Assembly: GCA_964390595.1 (NCBI GenBank)
Contig: CAYMIA010000006.1
Location: 1 to 61,646 of the forward strand
Source of the DNA: an uncultured Gammaproteobacteria bacterium
Lineage (GTDB): Bacteria; Patescibacteriota; Microgenomatia; Daviesbacterales; UBA10151
Direction of reading: 5' to 3'
Length of the DNA stretch: 61,646 nucleotides
This document shows positions 1-61,646 of the stretch, in pieces (the first letter of the stretch is position 1; the number at the start of each line of letters is the position of its first letter). The position numbers and the translations under genes are program-made. A model generated the notes under the pieces. The model worked only from the letters and a program-made list of their open reading frames with translations. It made no database searches and was not told the origin of the DNA.

Positions 1-3000
1 ATTACGCTTTCTCCTTTAAACGGTAGCGGTACAACTACTAACACTGGAACATTTGCTCTTCTCAATACTAACGCCACCACAATCAACGCCTTTGGGGCAG
101 CTACGGCCTTAAACCTTGGCTCTGCCTCTGACTTAACTGTCACTTTTGGTGATGATGTGACATTTGCTCAGGCTCATAATAAAGATATCACTATTCAATC
201 CAGCCTCTCAGGGGGAGGCAGAACCACTTATCCTCTAACTATCACTCAAGGGAATGATGGCGGCAATAATAACAGCGTTGGTTTACTCAATTTAGTCAAC
301 TCAGATACCGGGTCAACTGCGTCACTATTGAATATTCAACCTTCAGTTGGAGGTTCAGCCATTAATATTGTCACTGGCCTAAGTAATGTGACGGGTATCG
401 TCATCCCTTCCTATGCCTTAACTACCGGCCGGAGTATTCAGATTGGCGCTGATGATGCCACTGTGATCTCCCAAGCTGGCCCAGTTAATTTTAGCGGTAA
501 CTTAATTGAAGTTAGCCCAAACCGCCAATATAACGGAGCAGGTACAAGTACTGAGTCAGGACATTTCCTCGATTTAAATAGATACATAGGTACTGCTGAT
601 CCGTCTACTACCGTTAACATTACCGGCTCATTAGCCTCCCTAACCTCCAACTGTGATGTTTCTGCTGGTACTTGTAATGATTCCTCAAATATTCTTAGCC
701 TAACCCAAAGCTATGCTAACGCCACAGGTGCTGTCTTAGGTATCTCTAACTCTGGTACTGGCAAAGATATCTTAGGTACCTCCTCAACTTGGAGCGTTGA
801 TAAAGCTGGTGCAGCTGTCTTTGCTGGGGTAAATTCAGGTTCAGGATTACTTCAAGGCACCGGGGGATTGACTTTAACTGGGACGACTTCTATTAATACC
901 TCAGGTTCATCAAACACTGATATTGGAACTGGTTCATCATCTGGCACCATTACCATTGGTCGAACCTCAAATACTGATTTAGCTCTAGCTGATGCTCAAT
1001 GGAACATCACTGGACTTGGTGCCGCTAACTTTGCCTCAATTGGTGCTGGAACTAGGGGAACAGGCGCCTTTACTACTCTGGCAGCTAATTCAACTGTCAC
1101 TTTTTCAGGTATTGGTTCCTCAGGTACAACTGCTCTTTGTCTGAACGGCAGCAACGTTGAAACCTGTTCTTCTGGTTCCTCTGCTGCAACTCTTCAATCT
1201 GCTTATACCAATGGTCAAACTATTGAAACTAATAACACTAACCCAATCCTGTTTACTGAAACCTCAGCCGCAGCTGTCTCAGCTGATCTGCTGCAACTAA
1301 CTGTCAACCAAGCTGCAGGTGGCAGCTTCTCAGGTGATGGTTTGCAGATAACTCAGACTGGCGCAGACAACGATGCGTTTACAGGTAACGGTCTGCACAT
1401 GATCGTCAACCAGGCCAAAAATACCGGTAATCTGATATTAGCTGAAACCTCAGGTGCAACGCCCCTGTTTAAGTTAGATGAAAATGGAGTAGTCTCGTTG
1501 CAGGGAGCTCAAACAGTTGACATCACCTCAGCTGTGGCTGGTAACTCCTTAACTTTGAAACCCTCAGACCTTGGCACAACCAATGGTACAGGCGGAGCAG
1601 CAGCAATCAAAGGTGGGGATGAAACTTCAACTTCTTGTGGCACAGCTTGTACCGGTGGAGCGCTAACTTTATTAGCTGGTTCAGCAACTGGAGGCTCCGG
1701 TACAACCCGGAATGGGGGAGCAGTCAGCATCAATGCCGGCACAGGCGCTACGAATAACGGCTCAATCAATATCGGCAACACCACAGCTAAAGCGATCGCC
1801 CTAGGAAATGGTACAGACAATACCACACTAACACTTACAGGATCAGGTTTAACTACCTTAGGCGGCTCATTAACTGTCTCAGGCACCTCTCTCCTCGCCA
1901 CAGCTGCCACCACCATTACCCTTGGTAGCTCAGGTGCGGATACAATCATTCTTGGTAACGCTGGCGCAGACACTATTACCATTGGTAACGCCGCCTCAAC
2001 TGGCGTTTCTATAACCGACGACAACTGGAGCATCGGAACTGGCGGAGCAGCTGTCTTTGTTGGAGTCAATTCAGGCTCTGGATTAATCCAAGGTACAGGT
2101 GGATTAACTATTACCGGCGCAATTGCCTCTCTCAACGCTTCCTCTAACTTCGCCACTAATATTAATACTGGCAACTCCACTGGCACAGTTACAATTGGTG
2201 GGACAGCCGGTAACACCATCAATATTGGCAGCGACAATACTACCGCCGACACCATTGCTCTTGGTTCTGCCCTTGATTCTCTGACCATCACTTCTTCTCA
2301 CTTTGTGGCTGCTTCAACCGGTGCATTATCCGGCATCACCACTATTGGACTCTCCGGTGCAATCACCGGTGCAACCGCTACCAACACTATCAACGGTCTA
2401 ATTATTAATGGTTCAACTCAAACCTTAACTGCCAATAATATCGCTGACTCAGGTGCCCTCACTATCAAGTCAGCTGCTGGTGCCAATGCCCTCACTCTTG
2501 ATTCTGGAACAACTGGCGATGTTAATTTGGGCACGAGCGGGGCCAAGGCTATCAGTATCGGCAATGCCACTGCCTCAACCACAGTTACCTTGACTACTGG
2601 AGTTGCCGGAACTAATGCGGCAGGCATTAAGCTAGATGCCAATACCTCCACCACTAACACCAGTGGAGGGGTTCTTGTAACCGCCACAGGAATTACCAGT
2701 GGTGTTGGCTTGCAGATTACCGGTGGTTCCAGCTTGGGTAATGGTGGCAAGTTAATTAATATCTCTGGTGCCTCTTATAACCTGGCAACAGATACCAACT
2801 CAGGCTCAGTAGGTAATTTAAGTTTCTCTGATGTCTCTTCTAACTCATCAGGCACAACTACAGTCTCTGGTTTAACTATCACCCCAACCTACAATGTGAC
2901 TGGTGGTGGGACCAAGGTTATGACAGATATTAACTTAGCTGGAGTTGTCACCAATACCTGTGGAGCAGGAACATGTAATAAATATGGCCTCTATTTCTCA

Positions 3001-6000
3001 GGTACAGGCTACACCCAAGATCTCTTTTTGCAGAACGGTGAAACCATTGATAACGCCACAGATGGCACAATTTTACTGACTGCTACCACCACTAAAACTT
3101 CTGGCAACTTAACAGTGGGCACCTCTGGAACTGGCACGATCACCTCTGGAGCTGTTAACGGTATCACTATTGCTTCTACTACTACTCCAGTTGCAGCCGG
3201 AGCTTTCACTATTCAAAGCAACGGTGCAAACACCATGACAGTTGACACTGGTTCAGCTGCTACCCTAACTCTAGGTGCAGTGGCCACGACAGTTAATTTA
3301 GGAACCTCCAACACTGCCTCAACTCTTAATATTGGTACAGGGACAGGTGGAGACACGATTCACATTGGTGACAACGATACAACTGCAGACACAATCACTT
3401 TAGGATCAGCCAAAGACTCTCTGACACTTAGAGGTACGACCTTAACAATTGGCAACGCTGCTGATACAGGCGTCTCTATTACCGACAACAACTGGTCAGT
3501 CAGCACTGCTGGCGCTGCTGTTTTTGTTGGAGTTGATTCAGGTTCTGGTTTGCTCCAGGGCACTGGTGGTCTAACCCTAACAGGCACAACTGCCATCAAT
3601 ACCTCTGGCTCCTCAGCTATTAGTATTGGTACCAGTACTTACTCTGGAACCCTAACTTTGGGTGGGGGATCAGAGACTTTGAAACTCAACGTTGGCACTG
3701 ATGCTACAGGTGATATTTATTACCGCAACTCCTCAGGCAATCTAGTCAACCTAGCAGTTGGCACAGGTAGTCAGTGTCTGATCGGGGGAACTATCCCAGC
3801 CTGGGGTTCCTGTTCTGCCGCTGGTACCCTTTGGAGCACAATCGGTGATCCAGCAGGCAATAAAACCTTTACTATGGCGGCTAACACCACTACTATGAAC
3901 TGGACCTCAACTGGAGCGCTAGATGCTTGGAAAGTTAACTTGAATAATAACTCAACTTCCTCAACAACTCAGGATGCTTTTGTTATTAATAACGCGGCAG
4001 TAGGAAGCTTTACTGATACTACTACCGAAAACCTATTACTGGTTCAGCAACTCGATACTACTACCGCTGGAACTACAGTGGTCACAAATGGCATTAAAGT
4101 TGATGTCGCAGCTAATGCCGGTATGACCAACGGTATTCAGATCACCAATTCAGCCGGCAATCTGACAGATGGGTTATTAATTGCCGATACAGCCGGTGGT
4201 ACTTTAACTGAAGGTCTGGAGTTTACAGGTACCTTTACAGATTACATCAAAGCCGCCAACTTTAACGTTTCCAACGCCGGAGCAATCACAGCAGCCACAA
4301 CTACCAACACTATCAACAGTTTAATCATCAATGGTTCAACTCAAACCTTAACTGCCAACAACATCGCTGACGCAGGCGCCTTAACTATTAAATCAGCTTC
4401 TGGTTCGAACTTAACTCTAGATTCAAATGGTGGAACCTCAACCGTTAACTTGGGTAATACTAACGCCACCACTATTCAAATTGGTAATAACACCACCAAT
4501 CCGGCAGTTACTATTGATTCAGGAACTGGTACTATTAGTATCGGCACTGGCGCTAACACCAAAACAATTACTATTGGGTCAACCAATGGTGACACTATCA
4601 ACATTGGTAGCGGTGCCACCAACGCCAAAACAATCAATATTGGAGCCACCAATAACATCGCCAACGCTATTCACATCGGAGATGCTGGTGTTAATCCAAA
4701 AGTTATTTTCTTCTCTAGAACAGCTGCTCCAGGCGCAGAGTTTGATACCAACGGTCAATTTGGTGGAGGTGCAGTTGGTACAGTTGCCACCTCAGGCCGG
4801 CTTTGGTTTAGATCCAACAACTCCAACTGGCGGTACAACGCTACTGCTAACTCAGCTGACTATTCAGAATACCTTCAGCAAGAAGAAACCTCTGAACCAG
4901 GAGATGTCATGGTCATGTCTGATTCCAATTATGAAACAGTTAAAAGATCTAATACTCCTTATGATCAGCACGTCTTAGGTGTTATTACCCAGTATGGAAC
5001 AGGCAATAACTCTGATGAATCCTGCGCTGATAATCCTAGTTGTGGTACGGGCAACAATCCTCACTGGACCAACGTCGGTATGCTTGGTCAAGTTTATACC
5101 AAGGTCTCAACTGAAAATGGCTCAATCCAACCAGGTGACCCAATCACTAGTTCATCAGCCCGGGGTATTGGTATGAAAGCGACTAATACCGGCCGGATCA
5201 TTGGCTACGCGCTGGATTACTTCGATGGCAGCAAATCAGGTCAAGATCTCTGGAGTCTGCCAACTGCTCCAACTTGGGATGAGACAGTTCAAAGCCCGGG
5301 GGGCTCTCCCCGTCAAGTCAAAGCAGGTAAGATCTTGATTTTGCTGCAAGCTAGTTGGTATGAGCCTGATGCACCACCCGCTGATATCTCCCAAGTCAGC
5401 TTTGTTGATCCAACCAGTCAAAGAGATGGAGTCCCGGTTTATGGCCTCAAAAACAACCTGACTGGTGCCGATATCACCTCTCAGCTGGTCAAAAAAGATG
5501 CTGCTATCGCCAATCTAACCACCGGCGTGCTTTCAACCAAGCAACTATTTGTTGATGGCATTCAAATTAATGGTGCTTCTAAGCTCGCTGGAGACGTTGA
5601 TCTCAGCACTATCAAACCATCTTCAGGTTCAGTCAGCATTGAACTCGCTTCAGAAAACGGCCAATTGACCGTTAAGGGCACCAATAAAGAAGCCGTTTTC
5701 TCAGTTGATTCCTTAGGAAACGCCATCTTAAAAGGCACTCTAACTGCTGAAAAGATCAAAGCTAACCAGATTGAAGGTTTGGAGCTATTAATATCTAAAA
5801 TTAATGGCCAAGAAGCTAGCAATTCAGCTCAGCCATTAGTCACCCAGGCCACCCCATCTGCTAACTTAGCTGGCCTTAATGCCTCAGGTCCAGCGACCGT
5901 CTCTGGACAGCTCCAAGCAGCTGGTCTAACGATCACTGGCAACAGTATCTTAAATGGTATGCTCCAAGTTCTAGAGGTAGTCACCACCAGAAACTTAATT

Positions 6001-6777
6001 GTGACTGATCTGGCCAAATTCTTATCTGATGTGATTTTCAAAGGCGATGTTATATTTGAGGGCCGGACGACCTTTAACAACGACACAGCTGGATCCGCAA
6101 TAGTCAAAAAAGATGCCGACACAGTTGAGGTCAAATTTGATAAAGAATACGCTCAAACACCTTTGGTTAATATCTCAATCACCCTCGATGACAACCTAAC
6201 TGACCAAGAAAAAGCTCTACTTTCACCAGCAGATCTACAGCTTAAAGAGGCTGCCCAATCTACTCTAGAGCAATCAGTTCTGAATGGGGATATCCGCTAT
6301 ATAGTCACCAGAAGAACCACCAAAGGCTTTATTATCAAACTTAATAAGCCAGCCTCAGATGATCTTAAGTTCTCATGGAGCGCCCTAGCGGTTAAAGATG
6401 CCAAAACTGCTCAAAGCACCTCTCAATCAGTTTTGGCCGCTCAAGCTACTCCAACTCCCAGCCCCAGCGTTAATTCGCCAGCTCCTGCCACCCCTGCCCC
6501 TACACCTGTAGCTACACCAACTCCGGCACCTATTATTACCCCAAGCCCAACTCCTCAAGCGGGCGCCCAAACTCTGACCGTTAACCAAAATGAACTGGGT
6601 TTCCTCCGGGTCAGGGAACAGCCCTCAACCTCCTCAGATGAAATTGGTCAAGTCAAACCAGGCCAGACCTTCAATATTCTAGACTCTCAAACTGCTGGAG
6701 GAGTCACCTGGTACAAAATCGGATTCGCCGCCAACCTAGCAGGCTGGGTGAGCGGGGAGTATGTCACATTAAAATGA
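1..6777 (+). CDS. Giant Thr/Ser/Gly/Asn-rich surface fibre/adhesin-like protein, 5'-truncated by the window edge; C-terminal Pro/Thr linker plus SH3b-like domain
   Basis: ORF track 157..6777 starts at an internal GTG. The same frame is open from nt 1 (ITLSPLNGSGTTTNTG...), so the gene continues upstream. Repeated motif W[SN][VI]xxxGAAxFxGVxSGSGL[LI]QGTGGLT[LI]TG. PT-rich linker (PTPSPSVNSPAPATPAPTPVATPTPAPIITPSPTP). C-terminal GFLRVREQPSTSSDEIGQVKPGQTF...WYKI...GWVSGEYV looks like a bacterial SH3 domain. Confidence 0.85.
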   Translation: MTLSPLNGSGTTTNTGTFALLNTNATTINAFGAATALNLGSASDLTVTFGDDVTFAQAHNKDITIQSSLSGGGRTTYPLTITQGNDGGNNNSVGLLNLVNSDTGSTASLLNIQPSVGGSAINIVTGLSNVTGIVIPSYALTTGRSIQIGADDATVISQAGPVNFSGNLIEVSPNRQYNGAGTSTESGHFLDLNRYIGTADPSTTVNITGSLASLTSNCDVSAGTCNDSSNILSLTQSYANATGAVLGISNSGTGKDILGTSSTWSVDKAGAAVFAGVNSGSGLLQGTGGLTLTGTTSINTSGSSNTDIGTGSSSGTITIGRTSNTDLALADAQWNITGLGAANFASIGAGTRGTGAFTTLAANSTVTFSGIGSSGTTALCLNGSNVETCSSGSSAATLQSAYTNGQTIETNNTNPILFTETSAAAVSADLLQLTVNQAAGGSFSGDGLQITQTGADNDAFTGNGLHMIVNQAKNTGNLILAETSGATPLFKLDENGVVSLQGAQTVDITSAVAGNSLTLKPSDLGTTNGTGGAAAIKGGDETSTSCGTACTGGALTLLAGSATGGSGTTRNGGAVSINAGTGATNNGSINIGNTTAKAIALGNGTDNTTLTLTGSGLTTLGGSLTVSGTSLLATAATTITLGSSGADTIILGNAGADTITIGNAASTGVSITDDNWSIGTGGAAVFVGVNSGSGLIQGTGGLTITGAIASLNASSNFATNINTGNSTGTVTIGGTAGNTINIGSDNTTADTIALGSALDSLTITSSHFVAASTGALSGITTIGLSGAITGATATNTINGLIINGSTQTLTANNIADSGALTIKSAAGANALTLDSGTTGDVNLGTSGAKAISIGNATASTTVTLTTGVAGTNAAGIKLDANTSTTNTSGGVLVTATGITSGVGLQITGGSSLGNGGKLINISGASYNLATDTNSGSVGNLSFSDVSSNSSGTTTVSGLTITPTYNVTGGGTKVMTDINLAGVVTNTCGAGTCNKYGLYFSGTGYTQDLFLQNGETIDNATDGTILLTATTTKTSGNLTVGTSGTGTITSGAVNGITIASTTTPVAAGAFTIQSNGANTMTVDTGSAATLTLGAVATTVNLGTSNTASTLNIGTGTGGDTIHIGDNDTTADTITLGSAKDSLTLRGTTLTIGNAADTGVSITDNNWSVSTAGAAVFVGVDSGSGLLQGTGGLTLTGTTAINTSGSSAISIGTSTYSGTLTLGGGSETLKLNVGTDATGDIYYRNSSGNLVNLAVGTGSQCLIGGTIPAWGSCSAAGTLWSTIGDPAGNKTFTMAANTTTMNWTSTGALDAWKVNLNNNSTSSTTQDAFVINNAAVGSFTDTTTENLLLVQQLDTTTAGTTVVTNGIKVDVAANAGMTNGIQITNSAGNLTDGLLIADTAGGTLTEGLEFTGTFTDYIKAANFNVSNAGAITAATTTNTINSLIINGSTQTLTANNIADAGALTIKSASGSNLTLDSNGGTSTVNLGNTNATTIQIGNNTTNPAVTIDSGTGTISIGTGANTKTITIGSTNGDTINIGSGATNAKTINIGATNNIANAIHIGDAGVNPKVIFFSRTAAPGAEFDTNGQFGGGAVGTVATSGRLWFRSNNSNWRYNATANSADYSEYLQQEETSEPGDVMVMSDSNYETVKRSNTPYDQHVLGVITQYGTGNNSDESCADNPSCGTGNNPHWTNVGMLGQVYTKVSTENGSIQPGDPITSSSARGIGMKATNTGRIIGYALDYFDGSKSGQDLWSLPTAPTWDETVQSPGGSPRQVKAGKILILLQASWYEPDAPPADISQVSFVDPTSQRDGVPVYGLKNNLTGADITSQLVKKDAAIANLTTGVLSTKQLFVDGIQINGASKLAGDVDLSTIKPSSGSVSIELASENGQLTVKGTNKEAVFSVDSLGNAILKGTLTAEKIKANQIEGLELLISKINGQEASNSAQPLVTQATPSANLAGLNASGPATVSGQLQAAGLTITGNSILNGMLQVLEVVTTRNLIVTDLAKFLSDVIFKGDVIFEGRTTFNNDTAGSAIVKKDADTVEVKFDKEYAQTPLVNISITLDDNLTDQEKALLSPADLQLKEAAQSTLEQSVLNGDIRYIVTRRTTKGFIIKLNKPASDDLKFSWSALAVKDAKTAQSTSQSVLAAQATPTPSPSVNSPAPATPAPTPVATPTPAPIITPSPTPQAGAQTLTVNQNELGFLRVREQPSTSSDEIGQVKPGQTFNILDSQTAGGVTWYKIGFAANLAGWVSGEYVTLK

Positions 6778-6783
6778 ACCAGC

Positions 6784-6839
6784 TTTGGTAGATAACTAGG
6801 CACAAATTATCTACGTATTGGCTAACCTATGCATAGGTG
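6784..6839 (+). promoter_or_regulatory. Conserved 56-bp upstream element, copy A, containing the perfect 12-bp palindrome CCTATGCATAGG (6826-6837)
   Basis: Hand alignment with the reverse complement of 13339-13394 gives 49/56 identical bases. It lies just upstream of the GT2 gene start. Confidence 0.6.
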
Positions 6840-6876
6840 CCAAGCTCACTGCGATCTGCTACTATTTAAGCGTATT

Positions 6877-7581
6877 ATGAAAAAGTCTGGCCAATTCAAA
6901 GTAATCGTTGTTATGCCAGCTTATAACGCTGAAAAAACTCTGGTTAAAACTTATCAGGATATCCCCAAAGATCAAGTTGATGAAATAATCCTAGTTGATG
7001 ATGGCAGCCATGATCAAACCGTTAAAATCTCTAAAAAACTGGGCATTAAAACCTTCGTTCACCCCCAAAACTTGGGTTATGGTGGTAACCAAAAAACTTG
7101 CTATAAGCAAGCTCTCAAATTAGGCGCGGACATAGTCATCATGGTTCATCCCGATTATCAATATGATGCCAGTTTAATAGCTGATTTAATTGGCCCGATC
7201 AAAGCTCACCAGCTGGATATTATGCTAGGATCCAGGATCAGAACTAGAAGAGAAGCTCTCGCAGGCGGCATGCCAACCTATAAATATCTAGGCAACCGGA
7301 TTTTAACCGAGCTAGAAAATATCTTCCTAGGCTATAATTTGTCTGAATATCACACTGGCTTTAGAGCTTTCAGCGCCGCAGTTTTAAAATCGCTACCTTT
7401 AAATAAGTTTTCCAATGATTTTGTCTTTGATCAACAAATTCTAATCGCCTCAATCAAAAAAAACTTTAAAGTCGGGGAGATTGCTGTTCCTGTCAGGTAT
7501 TTTCCGGATGCTTCTTCGATTAATCTACCCCGTTCCATCAAATATGGAATTGAAACACTAATCGCTCTTATTAACATGTAG
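6877..7581 (+). CDS. Family 2 glycosyltransferase (polyprenyl-phosphate sugar synthase-like)
   Basis: KVIVVMPAYNAEKTL...EIILVDDGSHDQT...GYGGNQK is a typical GT2 N-terminus with a DxD-type DDG motif. Start moved from 6829 to ATG 6877 (MKKSGQF...), because 6829 lies inside the palindrome of the upstream element. Confidence 0.8.
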   Translation: MKKSGQFKVIVVMPAYNAEKTLVKTYQDIPKDQVDEIILVDDGSHDQTVKISKKLGIKTFVHPQNLGYGGNQKTCYKQALKLGADIVIMVHPDYQYDASLIADLIGPIKAHQLDIMLGSRIRTRREALAGGMPTYKYLGNRILTELENIFLGYNLSEYHTGFRAFSAAVLKSLPLNKFSNDFVFDQQILIASIKKNFKVGEIAVPVRYFPDASSINLPRSIKYGIETLIALINM

Positions 7582-7598
7582 TATTATTTAGAATATCC

Positions 7599-9335
7599 AT
7601 GAGAATTAACTTTTTTTGGCAGGGATTGCTAGTCAGTTGCTTATTTGCAGGAGTCTTTCTACACAGCATTATCTTCAATCTAAATCAGCCAATCGCTCTC
7701 TCCTATGTTGGTGACACCTTTCATGTTACCTTAACTCTCAAACACTATTACGCGACACTTTTGAGCGGTCATTTTAACCAAATCCTCGATGTGCCAATGT
7801 TTTATGGATTTTCTAACTCGCTTCTTTTCTCCGAACTTTTTTTAACCCAGGCCATTCTTGGTTTACCTATTTATCTAATCAGTTCAAATATCTTAATCAC
7901 CTTCAATTTGCTAGCAGTTATCACCATGATCTGGTCATTTTTCTCAATGTTTTTACTTGCTCATTTTGTCACCAAAAAATTTCTACCCAGTGTTCTAGCT
8001 GCCCTAATTTATACCTACAACCCGTTTGTTTTAGGGCATTTTCCAGATAACCTTCACTACTACTCGCTGCAATGGATCCCGCTCATTTTTCTGTTTTTTG
8101 AAAGATCACTAAAAGACCACAATCCCAAAAATCTCTTTTTGTTCTTTTTATTCATGACCATCCAACTGCTCTCCAGCCAGACTTTTGGAGCCTTGCTCAC
8201 AGTCATATTGCCAATTTATGCTCTAGTCAGGCTCTATCAAACTAAAACCCCACCCTTAAAATTAATTAACTGGGGGGCAATTTTAGGATTAGTGTTGTTT
8301 CTGCTGGCCACCATCAGCTTTGGCGTACTCTACTCAAGCTACTACTCCAAACAACCAATTGACCGGAGTTTAAATGAAACTAGCTTTTATTCGCCTTGGG
8401 TCTCAGATTTATTTTTTACACCCCCAAATAATTTAATCTATGGAGGTCTGCGCCAAGCTGTTAGCCAGATCTGGCCAGATTTTGTCTTTAGATTTGAAGA
8501 GGTCACTGAGCGCAACCTCTTCTTAGGGATAACTCCCTTCGTGCTTTTGATAATCAGCTTTAAAATCTTCAAAAGCTCTTCAGATAAAAAAGTTTACTGG
8601 CTTTATATCTTGCTAGCGGTCTTTTGTCTCTGGTTAAGTTTAGGACCCTGGATTCATATCAGTTATCAGTTCAGCTTGCCAGGAATATATACTGTTTTTC
8701 ATGCCATCAACCCGCTGCTGCAAGATCTTAGAGTCCCTAGCCGCTTTACCTTTTTTACCTTTCTTTTTCTAGGACTGATCTGCGCGATGGTATTGAGCCA
8801 TATAGATAGCAAATTCAAACCCAGAACAGCCTTGAACTTAAGTCTGCTAATAATCGCTTTGGTAACCCTGGAATATTGGAGTAAGCCTTGGACCATTATT
8901 CCTCAAACCGAAGCTACCAAATCCTTCTACAGCTCTTTAGATAAAAGAGCTGATATTGGGGTAATTTTGGAGCTACCAATGGGTAATCTATTCTCTTCCA
9001 TAGTGACTGCTAAAAGTCAGTTTGTTGACACCAAATATATGCTCTGGGCATCAACTCTGCACTCCAAAAAACTGCTCAATGGCTATTCCAGTTTTACCCC
9101 TCCTCAATATCCAAAAAGAATTGAATATTTAAGTGTTAACTTTCCCACCAGAAATAAACTTCTCACACTCAAGCAATGGGGGGTTGATGGCATAGTTTTA
9201 CATCAGGAAGAGTTTATTGATCCTGATCAATTTGATATGATCAGATCTAAACTCAAGCTATTAGGGGTAAAAGAGGTTCTCTTTGAGAATAATTTAGCAC
9301 TCTTCTCTCTCAAGGACTATTCAGGAGATCTCTAA
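7599..9335 (+). CDS. Polytopic membrane protein, GT-C-like glycosyltransferase candidate (paralog of 15520..17265)
   Basis: About 12 hydrophobic segments followed by a C-terminal soluble part. Shares FNLNQPIALS, PDNLHYYSLQWIPLIFLFFERSLK, LLNGYSSFTPPQY and NFPT..LLTLKQWGVDGIVLH with the 15520 protein. Confidence 0.6.
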   Translation: MRINFFWQGLLVSCLFAGVFLHSIIFNLNQPIALSYVGDTFHVTLTLKHYYATLLSGHFNQILDVPMFYGFSNSLLFSELFLTQAILGLPIYLISSNILITFNLLAVITMIWSFFSMFLLAHFVTKKFLPSVLAALIYTYNPFVLGHFPDNLHYYSLQWIPLIFLFFERSLKDHNPKNLFLFFLFMTIQLLSSQTFGALLTVILPIYALVRLYQTKTPPLKLINWGAILGLVLFLLATISFGVLYSSYYSKQPIDRSLNETSFYSPWVSDLFFTPPNNLIYGGLRQAVSQIWPDFVFRFEEVTERNLFLGITPFVLLIISFKIFKSSSDKKVYWLYILLAVFCLWLSLGPWIHISYQFSLPGIYTVFHAINPLLQDLRVPSRFTFFTFLFLGLICAMVLSHIDSKFKPRTALNLSLLIIALVTLEYWSKPWTIIPQTEATKSFYSSLDKRADIGVILELPMGNLFSSIVTAKSQFVDTKYMLWASTLHSKKLLNGYSSFTPPQYPKRIEYLSVNFPTRNKLLTLKQWGVDGIVLHQEEFIDPDQFDMIRSKLKLLGVKEVLFENNLALFSLKDYSGDL

Positions 9336-9338
9336 AAC

Positions 9339-9533
9339 ATGAATTTTTTAAAATTTATCTCTAAATATTTAGCTAGCCTGCAAGCCAGGCTGTTTTTATC
9401 TTTGATCTTTTTGATAATCTTACCATTATTTAGTCTGATCGCCCGCCTTATCAGCCCCAAAAAACCAAAAAGCGGCTGGGATACTTGGAGCATTAATAGT
9501 GAGTCTATTGATGATCTGCGTCAACAATCTTAA
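9339..9533 (+). CDS. Small membrane protein, translationally coupled to the carbamoyltransferase
   Basis: 64 aa with one hydrophobic helix (LFLSLIFLIILPLFSLIARLI). Its stop overlaps the next start (TAATG). Confidence 0.5.
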   Translation: MNFLKFISKYLASLQARLFLSLIFLIILPLFSLIARLISPKKPKSGWDTWSINSESIDDLRQQS

Positions 9534-11188
9534 TGGTTATTTTAGGAATATCCTGTTTTTATCACGAATCTGCAGCAGCAATTCTAAAAAATGGCCAGAT
9601 CCTGGCCGCATCAGCTGAAGAAAGATTCTCCAGAATCAAACACGACAGTAGTTTTCCTCGTCAATCGATCGATTTTTGCTTAAAACAGGCGGGTATCAAA
9701 TCCTCAGATTTAGACTATGTTGTTTTTTATGAAAAACCTTTTTTAAAGTTTGAGCGGAATTTAACTACTTCTGTCAAATATTTTCCCAGATCATATTCCT
9801 TGTTTGTTGATTCAATGAGAAACTTTTTAGCTGAAAAGTTATGGATTAAGTCAATTATCGCCAGCCAATTAAAGATCGCTCCATCAAAAATTCTCTTTGT
9901 GCCTCACCATCTATCTCACGCCGCATCCAGCTTTTATCCATCTCCTTTTGAAACTGCTGCTTTTCTGACACTAGATGGGGTGGGAGAGTGGACTAGCGGT
10001 AGTTGGGGGTTGGCCATAGGTCATAAGTTGAATCCAATTGGTGAAATTAAATTTCCTGATTCTGTTGGGCTAATGTATTCGACTTTTACCTCATTTTTGG
10101 GATTTACTGTCAACGACGGTGAATATAAAGTCATGGGTATGGCAGGCTACGGTCAGCCTAGGTTCATCTCTCAAATTAAAAAGCTCTATCACCAAAATAA
10201 GGATGGCACGATCAGGCTGAACTTAGACTACTTTTCTTTCCATTTAAGCTCACAAAAAATGTATTCAGAAAAATTTATTAAGGAGTTTGACCAGTTTAAT
10301 CAAGATCAACAATCCAGGTTTGATTTAGCTGCCAGCCTGCAAGAGGTCACATTAGAAATTGTCCTGAATATAGTTAATTTTATCTGGCGGCAAACCAAAC
10401 AAGATTATCTGGTCTTTGGCGGCGGCGTCGCCCTAAACAGCGTGATCAACGCTAAAATTATTCAGAATTCACCCTTTAAAGAGCTGTTTATCTTTCCAGC
10501 TGCTGGTGATGATGGTGGTGCAGTTGGGGCAGCATTGTATGTCTATCACCATGTCTTGGGGTATAAAAAAAGATCGCCTTTAAAGGATGCCTTCCTGGGT
10601 GCCCAATTCAAATATCAAAATTCAAAATTTAAGAAGCTGACTGACCAAAAATTAATTCAACTTGTCGCTTCAAAATTAGCTGATGGTCAGATAGTTGGCT
10701 GGTTTGAGGGCAGAGCTGAATTTGGCCCCAGAGCCTTGGGACACCGCTCAATTATTGCTGATCCCAGAAACCTGGCTATGAAAGATTACTTAAACTCCCA
10801 AATAAAACTGAGAGAAGAGTTCAGGCCTTTTGCTCCAGCTATTTTAGAGGAGTCTGCCAGTCAGTACTTCAGCTCACCCCAAACTAATCTAGCTAAATAT
10901 ATGCTAGGCACTTTTAAAGCAAAACCTAAGGCCTTAAAGTTAGCTCCAGCCACTGTCCATGTTGATGGAACATCCAGGATCCAGATCGTTGATAAAAACT
11001 ATCCCGGGCGGTTCCGGAAATTACTGGAGCATTTTTTTAAGTTAACTGGAGTGCCAATACTTTTAAACACCTCCTTTAATTTAAAAGGGGAGCCAATTGT
11101 TAATTCACCTGAAGATGCCTATCAAACTTTTCGGGAATCTAACATCGATATCCTAGTGATTGAAAACTATTTGATTGAAAAAGATTAG
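9533..11188 (+). CDS. Carbamoyltransferase, NodU/CmcH family
   Basis: ILGISCFYHESAAAILKNGQILAASAEERFSRIKHDSSFP, LFVPHHLSHAASSFY, GGVALNSV, GRAEFGPRALGHRSI and HVDGTSRIQ are hallmark motifs of this family. Confidence 0.9.
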   Translation: MVILGISCFYHESAAAILKNGQILAASAEERFSRIKHDSSFPRQSIDFCLKQAGIKSSDLDYVVFYEKPFLKFERNLTTSVKYFPRSYSLFVDSMRNFLAEKLWIKSIIASQLKIAPSKILFVPHHLSHAASSFYPSPFETAAFLTLDGVGEWTSGSWGLAIGHKLNPIGEIKFPDSVGLMYSTFTSFLGFTVNDGEYKVMGMAGYGQPRFISQIKKLYHQNKDGTIRLNLDYFSFHLSSQKMYSEKFIKEFDQFNQDQQSRFDLAASLQEVTLEIVLNIVNFIWRQTKQDYLVFGGGVALNSVINAKIIQNSPFKELFIFPAAGDDGGAVGAALYVYHHVLGYKKRSPLKDAFLGAQFKYQNSKFKKLTDQKLIQLVASKLADGQIVGWFEGRAEFGPRALGHRSIIADPRNLAMKDYLNSQIKLREEFRPFAPAILEESASQYFSSPQTNLAKYMLGTFKAKPKALKLAPATVHVDGTSRIQIVDKNYPGRFRKLLEHFFKLTGVPILLNTSFNLKGEPIVNSPEDAYQTFRESNIDILVIENYLIEKD

Positions 11189-11213
11189 ATCGGCAGTATA
11201 CTTAAAGCAAGCC

Positions 11214-11393
11214 ATGCAGTTTTTAACCAACCTAACCAGCCGTTTTTCTACAATTAAGGAGCTGCTGCATTTTTTTTGGGATCAAAAACTTTGGTGGATG
11301 ATCCCGTTTGTAGCGGTACTCGTTTTGACTGCCATTTTAATTATTTTTGCCCAATCTTCTCCAATTGCCCCGCTTCTGTATACAATTTTTTAA
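11214..11393 (+). CDS. Small membrane protein (DUF5989-like partner of carbamoyltransferases)
   Basis: IKELLHFFWDQKLWWMIPFVAVLVLTAILIIFAQSSPIAPLLYTIF matches the short protein I recall encoded after NodU-type carbamoyltransferases. ATG 11214 is preferred over the TTG at 11175, which overlaps the upstream gene. Confidence 0.55.
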   Translation: MQFLTNLTSRFSTIKELLHFFWDQKLWWMIPFVAVLVLTAILIIFAQSSPIAPLLYTIF

Positions 11394-11394
11394 G

Positions 11395-13320
11395 CTAGCT
11401 TGCTAAAAGCTCTCTTAGTTTAAGCTTGGCGTCACTATCAACAGTTTTTTGAAGGCCCTGCTGCCAGATCTCCTTAGCTTTAGAGATATCCTGACCCTGC
11501 TTTAAATAGAGCTGTCCCAGCCTAATATAGATTAACCCCCGGTCAGGTGCTAGTTTAAGAGCATTTTGGTAGAGATTAACAGCCTGCACCAGGTCTCCTT
11601 CTGAAGCAGCGATCTCAGCTAGATTCATATAAGGTGACTCATTGGTTGGATCAAGTCGAACTGCCTCTTCGAATTCCTGTTTAGCTTGATCAACTTGGTT
11701 CCGCTTGAGGTGGATAAAACCAATCGTATTCAGCGATTTAGCTGAAGGAGCTATCTCTTCCATCTTTAAATACTCAGGTAAAGCCTGATCCTCACTGGCT
11801 GGCAGATAAGGATCTTTATTAAACGGAGTAGCAAATTTAACTCCATAATTTTTAATCAATTGATCATTTTGACCATCTTTTTTGACAAATAGTTGGCTAT
11901 TATCATCCCAAAACACTAAACTCCAATTCAGATCAGCCTCTAAATTCCGCCCAACTTTGCGCAAAACCGAATGTTTTTGAGTGTTCATTAAAACATATGA
12001 GATATGGTACTTTTCCCAAAGCTGATTTAAAACCGCCTGAAACTTGTCATCTGGTAAATTTTTATTAACCGCCAGCTGCATAGCGTCTCTCATCTCGCAG
12101 CACAAATAGACATCTGTTCTGCCATCATAGAAAACTTTCTGCTCAGGATAGAGGTTATAAAGCAGGTAGCCTCCAAAACCATAATCATTAAACATATTGC
12201 CAGCAATTTTCTGCTCCTTGATAAATTTAGTCGCTTGAACTGGGTAGTAAGACCGGTCTGAAATCCGCTTTTGAGAGATAATCCACCCCAAAAATCCTAA
12301 AATCACGACTAAAGCAGTCATTAAAACTACCCGGTAGATTTTTTTGACTGGAAACTTAATATTAGCCAGTACCCAGCCTAAAATTATCGATAAAGAGATA
12401 TAACCTAAATAGCCATTTCTTGACGCTACATAAGCCAAGACAGGAAAGGGAAGCAGCGGTATTACCCAAAGATTTTTCGCCCAGCTTTTCCTCTTCCAGA
12501 CAATGATAATAAAGGGAATAACGATAGCCGCTGTAATTAAACTATAATAAAGTAAGCCCATCGGCTCAGCTGAAAGCGGTGCCCACTCATCAATAAACCT
12601 TGAGATAAACTCTCTTTGTTGAAAAAAGATCCAAAGCAGCTTGTACTGAGTGAACCCTAGAGGGGGTAGGATTGTCAGAATGGCACTAATTACCCCAAAA
12701 ACTCCCAACACCTTTGACTTACTGAGCCACTCCTTTTTTTTATCAATTAAGTAGTTAACCAAACAAATAAATGAATACCCAAAAAATAAGGCGGCATCTA
12801 GAAAAATTGAACCATGTAAATTAGCCCAAGCTAAAGTAATCGGCAGGCTAATCCAGAGCAGGTTTTTAGATTTAAAATAATAAGTCAAAATCAAAGCTAG
12901 ATTGGCGATTAAAAAAGTGTAGGCAAAGATATGTGGCCTGGCTGAGATAAATTCAAAAATTGAAGCAAAAAAGAAAAAACAAACTACTAAAGATAGTAAC
13001 GGCTTAAGTGATAGTAATTTCCGCAGTAAATAGTAGAAAATCAACAATTGGCCAGTAACAACTGCAGCTATTAAAAATTTGATAGCCTCAAATCCAAACC
13101 ACTGCTTAACTAAAAAGACAGTGACTTGAAACAACCATTCATAGGGAAACCAGGCCCGCCCAGAGGCGCTATGAGAGAATACATCGTAAAAAATGATCCC
13201 TTTTTGTAAAAAAACCTCGCCAGATTTTAAATGAAACCAGATATCAAAATCAGTTAAAGGCACAATGCTTAAAAGAAATATTGCTATAAAAAAAACTACT
13301 TCAACAACTCGGATTTTCAT
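11395..13320 (-). CDS. Polytopic membrane protein with C-terminal TPR repeats (PMT/TMTC-like GT-C candidate; paralog of 17246..19198)
   Basis: N-terminal multi-TM region with FHLKSGE and WANLHGS motifs. C-terminus is AKQEFEEAVRLDPTNESPYMNLAEIAASEGDLVQAVNLYQNALKLAPDRGLIYIRLGQLYLKQG, i.e. TPR repeats. Confidence 0.65.
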   Translation of the reverse strand: MKIRVVEVVFFIAIFLLSIVPLTDFDIWFHLKSGEVFLQKGIIFYDVFSHSASGRAWFPYEWLFQVTVFLVKQWFGFEAIKFLIAAVVTGQLLIFYYLLRKLLSLKPLLSLVVCFFFFASIFEFISARPHIFAYTFLIANLALILTYYFKSKNLLWISLPITLAWANLHGSIFLDAALFFGYSFICLVNYLIDKKKEWLSKSKVLGVFGVISAILTILPPLGFTQYKLLWIFFQQREFISRFIDEWAPLSAEPMGLLYYSLITAAIVIPFIIIVWKRKSWAKNLWVIPLLPFPVLAYVASRNGYLGYISLSIILGWVLANIKFPVKKIYRVVLMTALVVILGFLGWIISQKRISDRSYYPVQATKFIKEQKIAGNMFNDYGFGGYLLYNLYPEQKVFYDGRTDVYLCCEMRDAMQLAVNKNLPDDKFQAVLNQLWEKYHISYVLMNTQKHSVLRKVGRNLEADLNWSLVFWDDNSQLFVKKDGQNDQLIKNYGVKFATPFNKDPYLPASEDQALPEYLKMEEIAPSAKSLNTIGFIHLKRNQVDQAKQEFEEAVRLDPTNESPYMNLAEIAASEGDLVQAVNLYQNALKLAPDRGLIYIRLGQLYLKQGQDISKAKEIWQQGLQKTVDSDAKLKLRELLAS

Positions 13321-13338
13321 AATCTGTCAACCTTGGCC

Positions 13339-13394
13339 CACCTATGCATAGGTTAGTCAATATCTGGGTAATTTGTGCCTGATTATCTACCAAA
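13339..13394 (-). promoter_or_regulatory. Conserved 56-bp upstream element, copy B (palindrome CCTATGCATAGG at 13341-13352)
   Basis: Reverse complement matches 6784-6839 at 49/56 positions. It lies 19 nt upstream of the start of the 11395..13320 gene. Confidence 0.6.
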
Positions 13395-13440
13395 AAACCC
13401 TTAATGACAACTATCCCAATCTTAGCAGATCCGATAGCCA

Positions 13441-15456
13441 TCACAAAGTTTTTTTTAGCTTTAATAACGCTAAAGCATAAAATAGTGCGATAAAGACCCC
13501 TAACATCTGGTAACCAATTGCTAGCGCTGCATATTCAAACAACCCTCCCAAAACAGCACCAAGTAAATTTGAGGCCAAGCTTATATCAGATCTCTGAGAG
13601 TCCTTAAAAGTTTGCGAAAAGATTAAATTAGCTAAAAAAACTGGTGTAAAGTAGAAGATGCTAGCTAGGATCAGTTTAATTGGGAGAGTAAAGTTGGCAA
13701 AAAAGGCTGGAGGGACCAAAATATTTAGGATCAGCAGTCCAAATAGACCCAAAAATAGCCAGGATGTTTTGACTTTATACTTGATGCTAATTAAATTAGC
13801 CAGCAGCACAAACAGTAAAATAGCTGAAAAGACTAAAGAGTTTATCAGCCAAGTCGTGCCAAAAAGCAAACCAAAAGTGACCAGACTTTTGGTTTCCAGC
13901 AAAAGAAAACCAGCTCCTAAGAAGAAAAATCTAAAGTCCAGTTTGGCGCCTTTTTGCTTAAACTGAGTTAAGAAGATCAGTAGCACAGCTATAAAACCGA
14001 CAATAGCCATAAACTTGAGGTAGAAAAAAGGAATTGTTCGATTTTTTATGTACAGAAACGGCCAATCATCTTGAGCTGGTGGGAGTTTTTCCGTAGCGAT
14101 AAAAGGTTTCAACTGACCGCTCTTTTCTAAATCTAAAATCTTTGGCCCGGTCATGATAACAGCTGCTTTACCAACATCACCATAGCTTTTCATATAGGGA
14201 GGATAACCAAAAACCTCTTGGCTCATTAACGCCAATTTCTCTATTAACCAATTCTCCCGGTAGAAATTATATAAAACAAAGGCTCCGTCTCCAGTTAAAT
14301 GCTCTCTGGCCAGCCTGAAAGAATCTGTAGTATATAAAAAACTCTCCAAACGGATATTTGAGGTGTTCGCACTTAGAGTCAGCGAGTCAGTCAAGGCAAA
14401 GATAATTAGGTCATATTTTTGATTAGTTGTCTGTAAAAAATTCCGCCCGTCATTAATATGCACACTGACGCGTGGATCATCATAGGGATGATCAGGATTT
14501 AATTTTTTACCGAATTCATAAATTTTTGGATCGATCTCAACTGCGTCAATATGGCTGATATTCGGGTTAAAACCTAACGCGACCGCCACATCAATCCCAG
14601 AACCACCGCCAATAATCAGTACATTCTTGAAATCTGGCTGAAACTTTGACTGATAAGGCGCAAAATAAAAAGGGGTGTAATAGAGCGGAGAGCTAGTTTT
14701 ATAAGATCCAATATATTGGTGAACGATATTATTAGCATTTAAGGTATAAATTGGGTTATCCAAAAAGGCGTTATCTTGGCTAACAGTGATCTTGTAATAG
14801 GGAGACCAGGTCGTATTTTCGGCGGAAGTTAGCAGCACTACAAAAACCACTAAAGCTGCGGCAATCAAGCAAGCTATTAATTTAACCTGAGAGCCAATTT
14901 TATCGTATTGAATTCTTTGATCAGTAAGTATTAGACCAGAAAATACCAGGCTGACTATCAAAAACCAGAAGAATGGTGGAGCTGACAAAAAAGACAGGAC
15001 TGAAAATACCGCTATCCCAGCCAGTGACCCTAATATATCAATTGAGTAAGCAGCGAGTGGCTTAAACTTAGTAAATAACTGACCTAATAGGGTCGAGAGC
15101 GGTATGAAAGTTAAAGCTACCAGCAAAAATATGATGGGTAAAATATATTCAGTTTCAAGCACAGTCGTTTTCTCAATAACTGGCTTAAAAAAGATCGCAT
15201 CAGCAGAGCGGATATTAACATCGACCTTAAAATAGATCACTATCGCAGTTAAAACAAGCAGCATCAAAGGAAAGAAAAATAGCAGATTGAACCGGTGACG
15301 GCTCAGCAAAATACCCAGTCCCATGCCTAAAAAAGTTCCCAAAAGTATCAAATTAGAAAAATAACCAATCAGCCGGATATTTGCTGGGATAAAACGGATT
15401 AAAGCTAGCTCCAAAAAAAGAATTAAAAAACTGACTAGAAATAACCGGGCCTTCAT
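13441..15456 (-). CDS. Membrane-embedded spermidine synthase-like (SpeE-fold) protein
   Basis: A central soluble domain (VLIIGGGSGIDVAVAL...AVEIDPKIYEF...HINDGRNFL...YDLIIFALTDS, Rossmann/SpeE-like) is flanked by several TM helices on both sides. Start set to ATG 15456 (MKARLFLVSF...), which removes the overlap with the divergent 15520 gene. Confidence 0.65.
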   Translation of the reverse strand: MKARLFLVSFLILFLELALIRFIPANIRLIGYFSNLILLGTFLGMGLGILLSRHRFNLLFFFPLMLLVLTAIVIYFKVDVNIRSADAIFFKPVIEKTTVLETEYILPIIFLLVALTFIPLSTLLGQLFTKFKPLAAYSIDILGSLAGIAVFSVLSFLSAPPFFWFLIVSLVFSGLILTDQRIQYDKIGSQVKLIACLIAAALVVFVVLLTSAENTTWSPYYKITVSQDNAFLDNPIYTLNANNIVHQYIGSYKTSSPLYYTPFYFAPYQSKFQPDFKNVLIIGGGSGIDVAVALGFNPNISHIDAVEIDPKIYEFGKKLNPDHPYDDPRVSVHINDGRNFLQTTNQKYDLIIFALTDSLTLSANTSNIRLESFLYTTDSFRLAREHLTGDGAFVLYNFYRENWLIEKLALMSQEVFGYPPYMKSYGDVGKAAVIMTGPKILDLEKSGQLKPFIATEKLPPAQDDWPFLYIKNRTIPFFYLKFMAIVGFIAVLLIFLTQFKQKGAKLDFRFFFLGAGFLLLETKSLVTFGLLFGTTWLINSLVFSAILLFVLLANLISIKYKVKTSWLFLGLFGLLILNILVPPAFFANFTLPIKLILASIFYFTPVFLANLIFSQTFKDSQRSDISLASNLLGAVLGGLFEYAALAIGYQMLGVFIALFYALALLKLKKTL

Positions 15457-15463
15457 CAAATTA

Positions 15464-15472
15464 AATTTACCA
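15464..15472 (-). promoter_or_regulatory. Extended -10 box TGgTAAATT, 7 nt upstream of ATG 15456 (leaderless geometry)
   Basis: Read on the minus strand: TCTGGTAAATT-TAATTTG-ATG. Confidence 0.4.
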
Positions 15473-15506
15473 GATCTATGACTTATAAAGCATCTGTCAA
15501 AAAAAG

Positions 15507-15512
15507 TATACT
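15507..15512 (+). promoter_or_regulatory. -10 box TATACT, 7 nt upstream of ATG 15520
   Basis: aaaaagTATACTttaagaaATG, with no SD in between. Confidence 0.4.
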
Positions 15513-15519
15513 TTAAGAA

Positions 15520-17265
15520 ATGACCCGCTCGAAATTCAAGATTAATCAAACAATCCTAACTGGGTTAATATCAGCTTTCATACTCTCAATTATTTTCTTA
15601 AACAGCTTGATATTTAATCTGAATAAACCCTTAGCCCTCTCTCACGGCGATGTCTTTTTGGTTAATTTTATTCTTAACCATTATATGACTATTTTTTCCA
15701 CTGGAGATTTTAGCCATCTGGCTAATTTGGAGATGTTTTTTGGCTTCAGCAACTCACTCTTTTTTACCGATCATCACCTAATCCAAGCCTTGCTAGTGTT
15801 ACCGATCTTTGCGCTAACCAGAAATATAATCTTGTCATCTAATATCTTATTTGCTCTAACTTTACCTCTATCCTTCCTCAGCATGTTTCTGCTGGCCTTT
15901 TACCTGACCAAAAATAGGCTTTCCAGCATACTGGCAGGTCTGATCTTTGTTTTTAACCCTTTTACCGTGGCCAGGTTCCCAGATCATCTAATTTTATACT
16001 CTCTGATGTGGATTCCGCTGATCTTCTTATTCTTTGAAAAAAGCCTAAAAGTGCCAAATAGAACTAATATATTACTCTTTTTTCTAATGCTCAGTTGCCA
16101 GCTCTTATCTTCTTTATATTACAGCGCTTTTTTAAGCTTGCTGCTACCAATTTATCTGGTTATTAGAATCTATCAGACAAAATTTGATTTAAAACTATTG
16201 GCAAGCAAAAGCCTGCTGCTGGGCTTAGTCATATTTATCATGGTTGCCTCATTGTCGGCTTTTTTCTACCAAAGAACTTACACAACTTATCAAATAAACC
16301 GGGACCTTAATTCCTCACAAACTTACTCAGCTTGGCCATCAGACCTGCTTTTTGCTGGCCAAGAAAACCTAATTTATGGTGGCCTAAGGCAGGCAATAGG
16401 TAATCTCTGGCCTCAGTTTGTTTCGCCATATCTATCTTTGGAGAACAATTTCTTCTGGGGAGTTATCCCTTTGGTTTTATTTATTTTGGGATTCTTCATT
16501 TGGCCAAAATCGGACCAAGCTAAATTAGGCTGGCTGTTTTTAGGTTTAATCTTGCTAAGTTTGCTGATGTCCTTCGGTCCAAATATTCAGATCACAGACA
16601 GTGTGAGCGTCCCGGGGCCATACCGGTTAATCCATGCCATTAATCCATTATTTGGCTTTATTCGGGCGCCAGCCCGTTTTGGGGTCTTTGTTTTCTTCTT
16701 TTTAGCCTTGCTGATTGGGCTGACTTGGCAGAAATTTTCCTCCAAATTAAGCCCAAAATTAGCTTGGATTGTCGGTTTGACTGTACTTAGCTTAATTTGT
16801 GTTGAATACTTAAATAAACCACTAGAATTTACTGAAATTACCGTTCAAACCAAGGACTTCTATCAACAACTAGCCAAGCAAAACCAAATTAAAGTTATAG
16901 TTGATCTACCAATCGGCAACGAGCGCCCAGGGCCCTTATCCCGGGCAACCTATGAAGACTCACATTACTTATTACTCAGCCTCTTCCACCATAAAAAACT
17001 GCTCAATGGCTATTCAGGTTTTATCCCGGCGCAGTACTATGCCAGGGCAGATAAACTAACCATTAACTTTCCCACCAAAGCTAAATTAGCTCTCCTAAAA
17101 AGTTGGGGAGTGGATGGAATTGTTCTGCATCTTGATGAATACAAGCTGCCAGAACTTTATGATCAAACCCGCCAGAAGCTCAATCTCTTAAACGTCCCAG
17201 AGGTCCTTAAAACTGATAGTCTGGCTTTATTCGATCTAACTGGGTTTAGTGACTCAGATCATTGA
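15520..17265 (+). CDS. Polytopic membrane protein, GT-C-like candidate (paralog of 7599..9335)
   Basis: Collinear similarity to the 7599 protein: FNLNKPLALS, PDHLILYSLMWIPLIFLFFEKSLK, LLNGYSGFIPAQY, NFPTKAKLALLKSWGVDGIVLH. Confidence 0.6.
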   Translation: MTRSKFKINQTILTGLISAFILSIIFLNSLIFNLNKPLALSHGDVFLVNFILNHYMTIFSTGDFSHLANLEMFFGFSNSLFFTDHHLIQALLVLPIFALTRNIILSSNILFALTLPLSFLSMFLLAFYLTKNRLSSILAGLIFVFNPFTVARFPDHLILYSLMWIPLIFLFFEKSLKVPNRTNILLFFLMLSCQLLSSLYYSAFLSLLLPIYLVIRIYQTKFDLKLLASKSLLLGLVIFIMVASLSAFFYQRTYTTYQINRDLNSSQTYSAWPSDLLFAGQENLIYGGLRQAIGNLWPQFVSPYLSLENNFFWGVIPLVLFILGFFIWPKSDQAKLGWLFLGLILLSLLMSFGPNIQITDSVSVPGPYRLIHAINPLFGFIRAPARFGVFVFFFLALLIGLTWQKFSSKLSPKLAWIVGLTVLSLICVEYLNKPLEFTEITVQTKDFYQQLAKQNQIKVIVDLPIGNERPGPLSRATYEDSHYLLLSLFHHKKLLNGYSGFIPAQYYARADKLTINFPTKAKLALLKSWGVDGIVLHLDEYKLPELYDQTRQKLNLLNVPEVLKTDSLALFDLTGFSDSDH

Positions 17266-19198
17266 ATGCTTGCTCTGTTTTAAGCTTCTCCAGGGGACTT
17301 AAGTTGGTTTGATTAAAATATCGGGTTAAATAATCTAAAGCTAAGTTTTTATTCTGCTCACATTTAAGATAATAAAAAGCCAAACCCTTGTTAAGGGGTG
17401 TAGGCAAAGACCTGCTAGGATCAAAAAAGATTATGCCTTTGCTTTCCCTCTCAGTTTTATCCAAAAATTTCTTAGCATTAACACAATCATTAATTTGCAG
17501 GTAAGCTGAAGATAGGAGAAAATCACGGTCTTTTAGGATCAAGGGATTTTGAATACCTGCTTGGATTGGCATCTGTTCTAAAACTTTGACTACCTGATCA
17601 GCTGAACCTAAATCTAGCAGCAATGAGGCTAGAAAGTAGTGATTGTTAAATGACTGGGGGTCTGTTTGAGTTAAATAATACTGATAAGCCTCTTTTTCCA
17701 TCCCAGGCTTGCTACCATTCTCAGTAAATGGATCTAAGAAATTCAAATTGCTTAGCTGCTCCTCCTGCGCAACTTTAGCGGGCACAGCCACAAAATAACG
17801 GTCACTTAAGTAAACTATTGACCAATCTTTAGAGTAAAAAAGATCCCGGTAATTTAGCCCATCTGAAACATAGTCTCCAACTACTAAATCAATCTGATAT
17901 TTGGACAACAAAGGTAAAATCGGGCTGGAGCTAGAGTAAGCTGAGTAAAGGTCATTTAAAGCTGGCGTCCCCAGGAATAGGTCATCCCTGGTATCATAAA
18001 AAACCAGTACTTGAGGGTAGAGGTAAAAGGTTAAGTAGGCTCCTAAATTATGATGGTTAAAAGCCCGTCCGGATAAATGATGTCCGCTAATAAATCTAAC
18101 CATCTCAGTTTGAGATAAACTGACATTTGATTTTAAGCTAATTGGATTAATTTTTAGTGAAAGCCCAAAGCTAACAGCAGTCAATAAAATAAAACCAGCT
18201 ATCAGTAGGTACCTCTTGCTCAGCCAAATCTGGTTTAGCGCCACTGCCAGGATAGGGGAGGCCAAAACAACTGCCATAGGCAGCTGTCTGAAGGCCAAAA
18301 TTGGTAGGAAAGCTGCTATGGACAGAATTAAGTAAAACTTGTTTTGGAAGAGCTTCTTGCCAGCAACTAGTAACGCTAAAATGAGTGCACTTAAAAAGAT
18401 TAAGTAGATTAACAGCTGGTATTGGAAGCTAATTAAAAAATCTACTGGATAGTTAGTTAAAATCTTGCCAATTCCCGCCCATTCACCCTCAAACACTGAC
18501 ACCTGAGGGATAAAATAGAAAAAATAAAAGACACTTTTTAAGCCATAGCCGTTAATCAAAGCAGCTGGAATTGTTATCAAACTAGAGAAAAAAAACATCC
18601 TCTGTGAGCTTTTAATTGTCAATTTATCAACTAGTAACTGCCTAATGACCAAAGCCAAAACTAGGGCAACTCCAACAATTACCCCACTGCCGTACAAATT
18701 TGCCCAGAGCCAAATAATGACAGGTAAAAACCAGATTAACTTGGGGTGCTCTTTCCTTAGCTGATCAACCAGCAATATCAAAACTGCCAGCAAATAGTTA
18801 AATATCTCTGGGCGGGCAGGGAAGCGGGTAGACAATCCTGAGGCTGTCAGCGCAACCACTACTAATGCCGGGAACTGTCTAACTTTTAAACTTCTGATTA
18901 AAACATAACTCAAAAGTAGAGTAGTGGTAGCAATTATAGCAACAAATAAAGTAATACCAATAGGCCCCAAAACATTAAAGATGAGGTAAAAAATTACTCC
19001 ACTTCCCCAAGCATAACCCACCCAAGGTAAACCAGTGGCGGTATGGGTAAATGTATCAACTTGGGGCAGAGCCCGGTTCTCTAAAACAAACCGCCCAGTA
19101 TTTAAGTGATGGAAAAAGTCCCCATTTCCATCAAAAGGATGAAGAAAAAAAATAAATAAAAATCCAAAAAAAATGGCTAAAAGTAGTTTTGAATACAT
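17246..19198 (-). CDS. Polytopic membrane protein with C-terminal helical-repeat (TPR-like) region (paralog of 11395..13320)
   Basis: Contains FHHLNTGRF and WANLYGS motifs and about 12 TM segments. The 3' end overlaps the convergent 15520 gene by 20 nt. Confidence 0.6.
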   Translation of the reverse strand: MYSKLLLAIFFGFLFIFFLHPFDGNGDFFHHLNTGRFVLENRALPQVDTFTHTATGLPWVGYAWGSGVIFYLIFNVLGPIGITLFVAIIATTTLLLSYVLIRSLKVRQFPALVVVALTASGLSTRFPARPEIFNYLLAVLILLVDQLRKEHPKLIWFLPVIIWLWANLYGSGVIVGVALVLALVIRQLLVDKLTIKSSQRMFFFSSLITIPAALINGYGLKSVFYFFYFIPQVSVFEGEWAGIGKILTNYPVDFLISFQYQLLIYLIFLSALILALLVAGKKLFQNKFYLILSIAAFLPILAFRQLPMAVVLASPILAVALNQIWLSKRYLLIAGFILLTAVSFGLSLKINPISLKSNVSLSQTEMVRFISGHHLSGRAFNHHNLGAYLTFYLYPQVLVFYDTRDDLFLGTPALNDLYSAYSSSSPILPLLSKYQIDLVVGDYVSDGLNYRDLFYSKDWSIVYLSDRYFVAVPAKVAQEEQLSNLNFLDPFTENGSKPGMEKEAYQYYLTQTDPQSFNNHYFLASLLLDLGSADQVVKVLEQMPIQAGIQNPLILKDRDFLLSSAYLQINDCVNAKKFLDKTERESKGIIFFDPSRSLPTPLNKGLAFYYLKCEQNKNLALDYLTRYFNQTNLSPLEKLKTEQAFNDLSH

Positions 19199-19233
19199 AG
19201 AGGTTTTAACTTATACTATATAAACTTAACCCA

Positions 19234-20409
19234 ATGAACAAGCTTTTAGTGAATAAGCTGCCGGTTTTTAAAAAAATATTACTCATCCTCTTTGGTTTTA
19301 TTCTAGCATTCTTGATGCTATATGTAATTGATAATTTCCTGGGTTTGGTCCTCAACAAAGCCGGTTACTTTAAAGCTATGACCCCCAACGTGACGGAGGT
19401 CTATTCGACGGATGAATTTAATTTTCAACTGACGATATCTTCGCAGGGGTTAAGAAATCCAGAAGTTTCAGCCAAAAAGCCAACAGACGTTTACCGGATC
19501 CTCGCCTTAGGTGATTCATTCACTTATGGTTGGGGAGTGAGGTTGGAAGACTCTTGGCCGAAGTTGTTAGAGAAAAAATTAGTTATTCCAGGCAAGAGAG
19601 TCGAGATAATTAATGCTGGCGCCCCTGGGTTGGATACGGTCGATGAAAGAAAGGTTTGCCGGGCCTATTTAGACCAATTTAATCCCGATATGGTTGTTTT
19701 GGGATTTCTAGGACCAGAAGATCTTTATCAACTGGGTGCCCGAGATTTAAATAGCTCAAAAGTAAGCAATTTTATTACCAATCACTGGCCAGTCCTTAGT
19801 AGTATTGGTACGCCCATCATTGACTCTGGTTGGCATGGTAGTGCCAAACCTGGGGATGTTATCAATCTATCCGATGTCTGGAAAAAAGAGGCCCTAAACT
19901 ACTCCACCAACGATCCCAAAATTCTCAATAATTTAGACCCAAGAGTTAGGCAGATTTTTTTAACAGGTAAAATTAACACCGCTTTGATATCTACGGCTTA
20001 TAACGATCCCGAATTTGTGATTAAATTCCTGAATAAAAACAATTTCGACTTTGCCTTAAATGCGCTGGACTCGAGAATCCAAAAATTAAAGCAAAGATGT
20101 ACCGGTGACACACCTACTGTAGTCGTCATGCTTCCAACGAGCAATCTAGTCAATAAAGATTTCTTAACCTACAGGCACGCCGAAGGCTTTCAAGTGAGCG
20201 AAGATCTATTAACTTTTGATCTTGATACTCCGGTCTCCAAAATCATCCACAAATATGGGTTTAATTACCTAAGTGTCATCCCCGCATTCAGAAGCGCCAG
20301 CGATAACTTTGAGTATTATTATCCTTGGGATTACCACATGACACCGCTTGGTAACCAAAAAGTCGCTGATTTCCTAGTTGGGGAGCTGCCCCAATTTATC
20401 AGTCACTGA
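19234..20409 (+). CDS. Membrane-anchored SGNH/GDSL-family hydrolase or acyltransferase
   Basis: N-terminal TM helix. Block I is ILALGDSFTYGWGV, and a C-terminal DYHMTPLG gives the DxxH catalytic block. Confidence 0.7.
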   Translation: MNKLLVNKLPVFKKILLILFGFILAFLMLYVIDNFLGLVLNKAGYFKAMTPNVTEVYSTDEFNFQLTISSQGLRNPEVSAKKPTDVYRILALGDSFTYGWGVRLEDSWPKLLEKKLVIPGKRVEIINAGAPGLDTVDERKVCRAYLDQFNPDMVVLGFLGPEDLYQLGARDLNSSKVSNFITNHWPVLSSIGTPIIDSGWHGSAKPGDVINLSDVWKKEALNYSTNDPKILNNLDPRVRQIFLTGKINTALISTAYNDPEFVIKFLNKNNFDFALNALDSRIQKLKQRCTGDTPTVVVMLPTSNLVNKDFLTYRHAEGFQVSEDLLTFDLDTPVSKIIHKYGFNYLSVIPAFRSASDNFEYYYPWDYHMTPLGNQKVADFLVGELPQFISH

Positions 20410-20411
20410 GA

Positions 20412-21893
20412 ATGAACAAAATCACCAAAGGCCAATTATTGATTTTAAGTTTGATCTTAATCGGATTTTTTGCCCAAGCCCTATTTACATTTAATTCAAC
20501 TAACCAAATCAGATACGAAGAGCTCTCTGAATCAGTTAGAAATGTTTATTGGTACGCTAACCATTTGGTTTTTAGTGGAATTAATGCCCATCTGGGCTGG
20601 TATTTTACCTTAAATACTATCTATCAAACCTTTGGTTTTAAGTTTGAAACTGTCCAATATTTCCGGTTAGCACTTCATCTGGTATCCATTATCTGTTTAA
20701 TTCTGTTTTTAAAAAAATACTTCCGCTTAACTAGCTTAATTATTCCACTACTGGCCATCTTGCTTTCTCCCACACTCTTATATTTCAACAGTCTGAAAAC
20801 TCATTTTGGGATTGATCTAACCTATTTGCCAATCTGTCTTTTCCTACTAGATAGAGTCAATTTTTCTAAAAAAAACCTGGCCACTTACTTAAATACCTCG
20901 CTTTTTTGGATTTTAGCGATGTTGGCTTGGAGTTCATACCCCAGTTTTATCTATTTTCTACCTTCACTGACTATTCTTTTTCTTTATAAACTGCTTCACC
21001 AAAAAGAGTTTAGCAAACCTGATCTTCTTAAAATTGGAGCTATTAGTCTAACCTCTTTCCTTCTGCCAATCCTGTTGCTATCTTTACCAATTGAAAACAA
21101 AGAGCTGTTACTTCATGACCCAATCTCCGGTGGGGGTCTTTTCCAAGGTTCAGGCCAGTTCAACTTGGGAAGTTTAAGTGAGATAACTGCCAGAGTTATT
21201 GAAACCTTCAAGGCCTTTTTAGGAATGGCGCCCAGCCTGCTATACGAACTCTCTGAGCCTGATTTTTCCCATTTGTGGCCGTTCATATCTATCGCGGTCT
21301 CAATAATTGGGGTCAGTTGGTTAGCGCTAGTCAAAAAACAATTTAGATTGCTTTATTTTAGTATCTGGCTGGTCTTCCTGATTAATCTGCTAGTGATCGC
21401 CCTAGCAATAGATGATGCGGGACCGGCTAGTGCCCGCAGGGCAACTGGTTGGTTGGTTAGTTTTTACGCCTGTTATTTTTTATTGTGGCTGCAAATACCA
21501 AGCCTTAAATTTAAATCAAAAGTTTGGGAATTAATCTTGATATTTTTATTATTGCTTTTGCCCCTTCATCACATTATTTTCTTTCCAAAAAATCTGATTC
21601 ACCTTAAAGATTTTAGCGTTGATCGGGAAGATATTTGGTTTGGACAAGCTGAAAATCCAGATGCAGCCTTAGGGCAATACCTTACCAAAATCACCCAACA
21701 AGACTTAAAGCTAGTTGGAGTTTATCCAAACAATTCAGACTTTGGCTTAATTTATAGTTGGGTTTATGGAGCGGTCAAGGGTACCTGTTATTGGAATAAG
21801 TTAGATTGCAAAAACCTATTGGGTTTAGACCGCTCCTCTGGCAAATTTGTGATCCTAGACCTACAAAATGTTAACTATTTACATCACAATTGA
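20412..21893 (+). CDS. Polytopic membrane protein (ArnT/PMT-like GT-C candidate)
   Basis: About 11 hydrophobic segments, no recognisable soluble catalytic domain, and a position inside the glycan island. Confidence 0.5.
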   Translation: MNKITKGQLLILSLILIGFFAQALFTFNSTNQIRYEELSESVRNVYWYANHLVFSGINAHLGWYFTLNTIYQTFGFKFETVQYFRLALHLVSIICLILFLKKYFRLTSLIIPLLAILLSPTLLYFNSLKTHFGIDLTYLPICLFLLDRVNFSKKNLATYLNTSLFWILAMLAWSSYPSFIYFLPSLTILFLYKLLHQKEFSKPDLLKIGAISLTSFLLPILLLSLPIENKELLLHDPISGGGLFQGSGQFNLGSLSEITARVIETFKAFLGMAPSLLYELSEPDFSHLWPFISIAVSIIGVSWLALVKKQFRLLYFSIWLVFLINLLVIALAIDDAGPASARRATGWLVSFYACYFLLWLQIPSLKFKSKVWELILIFLLLLLPLHHIIFFPKNLIHLKDFSVDREDIWFGQAENPDAALGQYLTKITQQDLKLVGVYPNNSDFGLIYSWVYGAVKGTCYWNKLDCKNLLGLDRSSGKFVILDLQNVNYLHHN

Positions 21894-21933
21894 GTTGAAC
21901 TGACTTTTCTGAGTATACTTAAAATCAGAACCC

Positions 21934-24168
21934 ATGAAATTCATCACTGCCGCCTGCCTAACTTTGCTTCTAGCCCTGCCGCTTGCAATTTTTACCATCA
22001 GACAAGTCAATGCGAGTCTGTCTGCTTGTGGAGGATACGTTAACCCGGCCAATGTCGCTCCTAACTCGACCAACACCTTCACATTAACTGTGACTAACCA
22101 GAGTTCATCTGATATCGTTTGGGTTAAGCTAACCAGGCCCTCAGATAACTTCACCATTCTCTCTCATTCGATCCAGGGATGGTCAGTTGATCTATCAGCC
22201 AGTCAGATAATTTTAACTGGCGGCAGCATCCCTCAAGGAGGAGCCTCCACATTTGAATTTAGCGTTTCAACAAACGGCAATGAATCTGATGCTACAGCCT
22301 GGCAGGTTCAAGCATCAGATGACAGTCAAGGAGCCTCCTCCCTAGCTTGTTTAGGTTCATTTAGTACTTCAATTTTTTCTAACCCTTCAGCACCCAATCT
22401 CTCAAATATCTCAGTCAGAGATGTTACCACGACATCAGCTAAGGTCAGCTGGGAAACCGATACAAGCTCTAATTCACAGATCCAATATGGGACAAATGAT
22501 AGTTATGGTCTCACTAAAAGTGATTCATCTGCTAGTACTCAACATAGCCTGAGCATAGATGGCTTATCAAACAATACGGTTTATCATTACAAAATCTCCA
22601 GTACTAATAACCTTGGTACTAGTGAATCAGACGATAGTACCTTTTCGACAGCGTTGGAAGCCCAATCTTCATCCTTAACAACCACCAGCCAAACCACCAA
22701 CCAAACTAGCACCCAGCCTTCTCCCAAACCCACTCCAAAGTCATTCTCCGATAACAATCCGCCGGTTATCTCAACTGATTTTGATTTTTCCAAGCCTTAT
22801 CCAAGCCCTCCCAAAATATCTGGTAAAGCCTCAGACAACAGCTCAATTGCTAAAATTGGCTATTCGCTTGATGGAGGCAAAAATTGGTTGCCAGTGGATA
22901 ATATTAAATCCCCTAATAGTGCATCAAGCCTATTTGATTTTACCCCAGCTTTTTTGGAGGATAATAACTATCAAGTCCAACTCAGAGCCCAGGACCAATC
23001 GGGCAACATTGGCTATTCAAAGGTATTCACCCTAATAATTGACCGGTTGCCTCCGTTAGTTGGGGGCAGCGTCAGTTCAATTGGTCCAGAAATCCTGGAG
23101 GGATCTGAAAATGGCGTCTTATTTGCTCTGGAAGGACTAGACCAAAAAATCACTTTGTCTGCCGTTGGTGGTCCAACCCAAATCGATCTGGCCTCTACTA
23201 AAAATGGCGAGGCTAAAAACCGCTCCACCTTCTCTTTGATCAAAGATCCCGATTCTGGGCTTTGGAGCGGCACTCTAAGCTTCTCCTCGGCTGGTGTGTA
23301 CCAGATCACCGCCAATTCAGCCGATGGTGCTAAAAACAAAACCTCCCGTGATCTAAACACTGTGGTGGTTTTAAAAGACGGTCAGATTAAATTTGGAGAT
23401 CAACCAGTTAAAGATGCTATAGTCACTGTTTTCTACCTTGAACCCAGCACCAAACAATTTGTCGTTTGGGATGGCCAAAGCTTCTCCCAGAATAATCCTC
23501 AAAAAACCGATCAAGAGGGGAGATATCGGCTACTTTTACCAGCTGGAGACTATTATCTCCAAATCCAAGCTCTGGGTTTTAAGAAACTAATCACCAATAT
23601 CTTTGAGAGCCGAACTGACTTACCAATAAATACTACCTTTCAACTTCAAAAGTCTGCCTTTTTCCAGATTGGTCCTTTAGTAATTCCCCTGCCTGACTTT
23701 TCATTGAGTCAGACCGATATCAATCTATCATCCCCCCAAATACCAGACAAATTATCAGTCAAAAATCAGATCAGTGGCCAGACATTAGCTAATTTTAGTC
23801 TTTATGATGAGCTCGGCAAAACAGTCAATACCACCAGCCTCAGAGGCAAACCAACTATTATCACCATTTTAAATACTTGGCTGCCTCAATCATCATCACA
23901 ACTCACAATTTTGAATGAGCTCAGAAGCAAACAGGAGATTAATTCAGTTGTAGTTTTTCCCGGAGAGAGATCCTCTACACTAAACATTTTTAAAAAGCGC
24001 GGCGGATACCAGCTGAATCTACTGGCCGACCCGGATGGTAAAACCATTAGCCCGCTTAATGTTTTAACTTTACCGATGCATCTTTTTCTAGACAGAAAGG
24101 GGGTTGTTACCAAGCTAAAAATAGGCATTCTTAAAAAAGACGAATTGCTTAGTAACCTGATACAATAA
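21934..24168 (+). CDS. Secreted multidomain protein: FN3-like, Ig-like and carboxypeptidase-regulatory-like domains, then a C-terminal TlpA/redoxin-like domain lacking CXXC
   Basis: Signal-like N-terminus. SNISVRDVTTTSAKVSWETDTSSNSQIQYG...YHYKI (FN3). GRYRLLLPAGDYYLQIQALGFKK (CarboxypepD_reg-like). LRGKPTIITILNTWLPQSSSQL...LLADPDG...PMHLFLDRKGVV (thioredoxin fold, with WLPQS in place of WCPPC). Confidence 0.6.
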   Translation: MKFITAACLTLLLALPLAIFTIRQVNASLSACGGYVNPANVAPNSTNTFTLTVTNQSSSDIVWVKLTRPSDNFTILSHSIQGWSVDLSASQIILTGGSIPQGGASTFEFSVSTNGNESDATAWQVQASDDSQGASSLACLGSFSTSIFSNPSAPNLSNISVRDVTTTSAKVSWETDTSSNSQIQYGTNDSYGLTKSDSSASTQHSLSIDGLSNNTVYHYKISSTNNLGTSESDDSTFSTALEAQSSSLTTTSQTTNQTSTQPSPKPTPKSFSDNNPPVISTDFDFSKPYPSPPKISGKASDNSSIAKIGYSLDGGKNWLPVDNIKSPNSASSLFDFTPAFLEDNNYQVQLRAQDQSGNIGYSKVFTLIIDRLPPLVGGSVSSIGPEILEGSENGVLFALEGLDQKITLSAVGGPTQIDLASTKNGEAKNRSTFSLIKDPDSGLWSGTLSFSSAGVYQITANSADGAKNKTSRDLNTVVVLKDGQIKFGDQPVKDAIVTVFYLEPSTKQFVVWDGQSFSQNNPQKTDQEGRYRLLLPAGDYYLQIQALGFKKLITNIFESRTDLPINTTFQLQKSAFFQIGPLVIPLPDFSLSQTDINLSSPQIPDKLSVKNQISGQTLANFSLYDELGKTVNTTSLRGKPTIITILNTWLPQSSSQLTILNELRSKQEINSVVVFPGERSSTLNIFKKRGGYQLNLLADPDGKTISPLNVLTLPMHLFLDRKGVVTKLKIGILKKDELLSNLIQ

Positions 24169-24172
24169 AATT

Positions 24173-25768
24173 ATGTGGTCTCAATTTCTCTTAGAAAATG
24201 TCCATTTTGCCATTAATATCTTCGCGGCTTTAGTTTTTTTTGCAGTCTTTTGGCTGTATTTTGATGCTTGGATACAAAGAAAAAATTTGGTTGAAGGAAT
24301 TAAATTCCTTGGCTTTTTACTAATTTCCCTCTCCTTTATATTTAATGCTATTTTTATGGAGACCTCGATCCTGGAGGCAGCGATTCTGAGTCCGGGAATA
24401 CATCTGCTCCTAGTAGGAATAACCCGGATTCCAGGGTACCTATTAATAATCATCAGCTTGTTAGCGGAGCCACTTCAATCTCACCCTAAGTCCAAAGGTT
24501 TAGGGGAGAGATCAGGTTTGGCCATATTAAGCACAGGGACCCTTGCAAGCATCAATTTTACTTACCCAATTTTAGCAGTAGCAGTCGGGTTTCTATATTT
24601 ACGTCGGGCAACTTTAGGATTAGAAAATCATATCAAGGGTATCGCTCTCGGCTTTTTCGCTCTATCTATCTACGAATTTTTCTCTCTACCCTTTCTTCTT
24701 CAGAGCACTAAAAATGTTCAAATTTATGAGATTGTCGCTTCCTTTAAGCCTCTTTGGATAATCGAGCATCTCATTTTATTGACCACAGCAGTCATAATCG
24801 GCTTCTGGGTGTTTAGATATTTAACCAAGAGGCTTCAGTCACAACTGTTCATGTTCTTTACCACCATAATAATCGTAATTTTTCTGTTGACCACCGTTAC
24901 CTTTACCGGACTTTTGGTTAATAATTTGCAGAGTCAAACGCTCCGTCAACTGGAAACAGATGTTAAAGTCTTGAACTTGGCAATTGAATCGAAAGCGGGT
25001 GAGAGCTTATCTGATGCTCAGGTAATCGCCTCAAACCCTCAGGTAAAAGCGGCGATTATAAGCAAAAACCGTCAAATTTTAGCTGATAGCGCATCATCTT
25101 TTCTGCTGACCAAAAAGCAGAGCTTGCTTACTATAGTCAGTGATAGCGGCCAAGTTTTAGCCAGAGGAGAAGACCAAGAAAAAATTGGTGATTCGCTCTC
25201 AGATGATCCATTGATGAAAAGAGCTTTGCTAGGCGAGAGCCTTTCATCAGTTAGCTCAAGGGCGGGTGTTATATCACCTGAAGTCTCAGTCCGGTCAGCC
25301 ACACCGGTCAAAGATGGAGATAAAATAATTGGGGCTGTCATGATGGGCTCTTTAATCGATAACGCTTTTGTAGATGGTGTCAAGACAGCCACCGGTCTAG
25401 AAACAACCATCTATGGAAACAACCAAATCTCAGCTACCACTCTAGTCTCAGCAGATGGTAAAACCCGGCTGCTTGGCATCAAAGAGTCCAATCCCAACAT
25501 TGACTCACAGGTTTTGCAAAACGGCGCCAGCTTTACTGGTGCGCTGGATATATTAAACACCCCCTTTTTTGTCGCGGTCTTACCGCTAAAAGACATTGAT
25601 AATTCCCCAGTAGGCATGCTTTTTGTCGGCAAACCACAAATTGGTGTTCTCCAAACAGCTAGCCGCTCAATTGAATATACCTTTATTATTGCCCTGGTTT
25701 TAATGTGCCTTTCGGTCTTACCCAGCTTTTACTTATCTAAATATTTAAGTAGTCAACTATCGCGATGA
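24173..25768 (+). CDS. Membrane sensor protein: about 7 TM helices, an extracytoplasmic double-Cache-like domain and a terminal TM helix; no output domain
   Basis: Hydrophobic N-terminal half, then a roughly 270-aa soluble region (…SDSGQVLARGED…DGDKIIGAVMMGSLIDNAFVD…TIYGNNQISATT…FFVAVLPLKD…PVGMLFVGKP) typical of Cache sensors. The protein ends right after a last TM helix. ATGA overlap with the kinase gene. Confidence 0.55.
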   Translation: MWSQFLLENVHFAINIFAALVFFAVFWLYFDAWIQRKNLVEGIKFLGFLLISLSFIFNAIFMETSILEAAILSPGIHLLLVGITRIPGYLLIIISLLAEPLQSHPKSKGLGERSGLAILSTGTLASINFTYPILAVAVGFLYLRRATLGLENHIKGIALGFFALSIYEFFSLPFLLQSTKNVQIYEIVASFKPLWIIEHLILLTTAVIIGFWVFRYLTKRLQSQLFMFFTTIIIVIFLLTTVTFTGLLVNNLQSQTLRQLETDVKVLNLAIESKAGESLSDAQVIASNPQVKAAIISKNRQILADSASSFLLTKKQSLLTIVSDSGQVLARGEDQEKIGDSLSDDPLMKRALLGESLSSVSSRAGVISPEVSVRSATPVKDGDKIIGAVMMGSLIDNAFVDGVKTATGLETTIYGNNQISATTLVSADGKTRLLGIKESNPNIDSQVLQNGASFTGALDILNTPFFVAVLPLKDIDNSPVGMLFVGKPQIGVLQTASRSIEYTFIIALVLMCLSVLPSFYLSKYLSSQLSR

Positions 25769-27951
25769 GCATTAGAAAAAAAGCCCTCATTATCAATCTC
25801 ATTATCCTGATTATTCTGGCAGTAGTTTTTGTCGCCACAATTAGTCTGCTAATCAACGGATTTGTCAAAGTTGAGGACGCTGAAGCCGGCAAAAATGTCA
25901 AAAGAGCCACCGATGCCCTGAACAACAACGTCGCTGCCCTGGATACTAAGTTGGTTGATTGGTCAGCTTGGGACGATACCTATCAATTTATAACTGATAA
26001 AAATGAAGCTTATCTCAAATCAAATCTGCAGAGCCACTCTCTCGGTTCGCTCAAGATTAACTTGATGATTTTTATTAATCAAAAGGGCGAAATCGTCAAA
26101 ATCAAAAGCATCGACCGGAAAACTGAACAGGATATGCCCTTGCCGCAGGACTTAATAAAAATTATTCAATCAAACAAAAACCTCTTTCACTTTGAAGACG
26201 TCGCTGGGACCGAAAAAGGGCTTTTAACTCTACCCGAGGGAACTTTACTTTTAGCCTCGCGCCCAATTGTAAAAAGTAGCGGAGAAGGTCCAGCCAAAGG
26301 GACATTGATCTTTGCCCGTTACTTAGACCAAGATCTATCAAAGCAGCTCTCTGGGCTAGTTGACTTACCCGTTGTATATGAGCAATTAACCAATCTACCG
26401 CCTGACTTTAAATCTGCTCAGAGCTCATTGTCCTCGCTCGGCCAGCCGTCTGTCACTCAAAAAGTCGGCAACAAATTAATTTTCGGCTATGGATTGATCA
26501 ATGACATTTTAAATAAGCCAGCTTTGATGGTTAGAGTTGAGGCAAATAGGGTAATTTATCAACAAGGAATTCAAAGCATTACCGCTTTTGCCCTAATTTT
26601 TGGAGTGTTCTTTGCTATCTTCAGCTTTATCCGGCAGATGATTCTGGAAACGACAATAATCTCCCGTATTTTTAAGCTTAGAGAGGGAGTCCTGTTTATA
26701 GGCAGCAATAAAAGCTCGAATCAAAGAGTTGAGGTGTCAGGCAAAGATGAGATCTCTGATTTAGCCAATCAGATCAACGCCATGCTCAGTTCAATCGATC
26801 AGACTGAGTTGATTAAAGAGGAAAGAGCCAGGTTAGAGTCTTCGATTAATAGCACTAATTTAGGATTTCTGATGCTTAATACTAAATATCAGATCGTCAA
26901 TATTAATACAGCTGCCAAGAGATTGCTTTATCATTCCAAGATCGATGTCCCAGTTACTAATGCTATTACCAAAGAAACCTTAGATATCGAATTTTCTTTT
27001 GAGGACGTCTTAGAGATTCTAAGACCCAGCATTAACCTAAAAACTCACATCGATGCCAGTCTAAAAGATAACAAACCAGTTGATATTAAAGATGTTAGCT
27101 TTGGCAATAAATTTATTCATCTTTATATCGCGCCAATCATTTTGCTTGAAAACCAAGCTATCAAGGTAATCGGGATAGTCATTGTTATGGAGGATGTAAC
27201 TGAAGAGAAGATCCTTCAACGGTCCAAAGATGAATTTTTTTCAATCGCCTCGCATGAGTTAAGAACTCCTCTGACTGCAATCAGAGGCAACACCGCCCTA
27301 ATTAAACAATATTACCCCCAATTATTCAAAGATCAGTCATTCTCTGAAATGGTCTCAGATATCCATGAATCCAGTATCAGGCTGATCGATATCGTCAACG
27401 ACTTCCTTGATCTATCTAGATTAGAACAGGGCAAGATTCTATTTAAAAAAGAGGTCATAGATCTGCCCCCCATAATCGAGGACACGGTTAAAGAATATCA
27501 AAACGCTGCGGAGGCCAAAAATCTCCAAATTATCTTTAGCAAGCCCTCAACTCCTTTACCCAAAATTTTAGCTGATACGGATAGAGTGAAACAAATTCTG
27601 GTCAATCTAATTGGTAACTCCTTAAAATTTACTAGCAGCGGTAAAATCGATATTTTTATCACAAGTAAATCAAATTATCTAAAAATTAGCGTCCGCGACA
27701 CCGGCCGGGGGATTCCTCCCGAAAATCAAAATCTGCTTTTTAGAAAGTTCCAGCAAGCAGGTAATAGCCTCCTCACCAGGGATAGCACCAAAGGGACTGG
27801 TTTGGGGCTATATATAAGCAGACTGATGGTTGAAGCGATGGGCGGTTCGATTCAGCTTGAGAGTTCCAAAGAAGGCGAAGGGACAACTTTCTCCTTTAGT
27901 TTACCCGTTGCCACGGATAACTTGCAAAGCACTAGGATAAAAAGTATATAA
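25765..27951 (+). CDS. Sensor histidine kinase (CHASE4-like sensor, HAMP, PAS, HisKA, HATPase_c)
   Basis: LVDWSAWDDTYQFI (CHASE4-like); DEISDLANQINAM (HAMP); H-box FFSIASHELRTPLTAIRG; N/G boxes NLIGNSLKFT, RDTGRGIPPE, GTGLGLYISR. Confidence 0.85.
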   Translation: MSIRKKALIINLIILIILAVVFVATISLLINGFVKVEDAEAGKNVKRATDALNNNVAALDTKLVDWSAWDDTYQFITDKNEAYLKSNLQSHSLGSLKINLMIFINQKGEIVKIKSIDRKTEQDMPLPQDLIKIIQSNKNLFHFEDVAGTEKGLLTLPEGTLLLASRPIVKSSGEGPAKGTLIFARYLDQDLSKQLSGLVDLPVVYEQLTNLPPDFKSAQSSLSSLGQPSVTQKVGNKLIFGYGLINDILNKPALMVRVEANRVIYQQGIQSITAFALIFGVFFAIFSFIRQMILETTIISRIFKLREGVLFIGSNKSSNQRVEVSGKDEISDLANQINAMLSSIDQTELIKEERARLESSINSTNLGFLMLNTKYQIVNINTAAKRLLYHSKIDVPVTNAITKETLDIEFSFEDVLEILRPSINLKTHIDASLKDNKPVDIKDVSFGNKFIHLYIAPIILLENQAIKVIGIVIVMEDVTEEKILQRSKDEFFSIASHELRTPLTAIRGNTALIKQYYPQLFKDQSFSEMVSDIHESSIRLIDIVNDFLDLSRLEQGKILFKKEVIDLPPIIEDTVKEYQNAAEAKNLQIIFSKPSTPLPKILADTDRVKQILVNLIGNSLKFTSSGKIDIFITSKSNYLKISVRDTGRGIPPENQNLLFRKFQQAGNSLLTRDSTKGTGLGLYISRLMVEAMGGSIQLESSKEGEGTTFSFSLPVATDNLQSTRIKSI

Positions 27952-27971
27952 TTGCCTTACTAAGGAAAAAT

Positions 27972-28388
27972 ATGTCTAAAGTTTTATTAATTGTTGAAGA
28001 CGATCCATTGATGGCCCGTATGTATCAGAAAATCTTTACCTTTGAGGGTTACGACGTTGATGTCGCTCATGATGGTGAGGAAGGCCTGGAAAAAGCCCGT
28101 CAGGGTAAACCAACCCTAGTTCTGCTGGATATTATGATGCCTAAAATGAATGGGATGGAAGTCCTCCAAAAGCTTAAAGTCGATCCAGATACTAAAGCGA
28201 TTCCGGTCGTAATTTTAACAAATTTAGCTGGACAACAAGACGCTGAAAGTGCCCTCTCCCACGGAGCGGTTAAATATATTATCAAGAGTGAATTCGAACC
28301 CAAACAGATTACCAATATGGTCAAAGAGATCATAGCCGGTTATACCAGAAACGAAGTCCCAGAGTCCTCCAGTAATGGCAAAAAATAA
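27972..28388 (+). CDS. Single-domain (CheY-like) response regulator, receiver only
   Basis: VLLIVEDDPL...LVLLDIMMPKMNG...PVVILTN...KYIIKS, 138 aa with no DNA-binding domain. Confidence 0.85.
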   Translation: MSKVLLIVEDDPLMARMYQKIFTFEGYDVDVAHDGEEGLEKARQGKPTLVLLDIMMPKMNGMEVLQKLKVDPDTKAIPVVILTNLAGQQDAESALSHGAVKYIIKSEFEPKQITNMVKEIIAGYTRNEVPESSSNGKK

Positions 28389-29067
28389 TATGCCCCGCCA
28401 AAGTTCTGCTAAACCAGTCCCTAACATCGGAATTGATAATCCACTAAAAATAGAAGAAAAAATTTCCTCTAAACCTGTACCGGGGGTAAATCCTGACGAA
28501 GCTCTTAAAATCGATCAGATTACTCATAATCAAGATGTCCCAGAAACTAATCTCGATGCTCCTCTGAATATTGAGCGGGAGGCTCAAGAAAGCCGTCCGG
28601 CCGCAAGAGGTAATCAAAAAACTTTCTGGTTTGGATTTTTGTTTGCAGCATTAATAGTTGGGCTAACTATGGCAGGAATATATTTCTACATTAACGTTTA
28701 TTCCCAGGATCAAGTTTCTATAATCAAGACTGTCTCTGTAACTGAACCTAAGAACACTCAACCAGATCTTTCCCAACCAACTATTAACAGAGCTGAATGG
28801 AGCTTTGAAGTTTTGAATGGTTCTGGAATTGCGGGTGCTGCCAAAGACGCTGCCAATAAGCTGATCAACCTAGGCTACAATGTCATTAAGGTTGATAACG
28901 CAGATAAAAATAACTACCGGTCTAATCAATTATTGGTGAGCAAGGACCATTCCGGCAAAGCCCAACTCTTATTTGATGATCTCAAAGATCAATTTAAACT
29001 GGCAACGATCGCGGGTGAGCTTAAAGATTCCACCGCTTCAGCTCAAATAATTATCGGGCGGGATTAG
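28375..29067 (+). CDS. Membrane-anchored LytR_C (LytR/CpsA/Psr C-terminal) domain protein
   Basis: TM helix FWFGFLFAALIVGLTMAGIYFYI. WSFEVLNGSGIAGAAKDAANKLINLGYNVIKVDNAD is LytR_C-like. An alternative start at ATG 28390, just after the RR stop, is equally plausible. Confidence 0.6.
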   Translation: MAKNNMPRQSSAKPVPNIGIDNPLKIEEKISSKPVPGVNPDEALKIDQITHNQDVPETNLDAPLNIEREAQESRPAARGNQKTFWFGFLFAALIVGLTMAGIYFYINVYSQDQVSIIKTVSVTEPKNTQPDLSQPTINRAEWSFEVLNGSGIAGAAKDAANKLINLGYNVIKVDNADKNNYRSNQLLVSKDHSGKAQLLFDDLKDQFKLATIAGELKDSTASAQIIIGRD

Positions 29068-29121
29068 CAATTTCACCCTCTTGAAAAAATTATTAGGGTT
29101 GTGCTAAGGTAGGGAACAGAA

Positions 29122-29826
29122 ATGAACGTTTGGCAAAAAATCATTCCAATTTTTGTAATCCTAACTATTATTGGGGCTGGATCGGCAGGTTACTTCTACC
29201 TCCAATATCAAAAAGCCCAAAAAGAGATTCAAACTATCAAAACTGACCCCAGCACTCTTCAAAAGGCTGCTCAAGAAGAAACCAACCGGTTAATCGCTCA
29301 GGTTGGTAAGTTAATTGAACTGCCAAAAGGTGAACAACCTACAGTCGCGACCATCACTGATATCGATAAGTTAAAAAGCCAGCCTTTCTTCCAACAAGCT
29401 AAAAATGGTAATAAAGTCTTGATCTATACCAACGCCAAAAAAGCCATCCTCTATGATGATAAAACTAATAAAATCATTGATGTTGCTCCGATCAACATTG
29501 GCACACCTTCAGCCCAGCAAGCTCAGCCAGAGCAGCAAGCTAGGGTAGTGATTAGGAATGGTACCACTGTAACTGGTCTGACATCTAAAATTGAAGACAC
29601 TATCAAAAAAGCCTTTCCCCAAGTTGATATAACTGGTAAGGACAACTCCGTCAAGACTGATTATGATAAAACAGTTGTGGTTTACCTTAATGATCAGGCT
29701 AAGGGGGCTGCGGACAGCTTAGCTAAAAGCCTGAATGTGGAGTCAGTTAATAGCTTGCCTCAGGGTGAGCCTAAACCACAAAACACCGACATATTAATCC
29801 TGGTTGGTAAAGACAAGGCCCAATAA
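29122..29826 (+). CDS. Membrane-anchored LytR_C domain protein (second copy)
   Basis: N-terminal TM helix. ARVVIRNGTTVTGLTSKIEDTIKKAFPQVDITGKDN...VVVYLND is LytR_C-like. Confidence 0.55.
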   Translation: MNVWQKIIPIFVILTIIGAGSAGYFYLQYQKAQKEIQTIKTDPSTLQKAAQEETNRLIAQVGKLIELPKGEQPTVATITDIDKLKSQPFFQQAKNGNKVLIYTNAKKAILYDDKTNKIIDVAPINIGTPSAQQAQPEQQARVVIRNGTTVTGLTSKIEDTIKKAFPQVDITGKDNSVKTDYDKTVVVYLNDQAKGAADSLAKSLNVESVNSLPQGEPKPQNTDILILVGKDKAQ

Positions 29827-30182
29827 TCTAAGCAGAACCACAACTAGACTGCTAATCTCCTAAGAACTAATTTGAATAATACAAACTAGATCATTTCAGC
29901 TTCAAATATTATTAAGGCATTGTTAATCACCATATTAAAGACTATATCAAAAAGTACCACTTTATCATCGAGAAGGATCCAAATATCAGCCTAGGATTCA
30001 GCATGCAATAATTCAACAACTTAAGCAACTTCTGCATCTCTTCGTCCGGGCAACTGATTCAGTCTAAGTCCCACTACCAAAGACCACAGAGCCAATGACC
30101 TGGCAGAACTCATTGACTCTTGCGCTAGAACAAATCTCTCTCAATGCCAATTGCATCCCCAGCAATAGTTAGCGAGGCTTCT

Positions 30183-30280
30183 ATCTGAAAGAGAGGCGAA
30201 TGCCTCATCTGAAAGAGAGGCGAATGCCTCATCTGAAAGAGAGGCGAATGCCTTATCTAAAAGGTGAATGTCTCGCCTAA
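30183..30280. repeat. Tandem 24-bp repeat: three good copies plus degenerate copies, each containing the hairpin GAGGC-GAAT-GCCTC
   Basis: ATCTGAAAGAGAGGCGAATGCCTC at 30183-30206 and 30207-30230 are identical. 30231-30254 has 1 mismatch. A degenerate continuation follows (ATCTAAAAGGTGAATGTCTCGCC...). No spacers are present, and stops occur in all frames. Confidence 0.8.
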
Positions 30281-31125
30281 GAGAAGGCAAGTTTCAATTG
30301 AATGCCATAGCGCAATCAACACCCTAGGTGAAATAAGCAAATAAATCTCCTTCTGTTTTTGTTACCAGAAAACTATGGTTTAATTTTGCTGGCCCCTTAA
30401 TTAAAACAGTCTATATTTAAGAGGAAGCGATTAACTGAAAAAGCCTCTTCCTCTATAAATCCAGGAAAAAGCTCTTCTATATTGATAAACTAAATTCACA
30501 AGTCAATAATTTTTGAATTAGAAATATCTTACTATATAAAATACACTCAATTAATATAAATGCATACTATTACAAAACAAAATATATCAATAATTTGATA
30601 GCAGTGCTATCAAAGCAAACTCTAAGCACAGAAAAATATTGACAAGCAAAATGCCCATTTTTTCGGTTGATGCTTTATTTTTTGGTTATTTGGATGATAT
30701 GTTTTACTTTAAAATAATAAGCTAAAATTATCCAGAACTATTTAGGCAAAAAGCAATTTCAAAATTAGAATAAGTCACTAAATTTATTTAACTAAGTTAA
30801 TAATGAACTCAGGTGATTAAGTAAAATTTTTAAGATTTATATTCAAGTAGCTTAAATACTTTTTCATCAACTTATGTTTTAAAATTGAGTATTCACAAAG
30901 GTTTTCACAAATTTTGTTAGGCTCAACTTGAATTATTTAGATATAGATATATTATAAAATGATATAGGAGTTTTATTCTAAAAATTCAATATTTTCAATA
31001 AATGTGCCTAATGCGTTAATTAAAATTAGCTAGTTGATATATTTAGAGATACTTGCTAAAACTCTGTGAAAATCTTAACTTTTCAAGGTAATTACCAACT
31101 ATTTTTGCAGTTTTCACTGAATAAG

Positions 31126-31134
31126 TGGTAAAAT
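31126..31134 (+). promoter_or_regulatory. Extended -10 box TGgTAAAAT, 6 nt upstream of the leuS ATG
   Basis: ataagTGGTAAAATtaatcgATG, with no SD. Confidence 0.4.
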
Positions 31135-31140
31135 TAATCG

Positions 31141-33510
31141 ATGAAAAAATACCAACCCAAAGACATAGAAAAAAAGTGGCAAGATAAATGGGCTGAAGAT
31201 AAGATCTATGAAGTTGATGTAAAGTCAGCGACAGACCCATATTATGTGTTAGTCGAGCTATCCTATTCATCCGGAGATCTTCATATTGGACATTGGTTTA
31301 CCTTTAGCCAGGGTGATGCAGTAGCCAGGTTCAAAAGAATGCAGGGTTATTCAGTCGTTTACCCTAATGGTTTTGATGCCTTTGGTCTTCCCGCAGAGAA
31401 TGCTGCTATTAAAAGAGGGATTCATCCTCAAGATTGGACTTTGTCAAATATAAAAAAAATGAGAGAACAATTTGATACCCTTGGAGCCTCATTTGAATGG
31501 AGGTATACTATGGTCGCATGTGATCCAAAGTATTACAAATGGAATCAATGGATCTTTCTAAAATTATTAGAAAAAGGTTTAGCTTATAAAGGAAAAGTAC
31601 TATCAAACTGGTGTCCTATAGATCAAACTGTATTAGCCAATGAAAATGTCGAAGCAGGTAAATGTTGGAGATGCGGTGCAGAGGTTGTTCAGAAGGAAAT
31701 TGAGCAATGGTTTATTAAAATTACTGACTACGCCGATAGGTTAATTTGGCCTGAGACTCCCAGCGTTGATTGGCCTAAATCTCTCCGCGAAGGCCAAAAT
31801 AATTGGATTGGCAAGAGTGAGGGAACTCTAGTTAAATTTGATTCCGTTGAAGTCTTTACAACCAGAATTGACACTATTTATGGGGCAACTTTTCTAGTTC
31901 TAGCTCCGGAGCATCCTGAGGTTAAAAATTTAACAACCGAAGCTCAAAAAGAGACTGTGGAAAGATATGTTGAAAAAGCTAAAAAGAAAAGTGAGCTTGA
32001 AAGAAAAGAAAATAAAGATAAAACTGGTGTTTTTACCGGCTCAAAAGTTAAGAATCCGTTAAGTGGAGAAGAGGTTCCTGTATGGATTGCAGATTATGTT
32101 CTCCCTGGCTATGGAACAGGGGCAATTATGGCTGTGCCAGCCCATGATGAAAGGGATTTTGAGTTTGCTCAAAAGTTTGATTTAAAAATTGAACAGGTAA
32201 TTGGGTCAAACGATCCGCTCCCTTTTCTTGAAGAAGGTCCATTAATTAACAGTGGAGACTTTAATGATTTAAATTCTTCGGAAGCTCGGGAAAGACTAAC
32301 AAAATATATCGAAGAGCATAATATAGGATCAGAAAAAGTTCAATATCATTTACACGATTGGTCAATTTCAAGACAAAGGTATTGGGGTACACCTGTGCCT
32401 ATAATCCATTGTCCCAAATGTGGCATGGTACCTGTTCCCGAAGCAGACTTACCAGTTGAATTGCCTTATAAGGTCGATTATATGCCCAAAGGCAAACCTC
32501 CTTTGGCTACAGCTGAAGAGTGGGTTAATGTTAAATGTCCCAAATGTGGTGGAGATGCCAAAAGAGAAGCTGAGACTATGGATACGTTTATTGATTCAGC
32601 TTGGTATTTTTTCCGGTATCTTGATCCCAATAACGATCAAGAGATATTTGACCCGACGATTATTAGCAAATGGATGCCTCTTGAGATCTATATTGGTGGG
32701 CCGGAACATACTTTAGGTCATGCATTATATTCCAGATTTATTACTAAGTTTTTCAAAGATATTGGATTAGTTAACTTTGATGAATATGCCAAAAGAAGAA
32801 TCCACCATGGCGTTATTCTAGGTCCAGATGGCGCTAGAATGAGCAAATCTAAAGGTAATGTGGTTAATCCAGACGATCAGGTCAAAGATTATGGAGCAGA
32901 TGCTGTCAGGGTCTATTTAAGCTTTCTAGGCCCTTACGATATAGTTACACCATGGAAAGCCGAAGGTATTAATGGAGTTTATCATTTTCTACAAAGAGTT
33001 TGGGGTTTATCTGAGAAAGTTAAAAAAGCAGAAGTGCCCTCCTCTGAAGACTTAATAATCTTGAATAAAACAGTTCAAAAAATAACTAAAAATTTAGATG
33101 ATCTTAAGTTTAACACTTCAATTGCATCTCTTATGGAATGGTTGAACCATCTTTCCAGGAAGGATTCCATTTCAGAAGTTGAATTTAAAACCTATTTAAA
33201 ACTTTTAGCACCATTTGCTCCACATATGACTGAGGAATTATGGCATGAGCTAGGGGAGAGTGAGTCAATTCATATTCAAAATTGGCCCAAGGTTGATGAA
33301 AAATACCTTGAAGATGATGAAGTAAGTATCGCTATTCAGGTGAACGGTAAGGTCAGAGATCAAATTGTAGTTCAAAAAGAGCTAGTTGAAGACCAGGAGG
33401 CTATTGAGAAGCTAGCACTGGAGAGTCAAAAAGTTCAAAAGTTCTTAAATGGAGCCCAAATTAAGAAAAAAATCTATATCAAAGGCAAAATTTTTAGCAT
33501 AGTATCCTGA
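31141..33510 (+). CDS. leuS: Leucyl-tRNA synthetase
   Basis: KYQPKDIEKKWQDKW, HIGH motif (DLHIGHWF), the CP1 editing region and KMSKS (RMSKSKGN). Confidence 0.95.
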   Translation: MKKYQPKDIEKKWQDKWAEDKIYEVDVKSATDPYYVLVELSYSSGDLHIGHWFTFSQGDAVARFKRMQGYSVVYPNGFDAFGLPAENAAIKRGIHPQDWTLSNIKKMREQFDTLGASFEWRYTMVACDPKYYKWNQWIFLKLLEKGLAYKGKVLSNWCPIDQTVLANENVEAGKCWRCGAEVVQKEIEQWFIKITDYADRLIWPETPSVDWPKSLREGQNNWIGKSEGTLVKFDSVEVFTTRIDTIYGATFLVLAPEHPEVKNLTTEAQKETVERYVEKAKKKSELERKENKDKTGVFTGSKVKNPLSGEEVPVWIADYVLPGYGTGAIMAVPAHDERDFEFAQKFDLKIEQVIGSNDPLPFLEEGPLINSGDFNDLNSSEARERLTKYIEEHNIGSEKVQYHLHDWSISRQRYWGTPVPIIHCPKCGMVPVPEADLPVELPYKVDYMPKGKPPLATAEEWVNVKCPKCGGDAKREAETMDTFIDSAWYFFRYLDPNNDQEIFDPTIISKWMPLEIYIGGPEHTLGHALYSRFITKFFKDIGLVNFDEYAKRRIHHGVILGPDGARMSKSKGNVVNPDDQVKDYGADAVRVYLSFLGPYDIVTPWKAEGINGVYHFLQRVWGLSEKVKKAEVPSSEDLIILNKTVQKITKNLDDLKFNTSIASLMEWLNHLSRKDSISEVEFKTYLKLLAPFAPHMTEELWHELGESESIHIQNWPKVDEKYLEDDEVSIAIQVNGKVRDQIVVQKELVEDQEAIEKLALESQKVQKFLNGAQIKKKIYIKGKIFSIVS

Positions 33511-33866
33511 TAGTATAACCAATTAGCAAATCTAAAATCTAACTGCTAGTACTTAAAAAAATCATTTTAGACTGTTAAGACAACACTTGAGTATTTAGTT
33601 GCTTCTCTTCTTTATCAATTAAGCATAACCTATAAAGATTATACACATTAACCTGTAATGATTTTTCTAAGTTTGTATTGTAATCTTCACTATTTTTCCC
33701 CATCTCCTACTTTTAGCTTCAAAGCTATAAGTCTTAGCTTTAACTTAAGAGTCCAATCTGAATTTGTTAACTGATTAATATTTGGGACAAACCAAAAATA
33801 AGAAATCTACAGATTTTGAAATAACAAATTTGTTAAAATTTGGACCAAAAAATAGCTAACTACTCA

Positions 33867-33896
33867 TTGACAAAGGAACCAATTTTTGTCTAAATT
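33867..33896 (+). promoter_or_regulatory. Candidate sigma-70 promoter TTGACA-N18-TAAATT for the 3025-aa gene
   Basis: TTGACA at 33867-33872 and TAAATT at 33891-33896. Three TTCCTA direct repeats follow at 33911, 33922 and 33933 (11-nt phase) before ATG 33945. Confidence 0.45.
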
Positions 33897-33944
33897 AATG
33901 TGTAGATTATTTCCTAACTTTTTCCTAGGATTTTCCTAAGTATT

Positions 33945-36900
33945 ATGGCTAAAACTGCTCAAGGTAAAAATTTAAGAGGGTTTCTATCAGTTGGTAAAGC
34001 TGCTAAATTTCTTGGTGTCTCTCCTGACACTTTAAGAAATTGGGAAGCAGCTGGTAAACTTGTCCCTGAAAGAACTATCGGTGGCGCCAGAAGATATAGC
34101 CTAGAACAAATTGCTCCTCTCCAAAAAGAACTTAACCTAAGATTCCGGAAACCACTCGGGATGTCAATATCTAAAGCGGCTACCCAGCTTCATGTCTCTC
34201 CTGATACTTTAAGAAATTGGGAAGAACAAGGTAAGCTGATGGCTCACCGGACTGACGGGGGAGCTAGAAGATTTCCTAAATCAGAGATCAGCCGGCTAAA
34301 ATCTGAGCTAGGGGTAAAGGAGCCAGTTTTTGCCCCACTACCTCCAGTATCTATACCAGAGCCTTTGAAAAAATCTAAAAAGATCTGGCTCTTCCCAAGT
34401 TTTGGGTTTGTTGTTTTAATAGCAGTACTACTTATCTTAATCAAATCATCTCCTAACACTAATTTTCTAGATCTAAAGAACTCAAATGACGACCTCAATA
34501 AAAAACTTTACAGTTTAGCTACTACCTTGGAAAAACTTCAAAGTTCATTCTCTAAGCTTCAATCTGGTAAATTAGGAGATACATCTAAAGTCTTAGCTGA
34601 AAATACCGGCGGTGAATTTATTGAAATAAATGCCGATACCAATATTAATGGAATATTAAAAGTCCAAGGCGTCAAGGTTGATGGTAAAGATGTGATTACT
34701 TCTTTAACTCCTGGTTCAGGTATCTCGTTAGGAAATGGGACTGCTCCAACCATTGCATCTACCGATACCCTAAGTAATGTTGTTGCTAGGGGAGCCATAA
34801 CTGATCTGAGCCTGACCTTAAATGGGATACTCAACTTAGGAAATGCTTTGAATCTTGGTAAACTAGCCTCAGATCCTAGTAATGCCACTAACGGTGCTAC
34901 TTATTACAATACTACATCAAATAGTTTCAGATGCTATATAAATGGATCATGGAGTGATTGTGATACGAGTGGAACTGCTGGTCTAACCTCAGTGACTTTA
35001 GGTAGCTCGGATGTGACTGGAACACTGGGAGTTGGTAATGGTGGAACTGGAGTCAGTACAGCTCCTACCTCTGGGCAGCTACTAATTGGTAACTCATCTG
35101 GAAGTTATAGTTTAGCCACCCTCACAGCCGGAACCGGAGTGACTATCACCAACGGCTCAGGAAATATTACTATTACCAGTACTGGAGGCTCTGAAACTTT
35201 AGCAACAGTCACAGCCAGAGGAGCCACAACTGATACAGCCATTACCCTTTCTAACTCCTCTCCCCTGACTTTATCTAACTCAGCTTTTACTACTACAGGA
35301 GGATTACTAAAAACAACTATTACCACTGGAGTCTTGGGGCTAGCGACAGCTGGAACAGACTATGAAGTACCCCTGACCTTTACCAATGGACTGACTAGAA
35401 CTGGTAACTCAGTGGCATTTGGAGGAACCATTGGCTCAGATACTACTATTAATATTGGTTCCAATAATTTTATTATCTCTGGAACCGGTAATGTGGGAAT
35501 TGGGACTTCTAATCCTCAACAAAAACTAGATGTCTCAGGTAATATTAATGTCTTTGATCCAGTTACCCAAAAAGGCACTATCACCACTGGAGTTGGTGGA
35601 GGGTTAGATAAATACTGGACTACCAGTGCTGATTTTAATGCCGCAACCTCTGCTAACTTTTCTGCAGGTATGCAATACCCAGCAAGTGCTAACCAACTTA
35701 ATCTAAATGGGGCCAGTGTTGGGGATGGACACGATGGAGCAGTGACATTTAATTCCAGTACTAATATCAATACAACTAATACTATTACTGGCCGAACTTG
35801 CTCTGATGGTGGTGATGCAGTTAATTACTCAGTGTCTTCCTTAACTTCTACTACTGCTACTCTTTCCTCTACCCCTTCAGCTGGTTGTTTTACAGTTGGA
35901 GATGAATTCGTGTTGGTTAATATGCAAGGTACTTCTTCCAATAACGGCAATGTTGGTAATTACGAATATTTAAACATTCAATCAATATCCTCAAACGTCA
36001 TAACATTTTCTTCCTCTAAGACTAAATTTTACGGTAATGGCACAAATTCTGATGATACTAATATTGGCACTGGCGGAACTAATCAAAAAGTTATGCTTCA
36101 AAGGGTGCCTAATTATTCGAATGTGACTATCAATAATGGAGTTACCATTACACCAACTGCTTGGAGTGGAACTAAGGGAGGTTTGCTAATGTTTAAGGCT
36201 AATGGAACAGTTACGAATAACGGAGCCATAAGTGCTAACGGCTCAGGTTATAGAGGCGGTTCAGCTTCAGACGGGAATGGTGAAAGCTATGATGGGACCG
36301 TTGGATCTGGAGGAACTGGAGGTGGAGTAGCTGGTACTTCAGGCGGAGGTTCATCGACTAATAATAACACTACCTCTTCTGGAACTCGTGGCGGTGGAGG
36401 TGGTGGAGGTGCAGGGGCCGGAGACGGTAACGAAGCTGCTGGAGGTGGAGCTGGAGGCGGTTATGGTGGCGGTGGCGGTGGCGGTGGAGGAGGTGGGGAT
36501 TGTAATGCTGCTGGTGGCTCTGGTGGATCGGGCGGAGGAACAGGGGTAAATGCTGGTGGGGGAAGTGCGGGAGGTAAAGGTGGCGGTGGTATATGTTCAG
36601 GTGATACTGGAGGAAGTGCTCCAAATGCTGGTTCAGGCTCTCATGGAGGTGGATCAGGTGGTGGCGCTGGATCAGGTGCTACTACTGGTCAAGGGGCGGG
36701 TAGCTCAAATAGTTCAGGGGGTGCTGGTGGAGGCGGTGGAGGCGGATTGTATGGATCGGCGACTCTGACTAACTTATTTCCTGGTTCTGGTGGAGGCGGT
36801 GGTGGTCCATCCGTAGGACAAGCTGGAGCTGTTGGAGGTGCCGGTGGTGGTGTAGTCGCTATTCAAGCATTCACATTTACTAATAATGGAGTTGGAACTG

Positions 36901-39900
36901 TTACTTCGAATGGTACTGCTGGTACAACTGCTTCTACTAGCTATGGTTCCTCTGGGGCAGGTGGATCCGGAGGAAGTATTTTTATTAAGGCTTTTAGTGG
37001 CACATTAGGAACAAATTTATTAGTGGCAACAGGCGCTAGTGGTGGAGGTGTCATCAGCGTAGGTGCAGGTGGAGGTAGTGGTGGTGTTGGACGAATTGCA
37101 ATTCAATACATAAGTTTATCTGGAACAACAAATCCTTCTGCCAATACTACGGCTTTATCTACTTGGTATGCAACTGGTGATCAAACTTGGACTTCAGATG
37201 TAGTTGATGCTGGAGTGTCTAATACCTTCCAACCTAATAAATTTACAGCGACTTGGGCACTGGATGGCACAGATAATACTTATCCTAAATTTCAAATTCA
37301 AGGTTCAACAGCTTCTAATTTTCCGAATACTTCCTCCACTAAAACCTATCCTGAAGGAGTTAATGGGACTTCTTCCTCTCAGTACTATCAAAATGGTGGG
37401 ACAGTTTCCATTACCTCGGGAGTTGATACAACAATTGTTAGCCAAGTAACCTCAGCTTTTAGATACTGGCGGGTAATTGCTACAATTAATACTGGTTCAA
37501 CAGCGACAGATACCCCAATTGTTTATGATGTGAGGCTTCAAGATGACAAGCCATTGATCTTTCAATCAAATGGACAATACGTGGGTATCGGTACTACCTC
37601 TCCCAATGCCACTTTGGATATATTATCTTCAAACACCACTGTCCCAACCCTACAGGTAACTAATACTGGGGCAGTCACTGGTAACTTTATCAATACTGCC
37701 GCTGATTCATTAACTACAGGTACAGGATGGAATATGTCTCTTGGAGGGATTACTTCAGGAACAGGGTTAAATTTGACCTCTACCTCAAATACTTTTGGAT
37801 CAGCCTCGTTAATAAGTGCTTCTTTAACTCAATCAGCAGCTGCAAATGGCAACTCAGGAAATTTTGTTAATGTGGCTTATTCACCGACTTATTCGACTGC
37901 AGTTACTACCCCATCGATCTCTGGTAATTTATTGAATTTATCCCGATCAATTACTAGCAGCGCTAGCTTTGCTTCAACTCTGACTGTTTCCGGAGCGATT
38001 GCTTCTATTTCAGATTCAGCTACTCAATTAACAGGCACAATTACCTCGACTGCTGATGTATTGAGGTTGCAACAAAACTATACTAGCAATACTGGGGCTG
38101 TTTTGAATGTCTCAGGCGGTGGAGCAGCCACAGGCTATGCTTTGAGAGTCAATGATGATGGCACATTTACTGATTCTACTCCTTTTGTGATAGATAACAC
38201 TGGTAATGTCGGAATTGGGACAACTGCCCCCAGAGCAGCCCTGGATACTACTGGTCTGTCAGTCAGTGGTAGAGTTTCTTTTTCTGGAACTCAATCTAAT
38301 GGAGGGAGGTTAAGGTTTGCTCCTTATGGTGGTTTATCTGCTCCAAAGAATATGACGCTGCAAGGTAGTGGGACAGTTTCTTCAAATAATGATGGAACCT
38401 TTACTTTAACTGATACAACTGGGGCTTGGACAACTGGCTGGACTTCATCTGCAAGTTATTCAAGACTAGCAGGTAGAGCGTTGGAGTGGACAGTGGATAC
38501 CTCTGGAGTTTCAACAGCTCAGACTGATCATATGATGATTGGTTGGGGTAATGGGACTTCAATGGCTTCAGCCAACAATTACCAAAACATTAATCATGCA
38601 GTTTATTTTGATAAGCCAATTGGGGGAACTTACACCATTGAGGTATATGAATCTGGAAACTCCCGAGGTACCATATACACCGCTACCTGGGGTGACACTA
38701 TTCATGTCATGGTCGTTCTTAGATCAACAGGTGCCTACTACTATTTCAAGAAAAACAACAATCCAAATTGGGAACTTCTCTATGCCAATACCAGCACAGA
38801 TACTACTGCAACTCTCTATCCTCAAATTGCAGTCCACTCAGGTAGGTATGTTATTCATGATATGTTTGCCTATGACCAGGAAAATATTGCTTCTCAGGTT
38901 GGAGACAGCTTGCTGGCGATTGACTCTGGCAATGTGGGAATAGGTGTTACTACTACATCAGCGAAGTTACAGGTTAATTCGACCCAAACTTCTGGAGCAC
39001 TTGGTAAGTTTGGAGCCCCATCTGCCACAACCCTAGCTGGGACTTTAACTGGATTATCGGTGGATACATCAACCAACTATACAGCTACTGGCCAGTCGAT
39101 CACTAACTTGAGCCTAGCAGTTAATCCAACAGTGACAAATACCGGTTCATCAACATATAACTACAAAGGATTAGTAGTAACAGGCAATTCTCTTTCTCAG
39201 ACTACTGCCACAGGCACTGATAACTGGAATGGAGTTGATGTAACTATTCCCTCACTGACAGCTAACTTTGCTGGATCAACTGTTAATGGTAATGGTCTGG
39301 CAATCACTACAGGCACAGTAACTCAGACTTTAGGCACTATTACAGGTAATGGGGTTAATCTGACTCTAGGGACAACCAGTAATGGTGGGACTCAAAATGG
39401 AGTATTACTCTCTACTCCTGCATTAACTCAAACTGCTGCTGTGACTTCTAACTTTACAGGACTTAACTTATCTTCAGCTGGAGCATTAGTGCAAAATACA
39501 GCGGCTGGAACTCTCAATTGGAAAGGTCTAAACATCCAGATGCCCAATATTACTCAAACTACAGGCACAGTTACCTCAAAAGGAATAGCCATTACTGGAG
39601 GAACAGTTACCTCAGGCACAGCGTACTCTTTAGTGGCTGATGCTAATGCTGGCAGCGCTGGCTTTGGAACACTCACCCCCGCCGCCTCATCACTTTTAGA
39701 GCTAAGCTCAACGAGTAAAGGATTTTTACCTCCTAGAATGAACTCAACTCAAAGGGATGCGATTAGTTCACCAGCCACAGGCTTATTTATTTATGATACT
39801 AGCTCAAGTCAATTTGATTTCTATAACGGTGCTACTTGGTCCGCGATTAGTGGATCAACTGTCACTCTTCAAAATGCTTATACCAACTCGACTTCGCCAG

Positions 39901-42900
39901 AGTTAACTTTGGATGCCACTAGGGGGGCCTTAACTATTAGAGATGCCTCTTCTCCTCTGGGAGCTAATTTATTAGAGGTCCAAAACAATGGGGGAGGTTC
40001 AACTTACTTAGCAGTGTCAGCTTCCGGTACCACTTTGGCTAACACTACTACTCTCTCAGCACTAACAAACAACAATGGGGTGCTTTACACTAATGGTTCA
40101 GGTGTGGTTGGACAATCAGCCACTGGAGGGGCTGGAACCTTATGTTTAGTTTCTACAGATGGAGGAGGTCCAGCCTGGAGTAGCTGTTCAGGTTCGGCCT
40201 CAACCTCTTGGTCAAATCTGTCTAACCCATCGGCCAATTTAACTTTAGGAATGGCTGCTAACACCAGCACTTTCAACTGGGATTCACTCACCTCTGGGAC
40301 TGGGCTAACTTTAGCTTCAGCTAGTTTGACTACAGGCAAGGTTTTGGATATTAATACTGGTGCTAACAATACCTTAACCACTGGAAACTTAGTTAATGTC
40401 TCCAGCTCTGCTACTTCAGGTGGTGGCTCAGGATCATCAACTCTGCTCAACTTATCGAGATCAGGGGCTAACTCCAATGCTTCACACACTGCTTATGGAA
40501 TTCAGTCAGCAGTCACTAATACTGGAACAACTTCTACTAATATTGCTGGCTATTTCTCCGCCTCAGGAGCAACTAATAACTATGCTCTAATCGCTGCTGC
40601 AGGTAATGTTGGGATAGGGACCACAGGCCCAGGATCGCTCTTTGAAGTTTCAGGTGGAGGAGCCAAACTGGGTAATCTAGCTGCTCCCACAATTGGTTCA
40701 ATTAGCTGTTCAACTTCAGGTGGAACATTAGGAACTGGGACTTATTACTATAAAGTGACCTATTTAGATGCTAATGGCAATGAATCTGCAGCCTCTGCTG
40801 AAGCCTCAGATACTGTTGCCTCAGGATCAACTGGTTCTTGTACAGTTAATTGGACAGATATTTCAGGTTATACCAGTTATAGAATCTACCGAAGCACTGC
40901 CAGCGGAGTTCAAAATGTTTACTATACCGATACAGCCACACCGTACCTTGATACTAACGCTGCCTCCACCAATGGCAAGCCACCTACAAATGGTACCTCG
41001 CTAACTACTACTGGAGACATTACAACTGGTGGAGTAGTTAAAGGAGGCGTAATTGGTGCCAGGGTTTATAACAGTGGCAACATTAGCATTGGCACCTCTC
41101 AAACTTTCATGACCTTTGATTCTGAGCGTTTTGATACTGATAACATCCATGATACAGGTTCAAACACTGGTCGCCTAACAGCTAGAACTCCTGGAAAATA
41201 TGCCATTTCAGCGCATTACCGATTTACTATAGCCACTAGCGATAAGCAGCTAGCTATTAGATATACAACTGCTGCGGGCGCTTTTTCTGATATTGCTTAT
41301 GCCACTTATACTAGCTCTTGTTGCGCTGGAGAAGGTAGTATCTCCACGATCTATGACTTAAATGCTGGGGATTATGTGACAACCAGTGCTCAATCAATAA
41401 GCTCTGCCTCAGTCTTTGCAGCGGGTAACTACTCACCGGAATTTACTATGATTAGAATTGCTGGTGCAGATTTAGCTGAGAGTTATGGAATTACTGACCA
41501 ATCAATTAATGAAGGGGACATAGTTTCAGTCTCAAGTGATAATCTTTTTAGCAATCAAGGGACAGTTGGCAAATCAACTAAGTCCTATCAAAAAGTAGCT
41601 GGAGTTATCTCAACTAACCCTGCAGTTTTAATGGGGAATAGTGTTGATTCGCAAAATACTAGAGCAATTGGTTTGAAAGGAAAAGTCCCAGTTAAAGTAA
41701 CCAGCCTGGGTGGGCCAATTAAGACCGGAGATGATATTGCTGCCTCAGAAGTACCTGGGTTTGGCAAGAAAGCTCTGAGGCCTGGCTATATTGCAGCTCA
41801 AGCGCTAGAAGATTTTGACCCAAGCAAACTAACATGCAAGGATGTTGACTCCGTAGATAATATAGTTTGGGATCCCAACTCAGGTCTAGGTGGAAAAATA
41901 GAATGCTTCAAAGTCAGCCTACCAGGCACACAAGGCCAGGCCTTGGAGGCACGAACTATTTATGTCTCCAAAATTCTGGCCTTTATTGACACAGGTTTTG
42001 CGGATCATTCCGATCTTTTAAGTAAGATCGCCGCTAATTTTAGTTTGGATGAAAATGGTAATCTGCAGGCACCACTTTTGAAAGTAGGCAAGTTAACTCT
42101 GGATCCAACCTTAGCAGCTAACATCAAACCTGCCGATTCTGGTTCACTTGACCAAACAACTTTACTTGCCTCAGGCACTCCAGCCACCGTGACTGAGAAT
42201 ATGATTCTAGCTGCCCAGGTTGATAACCATGAAAAAAGATTAGCCAACCTGGAAACTAAAGAGGCCACTAATTCAGCAATTTTACTGGATCATGCCCGGG
42301 AGTTAGCTTCATCATCAGCTCAACTAGCCAGTTTAACTGATAATATCTCCTCCCAGTCTGGACTATTAACCGACGCCCAAAATGAAATTAGTGATCTTAA
42401 ACTAAAACTGACAGCCCCGGATATATTACTGGCTACAGCCTCCGCTAACTTGGCAAAAATCAATGTCAGCGATACAATCTCCACAGCTCATTTTGAATCA
42501 CTTGATGCTAAAGTTTCAGACAACTTCAAAGTTTATGGCCAAAGCTTCTTAGCTAACACCACAGTAGCAGGGGACTTTGTGCAAGATGGCACTCTGACAA
42601 TCACCAACGGATCTACCATCAACTCTTATGGCACCATGTATCTCCAAAATTCCCCTCTGGCCGAAAAATTAGACATCTTCAATGGACAGGTCACAATAGA
42701 TAATAAGGGTACATTAGTAGCTCAAAATATATCAGCCAAAACTGTCAAAGTCGCTGAATACAAAGTCATCTCTGGTAAAACTTCAGGTTCAGGAGTAATT
42801 AAAGCTGGGACAAAATCAGTTGATATATTAAATGGGGTAGTCAATCAAACTTCCAGAATTTTGATTACTCCAACCTCCGATACAGATTTTGTGCTTGCCG

Positions 42901-43022
42901 TCACCTCAAAAATTAATGCTGACCCAACTACTAATAAATTAGGCAAATTCACCGTTTCCGCCCCCAAAATAGCCCCGGCAGACCTTAGTTTTGACTGGTG
43001 GATGATCAATGAGGAACCATAA
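33945..43022 (+). CDS. Giant (3025 aa) membrane-anchored protein: two N-terminal excisionase/MerR-type HTH domains, one TM helix, and a tail-fibre-like ectodomain with Gly-rich, FN3-like and C1q-like modules
   Basis: HTH 1: LSVGKAAKFLGVSPDTLRNWEAAGKLVPERTIGGARRY. HTH 2: MSISKAATQLHVSPDTLRNWEEQGKLMAHRTDGGARRF. KKSKK followed by IWLFPSFGFVVLIAVLLILI gives an N-in TM helix. GNVGIGTxxP...L[DE]V occurs five times, a motif typical of tail-fibre-like proteins. There is also a poly-Gly block, plus MTFDSERFDTDNIHDTGSNTGRLTARTPGKYAISAHY (C1q-like). Confidence 0.85.
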   Translation: MAKTAQGKNLRGFLSVGKAAKFLGVSPDTLRNWEAAGKLVPERTIGGARRYSLEQIAPLQKELNLRFRKPLGMSISKAATQLHVSPDTLRNWEEQGKLMAHRTDGGARRFPKSEISRLKSELGVKEPVFAPLPPVSIPEPLKKSKKIWLFPSFGFVVLIAVLLILIKSSPNTNFLDLKNSNDDLNKKLYSLATTLEKLQSSFSKLQSGKLGDTSKVLAENTGGEFIEINADTNINGILKVQGVKVDGKDVITSLTPGSGISLGNGTAPTIASTDTLSNVVARGAITDLSLTLNGILNLGNALNLGKLASDPSNATNGATYYNTTSNSFRCYINGSWSDCDTSGTAGLTSVTLGSSDVTGTLGVGNGGTGVSTAPTSGQLLIGNSSGSYSLATLTAGTGVTITNGSGNITITSTGGSETLATVTARGATTDTAITLSNSSPLTLSNSAFTTTGGLLKTTITTGVLGLATAGTDYEVPLTFTNGLTRTGNSVAFGGTIGSDTTINIGSNNFIISGTGNVGIGTSNPQQKLDVSGNINVFDPVTQKGTITTGVGGGLDKYWTTSADFNAATSANFSAGMQYPASANQLNLNGASVGDGHDGAVTFNSSTNINTTNTITGRTCSDGGDAVNYSVSSLTSTTATLSSTPSAGCFTVGDEFVLVNMQGTSSNNGNVGNYEYLNIQSISSNVITFSSSKTKFYGNGTNSDDTNIGTGGTNQKVMLQRVPNYSNVTINNGVTITPTAWSGTKGGLLMFKANGTVTNNGAISANGSGYRGGSASDGNGESYDGTVGSGGTGGGVAGTSGGGSSTNNNTTSSGTRGGGGGGGAGAGDGNEAAGGGAGGGYGGGGGGGGGGGDCNAAGGSGGSGGGTGVNAGGGSAGGKGGGGICSGDTGGSAPNAGSGSHGGGSGGGAGSGATTGQGAGSSNSSGGAGGGGGGGLYGSATLTNLFPGSGGGGGGPSVGQAGAVGGAGGGVVAIQAFTFTNNGVGTVTSNGTAGTTASTSYGSSGAGGSGGSIFIKAFSGTLGTNLLVATGASGGGVISVGAGGGSGGVGRIAIQYISLSGTTNPSANTTALSTWYATGDQTWTSDVVDAGVSNTFQPNKFTATWALDGTDNTYPKFQIQGSTASNFPNTSSTKTYPEGVNGTSSSQYYQNGGTVSITSGVDTTIVSQVTSAFRYWRVIATINTGSTATDTPIVYDVRLQDDKPLIFQSNGQYVGIGTTSPNATLDILSSNTTVPTLQVTNTGAVTGNFINTAADSLTTGTGWNMSLGGITSGTGLNLTSTSNTFGSASLISASLTQSAAANGNSGNFVNVAYSPTYSTAVTTPSISGNLLNLSRSITSSASFASTLTVSGAIASISDSATQLTGTITSTADVLRLQQNYTSNTGAVLNVSGGGAATGYALRVNDDGTFTDSTPFVIDNTGNVGIGTTAPRAALDTTGLSVSGRVSFSGTQSNGGRLRFAPYGGLSAPKNMTLQGSGTVSSNNDGTFTLTDTTGAWTTGWTSSASYSRLAGRALEWTVDTSGVSTAQTDHMMIGWGNGTSMASANNYQNINHAVYFDKPIGGTYTIEVYESGNSRGTIYTATWGDTIHVMVVLRSTGAYYYFKKNNNPNWELLYANTSTDTTATLYPQIAVHSGRYVIHDMFAYDQENIASQVGDSLLAIDSGNVGIGVTTTSAKLQVNSTQTSGALGKFGAPSATTLAGTLTGLSVDTSTNYTATGQSITNLSLAVNPTVTNTGSSTYNYKGLVVTGNSLSQTTATGTDNWNGVDVTIPSLTANFAGSTVNGNGLAITTGTVTQTLGTITGNGVNLTLGTTSNGGTQNGVLLSTPALTQTAAVTSNFTGLNLSSAGALVQNTAAGTLNWKGLNIQMPNITQTTGTVTSKGIAITGGTVTSGTAYSLVADANAGSAGFGTLTPAASSLLELSSTSKGFLPPRMNSTQRDAISSPATGLFIYDTSSSQFDFYNGATWSAISGSTVTLQNAYTNSTSPELTLDATRGALTIRDASSPLGANLLEVQNNGGGSTYLAVSASGTTLANTTTLSALTNNNGVLYTNGSGVVGQSATGGAGTLCLVSTDGGGPAWSSCSGSASTSWSNLSNPSANLTLGMAANTSTFNWDSLTSGTGLTLASASLTTGKVLDINTGANNTLTTGNLVNVSSSATSGGGSGSSTLLNLSRSGANSNASHTAYGIQSAVTNTGTTSTNIAGYFSASGATNNYALIAAAGNVGIGTTGPGSLFEVSGGGAKLGNLAAPTIGSISCSTSGGTLGTGTYYYKVTYLDANGNESAASAEASDTVASGSTGSCTVNWTDISGYTSYRIYRSTASGVQNVYYTDTATPYLDTNAASTNGKPPTNGTSLTTTGDITTGGVVKGGVIGARVYNSGNISIGTSQTFMTFDSERFDTDNIHDTGSNTGRLTARTPGKYAISAHYRFTIATSDKQLAIRYTTAAGAFSDIAYATYTSSCCAGEGSISTIYDLNAGDYVTTSAQSISSASVFAAGNYSPEFTMIRIAGADLAESYGITDQSINEGDIVSVSSDNLFSNQGTVGKSTKSYQKVAGVISTNPAVLMGNSVDSQNTRAIGLKGKVPVKVTSLGGPIKTGDDIAASEVPGFGKKALRPGYIAAQALEDFDPSKLTCKDVDSVDNIVWDPNSGLGGKIECFKVSLPGTQGQALEARTIYVSKILAFIDTGFADHSDLLSKIAANFSLDENGNLQAPLLKVGKLTLDPTLAANIKPADSGSLDQTTLLASGTPATVTENMILAAQVDNHEKRLANLETKEATNSAILLDHARELASSSAQLASLTDNISSQSGLLTDAQNEISDLKLKLTAPDILLATASANLAKINVSDTISTAHFESLDAKVSDNFKVYGQSFLANTTVAGDFVQDGTLTITNGSTINSYGTMYLQNSPLAEKLDIFNGQVTIDNKGTLVAQNISAKTVKVAEYKVISGKTSGSGVIKAGTKSVDILNGVVNQTSRILITPTSDTDFVLAVTSKINADPTTNKLGKFTVSAPKIAPADLSFDWWMINEEP

Positions 43023-43039
43023 TAAAAACAAAAAGCTTG

Positions 43040-43068
43040 CTTGACGAAAACTTACTAAGTTCATACAA
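43040..43068 (+). promoter_or_regulatory. Candidate promoter TTGACG-N17-TACAAT
   Basis: TTGACG at 43040-43045 and TACAAT at 43063-43068, 27 nt upstream of ATG 43096. Confidence 0.5.
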
Positions 43069-43095
43069 TGCGATTACATAGATTTTACAAAAATT

Positions 43096-43542
43096 ATGCC
43101 CAAAACTGTTAAAAGTAATCCTAATTTAACATCCAAAGCGATCTCTGATTCCAAAAGAGATGACGCCTGGCTTCTTTCTAGGTTAAACTACTTATGGGAA
43201 AGTCATTTTGACAACGTTGATCAAGTCAACCCAGTTTTTATCCGCTTTGGCAGATATTCTAAATTCCGCTTAGGGTCAATCCGGATGGAGCGGACTACTA
43301 AGAAATCCTATATTACTATCACAGGCATGTTTAAAGATCCATCTATCCCCATTGAGGTAGTCGATCATACAATTGGTCACGAGCTTTGCCATTATGCCCA
43401 TGGCTTTTCCTCCCCCAAGCCAAGACTACATAAATATCCTCATCATGGTGGCGTAATCAAGAAGGAGTTAGAATCTAGAGGCTTGCACAAATTAGTTAAA
43501 GCATATAATATCTGGCTCAAAGAGTACCGAAGAACTCTTTAA
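43096..43542 (+). CDS. SprT-like / DUF45-type zinc metallopeptidase-fold protein
   Basis: HExxH motif in VVDHTIGHELCHYAHGF. Small (148 aa) and basic. Confidence 0.5.
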   Translation: MPKTVKSNPNLTSKAISDSKRDDAWLLSRLNYLWESHFDNVDQVNPVFIRFGRYSKFRLGSIRMERTTKKSYITITGMFKDPSIPIEVVDHTIGHELCHYAHGFSSPKPRLHKYPHHGGVIKKELESRGLHKLVKAYNIWLKEYRRTL

Positions 43543-43567
43543 GCTAAAGCCTGCCCAACTTTAAAAT

Positions 43568-44167
43568 ATGGAGCAGGCCAATCAAATTCTCAAAACTTAT
43601 AAAATCCCGGTCGCTTTAAGCCTGGTTGGGCTAGTCTTAATAATTGGTGGAGTGTTCACCTCTGGACTACTTAAACCAACTAACTTTTCCAAAACCAATT
43701 TGCCCAAACAAAGTATCGTCAGCGCTGATGGGATAACTCAAATTAAAGTTGATATCTCAGGTGCCATCAGGACTCCAGGCGTTTTAAGTTTAGCTAGCAA
43801 TTCCCGAGTTGACGATGTCATTAAAGCCGCTGGAGGTTTTAGTAATCAAGCCAATTTGGATTATGTATCTAAACATATAAATCTATCCCAAAAGGTTACA
43901 GACGGTAACAAAATTTACATCCCTTTTGAGGGAGAACAGCTAGCTGTTGTGGCGACTAGTGTAAACAATGTGCAGCAACAAGGAGGCAAAATTGGCATCA
44001 ATAGCGCTACTTCTAGCGAACTCGATACCTTACCTGGAATTGGCCCTACTACCGCGGGTAAGATTATAGCCGGTCGGCCATACTCGGATATCTCAGATCT
44101 GCAAAGTAAAAAGATTGTCACCAACTCTGTCTTTATAAAAATTAAGGATTTAATTGATACCAATTGA
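43568..44167 (+). CDS. comEA: ComEA-type DNA receptor (SLBB plus helix-hairpin-helix)
   Basis: N-terminal TM helix. IKVDISGAIRTPGVLSLASNSRVDDVIKAAGG (SLBB). INSATSSELDTLPGIGPTTAGKIIAGRPY (HhH). Confidence 0.85.
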   Translation: MEQANQILKTYKIPVALSLVGLVLIIGGVFTSGLLKPTNFSKTNLPKQSIVSADGITQIKVDISGAIRTPGVLSLASNSRVDDVIKAAGGFSNQANLDYVSKHINLSQKVTDGNKIYIPFEGEQLAVVATSVNNVQQQGGKIGINSATSSELDTLPGIGPTTAGKIIAGRPYSDISDLQSKKIVTNSVFIKIKDLIDTN

Positions 44168-45168
44168 AAAAAATCTACGCTACTATTTTTTTCATCTTCA
44201 TCATCTTATTTCTTTTCAGGATTCACCAAACCGGTGGAATTCATGATTTCTATAGCCAAAACGATGAGGTGATGCTTTGGAATCTCAGATCAAATTTGGA
44301 AAACAAAGTCACAGAGCTGCTTCCCCAACCTCAAGCTGGCTTACTTTCAGGTATGCTTTTGGGAGTTAAATCTGATTTAACTCCTGATTTTAAATTAGCA
44401 CTTCAAAATACCTCAACTATCCATGTTGCTGTAGTTTCTGGCCAAAATCTAACATTAGTAGCTGGATTTTTCCTGTCTTTGGCCAGCTTTATTGGCCGCA
44501 AAAAAGCAATTGTTCTTTCAACTATGGCCATTTTTCTCTACCTATTTTTAACTGGTTTCCAAGCTCCCTCAATCAGAGCTGCTATTATGGTTTCTTTAGC
44601 GGGGCTAGCTCAAATACTAGGCAAGAACAGAGAAAGCCCCTGGATTTTAGTCCTGACTGGGGCAGCCATGCTTCTTTGGAATCCAAACTGGCTTATTTCA
44701 ATCTCATTTCAGCTGTCTTTTCTAGCCACTTTTGGTGTAATTGTGGTGGCTCCTAAACTAATGGAGCATTTAAAGTTTCTGCCAGATATCATTAAGCAAG
44801 ATATTGCTATCTCAACTGCAGCTTATCTGCTGACTTGGCCAATTATCGCCTTTAACTTTCATCAGTTAAGTCTAATTGGCATAGTTGCCAACTCCGCGGT
44901 GCTCTGGACAGTCTCTTTTATCATGATCAGTGGAGCAGCGGCTCTAGCCATTTCATTCCTCAGTCTATTTCTAGCCCACATTGCAGTGCTGATTCCAGGT
45001 GTTTTCCTAACTTATTTTGTCTATCTCATCAATTTCACCAACTCGCTGCCTTTTTCCAGCATCAGATTAGAAAATCTCCCATTCACATTGGTTCTGGGTT
45101 ACTATCTTTTTATAGTTTCAGGTCTGCTTACTTTAACTATCAAACACCAACAACAATTAAGTATTTAA
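44164..45168 (+). CDS. comEC: ComEC/Rec2 competence channel, competence domain only
   Basis: LLPQPQAGLLSGMLLGVKSDLTPDFKLALQNTSTIHVAVVSGQNLTLVAGFF is the ComEC competence-domain signature. At 334 aa there is no metallo-beta-lactamase domain. TTG start overlaps the comEA stop (TTGA). Confidence 0.75.
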   Translation: MKKIYATIFFIFIILFLFRIHQTGGIHDFYSQNDEVMLWNLRSNLENKVTELLPQPQAGLLSGMLLGVKSDLTPDFKLALQNTSTIHVAVVSGQNLTLVAGFFLSLASFIGRKKAIVLSTMAIFLYLFLTGFQAPSIRAAIMVSLAGLAQILGKNRESPWILVLTGAAMLLWNPNWLISISFQLSFLATFGVIVVAPKLMEHLKFLPDIIKQDIAISTAAYLLTWPIIAFNFHQLSLIGIVANSAVLWTVSFIMISGAAALAISFLSLFLAHIAVLIPGVFLTYFVYLINFTNSLPFSSIRLENLPFTLVLGYYLFIVSGLLTLTIKHQQQLSI

Positions 45169-45179
45169 GGCTATTGTGC

Positions 45180-45185
45180 TATTAT
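45180..45185 (+). promoter_or_regulatory. -10 box TATTAT, 6 nt upstream of argS ATG 45192
   Basis: gcTATTATaaagtgATG. Confidence 0.35.
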
Positions 45186-45191
45186 AAAGTG

Positions 45192-46844
45192 ATGATCAAA
45201 ACTCTTTTAAGCGAGGATTTGAAAAAGGCAGTTAAAAAGTTGGGGTTTGAAAGTACTGATATAGTTCTATCTATTCAAGAAAAAGCTGATTTTGGAGACT
45301 ACAGCTCGAATATACCGTTGCAGCTAGCTAATCAAAAAAGCAAAAAAAATTATCAGTCTCCCAAAGATATTGCCAGTGATATTTTAGAGAGCTTAGGTCA
45401 CCCGCATTATTTAGAAAGAACTGAAATCGCTGGTCCTGGTTTTATCAATTTTTTTATTCAGACAGAATATTTAGCTGAAAACATTGAAGATATCATTCAT
45501 GAAAAAGAATTTTATGGTTCCAGTAAAAAACACCAAGGCAAAAACGCCCGGGTCGAGTACGTTTCCGCTAATCCTACCGGCCCCCTTCATATAGGCAATG
45601 CCCGAGGTGGCCCTATAGGGGATGTGGTGGCGAATGTTTTGCAATCCCAAGGCTACGAAGTACTAAGAGAATATATTCATAACGATGTAGGTGGTCAGGT
45701 TTTAAAATTAGGCATAGTTCTGGCTCATAAAATTGGCTACCCAGACACTCAAGAGGTTTCAGAGAAACCTGATGATTATAACGCCCCCTATATTGATGAG
45801 TTAGCTCCAGAAGTCCAAAAAAGAATTATCCAAGAGACAGGTGAAGATCTCTATCAAAATCTTTCATCCCAAGAATTCGAACAACTGTGTAGCAAATATG
45901 CAGTAGAGGTACTTCTTGAAGAGAATCTAGAAGTTAGCCAAAACATGGGCATTAACTTTAATTTAGTTGTTTATGAAAGCCTCTTAAAAAAAGAAGCTCC
46001 AGGCGTAATAGATGAGCTAAAAAACAAAGGGGTAGTTAAAGATTATGAAGGAGCCACCTGGTTTGCACCTTCAGATGAATTTTTAAAAGATAGGGAAACA
46101 GTCGTTCAGAAATCCAACGGAGAATATACCTACTTTGCATCAGACATAGTCTATCATAAACAAAAGTTCAGCTCAGATCCAGATTTGGTAATTGATGTAT
46201 TTGGCAGCAACCACCATGGCCACATTCCAAAGCTTCAGGCAGTGGTTAAAGCGCTAGGATATGATTCTAAAAAACTGAAATTCATTCTTTATCAATATGT
46301 TTCTCTCAAGCGGGGGAATGAAGTAGTGAAAATGAGCAAAAGAGCAGGGAACTTTATCACTGCAAAAGAGGTATTAGACGAAGTGGGTAAAGACGCATTC
46401 CGCTTTATGATGTTAAATATCTCAGCAAGCACTCATCTAGATTTTGATATCAACTTAGCTAAAGAACAATCTAGTAAAAATCCAGTTTTTTATGTCCAAT
46501 ATGCCTACGCCAGGATCAATAGCGTCTTGCTTAAGGCTGATTACCATGAGCAGGAAGTAGATTATGGTCTACTCAAACATCAAAGAGAAAGAGAGCTAAC
46601 TCGGCATCTGTTAGAGTTTCCAGGGCTAGTAGAAGAGGTTTCCAAAACATTCGCTGTGCACCAGCTCACCACTTACGCTATCCATCTCGCTGAGCTTTTT
46701 CATAGCTTTTATGAGGAATGTTCAATCCTTTATGCTGAGGGAGAAGATCTTAAAAATGCCAGACTCAGGTTAGCCCACGCCTCAAAGATAGTTCTAGCCA
46801 ACCTCCTAGATCTCCTTGGCATCTCTGCCCCTGAAAAAATGTGA
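45192..46844 (+). CDS. argS: Arginyl-tRNA synthetase
   Basis: SANPTGPLHIGNARGG (HIGH-type), VKMSKRAGNF, and a C-terminal anticodon-binding region. ATG 45192 is preferred over TTG 45174. Confidence 0.9.
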   Translation: MIKTLLSEDLKKAVKKLGFESTDIVLSIQEKADFGDYSSNIPLQLANQKSKKNYQSPKDIASDILESLGHPHYLERTEIAGPGFINFFIQTEYLAENIEDIIHEKEFYGSSKKHQGKNARVEYVSANPTGPLHIGNARGGPIGDVVANVLQSQGYEVLREYIHNDVGGQVLKLGIVLAHKIGYPDTQEVSEKPDDYNAPYIDELAPEVQKRIIQETGEDLYQNLSSQEFEQLCSKYAVEVLLEENLEVSQNMGINFNLVVYESLLKKEAPGVIDELKNKGVVKDYEGATWFAPSDEFLKDRETVVQKSNGEYTYFASDIVYHKQKFSSDPDLVIDVFGSNHHGHIPKLQAVVKALGYDSKKLKFILYQYVSLKRGNEVVKMSKRAGNFITAKEVLDEVGKDAFRFMMLNISASTHLDFDINLAKEQSSKNPVFYVQYAYARINSVLLKADYHEQEVDYGLLKHQRERELTRHLLEFPGLVEEVSKTFAVHQLTTYAIHLAELFHSFYEECSILYAEGEDLKNARLRLAHASKIVLANLLDLLGISAPEKM

Positions 46845-46863
46845 CATTGTTAGTTTTTTTGCT

Positions 46864-46869
46864 TATACT
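46864..46869 (+). promoter_or_regulatory. -10 box TATACT, 6 nt upstream of ATG 46876
   Basis: gctTATACTtaatctATG. Confidence 0.4.
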
Positions 46870-46875
46870 TAATCT

Positions 46876-47898
46876 ATGTTCAAGAAATCAGAAGGTGGAC
46901 ACCGCAAAAAAGGCTTTGGGTTGTTTGGCATTTTTAGAATGTTTTTAAGTTTGGTGATCTTTGCAGTTTTATCTCTGGGAGTCTACCAAGCTTATAAAAG
47001 CTTCTCTGGTATTGATCCGCTCACTGCTAACCCCCAAACAATTGTGAATAATTTTATATCTTCTGATGCTGCCTACAAGCTGATCACCAGTCTTTTGACC
47101 TTCAACCCTAAACTCTTTTTGAACAATCAGAAGGTCATTAAAGATGCTCAAGTTGCCCCAGAACAAGTTCACACTAATTCACCATTGTTGTACAGGTTCG
47201 CCATCGTCACTGATTCTCATAACGATAACCAAAACCTCAAAAAAGCTCTAACTCAGGCCAAAGCTGCCAATGCTCAGTTTGTTATTGGTTTAGGTGATTT
47301 TACTAATGTGGGGACTGAGGGAGAGCTAGCTGATGCCAAGGCAGTTCTCGATACCTCTGAACTGCCTTATTATGTCACAGCTGGAGATCATGATCTTTGG
47401 GACAGCCGCGACAAAGGCTTGCCAGCCAGCAAAGACTTTAATGACTTGTTTGGTGCCACCTATCAGTCATTTTCCTTTAAAAACACCCGCTTTATCCTGA
47501 TCTTTGATAGCGATAACTACCTTGGACTAGATTCAGGCCAACTCAGTTGGATCGATGAAAAGCTAGCTGCCCTAGATTCAGAAAAACCACCATTAACCCT
47601 AGTTCTAACTAGTTCACCTCTATATCATCCCTCCTCAGACCATGTTGTTGGAAAAACTAACCCTGAGCTAAAAAAACAAGCTGAGGAGTTGACTCAAAAG
47701 TTTAAAGCCGCTGGAGTTGCTGAGATAATCGCTGGAGATACTCACTTTTATACCCGGTATAGTGATCCCAAAACTGATCTGAAGATGACTACGGTTGGAG
47801 CTATCACCAGCGACCGCAACCCCCAAAGTCCGAGGTACGCCTTAGTTGACGTTTTTGAGGATGGCAGTTACAATATCCAAGATACACCGGTCAAATAA
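46876..47898 (+). CDS. Membrane-anchored calcineurin-like metallophosphoesterase
   Basis: FAIVTDSHND, GLGDFTNVG, TAGDHDLW and GDTHFY are metallophosphoesterase motifs. N-terminal TM helix. Confidence 0.75.
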   Translation: MFKKSEGGHRKKGFGLFGIFRMFLSLVIFAVLSLGVYQAYKSFSGIDPLTANPQTIVNNFISSDAAYKLITSLLTFNPKLFLNNQKVIKDAQVAPEQVHTNSPLLYRFAIVTDSHNDNQNLKKALTQAKAANAQFVIGLGDFTNVGTEGELADAKAVLDTSELPYYVTAGDHDLWDSRDKGLPASKDFNDLFGATYQSFSFKNTRFILIFDSDNYLGLDSGQLSWIDEKLAALDSEKPPLTLVLTSSPLYHPSSDHVVGKTNPELKKQAEELTQKFKAAGVAEIIAGDTHFYTRYSDPKTDLKMTTVGAITSDRNPQSPRYALVDVFEDGSYNIQDTPVK

Positions 47899-47904
47899 CC
47901 CAAA

Positions 47905-48447
47905 ATGAAGAATCTGAATCAAAAAACACTCGTTTTAATCAAGCCCGACGCCATGCGCCGGAACTTGGCTGGAGAAATTATCTCCCGGATTCAAAGAGTC
48001 GGTTTAGTGATTATTGATGCCAAAATGATTCAGGCGAGTGAAGATGTCGCCAGCAAACATTACCCAGATACCGAAGAATGGCTGACCAAAGTAGGTAATA
48101 ATACCCTTGATGATTGCCAGAAATATGGTTTTAACCCAGTCGAATTTTTTGGAACCGACTCAGCCAAAGAAGTTGGTAAGTTCATCCTGAAATACAATAA
48201 AGAAGCTTTGCTCTCTGGCCCAGTTCTGGCCTTTGTCTTTGAGGGTCCTCATGCCATTGAAATCGTCCGCAAACTAGCTGGACATACAGTGCCCGTCTTA
48301 TCTGCTCCTGGAACAATCCGCGGGGATTATTCAACCGAATCGGCGATTACCGCCAATGTGGGCAGAAGAAATATTGAGAATTTAATTCACGCCTCAGGAG
48401 ACCCGGAAGAAGCCACCCGCGAAATCAAACTTTGGTTTGAAAGTTAA
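47905..48447 (+). CDS. ndk: Nucleoside diphosphate kinase with an internal insertion
   Basis: TLVLIKPDAMRRNLAGEIISRI, GPVLAFVFEGPHAIE, PGTIRGDY, NLIHASGD. At 180 aa it is longer than the usual ~140-150. Confidence 0.8.
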   Translation: MKNLNQKTLVLIKPDAMRRNLAGEIISRIQRVGLVIIDAKMIQASEDVASKHYPDTEEWLTKVGNNTLDDCQKYGFNPVEFFGTDSAKEVGKFILKYNKEALLSGPVLAFVFEGPHAIEIVRKLAGHTVPVLSAPGTIRGDYSTESAITANVGRRNIENLIHASGDPEEATREIKLWFES

Positions 48448-49079
48448 ACTTTAGGAGATAGTTTTCTATAAACGTAAGCGGCCGCCACCATCGTGGTTGG
48501 AATTGAGGCAAATAGCCCCACTACTAAAGCCAAGAGTCCCAGGAAGTTAACTAACATCAAAGTCAAACCAAATAAGAACAGATCCATCTTCACCCCTTTG
48601 GTCATCTCCCAGCTTTTCTTCAAAGCTTCAACTGGCCCCAGGCCTTTATCGATGATCAGATAAGAATAGAACTGCAATTTAATCCCAAAAATAATTCCGG
48701 GAATAATTAACAACACTATCCCCAAGGTTACTATCAATCCATAAAGAATTGTTCCACCTAAAAACCTGAGCAAGAAGTTGGTTTGAGAGTAGAGTGTTTT
48801 GTAATCAGGCCGTTTGCCATCAACTAAGTCTAAAGAGATCCGCAGAACTCCAATGTTGATTAACTGGTTAATTACCCAAAACACAATACCAATAATCAAA
48901 CCAAACGTTCCAATCATTTGGGCGTTTTGGCTAAAGCTAGATTTGACCATGCTGTTCAAAAAACTGGGGATATAAGAGACAACAAAAGTAATTAAAACCA
49001 GTCCTAGAAAAAACTTCCAATTAGCTTTCCAGGTGTTCCATCCAAACTTAACTGCCTCAGAAATAGAAAACTTTTTCAT
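48444..49079 (-). CDS. Integral membrane protein of unknown function
   Basis: Four to five TM segments. Start set to ATG 49079 (MKKFSISEAVKFGW...). The 3' end overlaps the ndk stop by 4 nt. Confidence 0.6.
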   Translation of the reverse strand: MKKFSISEAVKFGWNTWKANWKFFLGLVLITFVVSYIPSFLNSMVKSSFSQNAQMIGTFGLIIGIVFWVINQLINIGVLRISLDLVDGKRPDYKTLYSQTNFLLRFLGGTILYGLIVTLGIVLLIIPGIIFGIKLQFYSYLIIDKGLGPVEALKKSWEMTKGVKMDLFLFGLTLMLVNFLGLLALVVGLFASIPTTMVAAAYVYRKLSPKV

Positions 49080-49153
49080 TACTAAATTAAGTGTATGACT
49101 CTTATCCAAATAATGCAAGGGGTCCTTGACAAAGTCCAAATAGTAACATTACG

Positions 49154-49987
49154 ATGGTATCAATGAGAAAAGTTCTCCCCCTTTTCCCGATAGTCTTATT
49201 TTTACTACTGGTTTTACCGGGTTCTGTCTCAGCAGCCTCTCCTATTAACATCTCAGCTATTATCTCCAGCAGTCAGGCCAATAATTCGCCTAGTGGTGAC
49301 TGTATAGGCCCCGATAAAAAGCACTTCCAGACTACCAAAGAAGTTTGTGAAGCTTTAAACAAAGCCTGGGGTAAAAAGAACACCACATTTAGTGTTGGTA
49401 CACCCACTCCTGTTTCTGCCCCAACCACGGTCTCAGATGCTGTAGCACTCGCCCAAACTAACAACTTACCAACAGGAGATTGTGTCGGTCCAGATAAAAA
49501 GCATTTTCAAGCAGCTAAAGAAGTTTGTGAGGCCCTCTACAAATCATGGGGAAAGACCGCTGTAACATTTAATCCTGGAGTATCAGCCTCCCAGACCACG
49601 GTCAATCTTACCGAGCTGATTACCCAAGCTGAAAAGACCGATGCGCCCAAAGGCGATTGTGCTGGTCCAGATAAAAAACATCTCGAAACCACCAAAGAGG
49701 TCTGTGATGGGCTCAATCATGCTTGGGGTAAGACGACGGCTTCATTTAACCCGACTGTTTCTTCATCCACATCAGGCGGTACCACAAATGCTGGTGGAAA
49801 TAGCTCAGGATTATCTGGCTCAGCATCTTCGGGCAACTCTAACAGTTCTGTAAGTTCTGGCGGCAACAGTGGTTCAGGATCAACTACCTCAACCAAAAAC
49901 TCTGATAAAGAGGACAAAGCCTCCAAAGACAAGAACAAAACCAAAAACTCAGAGGACAAGGCCCCCAAAGACAAACCCAAGAAATAA
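49154..49987 (+). CDS. Secreted protein with three ~50-aa Cys-pair repeats, a Ser/Gly-rich tract and a Lys-rich tail
   Basis: Signal peptide ending LPGSVSAASP. Repeats: GDCIGPDKKHFQTTKEVCEALNKAWGK, GDCVGPDKKHFQAAKEVCEALYKSWGK and GDCAGPDKKHLETTKEVCDGLNHAWGK. Confidence 0.7.
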   Translation: MVSMRKVLPLFPIVLFLLLVLPGSVSAASPINISAIISSSQANNSPSGDCIGPDKKHFQTTKEVCEALNKAWGKKNTTFSVGTPTPVSAPTTVSDAVALAQTNNLPTGDCVGPDKKHFQAAKEVCEALYKSWGKTAVTFNPGVSASQTTVNLTELITQAEKTDAPKGDCAGPDKKHLETTKEVCDGLNHAWGKTTASFNPTVSSSTSGGTTNAGGNSSGLSGSASSGNSNSSVSSGGNSGSGSTTSTKNSDKEDKASKDKNKTKNSEDKAPKDKPKK

Positions 49988-50005
49988 TTTCCTCCAAGAA
50001 TTCAG

Positions 50006-50077
50006 TCGGGGATAGCAGATTTGAACTGCTGACCTCACGGTCCCGAACCGTGCGCGCTACCGCTGCGCCAATCCCCG
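50006..50077 (-). tRNA. tRNA-Pro (anticodon CGG), CCA not encoded
   Basis: Minus-strand read: CGGGGAT TG GCGC AGCGGTA GCGC G CACGG TTCGGGA CCGTG AGGTC AGCAG TTCAAAT CTGCT ATCCCCG A. Clean 72-nt cloverleaf with a canonical T-loop. Confidence 0.9.
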
Positions 50078-50128
50078 TTTGACTGACTGAATTATACTCC
50101 AAAATCAGGTATAATTAGAAAGTCCAAA

Positions 50129-50201
50129 GGCCCTGTAGCTCAGTAGATAGAGCAATCCCGTCCTAAGGGAGTGGTCGGGGGTGCAAGTCCCTCCAGGGCT
50201 A
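50129..50201 (+). tRNA. tRNA-Arg (anticodon CCT), CCA not encoded, atypical T-loop
   Basis: GGCCCTG TA GCTC AGTAGATA GAGC A ATCCC GTCCTAA GGGAG TGGTC GGGGG TGCAAGT CCCTC CAGGGCT A. The cloverleaf folds, but the T-loop reads TGC instead of TTC, position 32 is G, and 27:43 is A:G. A TATAAT box lies at 50110-50115, 13 nt upstream. Confidence 0.75.
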
Positions 50202-50206
50202 CACAT

Positions 50207-50914
50207 ATGAAGTCTTTAGAATATAAAAAAAATTTAGCAATTAGATTTGGAATTTATTTAGCGATTTTTATTGGTCTGCTCTCAGTGGTTTTGGAATTTG
50301 GACCCATCATTCAGGCTGAGTCAACCTACCGTTTTGATAACCTGGTTGGAATTAAACACACTCTTGCTCCGCCAGTTATTAACTCTCTAAATCAAGAGAT
50401 CGCTCTAGCCACTGATTCAGCAGCTACCACTACCTTTGGTGATCTACCAGAAAATTCAGCTGATAGCATCGCCCCAGTCTCAACAGATTATGGCATAGTT
50501 ATTGAAAAAATTAATGCTAATGCTAAAGTCATTCCCAATATTGATCCAGCCAATGAGCCAGATTATGCCCGTGCTCTCGCTCAGGGAGTTGCAGCTGCCA
50601 AAGGCTCGACTGATCCAGGCCACCCGGGTAATATTTACATCTTCTCTCATTCAACTGATGCTCCTTGGAATGTCGCCCGCTTCAATGCTGTCTTTTATCT
50701 TTTAAGGGAACTAGAGCCAGGCGATAGAGTCGTCCTTTTTTATAAAAACCGCCGCTATAACTATATTGTTTTTGATAAAAACATCATTAAGTCCGATGAC
50801 ATCTCTTATTTACTCAACCGCTATGATAAGCCAGTTCTCACGCTTCAAACTTGTGATCCGCCCGGTACTACCATCAACCGCTTAATCGTCAGAGCCAAGC
50901 TTTTAGGAAGCTAA
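50207..50914 (+). CDS. Sortase-family transpeptidase
   Basis: N-terminal TM helix. GNIYIFSHST (catalytic His), LTLQTCDPPG (TLxTC Cys) and NRLIVRA (Arg). Start moved to ATG 50207 because the 50171 start overlaps tRNA-Arg. Confidence 0.8.
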   Translation: MKSLEYKKNLAIRFGIYLAIFIGLLSVVLEFGPIIQAESTYRFDNLVGIKHTLAPPVINSLNQEIALATDSAATTTFGDLPENSADSIAPVSTDYGIVIEKINANAKVIPNIDPANEPDYARALAQGVAAAKGSTDPGHPGNIYIFSHSTDAPWNVARFNAVFYLLRELEPGDRVVLFYKNRRYNYIVFDKNIIKSDDISYLLNRYDKPVLTLQTCDPPGTTINRLIVRAKLLGS

Positions 50915-51009
50915 GCATCAATGTCAAAGTTCAAATATCAAATCAATGTCAAATTTGAAATTTAGAATTTGGAATTCACTTGTCATTTGTAATTTGTCAT
51001 TTGGAATTT

Positions 51010-51015
51010 TATACT
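51010..51015 (+). promoter_or_regulatory. -10 box TATACT, 6 nt upstream of ATG 51022
   Basis: ggaatttTATACTaaggttATG. Confidence 0.4.
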
Positions 51016-51021
51016 AAGGTT

Positions 51022-52209
51022 ATGAACAGGCGTTTCTTAATCACAATACTGACACTACTTTTAATCGTAGCGGGTACAACTGTCGGGATATTGCTGGCTA
51101 AGGGCTACCGTTTTTCTCCCAAAAGTGGCACTCTGTCTGGAACCGGCATCATCTCTGTTACCTCTGTGCCTGATCAAGCCTCAGTCTACCTGGATGATCA
51201 TCTCACAACAGCCACCAATGCTAATATCAACTCGCTGGTCCCCAAAGATTATGTAGTTAAAATCCTCAAAGAAGGTTTTATCCCTTGGGAGAAAAAAGTG
51301 TCAGTTAGCGAGGGCCTGGTAACCAATATTAAAGCCACCCTTTTTAGGTCAATCCCTTCAATCTATCCTTTGACCTACAATGGGGCGACCAATTTAAATC
51401 TGTCCTTAGACGGTCAAAGATTGTTGTTTGTTGTTCCGGGCACTGAAGACAAGAGCCCAGCTGCTGTTAAAAAAACTGGTGTCTGGATCTGGACGATGTC
51501 AGATAAAGTCATCGGGTTTGCCAGAGGAGGCGAGCCCCATCAGGTTGTTAACGGTTTGTCGGGAATCGATTTTACTAAAGCTATCTTCCATTGGTCCCCT
51601 GATGCTAAACAAATTATGGCCACAATTGGTGATACCAGTTATTTAATTAACGCTGACCAACTCAACGATCCACCCAGAGATGTCACTGCCAACTATCAAA
51701 GCACTTTAGGTACTTGGAAAGAAGAACAACACCAAAAAGATCTAGCTAGACTCTCAACTATCGCTGATTTAAACCTCCAAAAGATTGCCTCTGAATCTGG
51801 CAGTTTAGTTAAATGGTCACCTGATGAGACCAAGCTAATGATTACAGAGCCTGACAAAAAGATCCGAGTTTATGATTTAGCAGAAAAGAAAAATTATGAG
51901 CTGCCTTTCTTTAAGAAAATTTCCTGGCTACCTGACTCACTTCATTTTATTATCACAGAGGATCAAAATGACCAAAATTCCGGTCCGGTTAGCTCTCCTT
52001 CACCATCACCATCAAACACCCCCAATTTTTCAGTTTCTAAGATCTCAATAATCGAATTTGATGGTAACAATAAAGCCGAGATCTATGCTGGTAACCTGGA
52101 CTCCAACAATGTTTTTGCTTGGCCAGATGCCTCCAGGCTGGTTATCATCACCGCTTTTGCGACCGCCACCGCCAATCAACCCAACATCTACGGTATAAAC
52201 CTGAAATGA
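51022..52209 (+). CDS. Membrane-anchored PEGA-domain protein with a beta-propeller-like C-terminal region
   Basis: ISVTSVPDQASVYLDDHL...YVVKILKEGFIPWEKKVSV is a PEGA domain. Repetitive WSPD/WLPD-type strands follow. ATG 51022 (MNRRFLITIL...) is preferred. Confidence 0.65.
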   Translation: MNRRFLITILTLLLIVAGTTVGILLAKGYRFSPKSGTLSGTGIISVTSVPDQASVYLDDHLTTATNANINSLVPKDYVVKILKEGFIPWEKKVSVSEGLVTNIKATLFRSIPSIYPLTYNGATNLNLSLDGQRLLFVVPGTEDKSPAAVKKTGVWIWTMSDKVIGFARGGEPHQVVNGLSGIDFTKAIFHWSPDAKQIMATIGDTSYLINADQLNDPPRDVTANYQSTLGTWKEEQHQKDLARLSTIADLNLQKIASESGSLVKWSPDETKLMITEPDKKIRVYDLAEKKNYELPFFKKISWLPDSLHFIITEDQNDQNSGPVSSPSPSPSNTPNFSVSKISIIEFDGNNKAEIYAGNLDSNNVFAWPDASRLVIITAFATATANQPNIYGINLK

Positions 52210-52224
52210 TCTAGTTAGTGTGTC

Positions 52225-52254
52225 TTGTGACCCGGTTGTTTAATTTGCTAGAAT
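52225..52254 (+). promoter_or_regulatory. Candidate promoter TTGTGA-N18-(TGc)TAGAAT for mreB
   Basis: Extended -10 TGCTAGAAT at 52246-52254, 24 nt upstream of ATG 52279. Confidence 0.45.
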
Positions 52255-52278
52255 CCACCAAGCACTGCAATTGCTGCC

Positions 52279-53295
52279 ATGTTTAATTTTAGTAAAAGAA
52301 TCGGTATCGACTTAGGCACTGCCAACTCACTGGTCTATTTAGCTGGTGAAGGCATCGTCCTCAATGAACCCACAGTAGTGGCAGTTTCAACAGATGACAA
52401 CAAAGTCCTCGCTGTTGGCAATGAAGCCAAAGAGATGTTGGGAAGAACTCCCGGCAATATTGTTGCCACTAGACCAATGCGCGATGGTGTCATCGCTGAT
52501 TATGTTATCACCGAAGCGATGTTGCGCTACTTCATTGATAAGTTATGTGGCTACACGCGGATTTTTAAACCTGAAGTGATGGTTTGCGTGCCTGCCGGTG
52601 TTACCTCAGTCGAGCGCCGCGCAGTTCTAGATGCTACAGTTTCAGCTGGTGCTAAAACTGCTTATTTAATCGATGAACCTCTGGCTGCTGCCATTGGCTC
52701 AAATATTCCCATCGCCAATCCTTCTGGCAATATGATCGTTGACATTGGTGGCGGAACAGTTGAGGCTGCTGTGATCTGTTTGGGTGGGGTAGTAGTTCAC
52801 AACAGCGTTCGGATCGGAGGAAATAAAATTGATGAGGCAATTCAAAGCTATGTCCGGAAAAAATTTGGCCTAATTATCGGTGATCACCAAGCTGAACAGA
52901 TTAAAATCGTAGTTGGCACAGCTACCTACCCTAAACAATCTGAACTCAAAGAGATGGAAGTGCGGGGTAGAGATTCAACCAGTGGATTGCCCAAAACCAT
53001 TATTATTAGCTCAATTGATGCTCATGAAGCAATCTCTGAACCAATTAGAAAAATTATCACTGCAGTTAAAACAGTTCTTGAACAAACTCCACCAGAGCTG
53101 GCCTCAGATATTATCGACAAAGGCATAGTGATGTCTGGGGGAACTTCCATGCTCAACAACTTAGATAAGTTCATGACCGAACAAACTGGCGTTCCTTGCC
53201 ACACCGCTGAGTTTCCGCTAATGTCTGTTGCTCTAGGCACAGGTATGGCCTTAGAAAACCTCGATCTCTATAAGCGATCAGTGAGTAGAAAGTGA
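52279..53295 (+). CDS. mreB: Rod shape-determining actin homolog MreB
   Basis: IGIDLGTANSLVY, RPMRDGVIADY, DIGGGTVEAAV, GIVMSGGTSML. Confidence 0.95.
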   Translation: MFNFSKRIGIDLGTANSLVYLAGEGIVLNEPTVVAVSTDDNKVLAVGNEAKEMLGRTPGNIVATRPMRDGVIADYVITEAMLRYFIDKLCGYTRIFKPEVMVCVPAGVTSVERRAVLDATVSAGAKTAYLIDEPLAAAIGSNIPIANPSGNMIVDIGGGTVEAAVICLGGVVVHNSVRIGGNKIDEAIQSYVRKKFGLIIGDHQAEQIKIVVGTATYPKQSELKEMEVRGRDSTSGLPKTIIISSIDAHEAISEPIRKIITAVKTVLEQTPPELASDIIDKGIVMSGGTSMLNNLDKFMTEQTGVPCHTAEFPLMSVALGTGMALENLDLYKRSVSRK

Positions 53296-53631
53296 TTACT
53301 CCCTTGCTCTTAGATTAACTAGTCCTAAAGTTGTTGGCCAAACCATCCATTTGGTCTCTTGCCTTCTATTTGAATCTAGTGCGTCCACTTGTCTGTCAGA
53401 TAAACTATCTTCTAAAGTCTTATGAAGTCTAGCTGCTATTTGTTCAGCTTGATCTCTGGTTATTTCCCCTAATGAGACGAGTCTTGGTAAATAAAAAGTT
53501 TCAATCCCATGACCAAAAACTAAAGCCATGTCTAAGTCAGAAACCATAAATTCAAATTTACCACATAATCTCTCTGCATTACTCGGAACGTAAACCTCAC
53601 TGGCCATTTCCTTTGCTTCTTCTAGTGCCAT
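53296..53631 (-). CDS. Hypothetical protein (111 aa)
   Basis: Intact ORF with a good SD (AGGTGAT, 7 nt before the ATG). No recognisable motif. Its stop abuts the mreB stop. Confidence 0.5.
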   Translation of the reverse strand: MALEEAKEMASEVYVPSNAERLCGKFEFMVSDLDMALVFGHGIETFYLPRLVSLGEITRDQAEQIAARLHKTLEDSLSDRQVDALDSNRRQETKWMVWPTTLGLVNLRARE

Positions 53632-53705
53632 TTCAAAATCACCTACTTTCTGGGCTAGGGTCGAATTTAATCTTTCCTAATTTATTTGTCAATATTTCTA
53701 TAAAA

Positions 53706-53733
53706 ACGATACACGATTAACGATTTACGATAT
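53706..53733. repeat. Imperfect heptanucleotide tandem repeat (ACGATNN) x4 abutting the -10 box of the GT4 gene
   Basis: ACGATAC ACGATTA ACGATTT ACGATAT. The last unit overlaps TATACT at 53731-53736, which lies 6 nt upstream of ATG 53743. Confidence 0.7.
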
Positions 53734-53742
53734 ACTAGATAT

Positions 53743-54864
53743 ATGATCATTGGTTTTGATGGCTCAAGAGCCTTTGTTAAAGATAAAACAGGCACAGAAA
53801 ATTATTCCTATCAGCTTTTGGTGCACCTAGCTAAAATTGATAGCAAAAATAGCTATCTGGTTTATCTACGCCCTGGTAATCAGGTCAAAAGGGCAGAGTG
53901 GCCAGCTAATTTTAGCTTCAAAATGATAGAATATAACAGATTCTGGACTCAACTTGGTCTGGGATTACAAACCTTTAAGGATAAAATAGATCTGCTTTTT
54001 GTGAGTGCCCACACCTTGCCTTTGATTAAAAGACCTGGCTTAAAAACTGTGATGACAGTTCATGATTTAGGAGCAGAATATCTACCAGCAACTCATCAAC
54101 TCAAACAAAGACTCTACTTAAGGGGGATTACTAAGTTTCAACTTAAATCTGCCACCAAACTTATCGCTGTCTCCAAAGCCACCAAAAAAGATCTGATCAA
54201 GCGCTTGAGTCTTCCAGAAAAAAAGATCTCAGTTGTCTATGAAGGAGTTGATAGAGAGCTATTTAAGAGACAAAAAGATGATGTTGTAGATAGTATTACC
54301 AAGGAGTTTGATATAGAAAGAGAGAACTATTTTTTGTTTATTGGAACAATCCAACCCAGAAAAAATCTGGAGCGGTTAATCGAAAGCTTTAAGGGATATA
54401 AAGAAAAAACAGGCAGCAATATTAAATTAGTGATCGTTGGTGGTAAAGGTTGGAGAGCAGAAAAAATCTATGCTTTACCTAAAAAGTTAGGAATCGAAAG
54501 AGATGTTTTATTTCTAGGAAGAGTTGAAACAGACAAATTGCCTGCTCTTTTAAGTGGCGCCAAGGTCTTTGTTTTTCCCTCTCTTTTTGAAGGATTTGGT
54601 TTACCAATTTTAGAAGCCTTCAGTTGTGGTTGCCCAGTTTTAACATCCAACAGTTCATCAATGCCAGAGATAGCAGGAGGAGCCGCTATCTTGGTTGATC
54701 CTAAAAAGATAGACAGCATTTTGTCCGGGTTAACATTTATGGAAAACAAGCAAGTCAGATCTAGATTAATTGCTGATGGTTACAAACAACTCGCCAAGTT
54801 CTCCTGGGAGCAGTGTGCCAAAAATACCTTGTCGGTCTTAGAGGAGGTTAACTATGGCAGATAA
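53743..54864 (+). CDS. Family 4 (GT-B, Glycos_transf_1) glycosyltransferase
   Basis: FIGTIQPRKN, VIVGGKG, and FPSLFEGFGLPILEAFSCGCPVLTSNSSSMPEIAG (EX7E-type motif). Confidence 0.85.
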   Translation: MIIGFDGSRAFVKDKTGTENYSYQLLVHLAKIDSKNSYLVYLRPGNQVKRAEWPANFSFKMIEYNRFWTQLGLGLQTFKDKIDLLFVSAHTLPLIKRPGLKTVMTVHDLGAEYLPATHQLKQRLYLRGITKFQLKSATKLIAVSKATKKDLIKRLSLPEKKISVVYEGVDRELFKRQKDDVVDSITKEFDIERENYFLFIGTIQPRKNLERLIESFKGYKEKTGSNIKLVIVGGKGWRAEKIYALPKKLGIERDVLFLGRVETDKLPALLSGAKVFVFPSLFEGFGLPILEAFSCGCPVLTSNSSSMPEIAGGAAILVDPKKIDSILSGLTFMENKQVRSRLIADGYKQLAKFSWEQCAKNTLSVLEEVNYGR

Positions 54865-55660
54865 TTTAGAAAGCCGATATATTTTAGGGGTTAGGATAGA
54901 TAAAGTCACTCTAAACCAAGCATCTAAGGTAATTTGGTCTTGGATTGCAGAAAAAAGTACTAAATTGCATATAATTGTTACACCAAATTTTGAATTTTTG
55001 ATTAAGGCCTCAACTGATCCAGAGTTTAGGGAAATATTAAATACCGCAGATTTGAGTATCCCAGATAGTTCTAGAATCGGCTGGTTAAGGGATCAGTTGC
55101 AAGAAAAAAATCAACTCAAGAGAGTAGTAAAGTGGTTTACCTTCCCATTCTCCGCAGGCACCAGCTTCCCAGTCACAACTGGAATTGACCTCATGCTTAA
55201 GTTATGCGGGGAGGCGAGCGTTCAGGGCGCTACAATAGGCCTTTTAGGTGGAAAAGATCGGGTAGCAGAGCAAGCTGCCGAGTGCTTAAAAAAAAGCTAT
55301 CCCGAGCTCAAAATCAGCTTCGCTGAAAGTGGTGGTAATATTGACAAAGAAGGCAATTCCCGCACGACTCTGCTCAAACCCTGCAATATCTTGTTTACCG
55401 CATTCGGACAGGTCAAGCAGGAAAAATTCCTTGCAAGAAATAAGTCCAAACTAAACTGCCAAGTCGCGATGGGCGTGGGCGGAGCCTTTGATTATATCTC
55501 CGGGCAAATCCCAAGGGCGCCACTATTTTTAAGAAAAATTGGTCTAGAATGGCTCTTTAGATTAGTGGTAGAACCCTGGCGGATCAAACGCCAATTGGCA
55601 ATCTTCAAGTTTATTCTGAGAATTTTAATAGCTCCTCACTCATTAATCAATAATCATTAA
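54854..55660 (+). CDS. WecG/TagA/CpsF-family (GT26) glycosyltransferase
   Basis: ILGVRIDKVTLNQA, IIVTPNFEFLIKA, ADLSIPDSSRIGW, FGQVKQEKF, GLEWLFRLVVEPWR. Confidence 0.8.
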   Translation: MADNLESRYILGVRIDKVTLNQASKVIWSWIAEKSTKLHIIVTPNFEFLIKASTDPEFREILNTADLSIPDSSRIGWLRDQLQEKNQLKRVVKWFTFPFSAGTSFPVTTGIDLMLKLCGEASVQGATIGLLGGKDRVAEQAAECLKKSYPELKISFAESGGNIDKEGNSRTTLLKPCNILFTAFGQVKQEKFLARNKSKLNCQVAMGVGGAFDYISGQIPRAPLFLRKIGLEWLFRLVVEPWRIKRQLAIFKFILRILIAPHSLINNH

Positions 55661-55679
55661 TCGGCAATCAATATTATGC

Positions 55680-55685
55680 TACACT
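55680..55685 (+). promoter_or_regulatory. -10 box TACACT, 6 nt upstream of ATG 55692
   Basis: tatgcTACACTaaattaATG. Confidence 0.35.
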
Positions 55686-55691
55686 AAATTA

Positions 55692-56543
55692 ATGGATGAA
55701 GTTTTTTTAGGTTTTGATTGCGGTGGTACTAATTTGCGGGGAGGTTTAGTTGACCGTTCTGGCGATTTAAAATCATCAAAAGTTGTTGACTCTCCACTCC
55801 GAAATCCAGATAAAATTCAATCCACCTTTGCGACTTTAATCGATGAACTTTTGATGGGGACAACTTACACTAAAGCCAGTATCCAAGCAGTTGGTATTGG
55901 CACACCAGGTCCACTAGATGTAGAGAACGGTCAAATCCTGGTTTCTTCCAACTTAGGCAACAGCGGACCGATCAAAATAGTTGAACTTATTGAACCACTA
56001 GTTTATAGAAAAGTATATTTAGATAGAGATACTAACGTTGGATTAATGGGTGAGCAATGGTTGGGGGGAGCTCAAGGTCTTCAAAATGTCGTCCTGCTCA
56101 GTCTAGGTTCAGGCGTTGGCGGCGCCATTTTAAATAACGGTCAAATTGAACGGGGTGAACATGATCAAGCCGGTGAAATTGGCCACACCTATATCGAAAT
56201 ACCAAATACCAAATACCAAATACCAAATGTACCAGTCTGTGGGCTAGGTCATAAGGGCTGTCTGGAGGCTTTTATAAAATCTGCTAAAGATTTAGATGAA
56301 CTCGGGTTTTTTCTAGGCATCGGTTTGGCCAATGTCGTTGATATCTTCAATCCGGAAAAGATTCTCATCTCTGGAGGTCTGACCAAAAGAGGTGATTTTT
56401 TACCTCAGGCCAAAGAAACGATGAAACAATTTGGAATGAAACCAGCTGTTGACGAGGTGGCTGTTGAATATGCTAAGCTGGGAGAGGAAGCAGGAGTTAT
56501 CGGAGCTGCCAAAATAGCTATAGATACCACAAAAAAGCCATGA
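55692..56543 (+). CDS. ROK-family sugar kinase (glucokinase-like) with an expanded zinc-loop
   Basis: LGFDCGGTNLRGGLVD, GIGTPGPLD, GEIGHTYI...VCGLGHKGCLEAF. Confidence 0.8.
   Translation: MDEVFLGFDCGGTNLRGGLVDRSGDLKSSKVVDSPLRNPDKIQSTFATLIDELLMGTTYTKASIQAVGIGTPGPLDVENGQILVSSNLGNSGPIKIVELIEPLVYRKVYLDRDTNVGLMGEQWLGGAQGLQNVVLLSLGSGVGGAILNNGQIERGEHDQAGEIGHTYIEIPNTKYQIPNVPVCGLGHKGCLEAFIKSAKDLDELGFFLGIGLANVVDIFNPEKILISGGLTKRGDFLPQAKETMKQFGMKPAVDEVAVEYAKLGEEAGVIGAAKIAIDTTKKP
56201..56228. repeat. Perfect heptanucleotide tandem repeat (ACCAAAT) x4 inside the ROK kinase ORF
   Basis: Copies at 56201-07, 56208-14, 56215-21 and 56222-28 are identical, preceded by a partial AAAT. It encodes IPNTKYQIPN. 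Confidence 0.9.
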
Positions 56544-57052
56544 TTAAACAAATAACTGGTCAAGACCTCAAGTCAGTCTTAATGGATCCTAAAGGGGGAG
56601 TTTTAAAAGCTCCTTATTCAATCATCCCTTCTCCTGAAACCGAAGAGAATGTGACGATTATTTTATCCGGTAAAAACGGCTCTGAATACAATAAAACCAT
56701 TGGCTTTATCCAAAAATACCCAGCTGCACTCAAATATCGCTGCCTATATGGGCAAGGAGTAGTCATTATTCAAAGAAATGATGAAGAGGGCAGTGCTAAG
56801 GAGATTAGAGTCTCCAGCATTAGACCAGGCATGGATATTGAAGTCCCCTCAGGTTATGCTCACTCAATCAGCAATATTGGTAAAAGCTTTCTAGTTGTAG
56901 TTGATAACGCTCCCAAAGAAGATAAATATAAATTTGAAGATCCAATTCTCTCTCACAAAGGTTTAGCTTATTATGTCATTGATAAAAAAGGGGAAGTTGC
57001 TTTCGAGAAAAACCCCAATTACCTCTATCATCCCCAAATCTCCAACTACTAA
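56540..57052 (+). CDS. Cupin-type phosphoglucose isomerase homolog with substituted metal ligands
   Basis: TIILSGKNGSEYNKTIGFIQ fits the cupin-PGI motif Tx3Px3GxEx3TxGHxH, except P>S, H>F and H>Q. VPSGYAHSISNIG fits PPx3Hx3N. ATGA overlap with the ROK gene. Confidence 0.55.
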   Translation: MIKQITGQDLKSVLMDPKGGVLKAPYSIIPSPETEENVTIILSGKNGSEYNKTIGFIQKYPAALKYRCLYGQGVVIIQRNDEEGSAKEIRVSSIRPGMDIEVPSGYAHSISNIGKSFLVVVDNAPKEDKYKFEDPILSHKGLAYYVIDKKGEVAFEKNPNYLYHPQISNY

Positions 57053-57277
57053 TTTGGCTCTACAAAAACCTAATCTCAGTGACTTAGCAAATACCCTCAT
57101 ATAAGTGCCAATTTGCTACATTAGTAATGAAATTCAAAGAATACCAACTTTACGCTTCCACCTCCGAGGTGGCAATCTAAAACCATTTAAAAATGTAGAT
57201 ACAAAATTACACTCGAGCATGAAATTGTATCCCGCACAAACCATTGCTCGAGCAAAGAAAGTGCACACTACGCTATT

Positions 57278-57302
57278 AAAAAATCCCACCCTGAGGGTGG
57301 GA
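57278..57302 (-). terminator. Intrinsic terminator-like hairpin oriented for leftward transcription
   Basis: Minus strand reads TCCCACCC-TCA-GGGTGGGA followed by TTTTTT (8-bp GC-rich stem). Confidence 0.45.
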
Positions 57303-57327
57303 CCCAGATTAATCTTTCACCAGTTTT

Positions 57328-57356
57328 TTGACAGACCGCATTCTCTCTGATATGAT
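57328..57356 (+). promoter_or_regulatory. Candidate promoter TTGACA-N17-TATGAT for the 142-aa gene
   Basis: TTGACA at 57328-57333 and TATGAT at 57351-57356, 11 nt before ATG 57368. Confidence 0.5.
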
Positions 57357-57367
57357 TCAAAGCTAAG

Positions 57368-57796
57368 ATGCCAGAAAATCGTGAAGCCGGAGCATATGAA
57401 AGTTTTGAAGGAACAGCAAAATATCTACATATTCCCCAGCAAAACTGGGATAATCCCACAGTCAGAGCCTTTATTGAACTTCTAAACCGAGTAGTACAAC
57501 TACAAGAGGATCTATCTCAAGCTGATATAGATAGCTCATTTATACGTGTTCTGGGTGATCGCACAGGCGAGGTGACAAAGCGCTACATCGAAGCTATTGG
57601 GATGGATCCAGAACTCTCCGAACGATATAACAATGCCGACCTCCTCTTAATCGTGGTTAAAGAAATTCTCGAAGATGGCTTCCATGGATATCCAGCAAGA
57701 ACAAGTTATATGAAAGAAAAAATTAACCAGGCTATCCGTGGTTATGGAATGAGAGTAATAATGGATCCTGAAGCTGGGAAAGTTAACCACATGTAA
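57368..57796 (+). CDS. Hypothetical protein (142 aa)
   Basis: Intact ORF behind a near-consensus promoter. No recognisable motif. Its stop abuts the stop of the convergent HTH gene. Confidence 0.5.
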   Translation: MPENREAGAYESFEGTAKYLHIPQQNWDNPTVRAFIELLNRVVQLQEDLSQADIDSSFIRVLGDRTGEVTKRYIEAIGMDPELSERYNNADLLLIVVKEILEDGFHGYPARTSYMKEKINQAIRGYGMRVIMDPEAGKVNHM

Positions 57797-58006
57797 TTAA
57801 GCTACCTTCTGAGTTATTCCGAGTAACCAAAGCACCGCTTCTTTCTTATACCTTCTATCACCTCTGGAGTTGATCCTAATGGCAGGTAATTTGCCTCTTT
57901 TACCCCATCTTTTGATAGTTAGGGGGGAAACCCGCAAAACTTCTGCAACTTCTTTAACTGTTAGTAGATCAGGAAGATTCTCTAATGAAACTTTGTCATT
58001 TACCAT
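57797..58006 (-). CDS. Small excisionase/MerR-family HTH DNA-binding protein
   Basis: LLTVKEVAEVLRVSPLTIKRWGKRGKLPAIRINSRGDRRY has the same signature as the two HTH domains at the N-terminus of the 3025-aa protein. Confidence 0.75.
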   Translation of the reverse strand: MVNDKVSLENLPDLLTVKEVAEVLRVSPLTIKRWGKRGKLPAIRINSRGDRRYKKEAVLWLLGITQKVA

Positions 58007-58013
58007 ATATCTT

Positions 58014-58043
58014 TGTATATCATATCTTCTCAGAGAGTGTCAA
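58014..58043 (-). promoter_or_regulatory. Candidate promoter TTGACA-N18-TATACA, with the -10 box 7 nt from ATG 58006 (leaderless geometry)
   Basis: Minus strand: ATTGACA CTCTCTGAGAAGATATGA TATACA AAGATAT ATG. Confidence 0.5.
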
Positions 58044-58105
58044 TATCTCTGATGCAGTTTTAATTAAAAGGAAGGTCTTAATTAGATCAATCTATAAACA
58101 AGAAC

Positions 58106-58136
58106 AAAAAAAGAGGGCACCTTTTGGATACCCTCT
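58106..58136 (-). terminator. Intrinsic terminator downstream of rplL
   Basis: Minus strand: AGAGGGTATCCAAAAGGTGCCCTCT followed by TTTTTTT, about 40 nt after the rplL stop. Confidence 0.65.
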
Positions 58137-58176
58137 CAATTTTATATCCTTCGCTGATCGCTCAGGATGACAGGTT

Positions 58177-58740
58177 TTACTGCAACTCTACAGTTGCTCC
58201 TGCAGCTGTTAACTTCTCTTTAGCTTCGTTGGCTGTTTCCTTATTAACGCCCTCCAAAACTGGTTTTGGAGCAGCCTCAACTAGGTCTTTTGCTTCTTTC
58301 AACCCTAAGGTTGGAACGATCTCCCGGACTGCTTTGATAGCTCCAATTTTGTTAGCGCCTGCGTTTGTCAGGATAACATTAAATGAAGTTTGTTCCTCTG
58401 CTGCTTCACCATTACTACCAGCTGCTGGCGCACCAGCGGCTACAGCGGCAGGTGCTGCTGCAGTGACTCCAAATCTATCTTCAAGTGCATGAACTAAATC
58501 AGCTAATTCTAAAACAGATAACTTCTCAATTTGAGAAATAATATCCTCTAAGTTGGCTGAAACAGCCTTAGCTACTTTTTTTGGTTCCTCAGCTTTTGGC
58601 TCCTCAACAGGTGCCTCTGCTACTTCTACAGCTGCTTCTACAACTTCTTCTGCAACTTCAGCGGCTTGTTCTGCTTGATCAGCAGCCACTACAGCCTCTT
58701 CTGTTGCTTCTTGTACATCTTCTTTATTATCGTCTGCCAT
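58177..58740 (-). CDS. rplL: Ribosomal protein L7/L12 with a ~60-aa acidic N-terminal extension
   Basis: The canonical L12 sequence starts at [30 protein letters not shown] and ends at LKEAKDLVE...[15 protein letters not shown]. It is preceded by [55 protein letters not shown]. Confidence 0.9.
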
Positions 58741-58821
58741 ATTGTTTTATCTACTCACCCCCCTTCGTAATTCGAATTTGATCCAATGCATAAGCACCTG
58801 GTAACATTTCGGTTTTCATAA

Positions 58822-59364
58822 TTATACCTCCATGCTCCCAGAAGCTTGCCTTTTGTCGTTTATTTGTGACAAAACGTAGACTAAATTACGCAAATTAGCG
58901 TTCAATACTCCGACAATTCCCTGAAGTGGTGCCGCCAAAATTCCAACCGTTTTGGCTCGAAGCTCATCTTTGCTTGGCAAAGATGATAGCTTGTTGATCA
59001 GATATTGATCCATATACTCACCATTTAAAAGCCCACCCTTAACTGAACCAATCTGGTTGGTTTTAAGCACTTTAGTTAAAGCTTTAATTGGGGTAATTTC
59101 ATCATCAAAGGCAAAAAGTGTGGCTGTTGGACCCTCCAAAGCTTCAGCACTCGCTTCCAGCGCCGCATTTTTAAAGGCAATCTTTAAAACATTATTTTTA
59201 GTGACAGTAAATTCAGCTCCAAGCGCGCGCAATTCCCGCCTCAGCTCAGAGAGCTGACTCATGGTTATACCTTTATAGTCAGTTAAAACTATGGATTTGG
59301 CATCTTGTAGCTTTTGGGTCAGTACCGCTACATCATCATGTTTTTGTTGTTTTGTTTTTGGCAT
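58822..59364 (-). CDS. rplJ: Ribosomal protein L10
   Basis: MPKTKQQKHDDVAVLTQKLQDAKSIVLTDYKGITMSQLSELRRELRALGAEFTVTKNN. ATG 59364 is preferred over the upstream start at 59397, which would include the leader hairpin. Confidence 0.9.
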   Translation of the reverse strand: MPKTKQQKHDDVAVLTQKLQDAKSIVLTDYKGITMSQLSELRRELRALGAEFTVTKNNVLKIAFKNAALEASAEALEGPTATLFAFDDEITPIKALTKVLKTNQIGSVKGGLLNGEYMDQYLINKLSSLPSKDELRAKTVGILAAPLQGIVGVLNANLRNLVYVLSQINDKRQASGSMEV

Positions 59365-59382
59365 TTTTGTTCCTCGGGCATT

Positions 59383-59405
59383 AAAAAACGCGCTCAAAGC
59401 GCGTT
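59383..59405 (-). terminator. Hairpin plus U-tract in the rplJ leader (attenuator or terminator of the upstream gene)
   Basis: Minus strand: AACGCGCT-TTG-AGCGCGTT followed by TTTTTT, 19 nt upstream of the rplJ ATG. Confidence 0.55.
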
Positions 59406-59462
59406 ACCGCCTCGGTATGATTTACTCCACAAAAGCGGATACATACTGTCTCAAGCTTGTTT

Positions 59463-59491
59463 ATTGTACGCACCAAGGGTCAATTTGTCAA
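59463..59491 (-). promoter_or_regulatory. Candidate promoter TTGACA-N17-TACAAT for rplJL
   Basis: Minus strand: TTGACA (59491-59486), AATTGACCCTTGGTGCG, TACAAT (59468-59463). Confidence 0.55.
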
Positions 59492-59494
59492 TTA

Positions 59495-61633
59495 TTAATC
59501 GTTTACCTTATAGAAGGGAATTAGGCAGTAGGAAAAGATCGGGCCTAGATTGCACTCTTGGAGTGGTGGTTGAGGTTGTGAATTAGCAGTTGCAGAAGTG
59601 GTCGCAATAGAACCGGACTGAGAAACCGATTCAACAGTGTCAGCAGCAATACTAGATAGCTGTAGATGTGCCCTCAACCCCGATAGCTTATTAGGCTCAC
59701 CAGAGTAGTCATAGACATCTAAAACAAAATCATATTCAGCCTCAGGATCAATTTGTTTGTCATCAGTAGTGGTTAAAGTGAAGAACTTTTTATCATTTTC
59801 CAGATAAATACTGGCATTAAAATCCCCTAAATTAATCCAATTCTCATCCAGACTTTTATCATCATCAGATTTAATCGCCTTAAGTGTGTAGTGATCTAGC
59901 AAATGATTATCAGCTGCCTTGGCAATAAAGTAGTATTTCCCCTGATTATCCAGTCCAATCCTAAAATCTTTTAAGACTGGAGCAACTTTTTGTTCTAAAT
60001 TAGGTGGATAAAAGTCTTTAACCTTTCCATCATCGGCTTGAAACATCAACCGGCTTAAATCTTTATAAACTCCTTTTTCCTTCCAGTTACGGTCAAAAAC
60101 AGTCCAGCTATTCCGGTAAGTCGCTGGATAACCAGAAGCTGAATATGCACGCGGCTGAAGAGTCCTAATCGCTCGAAGACTAGAAGGAACAATTCTGCTT
60201 AGTGAATCAGCAGCGCTATAATTGTTATCAACTGGTCTTGCCTGAAAGATAGTCACTCCAAAATTGGTCGAATTTTTAAATGCTAATCCAAATAAGGTAT
60301 TTTCATTGCCTGCGGAATTCAAGATCTGGGCAGCCTCTAAGAAACTTTGAGAAGCATTATAAGTCATATGTTCAGTAATAGCCCAATTTTTATTGTTATC
60401 CTTGTTAACTTTTTGAATAGTCTGATACATCTGAGGATTAGGATCAAAGTACCAATTGCCACTTCCCTGCAGAATACTAATCCCATTTAAGTTTTTTAAA
60501 TATTCTTCACTATTGCCAACCGTTCTGGTTTGTCTTAAAAAGGCACTACCAGCTTTCCCGACAACTACAAATTTATCACCTGCCACTATAAACTCAGTAT
60601 TAGCCAGATCCCCAGTATTAGTATCAAAATCTTTAAAATGAGCGACTAGATCTAAACTGCAATCTTTTTTCTTAGCCTCCAGACAAAGCTGTCTAAACTC
60701 AGCGATATCATTTGTTTCCCCCTCGATCACCTTTTTACGCGTTGACCCACCGTAGCCATTTCCTGGGTCACTTCCATTAACCCCTAACACTACAAACTTA
60801 TCTCCAGCTGTTAGCACCTCAGTATTAATTAAATCCCTAGACTGAGTATCAAAATTTCTATATTGAGTAATGGTATCAATGGTACAAGGATTTCTCCCTG
60901 CAAACTTACAAAACTGAGCAAATTCTTTAATATCGCTTAAAGATCCTGATTGAATGTTTTTCCTGGTCGTACCAGCAAAAGCCTCAGATGCATTTTTAGC
61001 TGAGGAAACCGGACCTAAAACTGCAAATTTTGTCCCTACAACTAAAAGCTCAGTATTAGCCAAATCACCGGTATTAATATCAAACCAGTTAAACTGAGCC
61101 ACCTCATCTAAGCTGCATGGGCTTCTACTTGCCTGCCGGCACAACTCGGCAAACTCCGGAATATCACCTACATTCCCAGCCAGTATCGCTTTCCTCAAAG
61201 ATCCACCATATCCAGTTCCGCTATTTTTGTCCGAGGCCGTGCTCAAAACAACAAACCTAGTTCCCGCTGACATAAACTCAGTATTAGCCAAATCCCCAGT
61301 ATTAGTATCGAAATCTTTAAAATGAGTGATCACATCTAGTTTGCATGGGTCTCTGTGAGCATCGGCACAGAGCTGTCTAAACTCAGCGATATCAGTTAGA
61401 TTACCGCTAAGCACCTTCTTTCTAGAAGAATCACCATACGCTGGATCATAAGGAGAAACATCCAAAAAATCAGCCGCTATCAGCGCGTTCTGAGCCTGCG
61501 GTTGACCGATTAGCTCTCCGATCGCCTCCCGGTAAGCGGCCGCTTCCATACTTATATAAGCAGCAAGTGATTTGGCTCTAAAAATATTCCAAAAGCTGAG
61601 CGAATTAGTCACCTCATCTGTGGTATCTGACAT
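59495..61633 (-). CDS. Protein with four ~70-77-aa Cys-pair repeats (LysM-like?) and a ~350-aa C-terminal domain of unknown function
   Basis: Four repeats of the form DI[AKP]EF.[QE][LF]C......[DP]C.[LI]D.[VI].[HQ][FY]..FD..[TS].DL.NTE.....G.[KR]F.V[LV]. There is no stop between ATG 61633 and the window edge, so the true start could lie further upstream. Confidence 0.7.
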   Translation of the reverse strand: MSDTTDEVTNSLSFWNIFRAKSLAAYISMEAAAYREAIGELIGQPQAQNALIAADFLDVSPYDPAYGDSSRKKVLSGNLTDIAEFRQLCADAHRDPCKLDVITHFKDFDTNTGDLANTEFMSAGTRFVVLSTASDKNSGTGYGGSLRKAILAGNVGDIPEFAELCRQASRSPCSLDEVAQFNWFDINTGDLANTELLVVGTKFAVLGPVSSAKNASEAFAGTTRKNIQSGSLSDIKEFAQFCKFAGRNPCTIDTITQYRNFDTQSRDLINTEVLTAGDKFVVLGVNGSDPGNGYGGSTRKKVIEGETNDIAEFRQLCLEAKKKDCSLDLVAHFKDFDTNTGDLANTEFIVAGDKFVVVGKAGSAFLRQTRTVGNSEEYLKNLNGISILQGSGNWYFDPNPQMYQTIQKVNKDNNKNWAITEHMTYNASQSFLEAAQILNSAGNENTLFGLAFKNSTNFGVTIFQARPVDNNYSAADSLSRIVPSSLRAIRTLQPRAYSASGYPATYRNSWTVFDRNWKEKGVYKDLSRLMFQADDGKVKDFYPPNLEQKVAPVLKDFRIGLDNQGKYYFIAKAADNHLLDHYTLKAIKSDDDKSLDENWINLGDFNASIYLENDKKFFTLTTTDDKQIDPEAEYDFVLDVYDYSGEPNKLSGLRAHLQLSSIAADTVESVSQSGSIATTSATANSQPQPPLQECNLGPIFSYCLIPFYKVND

Positions 61634-61646
61634 ACAAATATGAGTA

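Follow-up and report, generated by a model that had tools for sequence, protein, structure and literature searches.

Gene and protein architecture

The window (the whole 61.6-kb stretch of DNA that was analysed, from an uncultivated Microgenomates (CPR) bacterium) contains a giant-fibre gene at positions 33945–43022 of the forward strand, on which all features described below lie unless otherwise stated. The gene is a single ORF, uninterrupted by stops from its ATG at 33945, and its 3025-aa product consists, in order, of two helix-turn-helix (HTH) domains, a linker, a TM helix, a coiled coil, a long fibre-like ectodomain, and a C-terminal beta-sandwich. Winged HTH 1, of the BldC/excisionase type, occupies positions 33981–34130 (aa 13–62) and was recognised by Pfam, NCBIfam, AlphaFold, and Foldseek; winged HTH 2 occupies positions 34161–34310 (aa 73–122) and was recognised by Pfam, NCBIfam, a BldC sequence match, and AlphaFold. 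A Pro-rich linker whose last residues are KKSKK (34311–34382, aa 123–146; low pLDDT, modelled as disordered) separates HTH 2 from the membrane by about 24 residues. A single TM helix, IWLFPSFGFVVLIAVLLILI, a predicted signal anchor, comes directly after KKSKK (34383–34442, aa 147–166; AlphaFold helix 152–168), and a juxtamembrane extracellular helix or coiled coil at 34467–34550 (aa 175–201 and beyond; AlphaFold helix 175–201) is kept in orthologues. The extracellular part after the TM helix was counted at about 2860 residues, in agreement with the first-pass annotation, which had described KKSKK, one TM helix, and an ectodomain of about 2850 aa.

That annotation had also placed the HTH domains in the cytoplasm by the positive-inside rule. 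Within 15 residues of the TM helix, four K+R residues precede it and two follow it, and across 46 family members the N-terminal side was the richer in 28, equal in 9, and the poorer in 9. Such counts favour an N-in (type-II single-pass) topology and stop short of proving it.

Six segments of the ectodomain were compared with Pfam (E ≤ 0.1) and gave nothing but spurious coiled-coil matches; no periplasmic sensor domain of the ToxR or CadC type was present at this threshold. When the protein was compared with PHROGs, the HTH region alone matched and the ectodomain gave none, and zero matches were obtained between the ectodomain and PDB sequences. The distal tip of the ectodomain is formed by the C-terminal beta-sandwich of about 83 aa (…RILITPTSDTDFVLAVT…FTVSA…FDWWMINEEP; 42771–43019), which is shared by the related loci L001, L002, L003, L007–L010, and L017. 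In a model built on a 3-sequence alignment, AlphaFold pLDDT values of 81–90 were restricted to these last ~83 residues, and Foldseek matched the model weakly to the C-terminal domains of phage tailspike and pyocin fibre proteins (7eea, 9k4a, and 6ct8; E 0.01–0.06, rmsd 2.0–4.2 Å, ~82 columns). When homologues of the C-terminal 140 aa were sought, one match was obtained. Peptidase_S74 was not detected by Pfam in the 3025-aa protein and occurs in a relative (P0057), where its listing behind the N-terminal HTH matches places it, presumably, in the ectodomain. The earlier term "tail-fibre-like" accordingly has Pfam, PHROG, and PDB sequence matches missing on one side, and the weak fold match of the tip and the S74 domain of a relative on the other.

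The HTH domains and their likeness to BldC

HMM assignment of the N-terminus bore out the tandem MerR/excisionase-type HTH domains described earlier. Pfam MerR, MerR_1, and HTH_17 matched two stretches, aa 13–56 and 73–119; MerR (PF00376) scored 81 bits over two stretches against a cut-off of 28.2, the MerR_1 match spanned profile positions 1–47 of 69 only, and the TIGR01764 excisionase and NCBIfam BldC profiles likewise matched the HTH region. The cut-off of the NCBIfam BldC profile NF033787 (77 bits) was missed: the whole protein reached 59.6 bits and aa 1–165 reached 69.2, scores that are themselves sums over two stretches. HTH 1 was modelled with pLDDT 88–93, and its best Foldseek match was BldC (6ama/6amk; TM(target) 0.77–0.82, rmsd 1.4–1.6 Å, 35–36% identity), with the RacA DNA-binding domain (5i44) as the second-best fold match for the HTH; HTH 2 matched BldC 6amk by sequence (E 2.6e-5). 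In sequence and predicted fold, each HTH is closest to BldC.

The recognition helix SPDTLRNWE is common to HTH 1 and HTH 2, and this identity fits the identical repeat units found in the leader (see below); across the HTH-TM family, neither recognition-helix nor wing residues vary. Pfam detected neither Trans_reg_C (OmpR/PhoB-type winged HTH) nor HTH_25 or DUF4115 in the 3025-aa protein. The C-terminal coiled-coil dimerisation helix and effector domain of classical MerR proteins are absent, the Pro-rich linker and TM helix following HTH 2 instead. A free 69-aa protein encoded on the reverse strand at 57797–58006, which the first-pass annotation had assigned to the same HTH type, is indeed HTH_17/MerR_1/BldC-like; it has a different recognition helix (SPLTIKRW), and no paired TTCCTA site was present upstream of its gene.

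Upstream region

A sigma-70-like promoter, TTGACA-N18-TAAATT (or N17-CTAAAT), was located at 33867–33896, with TTGACA at 33867, TAAATT at 33896, an 18-nt spacer, and a 10/12 match; the predicted transcription start lies near 33903. TTGACA(A) and a 17-nt spacer could be aligned and are kept in 10 of 11 orthologous leaders, and among the hexamers enriched upstream of 24 family genes TTGACA ranks second. The promoter proposed earlier is supported by its match and its conservation and not by frequency, as the two promoter-like matches in this region do not exceed those in shuffles (mean 2.5). A 12-bp palindrome, AACAAATTTGTT, that had been reported with it is present at 33823–33834; at one mismatch it was found twice against 0.79 expected, 18 of 100 shuffles reached two, and it is not visibly kept in orthologous loci. 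As neither conserved nor significant, it was dropped as a candidate operator.

Three head-to-tail 11-nt repeats (TTCCTAACTTT / TTCCTAGGATT / TTCCTAAGTAT) fill the leader up to the ATG (33911–33943) and constitute the proposed operator. Their TTCCTA motifs start at 33911, 33922, and 33933, as had been noted, and the array was also called by TRF. The pattern TTCMTA-N5-TTCMTA had two overlapping matches in the 61.6-kb window, both in the fibre-gene leader (0.10 expected; 0/100 shuffles reached two), and no other paired TTCCTA site was found there, including upstream of p148, ComEA, and ComEC. In the window, in L001–L010, and in L203, the stretch from the -10 box to the ATG contains two or three 11-nt repeats of the form TTC[C/A]TAA[C/G]TTT. 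TTCCTA/TAGGAA was the most enriched upstream hexamer, occurring in 23/24 family loci against 137/1433 background windows (p ~8e-23). The repeats, rare in the window and retained in orthologous leaders, are thus supported by sequence conservation as a cis-element of the HTH-TM gene family. The two-unit pattern also matched at least 120 metagenomic stretches, dominated by an unrelated dispersed repeat; among the metagenome matches listed, none of 126 adjoined such an HTH gene and the HTH was absent from the 455 kb recovered. By itself, then, the motif does not single out the family.

Most genes in the window have no Shine-Dalgarno sequence and are apparently leaderless; the fibre gene, with a leader of repeats of about 42 nt, is an exception. 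A structured RNA or riboswitch in this leader was rejected, because a search of Rfam with positions 29700–34400 gave zero matches at E ≤ 1 and the leader RNA is unstructured (z = +0.85), folding worse than its own shuffles. Given this, and since L011, L012, L018, and L024 have their sites upstream of the -35 box, a DNA-level site is more parsimonious than an RNA element.

Homologues and operator geometry

Syntenic orthologues in Candidatus Daviesbacteria range from 351 to more than 2100 aa, all HTH-HTH-TM in frame, in the gene order LeuRS – gene – p148 – ComEA – ComEC – ArgRS. The gene stays near LeuRS, ComEA, and ComEC despite rearrangements. The conserved HExxH protein p148 usually adjoins the fibre gene; in L002, L004, and L006 it follows LeuRS and not the fibre gene. 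In all 23 related HTH-TM loci examined (L001–L019 and L021–L024), which come from different assemblies, the HTH region and TM helix share a reading frame, and no stop separates them. When 1.84 billion representatives were searched with a profile, 40 matches were obtained at E ≤ 1e-30 and 1039 at E ≤ 1e-10. An N-terminal 2xHTH followed by a single TM helix at the equivalent position was found in 98 of 163 proteins scanned, a set that took in seven earlier homologues and the window protein besides 144 new representatives; of the newly found cluster representatives, 95/144 share the architecture, with lengths up to 5310 aa, which bears on the recurrence in related genomes about which the first-pass annotation had asked. 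That the 3025-aa product comes from one real gene, as a membrane-tethered protein with an N-terminal tandem HTH, is supported at the sequence level. The 351-aa orthologue keeps the N- and C-terminal modules, the HTH domains, and the repeats with almost no fibre, which points to a core function independent of the fibre.

The arrangement of the sites was compared with the number of HTH domains. Direct 11-nt pairs were present at 10/14 double-HTH loci and 0/11 single-HTH loci (Fisher p = 5e-4), and inverted pairs at 3/14 and 11/11, respectively (Fisher p = 1e-4), with the reservation that the loci come from related species and the tests overstate their independence. In background windows a direct pair occurred in 0/1209 and an inverted pair in 13/1209. 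The TTCCTA half-site of single-HTH relatives is arranged as a palindrome, and in the closest relatives operator geometry, as read from sequence, tracks HTH copy number. This correspondence argues that the 3025-aa protein would read its own promoter region. Extension of the direct-repeat rule to distant double-HTH giants had a mixed outcome, with direct repeats at L208 and L204 and none at L206 and L207. The locus L202, with 8xHTH, is also without direct repeats, and a 28-bp palindrome lies at the gene of the 8xHTH-TM protein P0019.

Proposed autoregulation from the membrane

It is moderately probable that the HTH pair binds the repeats in its own leader, so that the membrane-bound fibre would control transcription of its own gene by feedback; the conserved repeats and a geometry that matches HTH number fit such autoregulation. 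The cytoplasmic end would consist of two tandem BldC-like winged HTH domains some 24 residues from the membrane; outside, a coiled-coil stalk would lead into a long and variable fibre tipped by the conserved beta-sandwich. Most likely, the pair would bind the 11-bp-phased TTCCTAA direct repeats head-to-tail on one DNA face. The candidate operator would occupy roughly +8 to +41 of the gene's leader, and because this is downstream of the -10 box, repression would be the likely sign of regulation. The L023 protein, with its single HTH, would be expected to prefer AGTTAGGAAATTTCCTAACT over direct repeats, and the tandem protein the opposite. DNA binding, the sign of regulation, and any coupling to ectodomain activity are what we infer. 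Several points count against autoregulation: three repeats face two HTH domains per chain, unmatched; the 61.6-kb window has no second paired site, and no regulon is visible; the leader site could serve another factor; the motif recurs in metagenomic stretches away from such HTH genes, and distant relatives depart from the geometry rule; and the HTH of a membrane protein need not bind DNA, as in RodZ.

The closest model is BldC of Streptomyces (6ama, 6amk), likewise a MerR-like winged HTH reduced to its minimum, without effector domain or coiled coil. BldC binds direct repeats as head-to-tail multimers (PMC5859096), and the fibre-gene leader contains direct repeats too. The two differ in that BldC, 68 residues long, is a free protein and multimerises on DNA, whereas the fibre protein carries two linked units in a membrane-tethered chain of 3025 aa, and in the repeat unit, which is 9 bp (AATT-N4-C) for BldC and 11 bp (TTCCTAA…) here. 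Classical MerR proteins share the N-terminal winged HTH of the MerR Pfam family, but their palindrome lies inside a 19–20-bp spacer, in contrast to the 17–18-nt spacer and direct repeats downstream of the -10 box of the fibre gene. ToxR, CadC, and TcpP also join, within one polypeptide, a DNA-binding domain in the cytoplasm to an extracytoplasmic domain through a single TM helix. The likeness to ToxR and CadC drawn in the first-pass annotation nevertheless holds as an analogy only: they have an OmpR-type winged HTH and small periplasmic sensors and regulate other genes, whereas the fibre protein has a duplicated BldC/excisionase-type domain and, outside, a structural fibre that can run to thousands of residues, and the sole visible candidate target is its own leader.

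Alternative explanations

An extension of the autoregulation reading, and the one preferred in the first-pass annotation, is a signal-dependent tethered regulator in which engagement, loss, or oligomerisation of the fibre alters DNA binding, or proteolysis frees the HTH pair. Notch, MYRF, and anti-sigma factors are precedents for regulated proteolysis, and MYRF- and Notch-type factors similarly combine a transcription-factor module with a large structural part that is extracellular or luminal. MYRF uses the phage tailspike Peptidase_S74, the domain also carried by P0057, but between its DNA-binding domain and the membrane, whereas that of P0057 is presumably in the ectodomain. This S74 domain, the weak resemblance of the conserved tip to phage receptor-binding tips, the usual proximity of p148, and the short, low-confidence Pro-rich linker all speak for signal dependence. 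It is judged unlikely, as no protease site, sensor domain, or partner was found, p148 follows LeuRS and not the fibre gene in three loci, and the nearly fibre-less 351-aa orthologue retains both HTH domains and repeats.

Another reader of the repeats is decidedly unlikely. This could be an OmpR/PhoB-type response regulator, a class that also uses ~11-bp direct repeats, or a free BldC-like protein such as that encoded at 57797–58006; alternatively, the repeats would be an unstructured pyrimidine-rich translation leader in an organism where Shine-Dalgarno sites are few, with the HTH domains serving protein contacts as in RodZ, whose HTH binds MreB. The exceptional leader among mostly leaderless genes and the occurrence of the 11-nt-phased motif in unrelated metagenomic repeats would be explained in this way. 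Repeat geometry, however, goes with the number of HTH domains in the protein encoded downstream, the invariant recognition-helix and wing residues are those expected of a DNA reader, the free 69-aa protein has another recognition helix, and sites upstream of the -35 box, as at some loci, would lie outside the mRNA. RodZ does share an N-terminal cytoplasmic HTH, a single TM helix, and an extracytoplasmic domain, but its HTH is of the XRE type (HTH_25) and accompanied by DUF4115, neither of which is in the 3025-aa protein, and RodZ is not known to have cognate repeats in its own promoter.

A DNA-membrane tether, in which the HTH domains anchor the locus or nucleoid in the manner of RacA, or aid co-transcriptional insertion of a very long protein, with little transcriptional effect, is very improbable. 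RacA of Bacillus (5i44), the second-best fold match, has a MerR-like winged HTH and connects DNA to the cell envelope; the site is in the protein's own gene, whose expression must occur at the membrane, and the gene's lasting proximity to LeuRS, ComEA, and ComEC would agree with anchoring. Against this, occupancy between the -10 box and the ATG would hardly be possible without affecting transcription, and the 351-aa small orthologues retain the site. RacA itself is soluble, contacts the membrane via DivIVA, and binds many GC-rich sites spread over the chromosome, not one leader. It also binds to DNA in the form of a symmetric dimer (PMC5859096).

An artefact, by which a small HTH-HTH gene was fused through an assembly or frameshift error (near 34330–34380 in the first-pass annotation) and the true giant starts at TTG 34366 (L-KKSKKIWLF…) with a classical signal-anchor N-terminus, has next to no credibility, being contradicted by the conserved in-frame fusion in 23/23 loci and 95/144 representatives and by a short orthologue that retains both terminal modules.

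Significance

The genomes of CPR/Patescibacteria are small and encode few recognisable regulators, and these organisms live attached. A description of the HTH-HTH-TM-fibre architecture was not found in searches of the literature on CPR, in which the relevant finds were a general census of transmembrane transcription regulators and the papers on BldC. Transmembrane transcription regulators have been defined by the presence of a DNA-binding domain together with one or more TM regions, and MerR (386), MerR_1 (350), and HTH_17 (151) are among the DNA-binding domains in their census (PMC10269533). With a recognised DNA-binding domain and a TM helix in one protein, the 3025-aa product falls within this definition, and the HTH-HTH-TM fibres are an uncharacterised family among such candidate regulators. 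If autoregulation holds, a BldC-type domain on a structural fibre would be added to this class, a simple model of product-feedback control for very costly genes would be available, and many entries named "excisionase/MerR family DNA-binding protein" could gain proper annotation. For large CPR surface proteins, the family offers a possible case of control or sensing with a ~125-aa predicted DNA-binding module and a 33-bp candidate operator, and its members form a natural series with one, two, or eight HTH domains. A bolder and speculative possibility, rather unlikely as it stands, is that a Microgenomates (CPR) family of fibres, the longest exceeding 5000 aa, would act as their own transcription factors, with BldC-like HTH domains on each cytoplasmic stub reading the TTCCTA operators of their own and paralogous genes and with the nascent or installed fibre reporting presence, loss, oligomeric state, or partner engagement to the promoter. 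If true, this would be a one-protein circuit that counts surface fibres or senses their contacts in organisms with very few conventional regulators.

Architecture of the giant protein

The ORF at 33945-43022 (+) is unbroken and encodes 3025 aa. Pfam placed MerR, MerR_1 and HTH_17 in two stretches, aa 13-56 and aa 73-119, well over the cut-offs, and NCBIfam returned an excisionase match (TIGR01764) together with sub-threshold matches to BldC, HspR and the IS607-transposase HTH. In AlphaFold (mean pLDDT 78), residues 1-202 fold into a pair of winged HTHs and helices at 152-168 and 175-201, and the Pro-rich linker is modelled as disordered. KKSKK and a hydrophobic helix (aa 147-166) lie C-terminal to the HTH pair, so the tandem excisionase/MerR HTHs, Lys cluster and TM helix of the first-pass annotation were confirmed. 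That annotation had placed the HTH pair in the cytoplasm by the positive-inside rule; the window protein has the bias (four flanking positive charges on the N-side versus two), and among 46 family members the N-side is the richer one in 28, the poorer one in 9 and level with the other side in 9, which favours an N-in topology.

The best solved structures by sequence were the BldC-DNA complexes 6amk and 6ama, and BldC was also the best fold match (TM(target) 0.77-0.82, rmsd ~1.5 Å, 35% identity); the RacA DNA-binding domain came next, then mycobacteriophage Xis. BldC, a MerR-like protein without coiled coil or effector domain, forms head-to-tail multimers on direct repeats (PMC5859096). Both HTHs share the recognition helix SPDTLRNWE and the wing GGARR[YF], residues that are invariant across the family alignment. 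The free 69-aa HTH protein noticed earlier at 57797-58006 (-) is BldC-like, with an unlike recognition helix, SPLTIKRW.

The ~2860 extracellular residues gave no Pfam, PHROG or PDB sequence match, and their earlier description as tail-fibre-like is thus an impression from composition. A Gly-rich low-complexity run (GGGGG/AGG/SGG) occupies aa ~770-1000 (window ~36250-36950) and coincides with a GC-skew peak of +0.19 in 36001-38000. Two pieces show conservation, the helix next to the membrane and the C-terminal ~83 residues. The latter are predicted to form a beta-sandwich (pLDDT 81-90, thin alignment), for which the best structural matches, all weak, were phage tailspike and pyocin fibre C-terminal domains. 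Precomputed matches were Peptidase_S74 in the homologue P0057 (L011/L205 gene) and Laminin_G_3 in P0152. A fibre that ends in a binding tip would be plausible.

Recurrence and genomic neighbourhood

A 202-aa N-terminal query retrieved homologues with the identical HTH-HTH-linker-TM layout. The 351-aa orthologue P0001 is syntenic (LeuRS - gene - p148 - ComEA) and agrees with the giant protein both in the N-terminal module and over the final ~80 residues (…FDWWMVNEVQ vs …FDWWMINEEP); it amounts to the giant protein in minimal form. Since it retains HTHs, TM helix, juxtamembrane helix, tip and putative operator, the fibre is a variable insert in a conserved core. The genome scan yielded eleven further double-HTH loci (L002-L012), nine of which (L002-L010) adjoin LeuRS in a common neighbourhood; complete genes encode 736-930 aa and others >2100 aa. 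It also yielded eleven single-HTH-TM loci from Daviesbacteria, Blackburnbacteria, Woykebacteria and others, whose proteins exceed 700 aa in ten cases and 2000 aa in several. A profile search against 1.84 billion cluster representatives gave 1039 matches at E<=1e-10, 40 of them at E<=1e-30. Two N-terminal HTHs and a single TM helix were present in 95 of 144 newly retrieved representatives, with lengths to 5310 aa, and in 98 of the 163 proteins scanned, which include seven earlier homologues and the window protein; in one, eight HTHs precede the TM helix. The architecture therefore recurs, and a true start downstream of the HTHs, a doubt raised in the first-pass annotation, was not borne out: the gene is one unit. 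A frameshift or alternative-start origin of the fusion is excluded by the layout kept in orthologues and cluster representatives.

The window encodes LeuRS, ArgRS, ribosomal protein L7/L12, ComEA, ComEC, a sortase and many membrane glycosyltransferase-like proteins, and reads like DNA of a cellular bacterium with a small genome; its nearest relatives in the species-representative genome set were Candidatus Daviesbacteria and other Microgenomates of the CPR. Despite inversions, the HTH-TM gene of L204 (P0066), L001-L010 and the window (31141-46844) stays among LeuRS, p148, ComEA, ComEC and ArgRS. It is divergent from LeuRS in L002, L004 and L006, and in L204 it is flanked by ComEA and ComEC and encoded on the opposite strand. 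The 148-aa protein p148 (43096-43542, +) carries an HExxH motif (IGHELCHYAHG) and is 57-71% identical across Daviesbacteria; Pfam, NCBIfam and PHROG gave no match. Its gene is always directly 5' of ComEA-ComEC and usually directly after the HTH-TM gene. It is a candidate small metalloprotease. A second giant ORF (157-6777, +, 2206 aa, GTG start) has a C-terminal SH3_3 as its sole recognised domain and no HTH. Elsewhere, a 24-nt tandem repeat, ATCTGAAAGAGAGGCGAATGCCTC, at 30183-30263 (3.4 copies, 96% matches) sits inside an AT-rich 1.3-kb stretch (29827-31140) with no wholly contained ORF of at least 60 aa and no Rfam match.

Sites upstream of the family genes

Most window genes have no Shine-Dalgarno sequence and carry a TAnAnT-like box just 6-12 nt 5' of the ATG (for example upstream of the genes at 15520, 17246-19198(-), 19234, 21934, 31141, 46876, 53743 and 55692), which suggests that leaderless or very short-leadered mRNAs are widespread. 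The giant protein gene departs from this trend with a ~42-nt leader made up of repeats. The elements reported earlier, a 12-bp palindrome (33823-33834), a TTGACA-N18-TAAATT promoter and three TTCCTA repeats (33911, 33922, 33933), are all present; the palindrome is statistically ordinary in the window. TTCMTA-N5-TTCMTA sites in the 61.6 kb were confined to the leader (0.10 expected), and no paired TTCCTA site was found 5' of the window competence genes or of the free 69-aa protein gene, which has TTGACA and a close -10-like box directly 5' of its ATG.

The 160 nt 5' of the start were compared between the window and twelve double-HTH relatives. In 11 of the 13 (window, L001-L010), TTGACA is followed after a 17-nt spacer by a -10-like box and then by two or three contiguous 11-nt units, TTC[C/A]TAA[C/G]TTT, which reach directly up to the ATG in seven loci; L203, an independent 5310-aa member, likewise has three. 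In single-HTH relatives the half-site is arranged as an inverted repeat: AGTTAGGAAATTTCCTAACT (L023), CTTAGGAATATTCCTAG (L021) and AATTCCTAGGAATT (L015, L018, L024). In an unbiased count over 200 nt 5' of 24 family genes, TTCCTA/TAGGAA was the top hexamer (23/24 loci versus 137/1433 background windows, p ~8e-23), ahead of TTGACA. Under a fixed geometry rule (TTCCTA half-sites, at most one mismatch per pair), direct 11-nt pairs on the coding strand occurred in 10/14 double-HTH, 0/11 single-HTH and 0/1209 background sequences (Fisher p 5e-4), and inverted pairs in 3/14, 11/11 and 13/1209 (p 1e-4); these p-values overstate independence, the loci being from related species, yet the pattern is clean. 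L009 and L010 fall outside the direct-pair rule solely through TTCATA in both units. Repeat geometry thus appears to go with HTH number, direct for double and inverted for single. In single-HTH proteins, S[IV]DTLRNW was found in 5/6 with TTCCTAGGAA sites and 0/6 with TAGGAA-N2-3-TTCCTA sites, a hint, in a small sample, that recognition helix and site type co-vary. Both gene kinds occur on one contig (L003 with L013) or in one assembly (L008, L022), so paralogous fibre genes could cross-regulate through the common half-site.

In many loci (L001, L004-L006, L011-L013, L016-L019, L021, L023, L203) a short conserved tail, TTT(T)GA(A/G)GC(C/T) plus an A-rich run, lies 3' of the TTCCTA sites; in the double-HTH alignment it aligns with TTTTATG(G/C)CT of other orthologues.

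Proposed autoregulation and alternatives

On balance we favour, with some reserve, a membrane-anchored BldC-like tandem HTH that binds the direct repeats in the leader of its own gene and regulates that gene, probably as a repressor. The HTH pair would occupy the repeats and occupancy would feed back on transcription; repression is the likely sign because the repeats lie at about +8 to +41, a position typical of it. The 11-bp period puts successive sites on the same helix face, which suits a reader held ~24 residues from the membrane. The autoregulation through phased repeats suggested earlier would fit the conservation of the repeats and the match of their geometry to HTH number. Fibre engagement may additionally couple to HTH activity, proteolysis may release the HTH module, or the nascent N-terminus may bind in cis amid coupled transcription, translation and membrane insertion.

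By analogy, the HTHs could instead be a pure DNA-membrane tether, as in RacA, or another factor could read the repeats while the HTHs make protein contacts, as in RodZ. Against autoregulation by the tandem HTH stand three repeats versus two HTHs per chain, and distant subfamilies are mixed: L204 has a direct pair of 13 nt, and no direct repeats were found in L206 and L207. In L208, a distant 2729-aa double-HTH-TM giant with two HTHs unlike each other, the 16-nt sequence TTTGGGTAAGTTTGCT occurs as two perfect direct copies with a 22-nt period just 5' of the ATG (about 60 nt upstream of 801), an arrangement that would suit a composite site read by two different HTHs. P0019 (L202 2467-4338; 623 aa, one TM helix), whose eight tandem HTHs apparently alternate between two sequence types, has a perfect 28-bp palindrome, CCTATGCATTGCTTAAGCAATGCATAGG, directly 5' of its ATG (2436-2463). 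No second paired target was found in the window, and in the reverse metagenome scan, among the matches listed, the 11-nt-phased motif belongs to an unrelated dispersed repeat (L082-L201; for example the Ga0049105_, Ga0126335_, Ga0209255_ and Ga0056114_ series). Its TTTTTCCTAAG arrays are followed by conserved tails, …GATTTTTTGAAAATCGGGCCCC or …TTTATCGAAAGTTATAAAGTTAAG…; the 455 kb recovered encode no BldC-type HTH, and the family resembles the subterminal repeats of mobile elements, here from another organism.

A DNA operator is preferred to an RNA element, since the leader had no Rfam match or stable fold and the TTCCTA sites lie 5' of the -35 box in L011, L012, L018 and L024. That the sites are themselves -35/-10 elements is ruled out by the separate canonical promoter.

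Relation to known regulators

By its operational definition (DNA-binding domain plus TM), the class of transmembrane transcription regulators takes in the giant protein; the kind is already known, as a 2023 census counts 50,302 with DNA-binding domains including MerR, MerR_1 and HTH_17 (PMC10269533). It lies outside ToxR/CadC, having no OmpR-type domain, and outside classical MerR, having no coiled coil, effector domain or operator inside the spacer; it scores below the NCBIfam cut-off for BldC, although each HTH has the BldC fold. Literature searches turned up no account of giant surface proteins of the CPR that carry BldC-type HTHs, nor of the associated operators. The architecture is widespread yet unnoticed, and the comparative evidence gives a precise, cheap experimental test.
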